DNA of 64,000 nt from Amphiscolops sp. MND2022 (Eukaryota), in the NCBI GenBank assembly GCA_964187785.1, contig OZ076409.1:32924001-32988000 (forward strand). The letters run 5' to 3'. A model generated the notes under the pieces. It saw nothing but the letters and a program-made list of their open reading frames with translations, searched no databases and was not told the origin of the DNA. Of the stretch, positions 1-64,000 are shown in pieces; position 1 is the stretch's first letter, and the number at the start of each line of letters is the position of its first letter. The translations under genes and the position numbers were made by a program.

Positions 1-134
1 ACGCATTTCGAGAAATTTGGGACATTGTGAAACAGTAAATTTTTTTAAGTCCACACCGAGACGAGCCTAGAGCTAACAGCGACTCGACAAATCCCGCGTT
101 CTTCGAGATTTCTTTAAAGGCTACGCCCGAATCG

Positions 135-2520
135 TTGACACCTGCTCTGCCATTGGCATCGTATGTAATGGTCCTACCAGGCCTGGAAAAGCTTGACATG
201 AGTTCGCAGTCATGGGTGACCATAGGATCCACAATGGACGGTTCGCATTTTTCAGACGAAATGTCTGACGAAGTCACTATCGAGCAACAACGCAAAGAGG
301 AATTGGCCGCCATGGTCCCTCCCTCTGAGGGTTCCGTTGCATCTGGAAGCTCTCGTCGAAACGAGCAATGGGTCGATGAAACCTGTCGTGAAAGAACCAA
401 TGAAGCAGAAGAGGAGTGGCCCAACTCGAACATGACCAACGAACTTGCAGCTGAGGAAGGGTGCTCTCGCGCATCCCTAGGAGAGAAGACGAGCTCCCGC
501 CTACAGATCACGGTGGACGAGGATCTTACCTACACGGGGAACACGAGTTGTGCGAGACCGCAGGCGTCTGGAGTCGCTCAAGGTAACACTAGAGTTTGTG
601 CCTATGGCAAACACAAGAGAGTGCGACCACCCATGATAAATGTAGGTGAACGTCAGTTTGAGGTGCCTCGTACGAGGAGCGTGGCAGGTTCAGTGGCATC
701 ATCCCAACGATCTTCGGTGTATAAAGCCGCAATATTGGAAGCCCAAGCTGAGACCCAACGTGCCTTAGCTGAACTGGCTAGCACTCGTGCTGGGTGCAAT
801 GACCAACATCGTGCCATCGCAGAAAATATGAGAACGTTGCAGACAACGATGCGAGAAGGATTGCAGGTCAGTAATCAACTGCGAACCGCGCAAAATACGC
901 AGAGTGCTCGCGTAGATGCACTAGGCCACAGAATGGGTGAGATGAATGACCTTTTGATGGCCCGTGAACTTCGTGTGGAAACCCAGATCAATGATTTGAG
1001 TAACCAAATGCACACTGTGCTCAATGCTATCAACATCATGAGGCGCGAGAGGTCCCTCCCACGACAATCTGGTGCCACTGAAGGTGTGCCAGTCGCGGAT
1101 TCAATTAAGATTCCGGAATCATCGCACCTGGGTCGGGCAACGAAACCCGAGCTGGCGAGTGCATTGAAGCCTAGCACCTCCAAGTCGACGACGCCTGAAA
1201 CCCGAACCAAGGATCCCGTACTCATCATGGCTGATGTGGAGCGTAAACCTGCACGGGTGCAGGTGAGAGGGCCCCACGACTCCTCGTCGATGAGTCAAAT
1301 AACCTCCTCCGTAGTTCGAAGTGCCACCCGAGACCAAGGTGTGGACCCAATGTCACCTATCTATCTAGATACTTCTACCGAAGTTGATTTATCCTGTACC
1401 AAGGCCACACTAGGGTCCCAGACTGATGGAGCTGCGTAAGCGACGGCCCCTACCATGGCTTCTGGAACGGACTCCCTGTATCTGACCGCCGACTGGACAG
1501 CCGAGGACGGAATGCCCTCGGGCGCTCCTTGTGCGAGTAGCACTCGCAAGAAAGAAGACATAGCGAACCTCTCAGTACGAGCCACGCATGGCAGTGACGA
1601 CGGTACTGATGAAGTGGCACCCAAGGAAGGAGAGGCTGAGGTCATCTCTCCCGAGCAACTGAGGTTCACTGCCGCGATTTCCAAAGCGATGTCCAAAGAA
1701 CTAGCACCGTTGCTTGCGGGACGTGACCTGGCTCAAACCAAACCCAGCGTGTATCGAGGCTCTAAGGACGGGTCTATTGATGGCTGAATCTTAGTGATGC
1801 AGCGATACTTGAAAAGAGTCCAAACCAAAGTCTCGGCCGAAGATCGGGCCTGGAGCATTATTGGTCATCTCGAGGGTGAGGCTCGCAACTACATCATCAA
1901 CAAGGCTGAGTCTGAACGTGACACCCCCGAGAAGGTGTTCGAGTTGCTATCTAGCCGATTTGGCGCGGGAGGAAATCGTATGCAGGTGCGGCAGACCTTC
2001 CAAAGCCGCGTCCAACAAGAAAAAGAGGACTGGATGCAGTACTTAGACGCTTTAGAGGGTCTCAGGACCCAAGGATTCCCGCAAGAAAGTATCATTACCA
2101 AACGCTATGAAATCTTGCAGCGCTTCATGGAAGGTGTGCGAGATCCAGTGTTGAGGCGTGAACTTGCCATAGTATACGCCTCGGAGACTTTTCTTACCGA
2201 ACCCCCTACCGTAGAGTCCTTGCGATTTACCACGCGTCAGCTGCAACGAAATCGTCCCAGACCCACCCAACCTCAACAACCCTATGATCCCAGATTAGCC
2301 ATGAGGTCTAGACCTCATCCTTTCGCACCACTGCCGCCGAACAAGATGGTCATGCCGCAGGGCGTCTTGCCACCTCCGGCGCCCCCCCCCCCCCCCCCCA
2401 AATGTCCCAGCTCCCGCTGTCCTAGATCCCGCCCGAGCGCCGGTAGGTGCTTGTTTTCACTGTGGGCAAAACGGACATTTTGCTCGCGAGTGCCCCAATC
2501 GTGACCAAGCCCGAAAACCA
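135..2520 (+). pseudogene. gag: gag of element A, with two in-frame stops and a frameshift at a poly-C run
   Basis: ORFs 135-1439, 1455-1787 and 1794-2504 share one frame, broken by TAA and TGA. There is a coiled-coil region, a retrotransposon capsid-like segment (YRGSKDGSIDG...QSRVQQEKEDWMQYLDALEGL) and the zinc knuckle CFHCGQNGHFAREC from 2452, in the frame of ORF 2521 after the C-run near 2382-2399. Confidence 0.85.
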
Positions 2521-5500
2521 ATGACTGCCTCCGAACCAGAGGGCGTAAAGGTCACCACGGAAGACGCGACCGATGGCATCCTTGAAGGTCATCCCGGGAT
2601 CTATCAATGCACGAGCTGTGGACTTTTCGATCAGGCGGAAGTGCAAAGTGGTGAGCACTCCCATGCGCCGAAGCCCAGTGACGAGTTAGCCTACAATCGA
2701 TGGGCTGAGGTCGAATCAGCTGGCATCGCCGCGCACACCGTACCTTTGGAAGATGACCGTGTGTTGATGCTACATCCGGCGGAACCGCCTGCGTTCCACA
2801 CTCCGATGACATTCACTTGTGGTGCTAAGCAAGTTCAGACCTGCTTGGAACCCACGATGTTCGACCCGCAAGGACGGACGCTGATTTCGATTCACCTGTT
2901 GCTGGCAGCTGAGCAAACGCGTAGGCCGACGCTAACCCTGGCGAACCTATGGGTCGAACTGTCTATCCTCTACAAACAGACGAGTTGCCTCGACCGAAAG
3001 AATGGTACGCTCCGGGAGAGTCTACGACTCTGACAACATATTCCCCAGTGCCAGTCTGTGCTTCAATGGATGGAGTGGATGTGAAGTTCGAAGCCTGTGT
3101 GGTGGTGGATGTATTTCCCCCTGGCATTTGTCTGGGTCCTCAGGAGCTCAAATGCTATAACATCAATCATCAGGAGCCCACCGGTGAAGCGCGTATAGAT
3201 GAGCGTGCGTCGCTCGTGGTCTCTTTCGTGGTGCCTCATGCAACACCTATCCCGCTGCGAGGACTGGTGGACACTGGCTCGGGCGTCTCCATACTGACGT
3301 TTTCCGCCTTTAACAGAGTGGCAGCTCGAACTGGAACGGTCCTTAAACCCTACCAAGTTGACCTGTACGCAGCCAACGGGAAGACAATAAAGACCTACGG
3401 CCTCGCAGAACATATCCATTTCCAGCTGGGAGGATATGAACTTGAAACGAACTTTGTGGTGGTAGATGACGCAATGGGTGTGGAAGACTTCCTACTTGGT
3501 CGGAACTTTCTCCGCTCCTACCAGGTGTTAGTGGATCTAACATCTATGAAGATTGTGGTGCGAGCACCAGTGAAGCCTGTGTGGCATCATGCTCACGCAC
3601 AGGTAGGTGACACTTCGATAGCTACCCCAGTCGTTTTGGATAGTGACTTGGTTCTGCAACCTTTCGAACGTGCGGTGGCTAGAGCAAAGCTCGTCACCAA
3701 TGCACTAGAGCCGCTGATTTTTCAAAGCGTAGCGCTCAATGCCTCTTTGTCTGACACTACGTTGCATAATGTCGTCTTTTTAGAGGACAGCGTGGCCACT
3801 GTCAGTGAGACAGGGACACTCTTTGTGAGCCTGATAAATCTCACCAGCAACCCTCAACGCATGCGGTGTGGTGTACAACTGGGCACCGTAGTACCCATAA
3901 CGGTAGTATACCAAGCAGTACCTCAGTGTCTGGACTCTCCCACAACAACCCGCACAAAAACTGACGCCGACGACAGTCGTGCAAATTTTGTTCATAAAAT
4001 TTATAGTGAAGTGAATCTGTCCACTGCTTCTGAGTTAACCTCTTCTTCAGAATTTGAGTTTTTGTCCTCAACTGACCCTAACGAGGCAGGACTATCGGAG
4101 CGCGAAATTCGCAAGCGTACGGACCCAGAGCTAATGGCTCCGATTCCTGGGCCAGAATCTCAGTTACAGGCGGTTAAGGATTTATGGGGCGCTAGCGCCT
4201 GCGAGTCTCTCAGTAACCTCCTCGATGAATTCGATGAGCTATTCATGAAACACAAGGCTGACATCGGTCGGTGCACTATCGCTAAGCACACTGTAGAGGT
4301 GGAACCAGGGGCTGTACCACATCGCGAAGGTGCTCGCCGGATGTCCCCTGAGAAGGCCGAACGTGCCAATCAGGAGGTGCGGAACCTCTTAGCTCTGGGA
4401 ATGATACAGCCCTCGCTGTCCCCTTGGGCGAGCGGCATTGTAATGGTGAAAAAGAAAAACGGGGAGTTGCGCTTTTGCTGCGACTTCCGCCCGTTAAATG
4501 AGGTAACCATTAAGGATGCCTATCCCTTGCCCCGTATTGATGAAAGCCTGGCACGGCTAGGCAAGGCGAAGATTTATACCAGCATAGACCTTGCTTGGGC
4601 CTTTTGGCAAATTCCTGTGCGAAAGGCGAATCGCCACAAAACCGCTTTTGCTTGTGAACTAGGACTTTTTGAGTGGCGGCGAATGCCATTTGGTATGTGC
4701 AATGCATCTGCCACGTTTCAGCGATCAATAGCGCGTGCGCTAAGGAATATTGTCAATCGTGAGGGCAGCATGGTCATGGCCTACATTGATGATTTCGTGA
4801 TTGCCACAGAGACTGTGGAAGACCATATGGTACGCCTACGTGAAGTCTTTGAATGCCTCCGTAAAGCCGGTTTCAAAATGCGCGTGGCCAAATGCGATTT
4901 CATGAAATCGGAGATCAAGTACTTGGGACGAGTGGTTTCCGCAGAAGGAGTGAAGCCCGACCCGAAAGCCGTCGTCAAGTTGCGCGATTGGGAAATTCCC
5001 CGTAACAAGACGGAGATGCAGAGCTTCCTTGGATTCGCCAATTACTATCGCGAATTCATCCCTTGGCACGCTAAGCTGGTTGCACCCCTGCACGCCGTCA
5101 CTGGACTGAATGCCACCTTCGCATGGGGTCCTGAGCAACAAACCGCATTCAATGAAATCAAAAAAGCCCTGATCGAGGCAACTGCGCTCGCGCAGCCTGA
5201 TTCCGAAGGAGAGTTTGTGTTGGACACTGACGCTAGTGCTGTCGCCATTTCTGTATCCTGCACCAGTGGCAAGGTCCTCCGGGTGAACGACGCCTGAGGC
5301 CGATAGTTTACGGCAGCAAGAAGCTCACTACCGCACAAGCTAAATACGGAGCTCCCAAACTTGAAATATTCGCCGCCTACTATTTCATAGTGAAAAACCA
5401 CAGCTATTTATGTCCCCGGAAATTCACCCTGCGGGTGGACAACCAAGCCTTGTCCTGGTTGAAAACCTACTCCACGGATCAAGCGCTAATCGGCCGATGG

Positions 5501-6834
5501 ATTATGACCCTGGAGAAGTATCACTTTCGCGTGGAACACCGCCCAAGAACTCAACATCGAAACGCCGATGGCTTGAGCAAACGAACCAACGAGTACCGAT
5601 GCCGAGAGAAACAGCTTGCACAGCAGCCAGCCGCGGGCGAACGCTGGAATTTCCTTTCAGCTGACGAATTTGATAAACTACCTGTTGCCCCATGGTTCGA
5701 CCTTCAGGGTCGAGTCATCCCGAATCATCCCGAACTACCTGCGCACCTGCAGAACTTGGAGCCTAAGGCTCCCAACCAATTGCTACGCGTGCTTCGCCGC
5801 ACAAAACGAGCGAGCAGGAGAGACAGACAAGCGAAAGCATTCGCAGCACCCTTGCCGCCTCCGCCTTCCTTTGCTCTGCAACCGCACGAGGATGCCTATC
5901 CAGACTACCCTGAGGACTGGATTGATGTCACTGATGAAGCACGCGAAGATTATCTATTACCGACTCATGCCGTAAATGTATCTTCACGTACCGTCTATGC
6001 TATTGCTGGGGCGAATCCTGTTGCGTTGCAAGGTACTCCCTCGGGTGTACGCGACTCAATTATGGCTCTTAAAGACATCAACACTGAACTTCACGAACAT
6101 GCTCACACCGTGCATGGTATCAGAGACTTGATTCTAGCCCAAAACCGTGATGTTCATGTGCTAGCACTCAAAAAGTTGGTGCTAAACGAACCCATCGATC
6201 ATGACGTGTTTCCCGAGAACGTGCGTGAGTTCGCACGCAACTACTACCGTCAGAAGAAAACTCTCCTGTTCATTAACAAGAATGGTGTGCTTTGCGTACG
6301 ATACCCTCCCAACCAACGTCCCCTGCACGAACGCCCGTGCATGATCGTCATGCCTCAACTGTACCAGCATGAGATTTTATTCCGCGCGCATGACGCCATG
6401 GGACATCAAGGTATCTCCAAAGTGGTGGCTCGGATTCAAGAACGTCACACATGGCCTGGTATTCGACGCAGCGTGGGCCGTTACGTTGGCCAATGCCTCA
6501 CCTGTCAACAGGTTCGAGATAAGCCTGGTGACGTCCGATTCCACCTAAAGAACATCCAGAGCGGGTACTTCAACGAATTGGTCCAATATGATCACCTGAA
6601 GATATGCCCCTCAGACAGTAATAACACTGGCATCTTGGTCATAATTGACCATTTCTCCAAGTTCGCGGAAGCAGTTCCCTGTAGTCATCACGACTACGAC
6701 GCTGTGACCACCTCTCGGTTGCTGCTGCAAAAGTGGTTCGCCCGTCATGGCACACCCACTCGAATGCAGTCTGACAATACTCCAAATTTGACTGCTGAGG
6801 TATCCAACGAATTCCTAAAAGCAGCCCACGTTAC
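2521..6834 (+). pseudogene. pol: pol of element A (protease, RT, RNase H, truncated integrase), frameshifted
   Basis: LVDTGS (DTG at 3270-3278) and FLLGRNFL; RT motifs SPWASGIV, RFCCDFRPLN, MPFGMCNASATFQ, AYIDD; RNase H LDTDAS, RVDNQAL, NADGLS; IN HDAMGH...CLTC, VQYDH, MQSDN. Frameshifts near 2970 and 5250. The integrase stops before the catalytic E. Confidence 0.92.
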
Positions 6835-6851
6835 CAGGAACCTCAGCATCC

Positions 6852-8561
6852 TTGTTGACGAACCCCTCGCTAACCAATTTCCTTAGTAACTATCCCATAT
6901 GGCCGACCGCCCCTCCGATTCCTCTCAAATCTGCCAGCAGCGACAGCAACGTTCAGCCCGATCTGCCTGAAGTTCCCGAGACTTCGCCAGGAGCGGGGAC
7001 CGCTCCTTTTTTCAAAAGGGGGAGGGGGAGACCACCCAAGGCACAGAAGAAACGGCTGATCCGAGCGAAAGCAAGGACGAGGAAGAAAGAAACACCGAGA
7101 AATGTCGAAACCGAAACTGCAATCCAGGCCGAAACGGAATCTCCCAGAACTGCAGAGACGCTAACAGAGGCATCTGCAACTGCTCTTAGGTATCAACTAA
7201 GGAGTAAACGGCAGCCGCGCTACAAGTGTGGAACCTGCGGGCTGCGAGATTGTGTCTGCCTATTAGCTGTGAATGAGAACCGGAGGGTTCCCATTGGAGC
7301 CCGGGGAGTTCCTCCGGAAGAGAGAGAAAACTTGGTGTACCGCCTCACGGTGCGGGCCGAGAAAACCTACTCAGCTGTAGAGCGGTCCGGAGACCACCCT
7401 GTGGACACTATCCTGGAGAAGTTGTCACTGCCCGGGGTAGCGAAGGCCCCTTGTCCTAGGTTTAAGGAGTGGACTAGCGATGGAAAGGGCCTGGAGTTTA
7501 CCCTGCCCACGGTGTTGCCCCCTGTGCCCAGCAATATTGCGTTTGGACCATTCAATTTTGAAAGGGAACCTGTGCAGATGGCCCGATGCATCACTGCCGA
7601 CTTGTTATGCGATAAGTATGGAGTCCAGGTGGAACCAGGAGGGGTATACAGCCCGGCTCCTCACGGGTGGCTGCTGGTAACAGCTCCACGAGTGGAGGCG
7701 ATGGTGGAACCGTTGAATCTGTTATCCTGTCTAGAGAGTCTGAGGACCCTCACCACTGTGGACTTAATACTTTGCTTCCATATCATAGACTGGTACCGAG
7801 GCAAAGTGAAGTTTGCATGGTGGCTGGAATTAATTATCACGTGTTTCGCCACCTATCCCAGAATTCGACTGTTAGATGAGTGGACTCACACTTTCGAGAT
7901 CCCCCTGTTCCCCAAAGCCGCCCTGGGAACTTTAGATGCGTGGGTAAAGGCCGGCAGCGACAATCGAGCGATGCCCCGCTCAGTGTGGCAAGACCTGGCT
8001 GCAGTCCAAGGGCGTACGCCTCGCGTGTGTCTGCCCTCCGACAATGGTCCCGGACGAGAGATTGTTTACCCGGGAGCCCTGTATCCGAATTCCGCCGAAC
8101 ATGTTTCTTACGATGAATCTGATTTTTTGCAGGCCGAGGGCGACATAGTGTTAGCATGCCCTGCTGACCTAAAGACCAACTCTGCCGCCTTGCGATATGT
8201 GCTGCGGGAGTGCGGCATAGAAGATGTATTTGCCTTACGACCTAAAGTGGGCGAGATTCTCACTATCCCGCCTGATGTGAACCCCAACCCTAATCAAAGT
8301 ATTCACCTGTTAATAGTCCGTGCTAACCAGCGCGCACCGCTGCTGACCGATGACTACTTGCGCTGCATGACGTACTTGATACAGCGCCTGATAGACAAAG
8401 GATCCACACGGGTCCACTTACCCATTCTGGACCCCGAGAGACCGGCTTTCTCGTTGGTCAATCTGTACCATACTCTAACGAACATGTTCGAGGGTACTGG
8501 TATTCGCGTGGTTTTGCATAGCCGCGTATATGTATCAATATTAACTATAGGGCTGGAGTAG
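6852..8561 (+). CDS. AT-hook, Cys cluster and two tandem TARG1/OARD1-like macrodomains (probably the C-terminal extension of Pol or a separate extra ORF)
   Basis: KRGRGRPPK AT-hook (7014-7040); CGTCGLRDCVC (7227-7259). Two segments (about 7533-7875 and 8100-8520) follow the TARG1 pattern: MARCITADL / VLACPADL, WLLVT / IHLLIV, LLSCLESL / YLRCMTYL, IITCFATYPRIRL / LTNMFEGTGIRVVLH. Confidence 0.7.
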   Translation: MLTNPSLTNFLSNYPIWPTAPPIPLKSASSDSNVQPDLPEVPETSPGAGTAPFFKRGRGRPPKAQKKRLIRAKARTRKKETPRNVETETAIQAETESPRTAETLTEASATALRYQLRSKRQPRYKCGTCGLRDCVCLLAVNENRRVPIGARGVPPEERENLVYRLTVRAEKTYSAVERSGDHPVDTILEKLSLPGVAKAPCPRFKEWTSDGKGLEFTLPTVLPPVPSNIAFGPFNFEREPVQMARCITADLLCDKYGVQVEPGGVYSPAPHGWLLVTAPRVEAMVEPLNLLSCLESLRTLTTVDLILCFHIIDWYRGKVKFAWWLELIITCFATYPRIRLLDEWTHTFEIPLFPKAALGTLDAWVKAGSDNRAMPRSVWQDLAAVQGRTPRVCLPSDNGPGREIVYPGALYPNSAEHVSYDESDFLQAEGDIVLACPADLKTNSAALRYVLRECGIEDVFALRPKVGEILTIPPDVNPNPNQSIHLLIVRANQRAPLLTDDYLRCMTYLIQRLIDKGSTRVHLPILDPERPAFSLVNLYHTLTNMFEGTGIRVVLHSRVYVSILTIGLE

Positions 8562-8823
8562 CCTTATCATTTTAGTTGTCCCCATTTTCCCTTTGCCCTC
8601 AGTCTTTGTAACAATTCTTGTAACAACCATGGAAGAGTCTTGAAATGCTCTCGAAATATTAATTTGTCATGCTGTTTACTCAAAGGTTTTGTTCTAGTTC
8701 GTTACTTAGTTAGAGTTAAATTTTAAGTTTGTAGTGGCCCCCTTACGGAGCCGATGTTGCATTGCTGCAATTGAGGGACGAACCGGCCCACGGCTCGCTC
8801 CAGAAAGAACTTGCCCCTGTAAG

Positions 8824-8844
8824 CCTAACAGTGGTCCTTTTTAG
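8824..8844 (+). promoter_or_regulatory. Candidate splice acceptor for a subgenomic mRNA of the extra ORFs
   Basis: CCTAAC branch-like motif (8824-8829), TCCTTTTT tract and AG (8843-8844), 13 nt before the ATG at 8857. Confidence 0.5.
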
Positions 8845-8856
8845 ACCTATGCATTA

Positions 8857-10347
8857 ATGGCCCATTGCCCAAACAGTTCAGCGCCTGCAACAGGGTCTAG
8901 TAGTGCAAGGCCCCAGGAATCTGCGCGAGCGCAGAGGGTCAATCAGGCCCAATATGTCGAAGAGAGGCTGCGGGATGGTCTTTCGCCAGTAGCCGTAACT
9001 GGGGTGGCTGCCTTACTGACCCAGCTTGAATCGATGCAAATGCTGCCAAATGCATCCTTGTCGATCACTACGGAGGTGGCAGGCTATCGTCGCACCTTGA
9101 CGTGCACCAACAATGCCTGGGATGGGTACGACCTGACTCACCAGTTCTTGGACGAAAGATCAATCACAGTGCATGGCCCCAGCCAGGGCACCAGATTCGA
9201 ACAAGAATCATCACTGCGTATGATGCCCGTCAACGTCCCATCGCTGCCTTCTATCTCGGCACCGAATCCAGTGCAGATGACGCCTGCTTATGGGGCACCA
9301 TATGGAACCCAGGCAACGATGACGCAAAACACTACCAATCAATCAGCCTCAAGTCGGGAGCCCTCGGGGTCCCAACTGCCATCAGTGCCTAATCTAAATC
9401 TTACCGGACGGAGTGCCAGCGAGCAAGCGGTGATCGTGGCCCTGCAGGCGGTCGCCAACTACCCCAACTCCTCTGACTTCGTTCGTGCAGTTGAGCAAAG
9501 GATTCCCGGATTGGCACACTATTTGCAAGCCGCAGCTCAGCCCTCGGGCGGTGTCATCCCACCCACCACCCTAGCCGAAGCTGTGTCTATGGAAGCAGAA
9601 ACCACGGCTGGACCAAGCACCAGCGCTATAACATATCCCCGTGAGGAAACTGGACGGAAGCGACTTACTGAGGAAAATATCGTCGCTACACGCAATAATT
9701 CCGTGACCGAAAGTCCGACCAGTCGTCCCCCTCCGGACAAGCGAGCAGATGTACCCCAGCAATCGCAAATGAAGAGTGTAGTGGTCGTGAGGCCTCCATA
9801 TCGCGTCGGCCACCTGGGCGTAGGCGCGCCTCAAATGTCCATGGAAGAGGCCATTAACCGCTACGGCAGCGTGGATGCGAATCCTGAAACGAATCCTGTG
9901 CCCTTGGGCACAGGCTCTGCCAACATGTCCCTGGAGGTGCCCGAGACAGTCGAAGAGACCAGTCCTCCCGCCTTTCTTCCCCCGTCAGATGATGTATCCG
10001 GCTCCGTGGTAACTAGCGATAGTAAACGCATCTGGATGGCAGCAGAGTGTTTGCACCCGAACACATGTGCGATTAGAAGGAGAGCACCGCCGTCGGACGC
10101 CGAGCAAAGAGAGGTGAGCAGAATCACCATTGCGGCTCAAATAACTCGATCGCTACGTGCCCGTGATGCGGACCTAAGTGAGCAAGCCTGGGAACAGCGT
10201 GCTCGAGAGCAACTGCCCGCCACACCCAACAACTACATGGCTCGCCTGCAGCACGACCTCACCGAGCAATTTCCCGCCAGGTACATATTGCGCGAAGGAG
10301 AAACCTGGGAAGCAAAGGCCGCTACGCTCGCAATATCAGGTCAATGA
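8857..10347 (+). CDS. Extra ORF of element A, 496 aa, low-complexity S/P/T/A/Q-rich, function unknown
   Basis: Long open ATG-initiated ORF inside the element. Its stop overlaps the next ATG (ATGA, 10344-10347). Confidence 0.7.
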   Translation: MAHCPNSSAPATGSSSARPQESARAQRVNQAQYVEERLRDGLSPVAVTGVAALLTQLESMQMLPNASLSITTEVAGYRRTLTCTNNAWDGYDLTHQFLDERSITVHGPSQGTRFEQESSLRMMPVNVPSLPSISAPNPVQMTPAYGAPYGTQATMTQNTTNQSASSREPSGSQLPSVPNLNLTGRSASEQAVIVALQAVANYPNSSDFVRAVEQRIPGLAHYLQAAAQPSGGVIPPTTLAEAVSMEAETTAGPSTSAITYPREETGRKRLTEENIVATRNNSVTESPTSRPPPDKRADVPQQSQMKSVVVVRPPYRVGHLGVGAPQMSMEEAINRYGSVDANPETNPVPLGTGSANMSLEVPETVEETSPPAFLPPSDDVSGSVVTSDSKRIWMAAECLHPNTCAIRRRAPPSDAEQREVSRITIAAQITRSLRARDADLSEQAWEQRAREQLPATPNNYMARLQHDLTEQFPARYILREGETWEAKAATLAISGQ

Positions 10348-13112
10348 AGCCCCTCTTGAAAGCAGCTCTGCAGCGTGCGCGCTATTGTGTAGCGGTAGAT
10401 TCGACATGCAAGAGTGATCTGCCTATCGATAACCTTCTGCCCGATGTGCTGGTGTTAACAATGCCACTCTCCCGCTTCGCCGAAGTCGCAGAGATGGTCG
10501 CGGTTATGTACGACCCAAATCTGAGAGGGTCCCTAAGAGAGCCACCCCCGCGACGTGTAGTCTTCACCAACTTGATCGACCACATGGCTTGTGAAGGACT
10601 GCTACACAACCTGGATGCCCTCATGGCAGATACCCGTAGACCTGGGAATGTGGCGCCCTTAGTAAACGTGGTTGCAGATGCAATGGAGCGTGCAGCAGGG
10701 ATCCTTCGAGGTCGTCTGGGAGCGCTCGCGCTCTTCACATCCCCGCCGGGATTCATGTATTGGCAACGAAGCTTGCAGCAGTTTGTGTACATCTTGTCTG
10801 AGGTATGCAAGGCGCGCCGAATCGAGTTTGCTATATGTGCGCCAAATCTTCGGGTTGATCGCGGAGACCTACGCCCCGATGCATTGTCATACCCTGCCTT
10901 CTTTGCTGCTGTATCAAGAGTGCTAATCACTGTGGAGCGATCGGGAAATGCACAACTGACTATCGACGATGCCATACTGTTCGACCATGGAATGTGTATG
11001 GGGCGAATGGCCTTCGACTTGGACGGGAATCGCGTCATGCGAGCATCTAACATGAGTGAGCGAGAGGCCGTTCGACGCTATAACTGGCTGGTGCGGAAAG
11101 ACAAAGAGATTCCCGTACGAACAGAGCTGGCAGAGCTCGTGAAGGAAATTGAAACATGGCCTGCCACACGCACGGTCGAAAGGACTATTCCCCAAATTCG
11201 GTTTGCCGCGGGAATAGAGCCTGTCAAGTTGCCCGTGGGCATGAGGCACGTCGTGGCTGTGGAGGCGACCAACTTGAAGACTGAAGTAGATGCCGCCGGA
11301 TTAACGTATGCCGAATGGTATCAGTCCAGATTCGTGGACAGAACCTTGGCCGAGGTAGCTCAAGAGCTTAACTGTCCCTTGGAAGCCTTTTGCACCAGTC
11401 TCGGACTAGGCTGGAACATCGATGTAATAGCCTCTGAGTTCTTGCTCACCAATGTGCAGACTGACAAATTGTTGGAAACCATCGGCGAAACTACTGTAGG
11501 AGAGATGTTAGCGCTCGCGCTAACCATGGGCCCGACAAAGTTTGTGGCAGGTCCCCTGGCTATGTTAGTCGAGCTGGTAGTATCCAGTGATCTAGTCACC
11601 TTTTACAGCTACCTGATCCTCGCGCAGGGACAGCTACGCAGCCTAACTCGATGGGGTCACCTCCTAAATTCCAAGGACCAACAAGATTATGTCACCCAGC
11701 TGGAACGCATGCGTGCGTCCCTCCAACATTGGTTGTATTCCACCCTAGTGTTCGCCTCTGGCTTGTTCGTAGGCGTGGATCAGTCGCAACCCCTCCACAA
11801 TTCCGAGCGTCAACTCCCTGCGGAAACGGCGGGATTTCCTATGCCTCAGCAAATCGCCGATTTGACTCTGGCCGAAGTGGAGGACTTCGTGGCTGTTATG
11901 GCTTCCGTCCTGGCCCCAATCTTCGGTGCGGTCGGTGTGTGCCGGTATCCCACCAAACCACTGGCGAGAGCAGTGCAGGTGCACATGGTCTCCTTCTGCA
12001 CCTATCTCCAAGGACGCCCCCCACTGACCTATCAGCGCATCGTACAGGCCGTATTGAGTGGCGAGATGCCGCATGGGTATACCACCTTGAAGTCGGAGAA
12101 ACAACTGGAAGAGAACTTGATGGGTCTGTTGCGTGCCCGCACACGAAAGGCGTGCCCTTTGCCACGAGAATACGGCCCAGTCAACTGGTACTCCGCGCCT
12201 CTCAGCCTGAATGGAGTCCCCTTTAGATTCCCTTGGTCGCAGGAGTTTATACGCAAAGTGATCCGTGCCAGCACTAGTGCTGGTCCACCAATAGATCCCC
12301 TGTACGCCTTCAAGTGCATCACCTTCCCAAATCACTACTGGAAGGAGCCACTGGGATGGCCCAGAGCAAAGCCCGTTGGTCGCGCCCCTGAAGCCTTCAA
12401 TCGACAAATCCAGTATATGGAATTGGCTCAGATTCCGAATTGGATTGAAGGAGCAGCTCAGACTCGTCAGAGGAACCTGCAAAGACACGTGACTCCGTTC
12501 CCTAGAAGAGCTGCCTGGAGACCGCAGGCCAAGATGACGATGTCAGGAGATATGTCCATCGTCCAGCACGATGAGATCAATTCCGTGCTAGGCCCCGAAG
12601 CCCGCGCAGAGTGGGAAGGATATTGCTTGGAGCTGGAGATTGCCAGCTTCCCAAAATGGAAGCGAGCTTGCGAGCTCTTGAGTCAGCCTGGCTGGGTCTC
12701 CAAACGAATATCCTTGGCCGTGGAGAGTAGAGCTGAACTCGAGAGACAACAGGCGTTCGCGCCTGCCATGCTGGTACCCACAATGGCCATGTCATTAAGT
12801 CATCCCATCGACCGGCCCGTGACTCTGGATTTGCCTACCCATGTTCTACAGCCAGAGCCTGTGAGTCCACCATCGACACAAACCAGTCCCCAGTCGTCGC
12901 AACCACAGTCCGGTGAGCATGCGGCTGAGCTAACCCCCGACGCCGTACTGGTACAGTCGACCGCTGAATTATCACTCCCTGAAGACGTTTCTGATTCAGA
13001 GACAGTGATTACCGTGACATCTCCACAGCGAAGAGCGTCAATAGCGTCGGAGGAAACCGGGGTTTCGGAGGATGCCTCCAAGAATCGAGCTCGACACAGC
13101 TCTGCCCAGTAG
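10344..13112 (+). CDS. Extra ORF of element A, 922 aa, with an N-terminal degenerate SGNH/GDSL-hydrolase-like domain
   Basis: Uninterrupted 922 aa ORF. YCVAVDST, VLVLTMPLSRFAEVAEMV, RVVFTNLIDH and GDLRPDALSYPAFFAAVSRVL fall in the order of SGNH blocks I, II, III and V. The ORF is secure; the domain call is tentative. Confidence 0.65.
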   Translation: MKPLLKAALQRARYCVAVDSTCKSDLPIDNLLPDVLVLTMPLSRFAEVAEMVAVMYDPNLRGSLREPPPRRVVFTNLIDHMACEGLLHNLDALMADTRRPGNVAPLVNVVADAMERAAGILRGRLGALALFTSPPGFMYWQRSLQQFVYILSEVCKARRIEFAICAPNLRVDRGDLRPDALSYPAFFAAVSRVLITVERSGNAQLTIDDAILFDHGMCMGRMAFDLDGNRVMRASNMSEREAVRRYNWLVRKDKEIPVRTELAELVKEIETWPATRTVERTIPQIRFAAGIEPVKLPVGMRHVVAVEATNLKTEVDAAGLTYAEWYQSRFVDRTLAEVAQELNCPLEAFCTSLGLGWNIDVIASEFLLTNVQTDKLLETIGETTVGEMLALALTMGPTKFVAGPLAMLVELVVSSDLVTFYSYLILAQGQLRSLTRWGHLLNSKDQQDYVTQLERMRASLQHWLYSTLVFASGLFVGVDQSQPLHNSERQLPAETAGFPMPQQIADLTLAEVEDFVAVMASVLAPIFGAVGVCRYPTKPLARAVQVHMVSFCTYLQGRPPLTYQRIVQAVLSGEMPHGYTTLKSEKQLEENLMGLLRARTRKACPLPREYGPVNWYSAPLSLNGVPFRFPWSQEFIRKVIRASTSAGPPIDPLYAFKCITFPNHYWKEPLGWPRAKPVGRAPEAFNRQIQYMELAQIPNWIEGAAQTRQRNLQRHVTPFPRRAAWRPQAKMTMSGDMSIVQHDEINSVLGPEARAEWEGYCLELEIASFPKWKRACELLSQPGWVSKRISLAVESRAELERQQAFAPAMLVPTMAMSLSHPIDRPVTLDLPTHVLQPEPVSPPSTQTSPQSSQPQSGEHAAELTPDAVLVQSTAELSLPEDVSDSETVITVTSPQRRASIASEETGVSEDASKNRARHSSAQ

Positions 13113-13868
13113 ACCTTGCCGTCAATTGTAGCGTTCGCGCTCCTATTAAACTCCAAACTCTGCCAATTCTTTGCCTCAAACTTATAGCCTTAACTGGTGC
13201 TACCTCATACAAGGTGCAATTTTTGTTAGAAGTTATTTGTTACTTAGTTAGTATGTTGTTAGTATTGCGCTGGGTGTACGGCCAATAGAGTGCGCCTGCC
13301 CCAGCTGCTTGGCCTACAAATTTGAAAAAGAATCTATTACCAAAGAAAAACTGCTGTTTTTGTTGCGCACCGTTCGCGGTGTTTTTGAGTTGCCATAGTC
13401 GAGAAAAAGTTCTAGCTTTTCAGTTACAGTTTTAGCTGTTTTTTCTAAATTTTTCGTTCAAACATCTTCTATCGACTGTCTGAGGAGTAGGCAAGTCTGC
13501 GCTCTCCCAAAAGAAGTTTTACATTGCCCGAAATTGACTGAAAACTGTAAATGGCAAACTGCATAAAAAAAGAGATTTTAGCTGACCCAGGTCGCAAAAG
13601 AGTTTTTAGCGAAAACTGTTTACTTAGACGAGTTTTAACCGACTGAAAACCTGAGCCCTCGAGCTGGTGCTAAAACCTCGTTTGCATTTTTGTACAAATA
13701 CCCAGGCAGTAACATTTTCCTTGGAAAAAACCGCGAAATTTGACAAAAATAGTTGCTGAAAAACAAGGACTCGTCCTTGTCCCCTGTGGTGTGGATGATG
13801 GTTCCCAGCAGTCACTGCGATGCCGTTTCCAGACGAGGCCAGATGCCGCTTGCCAGGGACGACAAGCC

Positions 13869-13885
13869 AGAAGCCCGGGGAGTGA
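13869..13885 (+). other. Polypurine tract of element A
   Basis: AGAAGCCCGGGGAGTGA immediately before the LTR start TGTAAC. Confidence 0.6.
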
Positions 13886-14600
13886 TGTAACGGCAACTGC
13901 CCATGTCAAAATTTTCGAAGCAAAAATTCGTTCAAATCTGACGTGGCACTCAAACATGCTCCAGACGAAAGACCTGTCAAAAAAGCATATCAGAAATCAG
14001 AAATCGCCCCCCGCGAGAGACGACGAGAAGAGAAGACGTAGAAATCAGTCCCTAGAACACGGTGATGTGCCCATCTTTAGCATTTACACTACATAGGTAA
14101 CAGAAACCGGTGTTCCAGATGCTCGCCTGAAGATCCTGCGGTGTCCTGTGCGGTGACGAGCGCTAGCGCTGGGAAGCCATGGTCGATTCGTTCCTGTTAG
14201 ATAACTCGAACTTCTGATATTGTTATGCTTATTGTGCTTTCCTTGTTGTAGTAGATTGATATGCTCGAGAGCTGCCCATTTAACATCTGTAGTTACCACT
14301 TTTGATGTCGATTTTATCAGATTCTCCAATACTATGGCTCAACATTCTCCTGTTTTCAGCCCCCTTTTTAAAGGCTAATTGAGCAGTGGTCTTGAGACAT
14401 GCAAGATGCCCGTTACTTTTAGCAGTTACAGACTAGGACCAGGCCAGAGAGTTTCCAACAAGACGGTTCCCCCACCTTGGGACTGGCTCCTTCGGAGGGA
14501 AAATGAGCTAGGGCCGCGGAGATCTAAGTCCCGGATTATATTCGCTGTTCTAGTTCCTCCACTCTACGTTGCGGTTCAAGCGCCAGCGCTTATTGTTACA
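13886..14600 (+). repeat. 3' LTR of element A (715 bp)
   Basis: Starts TGTAAC and ends GTTACA (6-bp terminal inverted repeat). It is preceded by a PPT and followed directly by the tail of a host interspersed repeat. The partner LTR is not in the window. Confidence 0.8.
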
Positions 14601-15045
14601 TTAGGTATGGCGCCGACTTGGGCCGTTCCCGGCTTTTTTTCTGTATTGTGAGACCTTATTCTTTTTAAATCTAACGAATCTTTTTTCGAAAAAAAAATGA
14701 ATTGAAAAACTAATTTTAATTATTTTTCGTTTCGAGTAACCAAAAACACGGTTTTTGAGCGTTATCCGTATCCCTTCGGGTATTTTTCAGTCCTGAGAAA
14801 ATCGATGGAATTTTAGCAAAAAGTCTTTAACATATTTAAGAAACATGAGCGGGCGCCGATTTGGGCTGGTCCCAGCTTGTTGATGTTTCCAGTCGGGGAA
14901 ACACTACTTTCAATTTTCATAGGTTTCCTTTCGCGTATTTTTAGGCAATATGAACTTTCAAACAAATATACTTTCAAACAATAATGTTATTTTGCATATC
15001 AACAACCTTGAGCGCAGTGCCGTCTAGGGCCATTCTTGGCTTGTT
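14601..15045 (+). repeat. Cluster of 3' ends of a short interspersed repeat (GGCGCCGACTTGGGCCGTTCCCGGCTTGTT family)
   Basis: Variants at about 14601-14640, 14851-14881 and 15006-15045. The same end recurs at about 56467-56503. Confidence 0.7.
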
Positions 15046-16171
15046 ATAACTTAGCATTATTGATGATGGAAACTAGGTGGTATTATTGCTTGGCTTCTCG
15101 TTACTAAAACATTGAAAGAAATGGCACGTTTCCGAAATCTTGTTTCCGCTTGGTTTTTGACCATCAACAGAACTATGAAATTCATTTCAGAAGTAACAAA
15201 TTTTTGCCGATCAGTAACTGTCTGGAGCTATTGACAGCTCGTTATGCTGGTTGAAACAATATTTGACCGCTGTAAATTTAATTTATCAACGTATATCAGT
15301 TTCTGAAAGAAAAACTTTCACAAAATAGAACAAGAGTATTCAGTGTACTAACTTTTAGGCACTCGACTTAATGCATTCAGAAGAGCTTTCTTCATAAGAT
15401 CTGCCGAAATGCTCAATTGTCTTTTCCGTAACTATGTCATCGATGGCTTCGACAATGAGAGCATGAAAATCTCTAGAAAAATTGCGCTGGCTGAATGGAC
15501 ATGAGTGTTCTTCCTCTATTCGTGTTATTCATGTGATATATGCAAATGTTGAAATTTTCGTCTCGGAAGAATTAAGTCTTTCTCTCTTCCTAATTTCAAA
15601 ATTGAGTTCTTGATAAACCATTTCTGTAAAAACAGCTCCTCCGGACTTCAGTACTTTAGAGAAGTTTTCAAATTGATTTTAAAATATAAGATTTTATTTA
15701 GAGATTTGCTGGAACAACTTGTAGTATGAATCTACTAGTCTGTGACGATTTCACTCTTGGTCATGCAAATTATTGCTTCTTCAAGCAATCTCAGTCCAAT
15801 TGCTGAAGAAGCCGGTCACAATCTCAAAGGACATTCAACAGCAACTCCAGGCCTTAGTCTCAACCCACACCAGCCAAATCCAAAACAGCCATTGCAATTG
15901 CTACTGAACAATGACCAAACGTTGAAAGACAAAATTTACGAGATAACTGGCTTTGGAGGAAAAATTTTATGATTTACCATGTAGTTTTGCAGTGAAAGAA
16001 TTTCAAACGAAGACGGCACCCTACTACTATTTCTCAATAACTCATTCCTGCACCACAAATCTCTTAAAATCTTCCATGTTTTTTGCATGTTGATGCTACG
16101 AAAACCTTCCAAGAATACGAAATCGACATCTCAAGTGAACCCGGGGTTCCCTCCCATACAAAAACAGGTCA

Positions 16172-16420
16172 ATCATACTCTGCCATCATAGTCACAGTAT
16201 GATTCCAGGCTGATCATACTCTGGACCATAAAGGTTTATGGTTCCAGGCTGATCATACTCTGGATATATATGGTCCAGTCTATGATCAGCCTGGAACCAT
16301 AAAAAAGCAAAGTTTATGGTTCCAGCCTGACCATATTCTGGGCCATATATGGTTCAGTCTATTTTCAGCCTGAAACCATAAACCTTCATTGCCCAGAGTA
16401 TGGTCAGCCTGGAGCCATAA
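16172..16420. repeat. Minisatellite of about 33 bp with units in both orientations (foldback)
   Basis: Unit ATG(A/G)TTCCAGGCTGATCATACTCTGGACCATA, with inverted copies such as TATGATCAGCCTGGAACCATA. Confidence 0.85.
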
Positions 16421-16847
16421 AAAGAAAATTAGGATAATGTAGTCAATTAACTCATACACTGATGAAATTACAAGATATTCCTCAACCAAAGGTCTAATAC
16501 AATCACCAAATTGAAAACAAGGTAGCAATCATCAATTTTGGGCATCTCTTGCTGAATTATTGGTATCTTTTCTCGAAATAATCGAAAATCATACTGCAAG
16601 GTGGGTATTGCTATAACAAAAGAGTTAGTTATTAACTAAGGAGTGGCTGAGAACGAACTGAGTTACTATAGTTTGTCTTTAACTCCGCTTAGAGCTTAAC
16701 GGAGTTCTGACCTTCAATGTATCGTTCGCAGATAAAAAAGGTCGAATGTGGCTCCATTGCCCTCAGTCTATAAAGCTGGCAGTTCTCAATATTTGAAGTT
16801 TTTTGCTTGGGTTGCATGTCACGTCAACACACGTTTGAACAAAAATT

Positions 16848-17043
16848 TATGATTCCAGGCTGACCATACTCTGGAACATACATGATTTCAGGCCGATCAT
16901 ACTCTGGACCATATATGATTCCAGGCTGATCATACTCTGCACCATAAATGATTCCAGGCCGATCATGGCAAGATCATAGTAAGGAAATTTGTATGATTTC
17001 TATGGTGCCATAATATGGTCAGATTATGATCGGCCTGGCCGGG
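16848..17043. repeat. Second block of the same minisatellite, ending in an inverted unit
   Basis: About four direct units ATGATTCCAGGCTGATCATACTCTGGACCATA, then an inverted TATGATCGGCCTGG. Confidence 0.8.
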
Positions 17044-17399
17044 AAACCCGGGAAATTTCCCGAAAAACGAATGAAATAGTGAGTCGATGGCGAAATCGAT
17101 CTGATATACATGAAAAGCAGAGCATATCAGCAGGATTTGCATACATCTGGCATACCCCACTCAAGTCGCAAAGTGGTTTTCGTCAAACTAGTTCTGCAAG
17201 GCAGGGAATTCAAACTTTGAGGTTTTGGTTTAGAGTTTGCAAAAAAAGGGTTTGAGAACCAACGTTGGCCCACTCACTTTAACATTTTTTTCGCCTTTGA
17301 AGTTTTGGAAACGTTGCAAATTCAAAAACACCTTGTAAAGAGATGTTGATTGTCGATAACATATAACGAAACAAGTTTCGTTTGATAATGCTTGACCTG

Positions 17400-17840
17400 C
17401 GACTAAGTAATATTTTTTAGGTCTAATGATATACGATTGAGCTCAGTCAGCAAGATATGGGTTTTCCTCAAGGAATTTCCAAGTGATTTTTTCTTGGTGA
17501 CTGTTCGACAGTAGTTTGCTTGGAGAAGACCTTTAGTTTGATTCTTCGTTGAACATTCGTTTTTGAGTTCAGGCAAAATAGCACAGGGACGAATTCGTCG
17601 TGAACGTTCCTTCAGCAATTCACTATGATACAGTTCGAAAACAGTGAGAATTCCGTTGTCGAGTAGGGTGTCATTGATAGGATCCTAATTTGCGTTGAAA
17701 AAGATTGTTATCATTATTTGACGCTGGGCTCCTTCAATCTTTTCTGAACGTGTTTTGACCGCTGTACCGTAGAGCTGCATTATCGATTTCGCGAACGAGT
17801 GGTAGAATAAAAGCAGATACTTTCGTGGAATTTACATTTT
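17400..17840 (-). mobile_element. 3' fragment of a CR1/L2-like LINE ORF2
   Basis: The minus strand reads LLLFYHSFAKSIMQLYGTAVKTRSEKIEGAQRQIMITIFF...NGILTVFELY...TKGLLQANYCRTVTKKKSLGNSLRK, resembling the post-RT C-terminus of APE LINEs. Confidence 0.6.
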
Positions 17841-17976
17841 TCGATAAAATTTTGTTTGATAAATGGTGTTTTGTTTATTGAGAGAACCATAATGAGGCGA
17901 CTTAGAAACATAGGTCTATTTTAAATATTAAGTTTGAGATGAAAGTACAAAAAATTGACAACCACTGATGAAACTT

Positions 17977-20900
17977 GTTGTTTTTCCGATTTTGGTAGAA
18001 AATGGCACGCTTTTATATCAACATTCTGCAATCTATAGTGCATGAAAGTGTAAAAAAAATTTGAGTAAATTACCCAACGGAGGCCATTTGTTATCGTAGA
18101 TAGATCAATTATGTATTCGCGCCTCAAGAGTTTGAATTTCCTTCTGTATTTTGTCTATTTTGAGTCTTCTTTCCGATAAATTGTTTTGTAAATGCAAAAT
18201 ATTCTTCTTCTGGGATTCCATATTGTCTTATAATTGTCCTAAGCAAGCTTTCAGAGTTACGTTTTTCAAATTTTGAAGTATTATTTATTTCATTAAAGGC
18301 CATATTGTGATTTTTGACAGAATAACTTCTAAGGTTTTGTTTTTCAGTCGCGTAATGTTGTTGAAGAAAACTATTTTGATAGGTAAACACGCGACTGTCC
18401 TCTATGCTGCCTGCAAGTCCTAATTACTTAGTCCTCTGGTCACAGCCCCAGAGTTTCTGTGGAGAAATAGATCAACTGACAACGCCTGAGGAGAGAAGCG
18501 AAGAAAGTGACCAGAAAGAAACCGAAGAATGAGCATAAGAACCTGAAAGAACCAAACCAACAAACAACAATTAAAATACAAACAATTAAATAGGTACTTA
18601 AATATTTTTAATAACTTGACCATTGTGCAGTACCTAAAATACATAAAAACGTAAATACTTAAATAATATTAACTGCAATGAGTGTGATTTGTTTACAGTA
18701 AAACGAACGTGCTGATTGAAATTAATCCTACCACCGCGCCGACCAGCTTACTGCCACATTAACAGCGGAGCTAAACAAATTTATTTTCATTTTTTTAAAT
18801 TAACCAGTCAGCGCTTAGCGCAATTTCACTGTGCTAACTGAGTGGCCTCTTCAGGCAGCTCACCAGTCAACCGAAAACTGGGACGCACGCCCAGTCGCTC
18901 GATTAAATTAACAATAATGATGCTAAAGATGATGAATATTTTGTACAATTCTAATGTAATTCCAAATTAAAAGAAGTTGAAATATGGGAAAACAAGTACG
19001 GCAAGGAAGAAATATCCACCTATAACGTACTATCGATGCTAATAAATGTATTTACTACTGCTACTTTAGAGTCAACCACCCAGGAAACCGATTAAACAGA
19101 CAATTTTGAGTCTAAATCCCGGATGTTGAATTTGTTAAATTATAGACTAAATACCCACCAATATCAGTACACGCAACCCTTTATGAAACAAATTGACCCC
19201 GTGGAAACTAAATCATGAAGAACAGTGCAGAAATTTGATGCAAATGTTATTTGTTAAATGTTAAGTGCTGACCACAATTATTCGAATTTGAGACAACACT
19301 CCAGTCTCTCAATTGGCGATTATGAATTGTGAATGTTCGTATAACCCATAAGACTATTTAGCTCAACGATATTTGTAATTTTCATTCGTTAGTGCAATAT
19401 TATCCTTTCCCTCATGTGGTAACCACTTTAGTATGTCAATATTTGTTAATCGTTCCATTCGGAGTGAAATTTGATCATGCAATTTGAGTCAACGTCCTGG
19501 TCAACCGCTCAATCAACCTAAAGTAGAACGTGCTACCAGGGTTGTGACCAGAATAAATAATAGTTTATTTCCCGCTAAATCCTAATTATGAGCAGTATTT
19601 ATTTGACGTTTTATTGGAAATTGTATTTATATCATATTTTGTTATGCGGTTGAATGGCATTTTATTTCGATGTAAACTTTGTTTCTTTTCCCGCGTTAGT
19701 AGCTAAATTTTTGAACTTTTATTGCCAACTTCATCCTCGGCGTCACTAATTGGCGGGGAATGAAGGAGAAGTGACGCGGAATTGGAACTTTGGCAGGAAG
19801 TTGATTCCCACTGTTCCTAAAGTGGGATGACGCCGAGAGCCGATGTCCGAGGAAGCCTACCTAATTCGGAAATTCCTCGCCTCGGAAGGACGCCGGGCTG
19901 AACGAGGTGTGAGTTCACGCGCGGGATTTATCCTGCGTGTCTAGCGAAAAGTAATAATACCTAAGGCGGATTAAGAAAAGAGTAGTTGGAATTTTAGAAT
20001 CCAGCCTTGTGTATGTTTAATTCACTATTATTCCAACTAATTGTTCTCTTTTTTTTTGTAAACTCATTCCCGAGAATATCTTAATCTGAATCATGTTCAT
20101 CGAGTAATTCAAGTCTCGTCAGCTTTGAAATCCTATTCCTCAATGCCTGAGAAATTCCAGAAGAGAAAAATAAGGTGAGACCCAGCAGAGGATTCAGACC
20201 TCATAGAGAGTTCTAGTACCTCTACCGACGAAAATAACTGTATTTCGGAGCAGGATTTGAAGAGATTACTATCAAAGTTGAAAATAGAATGTCAAAATGT
20301 TTGAGAGATACTGAGCATTGTCAAAGAGAAATACTCAAGTTGATTGAAAATCTATCTGCCAAGGTGGATAATTTGACTAATTCAGCTTCATTACACCCAG
20401 GTTGTTTTTCCGATTTTGGTAGAAAATGGCACGCTTTTATATCAACATTCTGCAATCTATAGTGCAAGAAAGTGTAAAAAAATTTGAGTAAATCACCCAA
20501 CGGAGGCCATTTGTTATCGTAGATAGATCAATTATGTATTCGCGCCTCAAGAGTTTGAATTTCCTTCTGTATTTTGTCTATTTTGAGTCTTCTTTCCGAT
20601 AAATCTTTTTGTAAATGCAAAATATTCTTCTTCTGGGATTCCATATTGTCTTATAATTGTCCTAAGCAAGCTTTCAGAGTTACTTTTTTCAAATTTTGAA
20701 GATTTATTTATTTCATTAAAGGCCATATTGTGATTTTTGACACATAAGAACTTCTAAGGTTTTGTTTTTCATTCGCGTAATATTGTTGAAGAAAACTATT
20801 TTGATAGGTAAACACGCGACTGTCCTCTATGCTGCCTGCAAGTCCTAATTACTTAGTCCTCTGGTCACAGCCCCAGAGTTGCTGTGGAGAAATAGATCAA

Positions 20901-22826
20901 CTGACAACGCCTGAGGAGAGAAGCGAAGAAAGTGACCAGAAAGAAACCGAAGAATGAGCATAAGAACCTGAAAGAACCAAACCAACAAACAACAAATAAA
21001 ATACAAACAATTAAATAGGTACTTAAATATTTTTAATAACTTGACCACTGTGCAGTACCTAAAATACATAAATACGTAAATACTTAAATAATATTAACTG
21101 CAATGAGTGTGATTTATTTACAGTAAAATGAACGTGCTGATTGAAATTAATCCTACCACCGCGCCGACCAGCTTACTGCCACATTAACAGCGGAGCTAAA
21201 CAAATCTGTTTTCATTTTTTAAAATTAGCCAGTCAGCGCTTAGCGCAATTTCACTGTGCTAACTGAGTGGCCTCCCCAGGCAGCTCACCAGTCAATCGAA
21301 AACTGGGACGCACACCCAGTCGCTCGATTAAATTAACAATAATGATGCTAAAGATGATGAATATTTTGTACAATTCTAATGTAATTCCAAATTAAAAGAA
21401 GTTGAAATATGGGAAAACAAGTACGGCAAGGAAGAAATATCCACTTATAACGTACTATCGATGCTAATAAATGTATTTACCACTGCTAATTTAGAGTCAA
21501 TCACCCAGACAACCGATTAATTAGACAATTTTGAGTCTAAATCCCGGATGTGGAATTTGTTAAATTATAGACTAAATACCCACCAATATCAGTACACGCA
21601 ACCCTTTATGAACCAAATTGACCCCGTGGAAACTAAATCATAAAGAACGGTGCAGAAATTTGATGCAAATGTTATTTGTTAAATGTTAAGTGCGGACCAC
21701 ATTTATTCGAATTTGAGACAACACTCCAGTCTCTCAATTTGCGATTATGAATTGTGAATGTTCGTATAACCCATAAGACTATTTAGCTCAACGATATTTG
21801 TAATTTTCATTCGTTAGTGCAATATTATCCTTTCCCTCATGTGGTAACCACTTTAGTATGTCAATATTTGTTAATCGTTCCATTCGGAGTGAAAATTGAT
21901 CATGCAATTTGAGTCAACGTCCTGGTCAACCGCTCAATCAACCTAAAGTAGAACGTGCTACCAGGGTTGTGACCAGAATAAATAATAGTTTATTTCCCGC
22001 TAAATACTAATTATGAGCAGTATTTATTTGACGTTTTATTGGAAATTGTGATTATTTCATATTTTGTTATGCGGTTGAATGGCATTTTATTTCGATGTAA
22101 ACTTTGTTTTTTTCCCGCGTTAGTAGGTAAATTTTTGAACTTTTATTGCCAACTTCATCCTCGGCGTCACTAATTGGCGGGGCATGAAGGAGAAGGGACG
22201 CGGAATTGGAACTTTGGCAGGAAGTTGATTCCCACTTTTCCTAAAGTGGGATGACGCCGAGAGCCGAGGTCCGAGGAAGCCTACCTAATTCGGAAATTCC
22301 TCGCCTCGGAAGGACGCCGGGCTGAACGAGGTGTGAGTTCACGCGCGGGATTTATCCTGCGTGTCTAGCGAAAAGTTTTAATACCTAAGGCGGTTTAAGA
22401 AAAGAGTAGTTGAAAGTTTAGAATCCAGCCTTGTGTTTGATTAATTCACTATTATTCCAACTAATTGTTCTTTTTTTGTAAACTCATTCTCGAGAAAATC
22501 TTAATCTGAATCATGTTCATCGAGTAATTCAAGTCTCGTCAGCTTTGAAATCCTTTTCCTCAATGTCTGAGAAATCCCAGAAGAGAAAAATGAGGAGAGA
22601 CCCAGCAGAGGATTCAGACCTCATAGAGAGTTCTAGTACCTCTACCGACGACAATAACTGTATTTCGGAGCAGGATTTGAAGAGATTACTATCAAAGTTG
22701 AAAATAGAATGTCAAAATGTTTGAGAGATACTGAGCATTGTTAAAGAGAAATACTCAAGTTGATTGAAAATCTATCTGCCAAGGTGGATAATTTGAGTAA
22801 TTCAGCTTCATTAGACCCAGGTTGTT
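17977..22826. repeat. Tandem duplication of about 2.42 kb (flank, TSD and most of the 5' LTR of element B)
   Basis: 17977-20400 is repeated at 20401-22820 with scattered substitutions. GTTGTT microhomology at 17977, 20401 and 22821. Confidence 0.95.
18438..20400 (+). repeat. Duplicated, 3'-truncated copy of the 5' LTR of element B
   Basis: Preceded by CCTCT (18433-18437); aligns with 20863 onward and 35628 onward. Confidence 0.9.
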
Positions 22827-22918
22827 CGAGTTCCAGGACTGAGACTCACGAAAATCTACAAGACGTTTTAACCTCAGAATACGTTGATAATTCCGAACAA
22901 AAAACGTAAACTGCAACA
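20863..22918 (+). repeat. 5' LTR of element B (about 2.06 kb)
   Basis: GGTCACAG (TG mutated)...CTGCAACA; homologous to 35628-37818; followed by the PBS. Confidence 0.9.
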
Positions 22919-23975
22919 TGGTAAACAGGAGTCATTATCAAACCAACCCCAAGCAATAATACTCACACCCTCTAGTTTGCCGCCTCCAAATCAGAGACAG
23001 TCTGATGAAATAATAGACAAGCTATTGGAATCCCTATACGCCGCAAAGAAGCAAAATACAGGAGTACCCCGCCTACCGAAGGCATTAGCAACCACCATGC
23101 CAACCTTCGATGGAAAACCGAAAAAGTGCGAGCACTTCGAGGACCTTTTCCAGACAAGTTTGAAAGTCCTTCTCTCAAATGACAGAACAGGAGAAAGTAC
23201 ACTACTTCCACTCTCTCTTGCGAGGAGATGCCTTGCAGACCTTCCGTAATATGACGGAAGCCACAAAATCTTATCTAAACGACATAATTGCGGGCTTCCG
23301 TCGGGGATACGTGTATTCACAATCAGTTGCCCCGGCCCGCTGTAGGTGAAAGAACCTCACCTTTGACCCAACGAGGCAAACCTTCCAAGACTTCCCAGAA
23401 ATGTACCAGAAACTCGCACAGGAGGCATATGCAGAAGACGCACCCAAAGTCATAGAGACCTCCTTCTATGCAATAATGCCAGCGCACCTAAAACGAGTAC
23501 TAAATCAAGCACGCCTTGAAACCGCCTCATTTGAAACAATGGTGCAGCACATAGAACGAGAAATGGAATTAAATGGATTAGCTAATCCAGAGTCCACACC
23601 ATTCACAGGCATACACAATGTGGCACCTGCAGCCAACACAAATCATGAGCGAGTACCAAAAATCACAGGAACATGTTTTGGCTGTGGCCACCCGGGCCAT
23701 CTCCTCCGTAACTGTAGGAAACCCAACAGAGATAAAAGAACCCAGAAACCCCTCAACACGAACATAACAAACCCCTGCGAAACATGTAGCAAAATGGACC
23801 ATGAAACCAAAGACTGCTATTCCGGAGCGAATTGGGTAATCCGCACAACATGGTGGAAAACACCTAAGAAGACAGGATCCACAACAAGCTCCACAAGAGA
23901 CCCTCCAGCAACCACAGATTACCCAGCAGCCACAAACCATGGCACCGCACAATACCCAGCAAAAAAACTTCTAAA
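22563..23975 (+). pseudogene. gag: gag of element B (starts inside the LTR), disrupted
   Basis: ATG at 22563 (MSEKSQKRK...), MPTFDGKPKKCEHFEDLF, knuckles CFGCGHPGHLLRNC and CETCSKMDHETKDC. Several stops and frameshifts. Confidence 0.85.
22919..22932 (+). other. Primer-binding site of element B, tRNA-Leu-like
   Basis: TGGTAAACAGGAGT directly after the LTR end, resembling the complement of a tRNA-Leu 3' end (TGGTGTCAGGAGT). Confidence 0.6.
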
Positions 23976-26900
23976 GCCACGTCTTCGATTCGGGGATTAC
24001 ACCGATTTCAGATATTACACCACATCTGAACCCCCGAAGGACTTCGATAAAGCAATGTTTATCGAGTGCTCAGGACAACCATCGATCAACTGGCAGCGAC
24101 GCTGGCTCATCCAACGTATCATAAAGTTAAAAAAACGCCCTCGACAAGCTCCCCCACCCTGACTGGTGTATCCAAAACCCTACTCATTACAACTCTACCC
24201 GCCGACCCTTACTTCCCAGCACAACTCCCGAGACTTACATACACGACCCTGACTTTGAATGTGACCCCTACTACAACCCAACGTTATACGATACCGAATG
24301 ACTTGTCTTCAAACAACTTATCAATGTGCCATTTCACGAGTTCATAACCAATACAAACATGGATATTTCAACAACCCCAAAACGAAACGACGACATAAAT
24401 CATGCTCCCGTACCAAAGGCTGAAGAAGAACACGACACTGAAATCACAGTGATCGTGACACCACCAGCGGCATCCCTCAAGCCGATCCTCAAACACAGCA
24501 ACACTTCACTTCTGAATGCACCCCAGTCACCCCAGAAAATCCCAGCCACCACCAACGAGATCCGGGTAGCCATGACGTCGTCCCCCTCTAGTCCAGAGAG
24601 TCCCGAACATAACTATTCCACCCACGAAGCCCCAGGCGACAACGAAAAAGCCGGGAACCACAAGGATGTCGATAAACCCACAACAAAGCTTCGCACCCGA
24701 CGAGTCAAACGAACACTAACATTCGAGTTCAACCAAATGGCAAAATTCAGTCAGTCACCCACAAGACGACCCATTTTTCGATTATCATTATCGTCCCAAC
24801 GAGCTACTCAGCGAAGGCCAAGACGCCGATTGGCTCCACACCAGTCAACAACTGAACGAAATTTCCATTACCAACCCAGACCCGAGTGAAAATTGCATAC
24901 CGATAATCTCAGTCATTAATCTGAAAAAGAAAAGGAAAAAGCTCTCGGCCCCAATGGACTTTATTAACCTATCGATAGACGCACTCATAGACTCAAGAGC
25001 ACTCGTTAATTGCCTCCCAGAGACCAAATTCCAAAAAAAAATCAGTAAGCCCAGACAACATAATCAAGGAGTTGGACCCACCAACCTTCAAACTACAAGT
25101 CGCAAATGACGATATTGAAACCCCTACAAAAACTGTTCAACTCCAATTTGAAATAGGAGACTTTCAAACAGACGTTCATAGTAGCAACTAAAATGACAGG
25201 ATCCATACTCGGTCTAACGTTCCGCAAAAATAACAGCGCGATCTTAGACGTCGGTCAGGCCTTCTACACTTTCCACACCTGACCTATGCATTTTCAGCGG
25301 ATGACAACGAAACAATCTCGAGACACCACAACGTGACCATCAAAAACCAACTCACCATAATGCCGGATCAGTGTGTAACAATTCAAGCAGGCATCAACCT
25401 CCGTACCCTAACAAACACCACGGGAATTATCCATCCCACTGAACCATTCTCCGGAGAACACCAGCTAGTGGTTGCGAGCTCATTATCAACAGCCACGAAC
25501 TCAAAGTCGAAATACGAGTCACCAACATATCTTCGAGACTATTCACCTTCACAAAGAACGCCACTATAGCATATTTCACTATTCTGTCGCCCCTGGAAGC
25601 CAAACAACTTCACCAACTTAACTCAGCAGCCCTTAAAGTGTTAGCAGAAAATAACACAGAACAGGCATTAGAATATGTCAATGAACGCCTGAAATCCTCC
25701 GCAAAACCGCAGACCGTCCAAAATTTCTGGTTTCCCACACCGGATAACCCGGGAGACCCATCAACCCACACTCCCATTCAAAGCAGAAATCTCCGAGAAA
25801 TCAAAGAACTGTAAACAATCCAAAATTTTAACCCACACAACACTCCCGAAGGTAGAGCAACTTTCCTGGCCAACTTGAAATGGACAGATTCACAGTTAAA
25901 CGACTATGACAGAGCCGACCTTGAAGAAATTCTTGTTGAATACAATGACATCTTTGCAAAGCACCGCCTTGACATTGGTATCAACAATGAATTTAAAATA
26001 AAACTCACCCCTAAATCGGAACAACCGGCATACAAACAAAGCCTACCACGCCGTGTCAACCTGAAAGATGATGAAGTGGCACTGATGCACTACTACGGCA
26101 CCATCACAACACTTCCTTTCAGTAAATACGCCAACCCGATTTTGGCACAAAGGACGCCTCCGTTTGCTCGTCGATTTGAGAAAGATTAAAAATCTCATCT
26201 CCGACGACTACATAAACAACAACCATACAGTAAGCACCCTCTCCGACGCGGCTCAACATTTGGCCGGGAAGAAACTGTTTTGTAAGCTTGATTGTTCTCA
26301 AGCTTTCCACGTAATGCAAATGGCAGACCAGAAATCAGTGGAACTCCTGGCATTCAATTTTGCCAGTCGGACATTCGCAAACCTGCGACTCGCACAAGGG
26401 CTCAGCAGATCTCTCTCCTCCTTCTCGAGCTTCATGAGGGAATATCTCGATCGCGTCATAAATGCTGACAAATGCGCTCAGTATGTCGATGACATCGAGA
26501 TAGCAACCCACACTGCCGAGGAGCTGATGACCAACCTGCGCGAGGTCTTCCAGTGCATCAGAAAAGCAGGTCTGCGTCTGACAAGGGCCAAATGCCAGTT
26601 CAGAGCCCTGGAAATTGATTTCCTTGGACGAACAGTCTCCCCCGGAGGCAATGCCCCCAGTCTTACAAGATCAGAAACTACATTCAAAAAGTGTCGTTTC
26701 CAAAAACCAAGAAAGGCCTACAGAGGTACATCGGTTTTGTTAATTATTACCGTAATTACGTACCCTGTCTCTCCGAAAAAGTTGCTTCATTCCACGACCT
26801 CGTCAAAGCAGACAAGCCGATCAAAATTGACAACGACATCATCAAAACCTTCAACGGCATCAACAAAGCATTGGACAACGCGTGCGGACTATGGTTAAAA

Positions 26901-29281
26901 CAACCTCTGCCCAACAAGCAATACGTGCTTATGACAGATGCGAACTTTGAAACTGCCGGCTATGCCCTTATGATCGAAGAAAATCCCGAGATGAACTCAC
27001 ATCAGTCAAAAAGACGTACGACCCAGTGGCTTTCGGCTCAAAAACATATTCACCATCTCTAATAAAAATGTCCATCTACGTGAAAGCATTCTTGGCAATA
27101 TATTTTGCCTTCATGGAATATAGTCACATTTTATGGGGATCGACCAAACCGGTCATCGTCCTAACAGACAACAAATCTGTGACAAGATTCTTTCAAACAA
27201 AGGTCATTCCCCCAGCACTATAGAACGCATGTGACTTCGTGCTGCAATTCAACTTTACAATCGCACAGAATCCAGAACGAACGAATACTGCCGCAGACTT
27301 CCTCTCCAGACTTGACCTGGATCCTAAAGAGAAAGGCCAACTTCTCTTACGAGAGGACATTCACACCGCCCCAATCGAAGTGAATATACAGTCATCTGAT
27401 GTAGCTGAAGAGGAACAATTCCACCCCCCCCCGACGATGACGAAAGAGCAGATATGGGAGAGAAAGCAAAAGGCCCGGAAAGATTCTTGGAAACGACACA
27501 ACACTAACGCCAGGTAATGAATCAAACGACAATAAACCCCATCCGAAACCGCAACAATCATATTTCAAACGGAAACATTGAAACGCAAAGATGACGACAG
27601 AAACAATGAGGAAACCCTTCCCCGAAATCTGAGACATCAACAAGATCAAGACAAGGTCTTACGAAATTACAAACTGCGACTACTCAAAGAACCATACGAC
27701 GAACACCTTATGGCCACAGGCCTCTAAAGGGCACTCAAATACACAGTCCAAGAATCCAGAATCATCCTCGAAGACGGACTGCTATACCGGCAGTACAGCG
27801 AAACCGGAACTGTTAAATACCTTCGGGTAATACTCACAGAACACCTCGTTAACTCATTCATTGAAGCCCACGACGGCATGCATGATAAACACCCCGGAAT
27901 CACCAAGGTTATACAACAGTGCAGAGAACAGTATTACTACCCAAGTCTCGCGGCCCGAATAGCCAAACACATCAATCGATGCATGAAATGCACGCAAACA
28001 AAACGAACCGACAACCGACTCATTACCCTACCGATGATCAACACATCCAATTTAGCAATGAGACCAGAGGACGCCCTATAAATGGATATTGTCCCATTCG
28101 ATGAACCATCAAACGGGTACACAGCCATAGTCACAGCCTTGGATATATTCTCACGCTACTTAATTACCTACTGTGTCACCAAAATAGATGCAAAGACAAT
28201 TGAAAGGGCACTAGTTGACAATATGACCCGCCACGCGTACTTTCCCACGACAATCATAACTGACAAAGGAACCCAGTTTATGTCCGAGGTAATAGCAGAC
28301 ACAACCCGAGTATTGGGCATCCAATTACGCCACGCCACGACAAAGCACGCAGAGACGATAAGCATCTTAGAACAATGTCACGCATCACTGAAAGAAGCAT
28401 TGAAAACTTCAACAGGAGAACGAAGAACAATGTGGCACCAGTTTGTACCAACAGCCACACTCAACTATACACAACGTACCACTCAGCCCTAGGGTGCGAA
28501 CCCAGCAGGGTGCTCCTTAGCAGAGTACCATATAATGTACTCGACCAAAATTCGGACTCAAACAGGGCCAAAACAAAGACCCGACAACAGATATAGTCGA
28601 AAAAATTGTCCAAAAACCCGAATGATACACGACTCAGTGAGCAAACACCTCCTACACGCGTACATGCAGTACAAACAGTACTATGACAAGAAAGTCTCCG
28701 CTCACCCCTTAGCATTGATAGACTACTGCTACACCTTCAGTCCCCGGTCCAACAACCAAAGATCTAAATTGCCTTTCCGCGAGTACTTACGGACAGGGCC
28801 GTTCGTAGTAGTGAAGACCCTCCCAACCAAAAACTACTTAATCCGCAAATTGCAAACGAACAAAACACAAATACTACACAGAATTCGACTGAAACCTTGC
28901 CCAACCAAGGATCGTCTACCGGATATACAAGTCCAAACGAAAGACTTCCAACCCGATAATGATGTTGAAATCCTACATGACGATTTGTTTGCACTAGCAT
29001 GGCAGTCAGTGTTCGAACACTTCGTGATGCCACCCAACCACAATCTCAACAGTGAACCCACACTGATCCCGATTGACAACGAAAATAACTCAGAATCCGG
29101 AGCCCAGGAGACTGCCCCAGACATTCTACCAGACAATCACCCAGGGGAAGAAGAAATTCAGGAAACCCGATCAGAAACCGACCCGGACCCAGAAGCTAAC
29201 TCCCCCGGAAAGGAAAACATAACATACGAAGTAACCTCCCTTCAAACTGGAAAAACGATTATGCTTATTACAACCCAGTAA
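23962..29281 (+). pseudogene. pol: pol of element B (PR, dUTPase-like spacer, RT, RNase H, integrase), heavily disrupted
   Basis: DALIDS (PR); KLDCSQAFH, RLAQGLSRS, QYVDD (RT); LMTDAN, LTDNKSV, AADFLSR (RNase H); H...HPG...CMKC, MDIV, TDKGTQF (IN); GPF motif. Confidence 0.92.
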
Positions 29282-29742
29282 CCATCTGTTTGAATAACTA
29301 AACTCTTCCAACGAATTCGTGATACGACACATGTGAACTACGTAGTGATTTACACTATACGTTCGAATCAATTTCCCTAACACTCAGCTACGATTTCAAG
29401 AGAAAACAGATTCGAGGAGCAAGAAAATAGTTTTGATAAAATGCCCCAGAAATCTCACATAAATAAGCCAAGACTCTCAGACGAGCCACATTTTCAGCAA
29501 TTAGAGCGTTTAGTTTGATTCTACTCTATAGGGTTCAGTAGTTTGCTATGTCAACAGTGAAGGCCGAAGACACACATCAATATCAATATACCGATGAATA
29601 ACAGCAAACATCAATCTACACTACGTCTATGAAATAAAAAGATAAAAAAAGTTCTAAAAATACAGTTCAACACCAAACATTTGGAGGAAGTTTAACATCA
29701 ACTTCCCAAGAAAATTCACCCGGAGTTACCACGAACGCTACC

Positions 29743-32700
29743 CTAATGTGAGCGTCCTTTGGTGGTAGATGCATTAGCGGAACCACCATGTCGACCAGCT
29801 TTCTTCTCCTTCAACTTTTGCGACACATTGCTAGTACCACTATCGGAGACAAGGGATTTTGCTGGCTGAACAGGGACACCGCCCCCAGACCCACACTTGG
29901 TAGACGAACACGAACCAGGCGTCTCCACTTCGGCAGGGACGTTGGCTGGCGCAACAGCAGGCGAACTGTTTACAGGAGAACTTGAAGAAAACACTCCCAA
30001 CCCAGCTTGCCGACGCCAATCAGTTACTTGATCCATATAGTAATTGTTGAAGCTATCACGAAGATCACGATAAAGGTCCTGATGAGGGTGGAGATACAAT
30101 AACCGCCAAGGAGCAAATGAAGCATTGGACATAAACACATGTCCCACTGGCAAATTCACCTTCAACTCGTCAAGACAATCGTTCGTCAATAGCTCTCCAG
30201 AAACGAATGCACCATCTGGCCCAAACAATTGCAAAGCCAGGATTGAGGACAACAAGATCTTCTTAGGGATAGACGACCCGCTGAGAGACATCTCCACCTT
30301 TGGATAAATGATAACACGTGGCACAACTCCAACGGAAACCATCGAAACTACTTTCAACAAAGACGCTCGACACTCCAACAATCCGCTCTCATGAAGGAAA
30401 GAAAAACTGATTTCTATGGTTGAAATCACTCGCCGATTCTTCCGTCGCAACTCCACCAACACCGACTTGAATTCGTTACTGGCACCCTCGGATTCCACAG
30501 AGGACAGTCGACCACAAGTCTGTAGACAGGAAACCAATTCTCGGAATAAGGATACAGTATACTGCTCATCACCCTGGAGAACCATATCAGGAGAGAGACA
30601 ATTGAGGCTCCAAGCCAACAAAGAGGTGGCATAAGGAGAAAAATTCAACACTTTCAGGAACTCCATCAGGAAGCCATGACATTCACGGAGAAAGCTCCGT
30701 TTAGCGGTATCACTATATCGAACCAGTGCCTTGACATTAATCGGCTCACTCTTCAAACTGTCGACAAAAGACAGGTTCGACCAGGTAGACAACGGACGAC
30801 CAATATTCGAACTCCACTCCTCGACACTCGGCATTTCGGCCAATTTCTTCACTTTACTCAGGAGACTCCAATAGAAGAAGCAGAACTCAGAGTAATTACG
30901 ACAACTGTAGTCCGTCACACTCTCGTCCCCTTGCTTCTCAAAGTTAGACTGGAAACAGGACACCAGCACATGCAGCAGACTCAAATGTGGCAACACATAA
31001 GAGTCCGAAACAATCACTTGACCCAAATCAATAGGAGTTCTCCCTCGCAGCGGAGTTGTTGTGCCATCCTCTCTAAAAACGAGCTTCCTGTCTTCCCAAT
31101 GGTCGACCAACTCAACCAGAAAGGCACCCAAAAAACTGAAAGGAATATCACGGCGTCGAACACACCGACGCATTTCAACCAGGCCCAACATCCACGGTTG
31201 ATGAACAGCCTTGTTGAACTGTAAAATCAGGAAATCTAAGACTGCGAAGGGATCCAAGGAATGCCCACCAACCATGCCCGTCTCCCGCACGTATTTGAAA
31301 CACTGGGAGAAAACTCAAACAGAGAGAGAGAGAGAGGCCCAGACCGCCCATGAGATCGACACCACTCACTAAACACATTAAACAGGGTAGGTGAACACCC
31401 CAGTAAGGCAACCGGAGAATGAGTTTCGGAAAAGATTGCTAGAACACGTGACAGGCAGCGGATCTCGGCATCACAAATACCCGAAGAGTGAGGTTCCCAC
31501 AGCAGAGACACTTCTCGAACGAGATTACCGGTAGAACACCGGACAATGCAGCAAAGTTTTCGTCATCCTCCACGAAACAAGATGCTGAAATACGAATCTT
31601 TGCACCAGGGGTAGAGCCGTCGAAGAACACGAGGTTACAAAGTCTGACAAACTATCACAAGCGACTGTCTTGCTCCAAGTGGCCTGAGCATATGTCGACT
31701 CAACTGGAATAGTGACCCGGAACTGATTCCACAGCCGCCTTAAAAAACTGTGCGACCCACCACTACGAAGGAGCACGAAAAGACCACCCACAAGTGTCGC
31801 AGACGACACCAACTAAAGCATCCACTTGGTCTTCTTTGAATGGATTCTTCTTGCCCAGAACTACGAGCGGAGTGTGCTCAATCTCGGCACGCAATTCATC
31901 AGAAAAATCGGCAACTTTCACTTCTTCAAACTGAGGGGTGTAAATCACATCTTCATGATCCAGCCTTTATCGCCGATTTTTCAGATAATGACTTCTTCGG
32001 CCAGTTTCTGCACTTTACTCAGGAGACTCCAATAGAAGAAGCAGAACTCAGAGTAAGTACGACAACTGTAGTCCGTCACACTCTCGTCCCCTTGCTTCTC
32101 AAAGTTAGACTGGAAACAGGACACCAGCACAAGCAGCAGACTCAAACGTGGCAACATATAAGAGTCCGAAACAATCACTTGACCCAAATCAGCAGGAGTT
32201 CTCCCTCGCAGCGGAGTTCTTGTGCCATCCCCTCTAAAAACGAGCTTCCCGTCTTCCCAATGGTCGACCAACTCTTCCAGAAAGGCACCCAAAGAACTGA
32301 AAGAACTGAAAGGAATCTCATGGCGCCGAACACACCGACGCAATTCAACCAGGCCCAACATCCACGGTTGATGAACAGCCTTGTTGAACTGTAAAATCAG
32401 GAAATCTAAGACTGCGAAGGGATCCAATGAATGCCCACCAACCATGTCCGCCTCCCGCACGTCTTTGAAACACTGGGAGAATACTCGCACAGAGAGAGAG
32501 GCCCAGACCGCCCATGAGATCGACACCACTCACTAAACACATTAAACAGGGTAGGTGAACACCCCAGTATGGCAATCGGAGAATGAGTTTCGGGAAGGAT
32601 TGCTAGAACACGTGACAGACAGCGGATCCCGGCATCACAGTTACCCGAAAAGTAAGGTTCCCACAGCAGAGACACTTCTCGAACGTGATTACCGGTAGAA

Positions 32701-34806
32701 CACCGGACAATGCAGCAAATTGTTCATCCTCCTTCACGAAACAAGATGCGGAAATACGAATATTTGCATCAGGAGTAGAGCCGTCGAAGAACACAAGGAT
32801 ACAAAGTCTGACAAACTATCACAAGCGACTGTCTTGCTCCAAGTGGCCTGAGCATATGTCGACTCAACTGGAATAGTGACCCGGAACTGATTCCACAGTC
32901 GCCTCAAAAAACTGTGCGACCCACCACTACGAAGGAGCACGAAAAGACCACCCACAAGTGTCGCAGACGACACCAACTAAAGCATCCACTTGGTCTTCTT
33001 TGAATGGATTCTTCTTGCCCAGAACTACGGGCGGAGTGTGCTCAATCTCGGCACGCAATTCATCAGAAAAACTGGCAACTTTCACTTCTTCATACTGAGG
33101 GGTGTAAATTACATCTTCATGATCCAGCCTGTTTCGCCGATCTTTCAGATAGTGACTTTTGTGACTGAAGTGCCGCCAGATCTCGGGCTCAACACGACTC
33201 ACGAAAGAAATGACCTTTTGACATATTGTACAATTAAACCCATTTGGGTTCTTTTCCTACCTCTGGCTGACAAATAACTGGGTGATTGCATGCCCAGCCA
33301 TCTCTCTACGTAACACATGTTGCTCAGTTTGTCTCCGTTTTCTTCGCTCATACTTCGCATACAGTCTACGTTTGGTCTTCTCCTCATCGCCCAACTGGCT
33401 GGACTCCCGATGCATATGTATGCCCTTCGACTTCAACAAACGTACTACTCCATCGAACTCTAAACAACAAACTCAAATGGAACCGAACAATAACAAATCA
33501 CAATGGACACACGTGAACACATGACAGGTACAACCACAGCAATCAGACAGAACTAACAGAAAACTTATAACTAGAAACAAAACAAAACAGAAACTTACGA
33601 CGCGACAAGGATGTCATCAACCCGAGATTGTGAACGCTCGAGACGCACAGCTGCCCGACAATATGCCAACACCTGACTTGATGACAGGCAGATTGCTCCA
33701 GAAGGCACATTGGACACACCAGCTAAACATAAAGAAGCAATGAAACCAAATGCACCCTGCCTTTGCATGAGTTGACAGACTGAGAACCAAGAATGATGAC
33801 AACAATGTGAATAAATCAAAAGAAAAATACCTTTGCCCCATTTTTTGTGCAACACACACTGCTCCAGACCCTCAGCAGGACGACCATCTTGGGTACGATC
33901 ACGCTTGACCTTCGAAACACTAGCCCCATCGTCAGCAAAAACATCTCGCGAGACACCGGGTGAATCACTGGGCAGAGGATCCAAAGCGTCGAACACATTC
34001 CCTTCTTGAAGTATGGGAGTCTGAAGTGCAATACAAATAGGGATGACAACGCAAGATTAGATATTCACTTACCATCAACAAACGAAATCCCTAACTTCAC
34101 CTCCTGCTTCCGAGAACAACTGCAAGCCCGGGGCTGTCATCTGAACTTGACACATTGGGCCGCACCTTCTTGGAAGACCCAACTGCAACAGACGACATCA
34201 GCCGTTTGCTGCTCCGAGTACCAATGGGGAGTACAGAATAACCAGGAGTAAAATCCTCGTCATTAGAGTCGTCATAGGATCCTGAAACCAATAAAGGTAG
34301 ATGAAATAACGCGTCTGTATACTAGCATCAAAACTGTTAACTGGCCATCAACAAATAGCTAAGTAACCCACCGTGTTGGTCTTGTAAAAATCCAAGTCAA
34401 GCCACGCATCACTCCCAGGAGAATGGTTGGACAAGGCATCGTCATCCAAAGGATCGTTAGCACCAACTCGGGAATCACCAATTGCTGCATCATCACAGTG
34501 GTCATCACTGCTGCCTGTATCATTCTCACCAAAGCCAGCTACTTTACGGGACGGTTGCAAGGCGCCTCGATCTGGCTGGCCATCGCCCAGCGTCGCAGTA
34601 TCATCACTCGCACTCTCTTGACGAATCTCAGCTCAGCTCTCCACTATTTGCAACTGACCTTCGGTCGCCCCACCATCCTTCCCACTCTCTTCGTCATTAT
34701 CCACATCAACCCCTCTCCCCACCAGAGGCTCACACTCACTCTCAATCACGCCAATTTCTTGAGACAGGGCAAAACGAGCAGCATCCTCGTCTGTCGAAAC
34801 TGTCAT
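29743..34806 (-). pseudogene. Antisense multi-exon gene of element B (acidic N-terminus, C2H2/BED-like finger, hAT-transposase-like body), disrupted and partly duplicated
   Basis: ATG at 34806; FNCTICQKVISFVSRVEPEIWRHFSHKSH near 33150-33240; 515 aa open C-terminal part 29743-31290. Candidate GT-AG introns at about 34282-34371, 34021-34072, 33724-33830 and 33460-33597. Confidence 0.65.
30835..33158. repeat. Tandem duplication of about 1.16 kb inside the antisense gene of element B
   Basis: 30835-31995 is repeated at 31996-33158, giving duplicated ORF translations such as GGHSLDPFAVLDFLILQFNK. Confidence 0.95.
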
Positions 34807-35087
34807 AAGTTAAGAGAACAATCTGAAATAATACCATCCAACGAAATAAAACCGAAGACGTGGCGTAAAACCAACGACAATACTACTATCAAATATTATG
34901 ATTATGAGATAATGGAATTCAGTCAGTCTGCTAGCTGAAAATTTTCCCAATCACGCAAGCGGCGTGAACAAATAAGAAAGGAATAGGATTATCAGTCAAT
35001 TATTCAGCTATTCCTCAAGCAGTCGCTTAGCATTACTTACAATTATTAATCGCATTTTCACAACAGCTTACTTTCATCGCCATTACA

Positions 35088-35679
35088 ATGACCTCATTAG
35101 ATTTCAACTTGTCAGGCAATTGCGTTATACTTGAACGGGAGCAGGATCTCTACATGAATACCCCCGCTGCACAATCGACAACCAAGACACCAAATAACCA
35201 TAACAAAAACGCGCAATCACCTATTATTCCAGATGTATACAAGATTATCAACAAGGGACACGAACACATTGTTCTATATCGTGAATCGGCACCGGTATCC
35301 ATATTAACGACGGTACAAGAAGACACCCTACCGATTAGAAGATTTGCTACTGTTAACCCAATTATACCGGACGACATCTTTATGAGCCCACCGCGAAATT
35401 ACAAGAATATGCACAGCTGATTACACAGCCCCAATGATGGGGAGATGAGCCCTATTTCAAGCAATACAAGCTCGATTGGCTACTTCTCAGGCAGCGACTG
35501 ATCATCAGACTCATCGTGCTTTACTTACGATTCACAAATACTATCTATCTTTGATCCACCAATATCTTCCCCATTCAGGCCAATTTCTCCGCTCCCCCCT
35601 TACGGGACGCTCAAGAAAACCGGTGACTGTCACAGCCCCAGAGTTGCTGTGGAGAAATAAAGTAACTGGGAACGCCTGA
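35088..35679 (+). pseudogene. Sense ORF of element B that runs into the 3' LTR, disrupted, function unknown
   Basis: ATG at 35088 (110 aa), with a further piece 35476-35679 crossing the LTR start at 35628. Element C has an ORF in the same position. Confidence 0.45.
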
Positions 35680-37818
35680 GGAGAGAAGCGAAGAAAGTGA
35701 CCAGAAAGAAACCGAAGAATGAGCAAATGAACCTGAAAGAACCAAACCAACAAACAACAATTAAAATACAAACAATTAAATAGTTACTTAAATAATATTA
35801 ATAACTTGACCACTGTGCAGTACCTAAAATACATAAATATGGAAATACTTAAATAATATTAACTGCAAATAGTGTGATTTGTTTACAGTAAAACGAACGG
35901 CGTGCTGATTGAAATTATTACTACCACCGCGCCGACCAGCGTACTGCCACTTTAACAGCGGAGCTAAATAAATCTATTTCCATTTTTTAAAATTAACCAA
36001 TCAGCGCTTTGCGCAAATTCATTTGCTAGCTGAGTGGCCTCCGCAGGCAGCTCACCAGTCAGCCGAAAACTGGGACGCACGCCCAGTCGCTCGATTAAAT
36101 TAACAATAATGATGCTAAAGATGATGAATATTTTTTACAATTCTAATGTAATCCCAACTTAAAAGAAGTTGAAATATGGGAAAACAAGTTCGGCAAGGAC
36201 AAAATATCCACCTATAACGTACTATCGATGCTAAAAATTGTATTTACTACTGCTACTTTAGAGTCAACCACCCAGGAAACCGATTAAACAGACAATTTTG
36301 AGTCTAAATCCCGGCTGTTGAATTTGTTAAATTATAGACTAAATACCCACCAATATCAGTACACGCAACCCTTTGTGAACCAAATTGACCCCGTGGAAAC
36401 TAAAACATGAAGAACAATGCAGAAATATGATGCAAATTTTATTTTTTAAATGTTAAGTGCGGACCACACTTATTCGAATTTGAGACAACACTCCAGTCTC
36501 TCAATTGGCGATTATGAATTGTCAATGTTCGTAAAACCCATAGGACTATTTAGCTCAAAGATGCGTGTAATTTTCATTCAACGGTGCAATTTTGTCTTTT
36601 CCCGCATGTGTCAACCTATTTATTATGCCAATATTTGTTAATCATTCCATTCGGAGTGAAGTTTGTTCATGCAATTTGAGTCAACGTCCTGGTCAACCGC
36701 TCAATCAACCTAGAGTAAAACGTGCTACCAGGGGTGTGACCAGAATAACTAATCGTTTATTTCACGCTAAATACTATTGATGAGCATTATTTTTTGACGT
36801 TTAATTGGAAAATTTACTTATATCGTATTTTGTTATTTTTGCCGTTGAATTGCATTTTATTTTGATGTAAAGTTTGTTTCTTTTCCCGCGTTAGTAGCTA
36901 GATTTATAAATCTTACTTGCCAACTTCATTCTCGGCGTCACTAATTGGCGGGGAATGGGCGGGGAATGAGGAAGAAGGGAGGCGAAATTGGAACTTCGGC
37001 ATGAAATTGATTCCCACTTTTCCTAAAGTGGGATGACATCGAGAGCCGAAGTCCGAAGAAGCTTACCTAATTCGGAAATTCCTCGCCTCGGAAGGACGCC
37101 GGGCTGAACGAGGTGTGAGTTCACGCGCGGCGGGACTCATCCCGCGTGTCTAGCGAAAAGTATGAATAACTAAGGCGGGTTGAGAAAAGGGCAGGTGAAA
37201 GTTTGAATTGATGTAAGTACCTTAATTTGGAAGTGATCGTTCTAACTTGTTTCTTTGAACTATTTGTTGATACCTTTTGGAGATCAACTGATTAACTTGG
37301 ATCATATTAGAATCCAGCATTGTTTTTGTTTAATTCACTATTATTCCAACTAATTGTTCTCCTATTTTGCGAACTCATTCCCGAGAGACTATCCGAATAT
37401 CTTAATCTGAACCAAGTTCATCGAGTAATTCAAGTCTCGTCAGCTTTGAAATCCTTTTCCTCAATGCCTGAGAAATCCCAGAAGAGAAAGTTAAGGAGGG
37501 ACCCAGCAGAGGATTCAGACTTCGTAGAGAGTTCTAGTTCCCCAACTGACGGAAATAACTGCATTTCAGGGCGGGATTTTGAAGAGATTACTAGCAAAGT
37601 TGAAAAAAAGGTCAAAACGTTTGAGAGATACTGAACATTGTCAAAGAGAAATACTCAAGTTGATTGAAAATATATCTGCCAAGGTGGATAAATTGACTAA
37701 TTCAGCATCATTAAACCCAGGTTGTTCGAGTTCCAGGACTGAGATTCACGAAAATCTACAAGACGTTTGAACCTCAGAATACGTTGATATTTCCGAACAA
37801 AGAAATGTAAACTCCAAC
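35628..37818 (+). repeat. 3' LTR of element B
   Basis: TGTCACAG...ACTCCAAC, with the final A at 55509. It contains a block of roughly 110-120 bp near 37200-37310 that the 5' copies lack. Confidence 0.9.
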
Positions 37819-40129
37819 TGTCACAACCCGCTCCCTGCTTGGGATGCTCTTGCAGGCGAATGGGGATCCAAAGAGGGCATGGTTACAACCTTCGGTTCCC
37901 GAAATGGTAATAGAACTTTAAAATAGTATTCATTAACAAAAAAAAACTGTGACTAAAAACGCAAAATTTACGTCTACTCAACGGAATATTCATACGAACA
38001 TAGTTAGAAGACAAATAGACTGAAATGATTTTCCACGCATTTCCGGTAAGACGTTTCATTCACGTCAAAATAGTAACATTTGCCACCTGAAAACGAAATT
38101 AAAACACGTTTTAAAATGAAGAGATCATAAGCTAATCTAGATGAAAACATATCCAAAATCATCTCTAAAAAGGACATCAATCAGTTCTAAAATAGAAAAT
38201 ACCTTGCGATGGCACGCCGAGGAAATTAAACTTTTTCTACGGAAGTCAGCTCATTTACTCTTTGAACAGCAATTAGTGTGGTTTAGGACGACAATATTGC
38301 GTTGATGTAAACAAAGCGGCGTCAGAAATAAGAATACTTGTACATTTGTCGTCAGTAAGACGCAGGTAAGATTTGAAGGCATACGGATTGACGTCACTGC
38401 CTCGTCTATGCGCACTAAAGAATCATTCCATTTAACCACTTATACTAATGGCCTCAAAAGAAATCATTCCAATTTTCCGCCAATATGACGTCACAGTAAT
38501 GCTAGACAACTGATTTTAATTCCAAATTTACGTCCACGCTACGTCCACTGCAATGGTAGACTAAGGCTAATTCGTACGTCCACGTTACGTCCAAAATCCA
38601 TCAAAATAACCGTTTTGATCCAACTAGAAAGATGAAGTAACCGCTGTTTTAATGGTTCAAGTTTGGGAATGTCATGCAACCTTAGACTCAATCAAAATTG
38701 GGATAGAAAAAAAGACATTTGAGATATCGTCTAATTGCCGTCAAATAAAACTCCAATTCAAAAATTGTTATTAGGATTTAGTTTGAATGAAACTTTTCCG
38801 CATCATTTAAGATAGAAGTCACAGTTTATTCCAAAGAAAACTTCATAAAAATGTATTTCGTGGTAACCTATGTAAACTCCTGGCGCTATCTCACATAAAC
38901 AAACGTCCGCTTGACGTCCTAAAGATTTTCAATGTTCTGATATATTGAAAATGAAGCCATATTTTGATAATGATGTACTTGTATTGTAATTATATTTATC
39001 GCTTGGAATACAATTTATCGCTTGGAATTGCTGTTAACGTTTAATGTTCTGTTAAAGTTGACTCAATTTGACGTTGTTAATACGTCTGACCATGTTTGTG
39101 CCTATTTAAAATAGGGCTATGTGAGCTAATTTATTTAATTAAAGTACAATTAACGGAAGCCTGATTCCTTTTTGTTCTATTAGCATCATCAAATTGCCCA
39201 ATTCAGGACAACTAGTCATAATTTCTCAAGTTGAAATTGAAAATCAGGTATTAGTTGTTCACGCCAGCGTCATCTCCGCGTCAATTTTCCTACGTACAAA
39301 AGCGGAAAAAAAGAAACACTTCCGGTTCGACAGACTGAAGAATTGTCTACTTCCTGCTTGGGAGGAAGCAAAACGTAGCCGGAATGAAATGATATGATCA
39401 TGGTTGATGATTAATACTTGATTAAAATTGTCGTGTCTTAAAATTTGACAAAATGTCGACGCAAATTTGGGGTAGTAATGATTTTTTCATCGATGAAAGA
39501 GGAAATGACTAATTGTTCGAGGAAAATTAGGGATTTTAATCGTGATCAAATGATGCTGGGAGGGTAAATATACGGTACAATTTAAGGGACTCCTAATTAA
39601 TGATTAAGGGACTCCTAATTAAGTTTTTCCTAATTGTAGAAACCAGTTGCTATCTAACTCGTTTGTCTCAATTTCAATCTTATTCAACTCTGTTGAAAAA
39701 ACCTCAAAAGAACGAATTGAATTCAATCTGAATCAAATCTCTCTTCATCAAAGTGTCGACTAAAAGGAGCCAAAAGAGAAGAAACAATCAACAAGAGGCT
39801 ATTGAAAGTGTAAGTGAAGGTTTTGTTTAACCAGATGTAGTGGAGAATTCTTGTCCTCTAGACCAGGACATAAGCATGGTGTGACCATTTAGACCAAAAA
39901 CCCCCAGAATAGAAGGTAGTCTCTTAGGAGGAAATTACTTCTGAGATTGCGAATCTCCTTGTAGAGTCTCAGAGGGAAATGCTAAGACTTCTTGAACCTG
40001 AAAGAAGAGAAAATGTAAGGGAAAACACCGAAGAAGAAACAGAGAAGGAAACTAGGAGCTTCTACACTCCTACAAAATCTGTTAGAATTAATTCTACCCA
40101 AAACAACGATACGAATGTAAGTCGTAACA
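37819..40129 (+). repeat. 5' LTR of element C (about 2.31 kb)
   Basis: TGTCACAACC...GTCGTAACA; homologous to 53171-55503; CCAAT plus TGACGTCA at 38480-38493. Confidence 0.92.
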
Positions 40130-41180
40130 TGATGACAGGAGTCCTAACCGACTTCACAAATCACCCAAAAATAAGGTCTCAGAGCCAACCAGCGTCAAAA
40201 GAGAGTCCTGCGGTAGCTAAAACAGCTAGAACTCCGCGCTACCTATGCCAAAAAGCCCTAACGGCATCACTCCCAACATTTGACGGTAAAACTGAAAACG
40301 TCGAACTCTTCGAAGATCTTTTCCGCAACAACATCAAAATGTACCCGCATCTCACGGAACTTCAAAAAATCAACTATTTGCACTACTTACTACGAGGAGA
40401 CGCCCTACAAGCGTTGTGCAACATGGAGGATGCAAAAAAGAATCCTTAGAGGAAATAATGACAATTTTTAAACGTCGTTTTGGCGACTACTTATCAATGG
40501 CAATAGCCAGATGCGAATGGGACGCACTCAGATTCGATCCTTCAAAGCAAAACTACACGAACTTTTGGACACTCTCCAAAAAACCGCTGAGGAGGCCTTC
40601 GGGTCAGAAGCGCAACAATTCATTGACAAGGCTATATATGCCAAGATGCCCGACCACGTCAAGAAGATATTACACAGGGCATACCTCGAAGATAAACCGT
40701 ACAGCGGCATCGTACTACACCTAGAAAGAGAAATGCGACTCAATGGCCTTGGGGCACCAGATGAGGTCAACTTGGTCACTCTAAATAAAATAGAACTTGC
40801 CCAAATAAAACCTGAGAACAAACCAGCTGACAATACCACACAAAATACCACTCAAAATACTAAAACAGGATAGTGCTTCTACTGCAATAAATTTGGCCAT
40901 TTCAAAGCCGAAAAATGAGAAGAGGCAAATGACAACAGACACGGAAAAACAGCGGCTAAACCAAAAATAGTGCAGGCACCACGCTTAAATGTGATACTTG
41001 TGGCAAACCTCACAAAACGGAAGATTGTTGGAATGGAGCCAACTCGGCAAATGACCCGAGACCTAAGCGACACTTCCAATGAGAAAGGAACACGGATACT
41101 TCCGCCCAACAATTGACAGTCAAATTCGGAGACGAATCAAAAAACTACTTACGCCGCGCCTGCGCTTCGGGGAAACAGTA
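39752..41180 (+). pseudogene. gag: gag of element C (starts inside the LTR), disrupted
   Basis: LPTFDGKTENVELFEDLF, LEREMRLNGL, knuckles CFYCNKFGH and CDTCGKPHKTEDC. The intact start MSTTRSQKRR is visible in the 3' LTR copy near 55109. Confidence 0.85.
40130..40142 (+). other. Primer-binding site of element C, tRNA-Leu-like
   Basis: TGATGACAGGAGT directly after the LTR, similar to element B's PBS. Confidence 0.6.
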
Positions 41181-44100
41181 GACGCGAGGGCGTAATCAAC
41201 AGAAGAAACCCCCACTACATATGCAAATGACACAACAAAAGAATACAACGGTACACCAACAGAAGATTGGCTGAGACGACAAGGACTCGCCTCAATAAGA
41301 AGACCACTCACACAACCAAAAAAAGAGGAATTCTACGCCCAAGATAAAGACTATAGAGGCGACCATACACATCACGCAAGTCGTATCGTCCAGCACCCTT
41401 GCCCTATCAAAGAACAATCCGTTGCAATACAAATAGAACAAAACGAAAACGCCCCTGACGACCAACCATCGTCACAATCAACAGAGGAAGATATATACGG
41501 CTCCCACAAGAAACCTATCTTCACAAATGATTTCTCCACCTCGCACAATTCAATCAAGGAGTACGTGAACCGAAAAAGATTGAAGCACTTAGATACCGTT
41601 AAACTCAACAATAACGCTCAAAAAACGACGACGGATGCTCTATCTACCACTTGAGTTCGGCGAAACCACAATGGACAGACTTGTTGACTCAGGAGCGTTC
41701 ATCAACGCAATGTCATGGTCAGATTACAACGCAATCAAATTGAACAGTGATAACTGCATCATAAAGGAGTATACCCGGCCTCTTTTCAAAATTGAATGTG
41801 CAAACGCCCAACTATAGCAACCAATAGCCACCGTCGATATACAATTCAACATAGGGACGTACACATTCACAGACACCTTCGTCATCCTCTCGAACACGTC
41901 TGTCCCAATAATAGGGCTGAACGTCGTGAGAAATCACCAAGCGGTACTAGATACGGCAAACGGTACCATCAACTTCCCGCACGTCGAAGTGACGTTGGCC
42001 ATGACAGACGAATTGAAAAACTGTAATCCGAAAACACTCCAAATAATGGCAGAGGGAAACCAGACGATACCGCCACAACAAACAACAACAGTCAGTGCAA
42101 TAGTGATCGCTACAAACATAAATGACGTCACTGGGACGGTACAGCCATCGCCGCAATTCGACGAGACAGCTACCATCATCGTTGCACCAGCGTTGGCGAC
42201 AGCCCACAACAAGAGAATCAATATACGAATAGCCAATCTGACGGATTTCCCACATACAATAAAAACCACACCAATTTGGCAGAGTTACAAATCCTCAAAC
42301 CTGAAGAAACAAAGCAAATACGACCCATTGACGCTGCCGCACTCAAACTACTACAAGACCCTGATGATACATGTATGTGAACGAGCTCATGAAATCCAAC
42401 AAAAATGAACAAAACAGTGAAAATTTCTGGTTCCCTACACCCGAGAACCCAAGAAATGAGGATGAACACACACCAATACAACGACGAATTTTAAAGTAAA
42501 TCCGTGAGCTCATCAAAACGAGGGAATTTGATCCGACAAAAGATCAGGAATCAAGCAAGCAATTCCTTGACATGTTCCAATGGGAAGGATCACAAATCGA
42601 AGGAAACGATAAAAAACAGCTCGAAGAAACGATAATCGTATACAACGACATCTTTGCACGTCACCGATTTGACATCGGCATCAACAGTAACTTCAAAGTG
42701 AAACTAACCCCGAAAAACGAACGTCCAATCTACACACAAAGTCTGCCCGTACCAATAAATCTGAAAGTAGATCTAACAGTCGAATTGGCACTAATTCACA
42801 GATACGGCATAATAACGACTCTGTCATTTTCAAAATACGCAAGCCCAATTTCGCACAACGAAAACCAAATGACAAATTACGTCTACTCGTCGACCTCCGA
42901 AAAATCAATGCACTAATATCAGACGACTACATAAACAACAACCACCCAGTTAGCACATTGTCACACGCAGCTCAACACCTAGCTGGGAAGAAACCTTTTT
43001 GTAAATTATACTGCTCCCAGGCAAACCACTGCCTGCAAATGGCAGACCAGAGATCAATCGAAATGCTAGCTTTCAACTTCGCAAGCAGGACGTTTGCCTA
43101 CAAACGCTTAGCACAAGGACTGAGCAGAGCTTTATCAGCATTTTCGAGCTTCATGAGAGAGTATTTGGATAAAGTAATTAAAGCCGACCAGTGCGCGCAA
43201 CATATGGATGACATTGGAATAGCTGCCAATTTGGTGATGCAACTGATATGAAACATCCGAGCTGCCTTCGAATGCATCAGACAAGCAAGACTCAAACTAT
43301 CCATCGACAAATGCCATTTTGGAGTAACTGAGGTCGAATTCCTTGGAAGAACGATCACCCCACAAAGAATCGCCCAGGATATGCGCTAATGATAGAAGAA
43401 GAAAATGACAAAAAACTCAATTCCAAAAAGAAAACTTTCGCCCCCGTAGCATTCGGATCAAAAGTATTCTCACCAGCTCAACTGAAGATGTCAAATTATT
43501 GCAAAGAAATTCTGGCAATTTACAATGCTTTTCTAGAACACAGCCATATCTTGTGGGAAACAACCCTCGTGATGACCGACAATAGATGGGTAACAAGGTT
43601 TTTCCAAACAAAAGCGATAACCCCTACACTATGGAATGCATGTGATTACGTGCTGCAATTCATTTTTCACATCATCCACGTAGCCGGAACGCAAAATACA
43701 GCAGCTGATTTTCTATCAAGGATTGACCTCAATCCTAAAGAAAGGGTTGAACTGAAGATCAAAAATGACATCACAATTCAACCAATCCAAGTAAATCTGC
43801 AGTCTACAGATGTCGCAGATGAAGAACAACTTTTCTTCCTTCCAAATGAAACAATTGAAACTGAAGAAGAAATCCTCTTTAAGAAAGAACAAGCCAGACA
43901 AGCTGCGCGCGTCGGAGTGACGACAAAGATAAAAATGGCCATACAAGAAACCACCCCAATTCCGATAAACAAGGCATCATACACTCTTGGGGCAATAAAA
44001 GAAGACGCGCGTATCAGAGTAGAAAAGATTCAGACCTAGTCTTCGAAACATTCAAAAAAAACTGATATGCGAAGAACATGACAAACACCTCCTACAAACT

Positions 44101-45760
44101 GACCCGACAGCCAAACGTTTATTAGTCCATGAAAATAGACTGATAGTCAAAGACGGAATCCTAATGCGCAAATACTACGGAGAATGCGGACAAGTCACAC
44201 ATCACCAAATATTAATTCCCGAACACATGATCACAGAACTTCTAAAAGCCATCCATGGACAAAAGGGAAAACACCCAGGGATCACAAAAGTGATCCAGGA
44301 ATGCAGATCAAAATATTATTACCCCGGTTTAGCAAAAAGAATCAAACAGTGGGTAATGCAATGCGAGGACTGCATAAAATACAAAAGAATCAACTCTAGC
44401 CAAGTCCGACCGAAAATGATCAACAATACAGAACACGTCTTGTTGACATAACCGAAATCGACATACTGCCGAGTCTACCAAATTCTGCAGGATACCAGAA
44501 CATCGGCACAATGATTGATGTATTCTCGCGTTATCTAATCGCATATCCAACACAGAATGCCACAGCACGTACAATCGGACGATGCATTGTCGATGCCATG
44601 ATTAGACATGCATACTTACCAGCATTAATCCTATCAGATAAAGGCTCTCAATTCAGATCAGAAGTCGTCGCAGAAATAACGCAAAAACTCGAAATCCAAA
44701 TCAGCCACGCGTCTACGAAACATGCACAAAAGATTGGAGTTTTGAAAAGGACACAAGCTTCAATCAAAACTGCACTAAAAATATCGACAAGTGAAAGATG
44801 CTCAATGTGGCATAATTACGTCCAAATCGCAGTCATGAACTATAACACAACATACCTTGAAACTTTGGGGTGTGAACCTTTCACAGTATCCCATGGACGC
44901 ATACCCTACAATGTTCTCGACCTAAAATTAGGCATCAAGCCAAAGTGGAAAACTACGCCTAATTCAGACATAGCAGAGCAACTACAAAAACAGTTCGATG
45001 AAGTGCGAGCGACAGAAAAGGACAATATCATGCTGTCATACCTCAAATACAAAAAATACTACGACCGCAAGGCGTTGGCAGCTCCGCTCAAAATAAAAGA
45101 TTACTGCTACATCCTTAATCCGAAAGCCGACAACCAATCGATCGACAAAATTTGCTTTCCGAAATTGCATCTGGACAGGACCGTACATAGTAATAAAAGT
45201 CCTATCAAATAACAAATATACGATACAAAAAATTGGCACGCGATACACATAGACGCTACATAGAATCCGCATACGACTTTACGTGCCAGAACAACGTATG
45301 CTTGACGTCACAGTACGAGCAAACGAATATCTTCCTGATCCAGACGTCAAGGTGTCGCACAACGAGTGGTACGCAGTATCGTGGCAAATGGATTTTGGAA
45401 AACAGATCGACAAACACGAGACGCCAGCAAGTGCGGAAAAAAATCAAAAAAAGAAAAGAAGTGATAAACACACATAACGAAACTACGACGCAGCAAGTAC
45501 CAAGAAATCAGACTGAGGACACAAATGACGCCGCGCCGTCGTCCCCGGCGTTTTCAAATCTTACTACAGACACGGGGGATAATCCATACATACGACGCCC
45601 CCAACCCATTGAAAGAGTCCAAATATTCCCCCATGATCACCGCCTACAACTGTCGGATATAACCCGAGGAAAATAGCAAAGAATAACTTGAGACCTAATC
45701 CTAAACCTAATGCTAATCCTGATTTCAGACGACTTGACGCTGTGACTACGACTCAATAAA
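41139..45760 (+). pseudogene. pol: pol of element C, disrupted, with an internal deletion at the RT/RNase H junction
   Basis: LVDSGA (PR); RLAQGLSRALSAFSSFMREYLD, QHMDD (RT); MTDNR, AADFLSR (RNase H); HGQKGKHPG...CEDC, SDKGSQF (IN). Confidence 0.92.
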
Positions 45761-45979
45761 AAGATACTATCAGGGGTCCAGACCGAACCGATCTGACTAC
45801 TTAAATTACAGGCATACTACGGCCCCAACTTCATTTTCTTTTATTTCCCAACCTACATACAAACACTCACGTTGGGATGTTCTCTTTTATCATTTTTTCT
45901 TCACTTGGACATATTTATCAAACACAATCAGATAAATAAATTACGGGAATTACAGCTACAATCTAATGTCTGCGGCATA

Positions 45980-48900
45980 TCAAACACAAAGTTCATCCAC
46001 TCTTGGATCCACCAAATGACTGACTCCTAGTGACTTTTGGACACTTCTGAACATCTTTCTGGGTACCTTTTGCAGGCTCATTAGCGGCACACTTTTTTGA
46101 AACACTTTTCTTCGCAGCTGATACGGACTTCTCTTTGCCAGATTTATCCTCCTTCCATTTCCCCAAAATAGCAGCAAGTCACGACTCAGCAGTTTCAGAG
46201 TCAGAACCAGATCTGGGCGAAGCAAGAGCAAATGAAGACATTGGCAACATAGCGGCACGAGGAGAATTGCAACTGGTAGAAGTACCAGAACCCCTGGAAT
46301 TCGAAAAGCGGACGTGTCGTGGTTCTCGATTTGCACTGTGCAGTTGTTTGGCAGCTTCACTCTTCCTATGACTCAAATAAGTATCGAAAGCCGCAGAGTA
46401 CGTCGCGACGAAAACAGAGCGATCACCACAAGACACACCTTCACACGGATCGAAAGTAGAGCACGACATAAATTCGCGACTACAGGCAATAGCGTCACGA
46501 ACACTTTACATTGTCACTCGTGTGAAGAATGCCCTCTGCTTGTAACACTGAGAGGACACAAGACTTTGGATGCCCCGCAGACACGACAACACAACGGAAG
46601 CAGGTACATAACAGTCTTTTAATCTCAATAACTGGTATCTTTTTCTGCGGCCGATCTACGACCAAACAACACACTTTCAAGACTTGAACCAGGCTCCTGC
46701 GCGACATAAAACTGTAGTTCGATAACAATAGGGCAATGACATCTTCAATTTCCTCTGCCCTGTCCAATTCGCGATGCCGGGTCCGAGCATCAACCACAAA
46801 AGTGGTGAACTCTTCAACACTAGCGCGAGCATCGGCACTAGACAGACAGCCACACCTTTCGAGCACACGAATCAAGCGGGAAAACAACCGGAAGACATGG
46901 TGATCGTCACCCTCGAAAAGCAATTCAGGACAGAAGCAGTAGAGTCCCTGGAAAAAATCAGAGGAAACACCCTGCTGGTTCAAAATGAGGTCCACTAAGC
47001 GATCTACAAACTCGCGACAACGGTTTCGGAACTCACAAGCCCCGCTGGTATTTGAAACATTGTAATTAATTTCCAAAATCGTGATTCGAGAGGAAATCAT
47101 CGGTGGAGATCTTTTCAAACGAATCCATTTCAGAAGGATCCATATACAACTAAAAATCGTTCAGCTGAGAAAGACCAGACAGGTTCCGACTTCGGACAGC
47201 AGACAATATACAAATTGGCACACTTCACTAGATGCATGGAAAAGATAATCGGCTCGACCAGACTTCTGCTTTTTGGAAGCGCAATGATCTAAACACAAAA
47301 GAAGGACTGCAACGAGTAACAAGACCATATCACATGGACGACAAGAGAGCGTCTCAAATGACCACATCATCCCATGCCATCAACTCAGACGTCACAATAA
47401 GCCAAAAATAAGAACATGAAAAAATAGAAAGTCAGAAACACAACTTATACAGATCAAGGACGTCGAGCAACATTCCCAAACGTAATTTGTTGGTCGTCTC
47501 CGAATGCACAAGAGAATCAGTACCTCGCATCTGGAACAACACACGCAAGATGACTACCTAACCGAACGATACGTTACAACAAACAGTGAGCAAACCACTG
47601 AAACCGAACTATACTCACCTTTTCAGATTCACACTTGATGTGACGAGGACCCGTGTAACGGACGTATTCGCGAACAGTTTCACAACTTGAAATGAGCTCA
47701 CCGACGACTCCACGAAGCTCTTCAAACGAAACTCTTCAAACGAAACTCTTCCAGTGATAACGCAATGACGAAGGTCTGGCAAGTCGTCCATCCGGGGCTG
47801 CTGCAAGGCCCCGCGAAGACGCAGCATCAAAAAATCCACCATAGTGGTGACTTCCAAGAGACCAAAGATTTCCTGATGAGCAATACGATAACAATGCAGG
47901 AATACTTCAGCCGTAAACTCTCGAGCATACACGAAACAATACCCGTCACTTCGTTCGTCGCTGAGCACCGGCTGCACTGACTGACTAATGCCACGAATAC
48001 TGACTGGCAGAAGAGAAGAAGGCAAACTGGTCACAACACGCGACAATGACGACAACTCTGGCTCTGGAATCCGTTGGCCGAGGGGTTCAACGTTCACACA
48101 AATCTCTAGCAGATCATTACCGTTCCACGTGCGCACAAAACAATTCTGCCCCTCTAGCTCCTCGAAACACACACTGTAGCAGCTGAAGGTAGTAATCCGC
48201 GAAAAGACAATCGTAGCACTCGGGGAAAATAAGGCACGGCAAATCAGCGACTAAAATACACACCCTTCGAATGCTTACACCATCAAACAACCAGATAAGG
48301 CAGAACAAAAGCGTACATAAAACACCATCACGATACAAGCTACTAACCAAAGTTTCTGGACGATTCCAATGAGGATTGTACAGGTGATTATCGGGCCCCA
48401 GGGTAGCGCGGAAGTTACCCCAGAGTTTACGAAGCAAGACGTAGCTGCTTCCCCACCTACACAACTCCGCAACACAATTTACCATGGTGAGAAGAGGAAC
48501 TGTTGAGTCGACACGAGTACAAGTGGACAGCAGGAGAACCTCGGGAAAACTGAACCCTTCGTCCTTCTCGACTGTTTCTTGGTTCATGTAACCATCACGT
48601 TGGTCAGGCGTCAATTCAAGTGCCTTCATCAATTGGTCGTAAACTGGCATAATGTGTTGAACTTTGTAAGCAACATCCCGCGACCAATGTCCTGTCAGCG
48701 CCATGATGCCGGGCAAACTCTCTTGATCCCCGTGACTGCATTGAAACATCACGCCAACATATCATACAATGGAAGCGCGACGATGATCCGTTACTGGCTC
48801 CACTGACGAACAATCTGAAGATCGGATGATCGCCCACCATGTCTCTTCGCAGATGATGCCGACTACTATATTTCTTTGGAGGTAAACCACACAATGCCGC

Positions 48901-50130
48901 AGCTTCCGAGCTGGTCTCCATACGGGACACGAGATCTTGCATACCTGCAATACGACACGACAACGGGTCACCACCAACAGGAAAACCCCAACAGCCTACT
49001 ATCATACGATCATCAAATGTGCAAAGCACAGAACACAACAATAATACTCACGGGATAGAACAGGGCCCACCGTGGCGCGAGCAACATCATCTGTTTCAGA
49101 GTCACTAAGTCCAGAAACTCCTTGCACAGCACAATCGGCAGAATCTACAAACCAAAGCAAATTAAACACACAATACCTTGTTCCACTCCCCTCCGGGAAC
49201 AGAAGAGAAAAAACAACAAAAGTTTGCTATTACCACTGACAGTCAGCTGGGCAACCTGCAAACTCGCCGTCTGGACGCGCAATTGACGTTTTTTCTTGCC
49301 AGAAGAACTCGGTTCAGGTTTTCCCAGGGCAGTTGACGCGACTATAACGTCAAAACAACATATCAACAACACCATACCCAGCTGATGAACAGGGGGATAA
49401 TGAGTCTATACAAGCAAAATTAGCTCTATTATTACCTCTCTTTTTTGACTGCGCCAACTCGGAACATGTCTTCCCAAAGCCAGGAATAAAGGAAGTGAAT
49501 CGAGGAGAGGAAACAGTCAGTCGAACAGTTTCTCCCGCTGGGTTCCTGCTTTCTGAAACTTTGTTCTCTCCAGTAGGGGGGATGCTGACTCACCTTCGTG
49601 AGCAGGACCAGACTCAACAGGGACATCATGAACAGACGAACCAACAAAGTGCTGCAACACTGATGCGTCAAGTCCCTCCTGCCTCGAAGGCGATGCAACA
49701 GGAGAACCAACACCAACAATGTCAGGAGGGAGAGACACCTCGGGGAGACACGCAGAATGGACGGGAGTGGTTGGCATAGTAACTGCAGGAGGATGTCCCC
49801 ATTCCAATTCAGGAAGACGAGGAGATGTCACTTTGGGCACTAAAAATCACATTCCCAACACCGACGCGTCAAGAAAATCTAAGCTGTGAAGATATAAACA
49901 TGGAAGAAGCCTCTCTGTGAAAGTATCATTCACAAAAGCTTAATGGATCTGGGAATAAAAAAAATTACCGGCCGCCCGCAAATAAAGGCCATCTCCGTCA
50001 CTCTGACGCACATCTCCTTCTGAGAACACGAACTGCGTCTCATGACCTCTCTGCGCTCCAGGATCAACCGATGGGGGAACAGCAGAGTGAGAATGTATCG
50101 AAGAACAGCAAAGAAATCTGAAAACAAAAG
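45980..50130 (-). pseudogene. Antisense multi-exon gene of element C, homologous to that of element B
   Basis: HHLRRDMVGDHPIFRLF...FHCMICWRDVSMQSRGSREFARH finger; C-terminal YCFCPELLFEGDDHHVFRLF...ASVEEF matches B's NCLSPDMVLQGDEQYTVSLF...ASNEF. Candidate introns 49879-49968, 49406-49435, 49342-49377, 49145-49176, 48945-49051 and 47558-47618. Confidence 0.68.
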
Positions 50131-50149
50131 CCGCAGATAAAGACAACAG

Positions 50150-50460
50150 CAGAAATGACGTCATCATCACGGTGACAAAACTTAAAGTTGGCCGATAACC
50201 AACGAAAATGTAGTCGGCATAACGTCGACAAAAAAGTTATCGAGATTAAAACATTAATCCTATTATCTATAATGACGTCATCATTACGGTGACAAAAATC
50301 AAAACTAGACGAAAGCTAGCGAAACTGACGACAGCATAACGTTGACAAAATTGGATAAGCGAGTTATTCAATTTGCAGCCAATGGAAATGCGACGTTGGC
50401 ATAACGTCAACACCTGAGGATTAAAAGGATTAAAAAGATTGATTAACCAATCAGAAAGGA
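50150..50460. promoter_or_regulatory. Candidate internal bidirectional promoter of element C
   Basis: Two TGACGTCA sites (50156-50163, 50273-50280) in an imperfect repeat of about 117 bp, plus two CCAAT boxes, lying between divergent ORFs. Confidence 0.45.
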
Positions 50461-50546
50461 AGGATTTATTCCAATATTCCCCCTAATCCTAAATATTCCT
50501 AAAATCATTGTGAAACAATCAACAGCATCAATCAGACGTCAAAGCA

Positions 50547-53500
50547 ACCCTGAAAAATGAACAGGCTGAAGAAAATTATTGAACTAATCGACATTTCGTC
50601 GGAGAGCGAAGAAGAAAGTGCCATAGAGAGCTTCCACCCCTCTTCCCAGAAACTCCCAAACTACAGAATCTCCCAGAAACTTACAGAATTATTTTGGAAA
50701 TTGCGAATTCGTCGGCTGAAGCTATTGCAGATGAAGAAGAGTACTTCGACGTTTCAGCAGATTCTCTAGAAATGAATTGCAAAAAGATGAGATTAAACTC
50801 AACGTTCGAGTCACTGGAGTCGGAGAACTACCTAGTACTTCCCCCGAAACAACGCACAATGAAATCAGAGAGAGCCTCGAGATCCCGGACCTGCTTACGG
50901 ACGAGGAGGAAGGGTTCGTGGTTGAGAGCCACAGAGTACCGAGCAACCCAGTCAAAAACAAGTTGTATGATAGCCGAATATCTGGAGCAGGTCCACAGGG
51001 AGGAAGTTGGAGCTTCTCTTTTCGAAACCCCTCCAGGCACACACCGGAGCATGGTTTCCGTCCTATAAGCACACTGAACGATCTTGAAAAAGAAGCCGAC
51101 ACTACAAGCGCAGCGAGCACCATAATGGAGATGCCCCCATTAACACTCATGCCCAATCTACCCGGGAGAAGTGATTTCCCCAGAGGAGTGGCCCTGACAC
51201 AACCCGTTCCTGCTTGGGATGCTCTTGCAGGCGAGTGGGGATCGGAAGAGGGCATGGTTGCAACCTGCGGTTCTCGAAATGGTAATAGAACATTAAACTA
51301 GTATTCATTACCAAAATAAACTGTGACTAAAAACGCAAAATATACGTCTACTCAACGGAATATTCAAACGAAGTTAGTTAGAAGACAAATAGACTAAAAT
51401 GATTTTTCACGCAATTCTGGTAAGACGTTTCAGCCACGTCAAAATAGTAACATTCGCCACCTGAAAACCAAATTGAAACACGTTATGAAATAAATAGATC
51501 ATAAGCTAATCTAAATGAAAACATATCCAAAATCATCTCTAAAATGAACATCAATCAGATCTAAAATAGAAAATACATTGAGATGGCACGCCGAGGAAAT
51601 TAGGCCATTTCTAAAAAAGAAAGCTTAATTACTCTTTGAACAGCAATTAGTGTGGTTTAGGACGATCATATTGCGTTAAGTAAACAAGGCGGCGGCAGAA
51701 ACAAGAATACATGTACATTTGTCGTCAGTAAGACGCAGATAAGATTTGAAGGCATACGGATTTACGTCTTTGCCTCGTCTTTGCCCACTAGAAAATCATT
51801 CCAATCAACCGCCTATACTAATGGCCTCATTAGAAATCATTCCAATTTTCCGCCAATATGACGTCACAGCAATGCTAGACAACTGATTTTCATTCCAAAT
51901 TTACGTCCACGCTACGTCCACTGCATTGGTAGACTAAGGCTAATACTAATACGTACGTCCACGTTACGTCCAAAATCCATCAAAATACCCGTTTTGATCC
52001 AACTAGAAAGATGAAGTAAACGCTGTTTTAATGGTTCAAGTTTGGGAATGTCGAGCAATCTCAGACTCAACCAAAATTGGGATAGAAAAAAAAGACATTT
52101 GAGATATCGTCTAATTGCCCTCAAATAAATCTCCAATTTAAATATTGTTATTGGGATTTTGTTTGAATGAAACTTTTCCGCATCATTTAAGATAGAAGTC
52201 ACAGTTTAATCCAAAGAAAACTTCATAAAAGTGTGTTTCGTGGTAACCTATGAAAGCTCTTGGCGCTATCTCACATAAACAAACGTCGGCTTGACGTCCT
52301 AAAGAATTTCAATGTTCTGATATTTTGAAAATGAAGCCATATTTTGATAATGATGTACTTGTATTGTAATTATATTTTACAATTTTACTTTATTTTGTAT
52401 ATACTACATTTTGTAATTATATCATTTTGATATGCCATTTTGATATCTAATGCTGTTCTGATTTTAACCAAGTATATTATCGCTTGGAATTGCTGTTAAC
52501 GTTCAATGTTCTGTCAAAGTTGACCCTGAAAAATGAACAGGCTGAAGAAAGTATATGAACTAATCGACATTTCGTCGGAGAGCGAAGAAGAAAGTGTCAT
52601 AGAGAGCTTCCACCCCTCTTCCCCGAAACTCCCAAACTACAGAATCTCCCAGAAACTTACAGAATTATTTTGGAAATTGCGAATTCGTCGGCTGAAGCTA
52701 CTGCAGATGAATAAGAGTACTTCGACGTTTCAGCAGATTCTCTAGAAATGAATTGCAAAAAGATGAGATTAAACTCAACGTTCGAGTCACCGGAGTCGGG
52801 AGAACTACCTAGAACTTCCCCTGAAACAACGCACAATGAAATCAGAGAGAGCCCCGAGATCCCCGACCAGCTGACGGACAATGAGGAAGGGTTCGTGGTT
52901 GAGAGCCACAGAGTACCGAGCTCCCAGTCAATAACAAGTTGTATGATAGCCGAATATCTGGAGCAGGTCCACAGGGAGGAAGATGGAGCTTCTCTTTTCG
53001 AAACCCCCCAGGCACCCCCAGGAAAATAGTTTTCCGTCCTATAAGCCCACTGAACGATCTTGAAAAAGAAGCCGACACTACAAGCGCAGCGAGCACCATA
53101 ATGGAGATGCCCCCATTAACAGTCATGCCCAATCTACCCGGGAGAAGTGATTTCCCCAGAGGAGTGGCCCTGTCACAACCCGCTCCCGGCTTGGGATGCT
53201 CTTGCAGGCGAGTGGGGATCGGAAGAGAGCATGGTTGCAACCTGAGGTTCTCGAAATGGTAATAGAACATTAAGCTAGTATTCATTAACAAAATAAACCG
53301 TGACTAAAAACGCAAAATATACGTCTACTCAACGGAATATTCAAACGAAGTTAGTTAGAAGACAAATAGACAAAAATGATTTTTCACGCAATTCCGGTAA
53401 GACGTTTCAGCCACGTCAAAATAGTAACATTCGCCACCTGAAAACCAAATTGGAACACGTTTTGAAATAAACAGATCATAAGCTAATCTAAATGAAAACA

Positions 53501-54437
53501 TATCCAAAATCATCTCTAAAATGAACATCAATCAGATCTAAAATAGGAAATACATTGAGATGACACGCCGAGGAAATTAGGTCATTTCTAAAAAAGACAG
53601 CTTATATACTCTTTGAACAGCAATTAGTGTGGTTTAGGACAATCATATTGCGTTAAGTAAACAAGACGACGGCAGAAACAAGAATACATGTACATTTGTC
53701 GTCAGTAAGACGCAGATAAGATTTGAAGGCATACGGATTTACGTCACCGCCTCGTCTATGCCCACTAGAGAATCATTCCAATCAACCGCCTATACTAATG
53801 GCCTCATTAGAAATCATTCCAATTTTCCGCCAAAATGACGTCACAGCAATGCTAGACAACTGATTTTCATTCCAAATTTACGTCCACGCTACGTCCACTG
53901 CATTGGTAGACTAAGGCTAATACTAATACGTACGTCCACGTTACGTCCAAAATCCATCAAAACAACCGTTTTGATCCAACTAGAATGATGGAGTAAACGC
54001 TGATTCAATGGTTCAAGTTTGGGAAGGTCATGCAACCTTAGATTCAATCAAAATTAGGATAGAAGAAAAGACATTTGAGATATCGTCTATCTGCCGTCAA
54101 ATAAATCTCCAATTTAAACATTGTTATTAGGATTTAGTTTGAATGAAACTTTTCCGCATCATTTAAGATAGAAGTCACAGTTTATTCCAAAGAACACTTC
54201 AGAAAAATGTATTTCGTGATAACCTGTTTAAGCTCGTGGCGCTATCTCATATGAACAAACGTCGGCTTGATGTCCTAAAGAATTTCAATGTTCTGATATT
54301 TTGAAAATGAAGCCATATTTTTATAATGATATACTTCTATCATTTTGATATGCCCTTATCTAATGCTGTTCTGATTTTAACCAAGTTTATTATCGTTTGG
54401 AATTGCTGTTAACGTTTGATGTTCTGTTAAAGTTGAC
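50547..54437. repeat. Tandem duplication of about 1.98 kb (sense ORF plus first part of the 3' LTR of element C)
   Basis: 50547-52522 is repeated from 52523. A partial LTR copy starts at 51195 (TGACAC). Confidence 0.93.
50557..51301 (+). pseudogene. Acidic S/E/P-rich sense ORF reading into the LTR, copy 1 (copy 2 at 52533-53270), frameshifted
   Basis: MNRLKKIIELIDISSESEEES...GVALTQPVPAWDALAGEWGSEEG, crossing the LTR boundary at 51195 and 53171. Confidence 0.55.
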
Positions 54438-55503
54438 TTAATTTGACGTTGTTAATACGTCTGACCATGTTTGTGCCTATTTAAAGTAGGGACTATGTGA
54501 GCTAATTTATTTAATTAAAGTACAATTAAGGGAAGTCTGATTCCCTTTTGTTCTCTTAGCATCATCAAATTGCCCAAATCAGGATAATTAGTCATAATTT
54601 CTCAAGTTGAAATTCAAAATCAGGTATTAGTTAGTCACGCCAGCGTCATCTCCGCGTCAATTTTCCTACGAACCAAAGAAGAAAAATAGGGAAACACTTC
54701 CGGTTTGACAGACTGAAGTAATATCTACTTCCTGCCTGGGAGGAAGCAAAAGGACGCCGGAATGAAATGATATGATCATGGTTGATGACTAATACTAGAT
54801 AAAAATTGTCGTGTCTTAAAATTTGACAAAATGTTGACGCAAATTTGGGGTAGTAATAATTTTTTCATCAATGAAACAGGAATCGACTAATTGTTCGAGG
54901 AAAATTAGGGATTTTAATCGTGATCAAATGATGCTGGAAGGGTATAAGTACAGTACAATTTGATGATTAAGGGACTCAGTCTTTCCTTATTGTAGAAACC
55001 AGTCCCTATCTAACGCGTTTGTCTCAATTTCAATCTTATTCAAGTCTCTTGTAAAAACCTCAAAAGCACGAGTTGAATTCAATCTGAATCAAATCTCTCT
55101 TCATCAAAATGTCGACTACAAGGAGCCAAAAGAGAAGAAACAATCAACAAGAGGCCATTGAAAGTGTAAGGTTTTGCTTCACCAGTTGTAGTGGAGAATT
55201 CTTGTCCTCTAGACCAGGACGTAAGCATGGCGGGACCATTCAGACCAAAATCCCCAAGAATTGAAGGTAGTCTCTTAGAAAACCTTAGAGCTTCTTTGAA
55301 AGAGGAAATTACTTCTGAGAATAAGAATCTCCTTGTAGAGTCTCAGAGGGAAATGCTAAGACTTCTTAAACCTGAAACAAGAGAAAATGTTAGGTAAAAC
55401 ACCGAAGAAGAAACAGAGAATGAAACTAGGGGCTTCTACACTCCTACAAAATCTGTTAGAATTAATTCTATCCTAAACAACGATACGAATGTAAGTCGTA
55501 CCA
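53171..55503 (+). repeat. 3' LTR of element C
   Basis: TGTCACAACC...GTCGTACCA, followed by the TSD CCAAC. Confidence 0.92.
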
Positions 55504-56254
55504 CCAACACCTCTACACTACCTTGCACTGAACGAGAGCCCGAAAATGTTTAACTGATGTTGCTCGAAAAACAACTGATTTGCGAAATTCAAGCCTGGTA
55601 AAAGGTTGATCATTCGCCGAAATTTGATCATTCGTCAGACCTCAAAACTCGACTCAAATTGAGCCTGTTTCATATGTCTTGAATTACTCCTCAAATGCAA
55701 AAAGTAACTCTGGTTTTCCAGAATAGATACCTTTACCAACTGTCAAAACAAACAAACAAAACGAAGAATGAATACTTTTATACGGGCACAACATTTTGGA
55801 AAGAACTTTACCCTCTCAGAACAACCTGTCGATAAACATGAATAATAAGAAAGTAACTTACGAAACGATAAAGCTTAAATTAAAGTCCTATTTCCAAAAT
55901 AAGTTCGAACCTGAACAAGACAGTGCAGAATTTGGAATGAAATGACTTCGTCTATATGAGCATCTGAGCTGTCCAATAGAAATTCTGCTTTGCTGAGCGA
56001 ATGAAAAAGGTCATTTCAAAATTTTCGCAATTCTGAGACGCACCTAAATGTTCAAGCTCAATCTGTTTTTGTCGGCACCTTTTCCCTAAAGGAAAAAAGC
56101 CCGACTATCACAGTGGGTAGTTTTCTTCAGCTGACAATCTCACTCTGAATGGTCCACTTTTCTTACAATTCTTACAATCTTACATTTTCTCAATTTCTTG
56201 CAATTCTTACTTAGCTTACGAAGTAGTATTTTTACATCATCTAAGAAACTCAAT

Positions 56255-56503
56255 GGGGCCAATGGGTACTCCCATAGAGTATTTTCGGCTCTGTGTACTT
56301 TTTTTTCGAAATTTTTTTTTCACCCAAGCGTTCCCTCTTCAATTTTTTGATATTTTCCGACAGAATGGATGTTGAAAAATCCCAAAGGGTCCCTATTTTT
56401 TTCATAAAAGGGTCCCCAATTCACCAATATCTTGACATTTTGAAGTCCTTTTGGTATTTTTGAGTCTTAGATATGGCGCCGACTTGGGCCGTTCCCGGCT
56501 TGT
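56255..56503 (+). repeat. Longer copy of the hairpin-ended short interspersed repeat
   Basis: Ends TTAGATATGGCGCCGACTTGGGCCGTTCCCGGCTTGTT, as at 14601. The left boundary is approximate. Confidence 0.6.
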
Positions 56504-57672
56504 TCTACTTTTTTAAGTATGATTGAGTTCTGATAGAAGTGAGATTTATCATTTCATGCCTGTTCTCTGATATAGCCGAATGAAGGAAGTGCTATTTTGT
56601 TCTTTCTGTTGTTCTCTCACAATCAATTTAAACTAATCAATCCTAATCATATGGTAACTTTTCCACGTCTCTAGTTTCCTCTACCCGTGTCAGAGTAAGC
56701 AGTAAATCAAGCCACATGTTAAGTCAGAAAAGGTAATTAAGTATTTTGAGAGGATGAAAACCTCAGGAGAAAATGTGATTAACTTTTCAATCTATCATCA
56801 ACTGTTGAAAGCGAGGGCCACGAAGTGTAGTACCCATGGTTGTACATTTGAAAACTAGCAACTAGATAACCTAAACAACTCTCAGATATCCAAGATCACG
56901 TGACTTTCCCTCAGACATGACAGCTCCATTGCCTTTTTCACTCAACCTTCCCTAGTCCTTTGTAGCACCTCTCCTCCCGCGGGCTGTCAATCACGTCAAC
57001 ATCCAAATCAGCAGATGTTCGTTCACACTTTCATTGTTTTTAAACATAATTAATTTTCTACTTACCAAGACAACAGCAGCTATATGCACTGGTAAATTTA
57101 TTTGAGACCTAATTTCTGATTATGCTTGTGTTAGCGTCAAATGCATTCCTATTGAATATCATGTAAATTCCATTCTTGCTATGTATGACCATGCATGGAT
57201 CATGCATGGATCATCCAAAGTCTTTGCGTCAGATCGTTTTTTTTCAGAAAACCAGTTTCAAAGAACATTAAAGATCAGGTATATCGAAGTTCGTGCGCAC
57301 CATAAAATAAGAAAACAGCTCATTAAAATTTCCAATGTCATGGATTTGTTTCAAGCGCAATTTATCACAGATTTTGGATTTCAATTTTTAGCGGTGTCAC
57401 TACAGATAAATTCCGGTGATATACCTGGAAATTTTTGATACGAATGTTGTTTCCGCTATATTTATTTTTATTGTCCAAAAGGTTTTCCCCTTTTTTGATT
57501 TCAGGGCTTTTCAGAGACGTTATAAATGGCGTATCTGGTCCGCTGTCCGATTCTATCACCATTGCTCGGATGGTGATCTGATAAATCGGCCGTGGTCCGA
57601 TCCCTCTGTTGCTTCGTTCCTGGTTGAAGATAGGTTTACTAATTATTTTCCTGGTATTTTTGGTTTGTAGAT

Positions 57673-60600
57673 TTGATTCCATTTAACAACATGTTTAGCC
57701 AAAAGTTCCTGGTGATGACCGGTTGCTTTGTACTTTTGGTAATGAATGTCTTTGATGACGTCACGGTTCTTAATCCTGTTAATATTCAAACGGATGGGTT
57801 GAAATTGAGAGGAAAATTAACTGTCAACAAAATCGACAAATTGAAGAAAGACTCGTTTTCCAAAAAGTTTTTGAGTTTTTTGTATCAACAATTTATTCTC
57901 AGATCTAGGGATGTCGAATTAAACCCTGGCACTTTGACCAAATACAAAGATCTGATACAACACTTCACTGAAAAGTCGACACATTTGAAATTATTGTCAA
58001 ATGAATTGTCAAAGTCGCCTAGAAGAAACACTTGATCAACGTAAGTTATAACTCTCACAAAGCCCTATACATTGATTTTTTAGAAGAACTTTGGGACTGT
58101 ATTGAGCTAGCCATAGTTGAAAACAAGCCAATCACACTCATGGGGGATTATAATATCGACTATTTGAATGAATGAGAACAAAATTGTCTGGGTACAGCCA
58201 TTCTGCCATACGGTCTCAGAAAACTGAATACAAATATACCTACCAGAGTTAAAGACGACTTCAAAACATTGATTGACTTACATCATAACTGATCTAAACC
58301 ATTCCGAAAACTTAGTATTATCATATCCGATACACCTCTTAGAGCACAGAAAAACAAACCAATTGACCATTTTGCAACAACCACCATAACGGATATCAAA
58401 ATCAAAAGACGCACAATTGTTACGATCAAAGAAATATTTGATAAAATAAAATATTCAAAAGAATTTTTCAACATACAGTTGCTTATAGCGAATGGGGTAA
58501 TTTTTACAATCAAACTTGTCCCGAGGGAATGTTCACAGCTTTTGTAAATGTATTTGAGGCAGCCTTGAAAAAGAGTGTTCCAAAAAAGTCTTCATTCGAA
58601 TTGATAAAAGTGATATAACAGTTCATCGAAAGTGGAAAACAAAACTCGTAAACTTTATCGTGAAAAGAACAGACGAATGAAACCAACAGACGATAGATAT
58701 GAGTGGCTTCGCGCAATAAGTTCGGTTTACTAAGTTCGAATTTGAACTAGTGCAATAAGTACGAATGGAATAGTTTCGAATTTTCATATCGGGCATATCC
58801 GGTGTAAACTGGACATCCTTCACACAAGATCCTGAGATCTTCACCGCCTAGGATCTAAAGGAATCTAGGCTTCGCAATCTCCGTTCCCGCTAGGTCTTTG
58901 CTCCTGTTCGATCTTACTTGGCAAGATGGGAACATAAGCGGCCCCAAGGGGCCGCAGGACACTAGATGAAATGGGGAAATATCAGAGGCACGTTTTATAC
59001 TTAGTTCAAAATTCAAACACAGTAATTCGAACTGGTTCCGGTTTTTGGAAAAATCGAACTTAGTCCATTCGAAATTAAAATTCCATCTTATACGTTCGAT
59101 TTTATTACCGTGCCCATATGAGTTTTTGCAACGGATTTGTCTAGAACGACTAAACTATGACCGAATAGACCTTTTACAACAGAGGTTTTCTAAGCAGCAA
59201 AGTGAAAAGAAAAAGTGGAATTTCATCATTGAGGTCAGAAATTCCAAACGAACAAAAACAGAAATAGACACTCTCCAAAACTCCTTCGGTGATATTATCG
59301 AGGACCAGAAACAAAGTGCAAACCTATTAAACTATCGAATTTGGAAGTAAGGTGACTATTTAGGTATATCATCTATAAACGACAAATCTTTTATAAACGC
59401 CAGAAACACATTTTAATGATGAAATTTTCAACTTTCAACCCATCAGTCTTTTCGCTTGTAAAAAATTTCTGAAGGAGCTCAACATTCGGAAACCTCTGGG
59501 TCCGTCCAACATTCCGGCATGGGCTCGAAGGTTTGTTCAAATATCCTCGCCGAACCTCTATGCTTTCTTATCAATGCTGTCATCACCGAAGGAAATTTTC
59601 CCCAGCACTTGAAAAGAGCTCATATTACTCCCATTTTAAAAAAGGTAATTCAGAAGACCCCAAAAATTACAGACCGCTATCGATTACTAATGCACCATCG
59701 AAGACATTTGAAAAAGTTTTAAAGGAGCAAATACATCAAATCTTAGAAAAACACAATCTTTTGAGTCCTTCACAGTTTGGTTTCCGGGAAAAGTTTTCAA
59801 CAACTGATGCCTTATTATGTGCTACTGAACACATACGAAATGCCATAGACTCAAAATAGTTTGAGTTCATTGATCAGTCTCTGCTGCGTTCATTGATCTC
59901 TCCAACACATTTGACTCCATGTGTCATGAAATTCTAATAGAGAAATTGAATAGTATGAATTTCGGTGATAAAGCCATATCAATGATAAAAACAAATCTTC
60001 AAAATCGGATAAAAAATGCCATTCTTCCATCTTGTTCTTCCGACTGGATCAAATTATATCAGGGTGTACCACAAGGCACTATAATGTGTCCCCTTTCTTT
60101 CAACATTTTTGTTGACTTTTAGAGATCCTGTGTACAGAGACCAACATAGCTTGTACAGTCTGCGGACGATACCTTTCTATATTCAGCAATTGGAAATATG
60201 GAACAATCCATAAAATATCTTGAAACCAATACAAAAAACGTGACACTTTTCTTTGGAATACACCACCTGAACAAAAACGCTGACAAAACAGAGTTTATGA
60301 TTTTTTGTAAAAAGTAACATAATCATATAGCTAATCATCGTCAATTGAAAAAGAAAGATGAATTCATTTAACAATCCAAACCTGCAAAATATTTAGGCGT
60401 TTATCTAGAACAAAACTTGACATATCAAATGGAACTGCAAAACATCCTCCGTAAAATGGCTACATGTATAAAAAACTTGTATTCTATCCGGAACATCCTA
60501 ACTGAAAAAAACACGTCTTCTACTGCTGAATTCACTAGTTCTAAGTCATCTCAATTACTCTTCTATTTTGATAAATGGTATCTTGCAGAATTTTCGGTTG

Positions 60601-61075
60601 ATTTTAGATAATTAACTAGGCTGGGCTGTGAAAACTTGCTTTCACAAGACGAAATACGATTCATCGAGAGATCTCAAGTTAAAATATAAATTTTCCCTTT
60701 GGGTCTCTTTTTGGACTTGAAAGCTGTTCTTTATTTCTGGAAATATCAAATTGATTTACTACCGGCCTTTGAACAACAATAAAGAACAACTGCAAAACTT
60801 AAGATACTCAGAAGGTCAAATTTTTTGGTTTATGATTCAATAACTAATAGCAGCTACTTGACCCACAGCTTTTTCAAAAAATTGTTCCCTTGTGGAACAT
60901 CCTTCCTTCTGAATTAAAAACAGAAAAATGGACGTATGATACTATCAAAACTAAATTCAAGACTTTTTCCAAGACAAATTTAAACATCAAAATGACACAC
61001 CACAATTTGCACAATTTGACAAGATATGTTGGACGGAGTACCGGTTTCTTTGTTTTCATTTTAAAATATTATTAA
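57673..61075 (+). mobile_element. Degenerate CR1/L2-group LINE ORF2 (2A-like peptide, APE endonuclease, RT)
   Basis: ILRSRDVELNPG; APE motifs LMGDYNID, PTRV...TLIDYII, IDH; RT motifs KNYRPLSI, QFGFR, FIDLSNTFD, GVPQG, QSADDT, KYLGVYL; C-terminal LWNILP. Confidence 0.88.
58705..59115. mobile_element. Non-autonomous DNA transposon (MITE, 411 bp) inserted in the LINE
   Basis: 8-bp direct repeat ATATGAGT at 58697-58704 and 59116-59123; imperfect GG.../...CC terminal inverted repeats; internal inverted ACTAAGTTCGA/TCGAACTTAGT. Confidence 0.7.
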
Positions 61076-61389
61076 TTATTTCGGTGTAAGTTGTTATATA
61101 CTTTTCAATTTGAACTTGTACACTGCTTTTTATAAGGCAAGCTTTTTATTCTTATTTATAAAGGAGATTCAGAGTTTTTTAATACTCTTCCGTTTGGAGT
61201 CGTTACTGTATGGTTTGTGCTCGACATAGCTAATTGTAGTTTATCGGAACATGCACTTTCAAATTTGTTTCGTTGTTGTTTTTTCTCTAAGAACAAAAAA
61301 GGACAGATACTAACTCCTTTTGGGTTTTTCTTCGGCTTCATTGGCAGCTGGTCAGACACATCGCCAGCTTCACTAAATGAACATATTAT

Positions 61390-63270
61390 CTAAACAGTTA
61401 TCTGCTTCACTAAACAGTTATCTGGTTTAGCTGAAACGGAACGTTTTGTTACCTTTTCTATTTTATCAAGGTTTAGTAAGTTGCTTATCTCCGTATTTGG
61501 TTTTCTGCTGTTGTGGAGTTCGAAAGCAGACTTTCCAGTCGTGTGTGAGGATTTTTTCCCATTACGTCCAGTGTCATACCCAGGGAGGAAAACGTAAAAT
61601 CGACGGTTGTTTTCTGTGATTGGTCCAATGAAATCCAATTGGATTTCTTCGTTTGGCTCATCTAACCGAGGGAGATTATTCGTTTCCGTGTTCGGTATAT
61701 CAGGCTTAAAATTCTTACCGGACAATTTGCAGGGGATGCATGACTCGCACTTCTTTTGGATTTCCTCGGTCGTTTTTGGCCACAAGTGTCGTGCTGCGAT
61801 TGTCATCTTATTGAAGACAGGATGGACCGTGTGTAACAGGCTGATGATGGTTGTTCGGAGGTTCTTCGGGACGATGATTTCGTCCTCGATGAGGACCAGA
61901 CCGAACCGGCTTGACAACGTCTTCTTGTGGGGCTGATATTCGTCCGGTATTATATCGTGTTGTTGGCGATTGAGACAAACCAAGGTTTTCAGCCGAATCG
62001 GGTCATTGGTAGTCTGGGTCATCGATAATTGCATGTCTGTTGAAAAGTTCTTCTCAGGTTCTCTTACAGCATGTTCAAGATCCCAGTTGTTGTCTTCTTG
62101 AGCTACGATTTTTGGACATGTCCCATCTTGACATTATGCACGCTTTTCACCCCGACATAGCGTCCCCAATTTTTTGCGGGGACTTCCAGGATGGACGGGT
62201 GTAGGTCTGTTTTGGAGTCGATCTCGCGTTCTTCCATCGGCATTGGGGCGTATTGTTCGAGGCCCGTTGGGGCTGACGATGGTCCGGGCATAGTATGTTG
62301 TTGGGCCGGTGTTGGTCGATCCATTTCACAAAAGGAGTGTGGAAGCCTCCGCTGAGTTGGGGACCGATTTTCTGTCGTAGGTCACCTTGTTCTCGGCCTC
62401 GAATATTTTGTAATCTTTCTTCGGTTACTCCTCTTTCGTTTTTCAGAAAGTTCGGTTCGTGGTATTTTTCCACTTTCCGCAATGAATACCGGGCTTCACA
62501 ATTTCCTTCCATCTTTGGATCATTTCTGTAGTTTCTACAGATGAATCCACAGCTGCGAGACTGTCAATTGTTTTAGCATCCATTTTATGATTGGTTCTTT
62601 TTCATGATTTGCAATTTTGAAGAGTTGCGTGTGAATGTTGTGTTGTTAAGGCAATCAATTGCGGCTTTGACGGTTTGCTTGCGCGCGCCTTGTGACCGTG
62701 GTTTGTTGTTTGCTTTGCGTTCGTTTTTGTCCTTTGTCCGTTTCGCTCTCTGATTGGTTGACGTGGTTGCTAAGGCAACAGTGTTTGGAAATGAACTTGT
62801 AATGCGGTAACATGTTGTTGATGACATATTCTTCTTCGTACGCATCGTCCGTTTGCGACGGCAATGACGGATTCCTGATCAATACGTGAAGGCTAAATGT
62901 TTGGCTGCGATATGGTTTACATCAATAATGAAATGTGCTAATCGGTCCAGCCATCTTGTTAGCCGTGCGCTATATTATTTATTAGATCGGTTTCTTTTAA
63001 TATCTGGTTCTAAAGCGTGATTGTCCGAGAGTAGTTTAATCGGTTTACCGTTCAGCTTGCGAAACCGATTGGTTTTACTGATTGTTGCACCGAGGCCTTT
63101 CATACTGGCGTCAGTTGTTGTCACGTTCAGCTTATTTGAATTGTGGTGAGCCAGTCACGGTATCTCCGTCATCTCCTGTATGAGATTATCAAATGCTTGT
63201 GTATGTTCTTCCGTCCATAGCCATTACTTGTCCTTCTTTAAGAGGTGCCTTGGGCTGTCCGTTTGTCGGA
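61390..63270 (-). pseudogene. pol: Degraded Ty3/Gypsy pol relic (RNase H and integrase)
   Basis: TTTDASMKGLGA, LLSDNHALEP, RLTRWLDRLAHF; LHTVHP...WPK...CESCIPC; EIQLDFIGP. Confidence 0.8.
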
Positions 63271-63378
63271 TTTGTAATGAATCTAATCCGGAGTGTAAAA
63301 TCTTTTTTGCACAAACGGATCCTTTTTAGTAAAAGCTAAAACTCTTACCGAAGGAGCTGCGCTTGCAAAGCGTGCAAA

Positions 63379-64000
63379 CTAACTGAAGGAGCTTGTATTA
63401 CCTAAAGTGCTCTGCAAGTTTTGATGTTGATTTGTTGTAATGCATTCATATTCCAAGAGCTTATTTGTAATTGCCACAATTTGTTCACTAAGCATAGGAT
63501 TATCATTACCTCCTACTTTTTCAAAATAAAGTGTTTTTAATTGATCTACAAGCTCATCTGGATCTGATGGTAGGGAAACAAACAGTTTTAATCTACTTCC
63601 TACTTGGGGTTGAAGTAAGTGTTTAATGAAATTATGTCTATTTGATTTTTTATCTCCATAGTTTAAATCGTAATTCATATCACGTAAAAGATTATATTTC
63701 ATACCTATGTTTTTAGTGATATCGTGTTGTGTATTAGTTATGAAATTTGAAAGATCCGGATCATTTAATTTATACATGTTGTTATTGCTTACGGAAGTTA
63801 GTGTTGAACCTTTAATTAGTACTTGTTGGGGATTATGGGGGTTAATTATGAATAAATTTGGATTACCTTCACCAAATTTAGTAACAGGTTCTAAACTAAA
63901 TTGACTTTTTTTATCATTAAGCAAATTAGAAACTGTCTTAACGATACTAGAATCAACTTGGTTGGAATTAACAAGACTCGCAAGAAGCTGAACATTACGA
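63379..64000 (-). CDS. Polinton/adintovirus-like hypothetical protein (open to the window edge)
   Basis: The frame stays open from 64000 to 63379. The C-terminal motif LPSDPDELVDQLKTLYFEKVGGNDNPMLSEQIVAITNKLLE resembles a DPxELxxRL...GN...EIxxI motif I recall from Polinton/Maverick-associated proteins. Confidence 0.5.
   Translation of the reverse strand, partial: RNVQLLASLVNSNQVDSSIVKTVSNLLNDKKSQFSLEPVTKFGEGNPNLFIINPHNPQQVLIKGSTLTSVSNNNMYKLNDPDLSNFITNTQHDITKNIGMKYNLLRDMNYDLNYGDKKSNRHNFIKHLLQPQVGSRLKLFVSLPSDPDELVDQLKTLYFEKVGGNDNPMLSEQIVAITNKLLEYECITTNQHQNLQSTLGNTSSFS

Follow-up and report, generated by a model that had tools for sequence, protein, structure and literature searches.

A decayed antisense gene of eight predicted coding exons, with a conserved structured first intron, in a Gypsy retrotransposon of Amphiscolops

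Introduction

How can a gene with several introns be carried by a retrotransposon, and how short can those introns be? Both questions are raised by a window of 64,000 nt (the whole stretch of DNA analysed here) from the 1.07 Gb genome of Amphiscolops sp. MND2022, in which six minus-strand segments of 90, 30, 36, 32, 107 and 61 nt had been taken for spliceosomal introns of a multi-exon passenger gene, in a host able to splice very short introns. All six do begin with GT and end with AG, the frame VEQDSADCAVQ that had been read across two of them is open in the window, and all lie on the minus strand between the integrase and the 3' LTR of a Gypsy element. This orientation bears on the first question: the genomic RNA that is copied is the plus strand, opposite to the gene, so that the spliceosome would be blind to antisense introns, which pass intact through reverse transcription.

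Results

The host element and its copies

The element in the window is recognizable as Ty3/Gypsy from its LTR pair with TG..CA ends, its target-site duplication and the order of its Pfam-matched pol domains, RT, RNase H and integrase, which is that expected of this group (Table 1). Searching the genome at the DNA level yielded 960 candidates, of which 40 were scored. From that list 30 copies were aligned: three belong to the older subfamily of the window copy, the other 27 to a younger one. In the counts below, gaps in three copies that are truncated or deleted were taken as misses. In six copies of the younger subfamily the two LTRs are 10-29 substitutions apart.

With its start codon some 1.1 kb inside, the antisense gene stands back to back with a sense accessory ORF that is 232-236 aa long in six young copies and is itself under selection (dN/dS about 0.15-0.33). 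Because this divergent ORF is selected and the spacer between the two genes contains CRE-like TGACGTCA repeats and CCAAT-like motifs, the spacer is likely to be a bidirectional internal promoter.

Table 1. Features of the antisense gene, its host element and a neighbouring homolog (fractions: copies, of the 30 aligned, that keep a site)
Feature	Position in window	Strand	Remarks
Gypsy/Ty3 LTR retrotransposon, decayed	37819..55503	+	LTR pair, target duplication
LTRs of this element	37819-40129 and 53171-55503		91.7% identical over aligned bases
5-bp target duplication CCAAC	37814-37818 and 55504-55508		flanks the element
gag and pol remnants, fragmented (DUF1759, RT, RNase H, integrase)	39928..45209	+	Pfam
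Sense accessory ORF remnant	50583..51298	+	extends into 3' LTR
Spacer between the two divergent genes	50100..50560	.	repeated TGACGTCA (50280, 50163), CCAAT-like boxes
AG acceptor-like site upstream of exon 1	50118	-	30/30
Coding exon 1	49969..50098	-	window copy without the start codon present in the relatives compared
Intron 1, 129 nt, phase 1	49840..49968	-	GT 49968 29/30, AG 49840 30/30
Intron-1 stem-loop	stems about 49942-49929 and 49890-49880	-	conserved
GGCC-type apical loop	intron 1	-	altered in window copy
GACGCGTC palindrome	49870-49863	-	in intron 1
Exon 2, Ser/Pro-rich, fast evolving, GGE-x-PP motif over C-run	49436..49839	-	frame broken in window copy
Intron 2, 94 nt	49342..49435	-	GT 49435 29/30, AG 49342 30/30
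Exon 3, 108 nt, basic KKKR stretch	49234..49341	-	
Intron 3, 89 nt	49145..49233	-	GT 49233 27/30, AG 49145 30/30
Exon 4, 93 nt	49052..49144	-	
Intron 4, 107 nt	48945..49051	-	GT 29/30, AG 29/30
Exon 5, C-x2-C-x16-H-x5-H zinc-finger motif from 48768	48348..48944	-	frame broken in window copy; dN/dS 0.06
Intron 5, 97 nt, phase 0	48251..48347	-	GT 30/30, AG 27/30
Exon 6	47619..48250	-	frame broken in window copy
Intron 6, 88 nt, phase 0	47531..47618	-	GT 47618 27/30, AG 47531 28/30
Exon 7, 82 nt	47449..47530	-	dN/dS 0.03-0.11
Intron 7, 160 nt	47289..47448	-	GT 27/30, AG 27/30; donor mutated in window copy
Exon 8, helical domain and basic Ser-rich tail	45993..47288	-	broken in window copy
Intron 1 of homologous antisense gene, neighbouring Gypsy element	34282..34371	-	same GGCC loop; GACGCGTC with one base changed

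An antisense gene under selection

Alignment of the window with the 30 genomic copies leads to a model of eight coding exons and seven introns (129, 94, 89, 107, 97, 88 and 160 nt), in which the dinucleotides at the 14 splice sites are kept in 27-30 of the 30 copies and the spliced sequence gives 1094-1102 uninterrupted codons in three copies and 1054 in a fourth. The introns have the character of U2-type introns, with conserved GT..AG ends whose removal restores a frame that the alignment and dN/dS indicate to be selected, and we infer from this that all seven are spliced. An alternative intron over the C-run of exon 2 was rejected, as we saw by eye no conserved in-frame acceptor for it.

Frame length is kept for exons 1 and 3-7 in 20-24 of the 24 full young copies and less often for exon 2 (7/24) and exon 8 (14/24), while exons 1 and 2 are looser at the level of codons (dN/dS 0.3-0.5). 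Between subfamilies dN/dS is 0.11-0.16, compared to 0.86 between the window copy and its closest decayed sister, which suggests that selection maintains the gene where a lineage is active, and that copies decay once they have inserted. The window copy is one of those that have decayed: it has lost its start codon, the frame is broken in exons 2, 5, 6 and 8, and its last donor is mutated. The gene runs antisense to the integrase in all 46 loci, among 60 examined, for which both matches fell within the fetched stretch, and its location between pol and the 3' LTR, its orientation and its presence in most copies are those of an antisense additional ORF (aORF-3R). Conserved boundaries, low dN/dS and constant orientation thus support the prediction of a true passenger gene of several exons, antisense to the element and under purifying selection.

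Could this nevertheless be a host gene or a DNA transposon that has inserted into the element and is merely decaying there? Its introns and zinc finger do suggest an origin outside retroelements and the window copy is certainly broken, but we consider this very improbable given the selection measured across subfamilies, the constancy of place and orientation at every testable locus across distant families, and the finding of no inverted repeats in the window at the settings used. The explanation is already contradicted, however, only for the present state of the gene and not for its origin.

The predicted very short introns

What then of the introns of 30-36 nt? Conservation across copies, which had been suggested as a check, upholds the outer splice sites but not the inner ones on which the very short introns depend (kept in 1/30, 1/30 and 3/30 copies). 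The 30-nt and 36-nt introns (49435-49406 and 49377-49342) are really one intron of 94 nt, 49435-49342: the inner AG at 49406 and the inner GT at 49377 are each found in a single copy, the closest one in both cases, and the 28-nt micro-exon between them would shift the frame of conserved exon 3 so that it meets a stop, whereas the 94-nt intron yields the conserved peptide. Similarly, the 32-nt intron (49176-49145) is the 3' end of an 89-nt intron, and use of the GT at 49176 would add 57 nt in the window and 58, 41 and 37 nt in the three copies that have it, all three of which are left out of frame. Two longer segments had been given the right donor and the wrong acceptor. For 49968-49879 (donor 29/30) the AG at 49879, although kept in 30/30 copies, leads to a broken frame or a stop in 31 of 31 sequences, and it is the AG at 49840 (30/30) that preserves the frame; for 47618-47558 (donor 27/30) the AG at 47558 (24/30) lies 27 nt too early and breaks the frame in 27 of 29 copies, and the AG at 47531 (28/30) is the fitting acceptor of intron 6. 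Only the 107-nt intron, 49051-48945, had been placed correctly at both ends (29/30 each), and two others, 48347-48251 and 47448-47289, had been missed. Mainly because of the first acceptor, the original prediction, when applied to all sequences including copies without its sites, meets a stop at codon 53-102 in 29 of 31 and no later than codon 210 in the remaining two. All seven introns contain such inner sites, 3-9 GT[AG] and 1-4 YAG in each, so that short GT..AG segments will occur by chance, which explains these mis-calls.

Introns in related elements are also longer. In the closer families of the element the conserved introns are 70-161 nt, and ten loci of three further families have well-anchored introns of 69-178 nt, plus one of 347. 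Introns 5-7 have the same positions and phases in other families as well, down to a protein identity of about 40%; among 20 loci from families near that level, intron 1 was checked in seven and measures 110-113 nt, and the well-scoring introns 5-7 are 70-185 nt, with not every junction placed. The family of the neighbouring Gypsy element has four introns of about 75-140 nt, as read by eye, and a single last exon of about 860-900 codons. Two shorter candidates were rejected: in the neighbouring element, an apparent intron of 52 nt depends on an inner GT that is absent from the three relatives compared, and a 33-nt match at junction 1 in two loci had a score of 57 and failed anchors, direct reading giving a 128-nt intron in the sister locus.

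For the host itself, 28 introns estimated in CCT genes, a small sample, range from 220 to 10,551 nt, and nothing in it points to a class of very short introns. Two of the 41 host CCT matches have 11 and 19 extra residues. Might the window's own subfamily nevertheless truly have used micro-introns of 30-36 nt? The window and its closest copy share both inner sites, as by eye does one partial copy of 85%, and the 32-nt version leaves an open frame in the window. However, with the inner sites absent from 29 of the 30 aligned copies, the conserved frame broken by the micro-exon, the 32-nt version out of frame in every copy bearing its GT and the sampled host introns at least 220 nt long, we find this scarcely credible, and the central claim, that of very short introns, falls, while that of a host able to splice them is not supported.

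The predicted protein and its origin

The predicted protein begins with a disordered Ser/Pro-rich region followed by a basic stretch, a CCHH finger (C-x2-C-x16-H-x5-H in 26 of 31 sequences) and a mixed region, and its end is helical. The relatives that we found are unnamed and have no Pfam domain, and a profile of exon 8 matches 911 representatives. Where might such a gene have come from? We regard a hAT transposase as an even bet. Like hAT-derived proteins of the ZBED, FAM200 and EPM2AIP1 type, the protein has an N-terminal CCHH finger; it also has atlas feature matches to DUF4371, FAM200 and DUF659 clusters at 0.79-0.82, below the 0.9 mark, and its finger has generic C2H2 and BED matches there at 0.81-0.85. 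A strand-strand-strand-helix pattern in the predicted protein resembles, by eye, the core of such proteins. Unlike those proteins it gave no HMM, profile-profile or, for exon 8, fold match: Pfam had no BED match, profiles had no match in PDB, Pfam or 55 frames from hAT loci of this genome, and neither hmmsearch nor hhalign against the genome's hAT frames detected an RNase H-like core or hATC. Fold comparison was confined to exon 8, for which a single-sequence fold was unusable (pLDDT 39) and an alignment-based model reached pLDDT 77; the latter had no Foldseek match at E 0.001 and a best Z of 4.5, and the position of Hermes in the ranking (rank 42, Z 3.9, 53 residues) means little. DUF4371 was not detected in the genome, in a search that did not detect its control either. 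No TRP28/PF04195 match was obtained among 46 proteins or exon frames, and a weak search found no spliced full-length protein among longer database proteins.

A conserved structure in intron 1

Between subfamilies whose synonymous sites are saturated, intron 1 is 73-83% identical, compared to 48-66% for introns 2-7 and 44-53% for shuffles. In its predicted fold, a basal stem close to the splice sites is followed by two stems of 5 bp, separated by a 4-by-1 loop, and then by an apical GGCC hairpin, after which a short linker leads to GACGCGTC. Double changes occur at 7 of 22 pairs in 20 sequences, a count reached in 0 of 500 shuffles and also above that of slid controls, where the shuffle control ignores sequence relatedness and the structure was chosen from the same sequences.

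The pattern of stem-loop and GACGCGTC palindrome was found in three distant element classes. As a motif it has 412 genomic matches, compared to 5 for the reversed control, and among them are those of the neighbouring element's class, in which the protein is about 23% identical. In the third class the same register is occupied by other letters, and the corresponding pattern has 513 matches and 0 in controls; the motif is intact in 15 of 20 loci of this class and altered by a single change in one more, while three loci, all of one family, are without it and another is without the region. By our own reading, 8 of 10 core stem pairs are changed on both sides between classes A and C. A model built from class A alone had six non-self matches in 149 kb at E up to 1, five of them to intron 1 of the other classes, reaching classes B and C weakly (E 0.008-0.38) and missing several loci. 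In Rfam 15, intron 1 had no score at any family's gathering threshold.

The donor is predicted to be paired in all three classes; the clearest case is class C, in which its partner is the beginning of exon 2, each pair being present in 31-35 of 36 sequences. A TGAC about 30 nt before the acceptor is presumably the branch point, being at the expected distance. On which strand does the fold act? Wobble counts do not settle this: class A leans to the genomic strand (A-C 10, G-U 5), class B to the intron strand (G-U 5, A-C 1) and class C is even (3:3). Folding z-scores are weak (+1.5 to -2.4) and, in class A, better on the genomic strand. Within a class most stem positions are invariant, which is also compatible with DNA-binding sites.

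Discussion

The locus is probably a decayed accessory gene of eight exons, borne backwards by a Gypsy element between integrase and 3' LTR, with a hairpin pattern in its first intron that likely gates its own splicing. The exon-intron boundaries drawn from conservation, the purifying selection, the antisense position and the covariation of the intron-1 stem are the firm part of this account, as read from sequence comparison. In the mechanism that we propose, an internal promoter would drive the antisense gene, and its transcript, spliced by the host, would encode a zinc-finger protein, about 1100 aa long and nuclear, that could help the element in trans. The fold of intron 1 would pair the 5' splice site and cover the likely branch point, and a bound factor, possibly the gene's own product, might switch intron-1 splicing and so protein dose.

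We are least sure of this last step, a splicing switch operated by a bound factor, whose chance we put a little short of even. We favor it because the limits of the fold match those of the intron, the donor is paired in three classes and TGAC precedes the acceptor. Alternatively, with the gene model unchanged, might the structure work in the sense genomic RNA, as a signal for dimerisation, packaging or export? An antisense intron would then serve as a non-coding slot, which would help explain why this intron is never lost, and the self-complementary motifs (the apical loop has GGCC or TGATCA, with GACGCGTC adjacent), as well as the wobbles and z-scores of class A, lean that way. Ty1 RNA dimerises via palindromes (PMC6844567) and the RNA export element of MusD has a kissing interaction (PMC5767303). 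We regard a genomic-RNA signal as a close rival but somewhat less likely, as the fold limits coincide with splice sites and a likely branch point, the class B wobbles lean to the intron strand, the Ty1 palindromes sit in the 5' UTR rather than near the 3' end, and one family (3/20 loci) dispenses with the motif.

A different explanation would place the conservation of intron 1 at the level of DNA, as an enhancer serving the divergent promoter or as a place where the zinc-finger protein binds, the hairpin being incidental. Palindromes are typical of dimeric DNA-binding sites, CRE-like TGACGTCA repeats occur 300-400 bp away, and the folding energies are unremarkable. However, the stem sequences are wholly exchanged between classes with pairing and loop register kept, whereas a DNA site would be expected to keep its sequence, making this explanation unlikely. 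The boldest reading, to which we give somewhat less than an even chance, is that intron 1 is an uncatalogued RNA switch of a spliced antisense regulator, covarying across families with 23-40% protein identity, which may be a splicing gate, a dimerisation signal of the other strand, or both.

The finding that survives is an antisense accessory gene with several introns in the Gypsy elements of an animal, and the new part, the one worth following, is its conserved structured first intron. At about 110-130 nt, and with at least 900 genomic matches to two patterns, it is a small and defined handle on either the timing of an antisense regulator or a genomic-RNA signal hidden in a gene on the opposite strand. 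Our literature search, of incomplete coverage, found no report of this intron fold, or of an antisense gene with introns in Gypsy elements of animals.

Each part of the locus has a counterpart elsewhere. A structured first intron is known from yeast RPL7B, for which binding and regulation were demonstrated and a model tested (PMC12311795); that is a host ribosomal-protein gene, whereas binding of protein to the fold and regulation by it are here only proposed. The PAL1/PAL2 sequences of Ty1 (PMC6844567) and the MusD transport element (PMC5767303) are likewise structured, self-complementary motifs, described as cis-elements of genomic RNA, whereas the present motif lies inside an antisense intron and has no Rfam match. 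The parallel originally drawn with HBZ of HTLV-1 holds in that both are antisense genes of LTR retroelements with a likely regulatory product, splicing being predicted here, but not in the point of origin: the bZIP protein HBZ begins in the 3' LTR, where its translation is mostly initiated (PMC1459196), whereas here the start codon is internal and there are eight coding exons, and we found no relation between the two. Closest are the antisense ORFs that plant Ty3/Gypsy elements carry between pol and the 3' LTR, such as Grande gene23, RIRE2 and Retand TRP28 (PMC7264820, PMC11963269). The main texts of these two papers do not contain the word "intron" and call the function of the ORFs unknown. 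The Amphiscolops gene differs in its animal-like host, its seven introns, its product of about 1100 aa, its structured first intron and, compared to the TRP28/PF04195 domain of Retand, in having no PF04195 match. It is like them in its position, its orientation, its presence in most copies and a predicted nuclear DNA-binding role, and for the Grande ORF an internal promoter of its own has been demonstrated (PMC7264820, PMC11963269).

Accessory genes of the Gypsy elements

In one young subfamily the length of the C-run in exon 2 of the antisense gene varies freely; the frame is kept across it in 9 of the 23 copies that could be parsed by script, and this contrasts with the apparent rarity of assembly indels, of which there were four in six LTR pairs. 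In a sister family the run is interrupted and was stable at all nine loci. At the 5′ end of the gene, the acceptor-like site is conserved in 30/30 copies and is also present in distant families; no matching donor was identified, and the site may be the 3′ end of a 5′ UTR intron or, alternatively, a trans-splicing site.

The sense accessory ORF, which encodes an acidic product of 232-236 aa with no Pfam match and overlaps the 3′ LTR by about 100 nt, is under purifying selection. The gag frame starts within the LTR and continues through the LTR end and primer site, and no purine-rich tract was evident before the 3′ LTR of the main element.

Features in the window and at one further fetched locus (L047)
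Feature	Position	Strand	Remark
GC-richer Gypsy element	39-13112	+	three long unnamed ORFs downstream of pol
Tandem LTRs	17977-22826
Neighbouring Gypsy element	29746-34940	-	distant homologue of antisense gene
Tandem duplication, ~1.16 kb	30835-31994 / 31996-33158		inside neighbouring element
gag frame	39760-40130		region where frame runs through LTR end and primer site
Exon-2 C-run	49570-49600	-	under conserved GGE-x-PP motif; also in young copies
TTTTCAG acceptor-like site	50118	-	20 nt upstream of antisense start codon
Second accessory ORF, sense to element	50583-51298; L047:1729-2436	+; -
Tandem duplication, ~1.98 kb	50538-52524 / 52513-54437		inside main element

Variation between elements and families

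Because the antisense-gene homologue in the neighbouring element has only four introns, the element classes must have diverged by gain or loss of introns 5-7. The post-pol ORFs of the GC-richer element are 580, 500 and 976 codons long, and none of the three had a Pfam match. Among host genes, an intronless CCT copy and an intron-containing CCT gene (loci L080 and L079) encode proteins that are 98-99% identical, and the former is likely a retrocopy.

One family (loci L229, L230 and L236) lacks the intron-1 motif although the antisense gene is present, and thus offers a natural contrast for studying the function of this motif.
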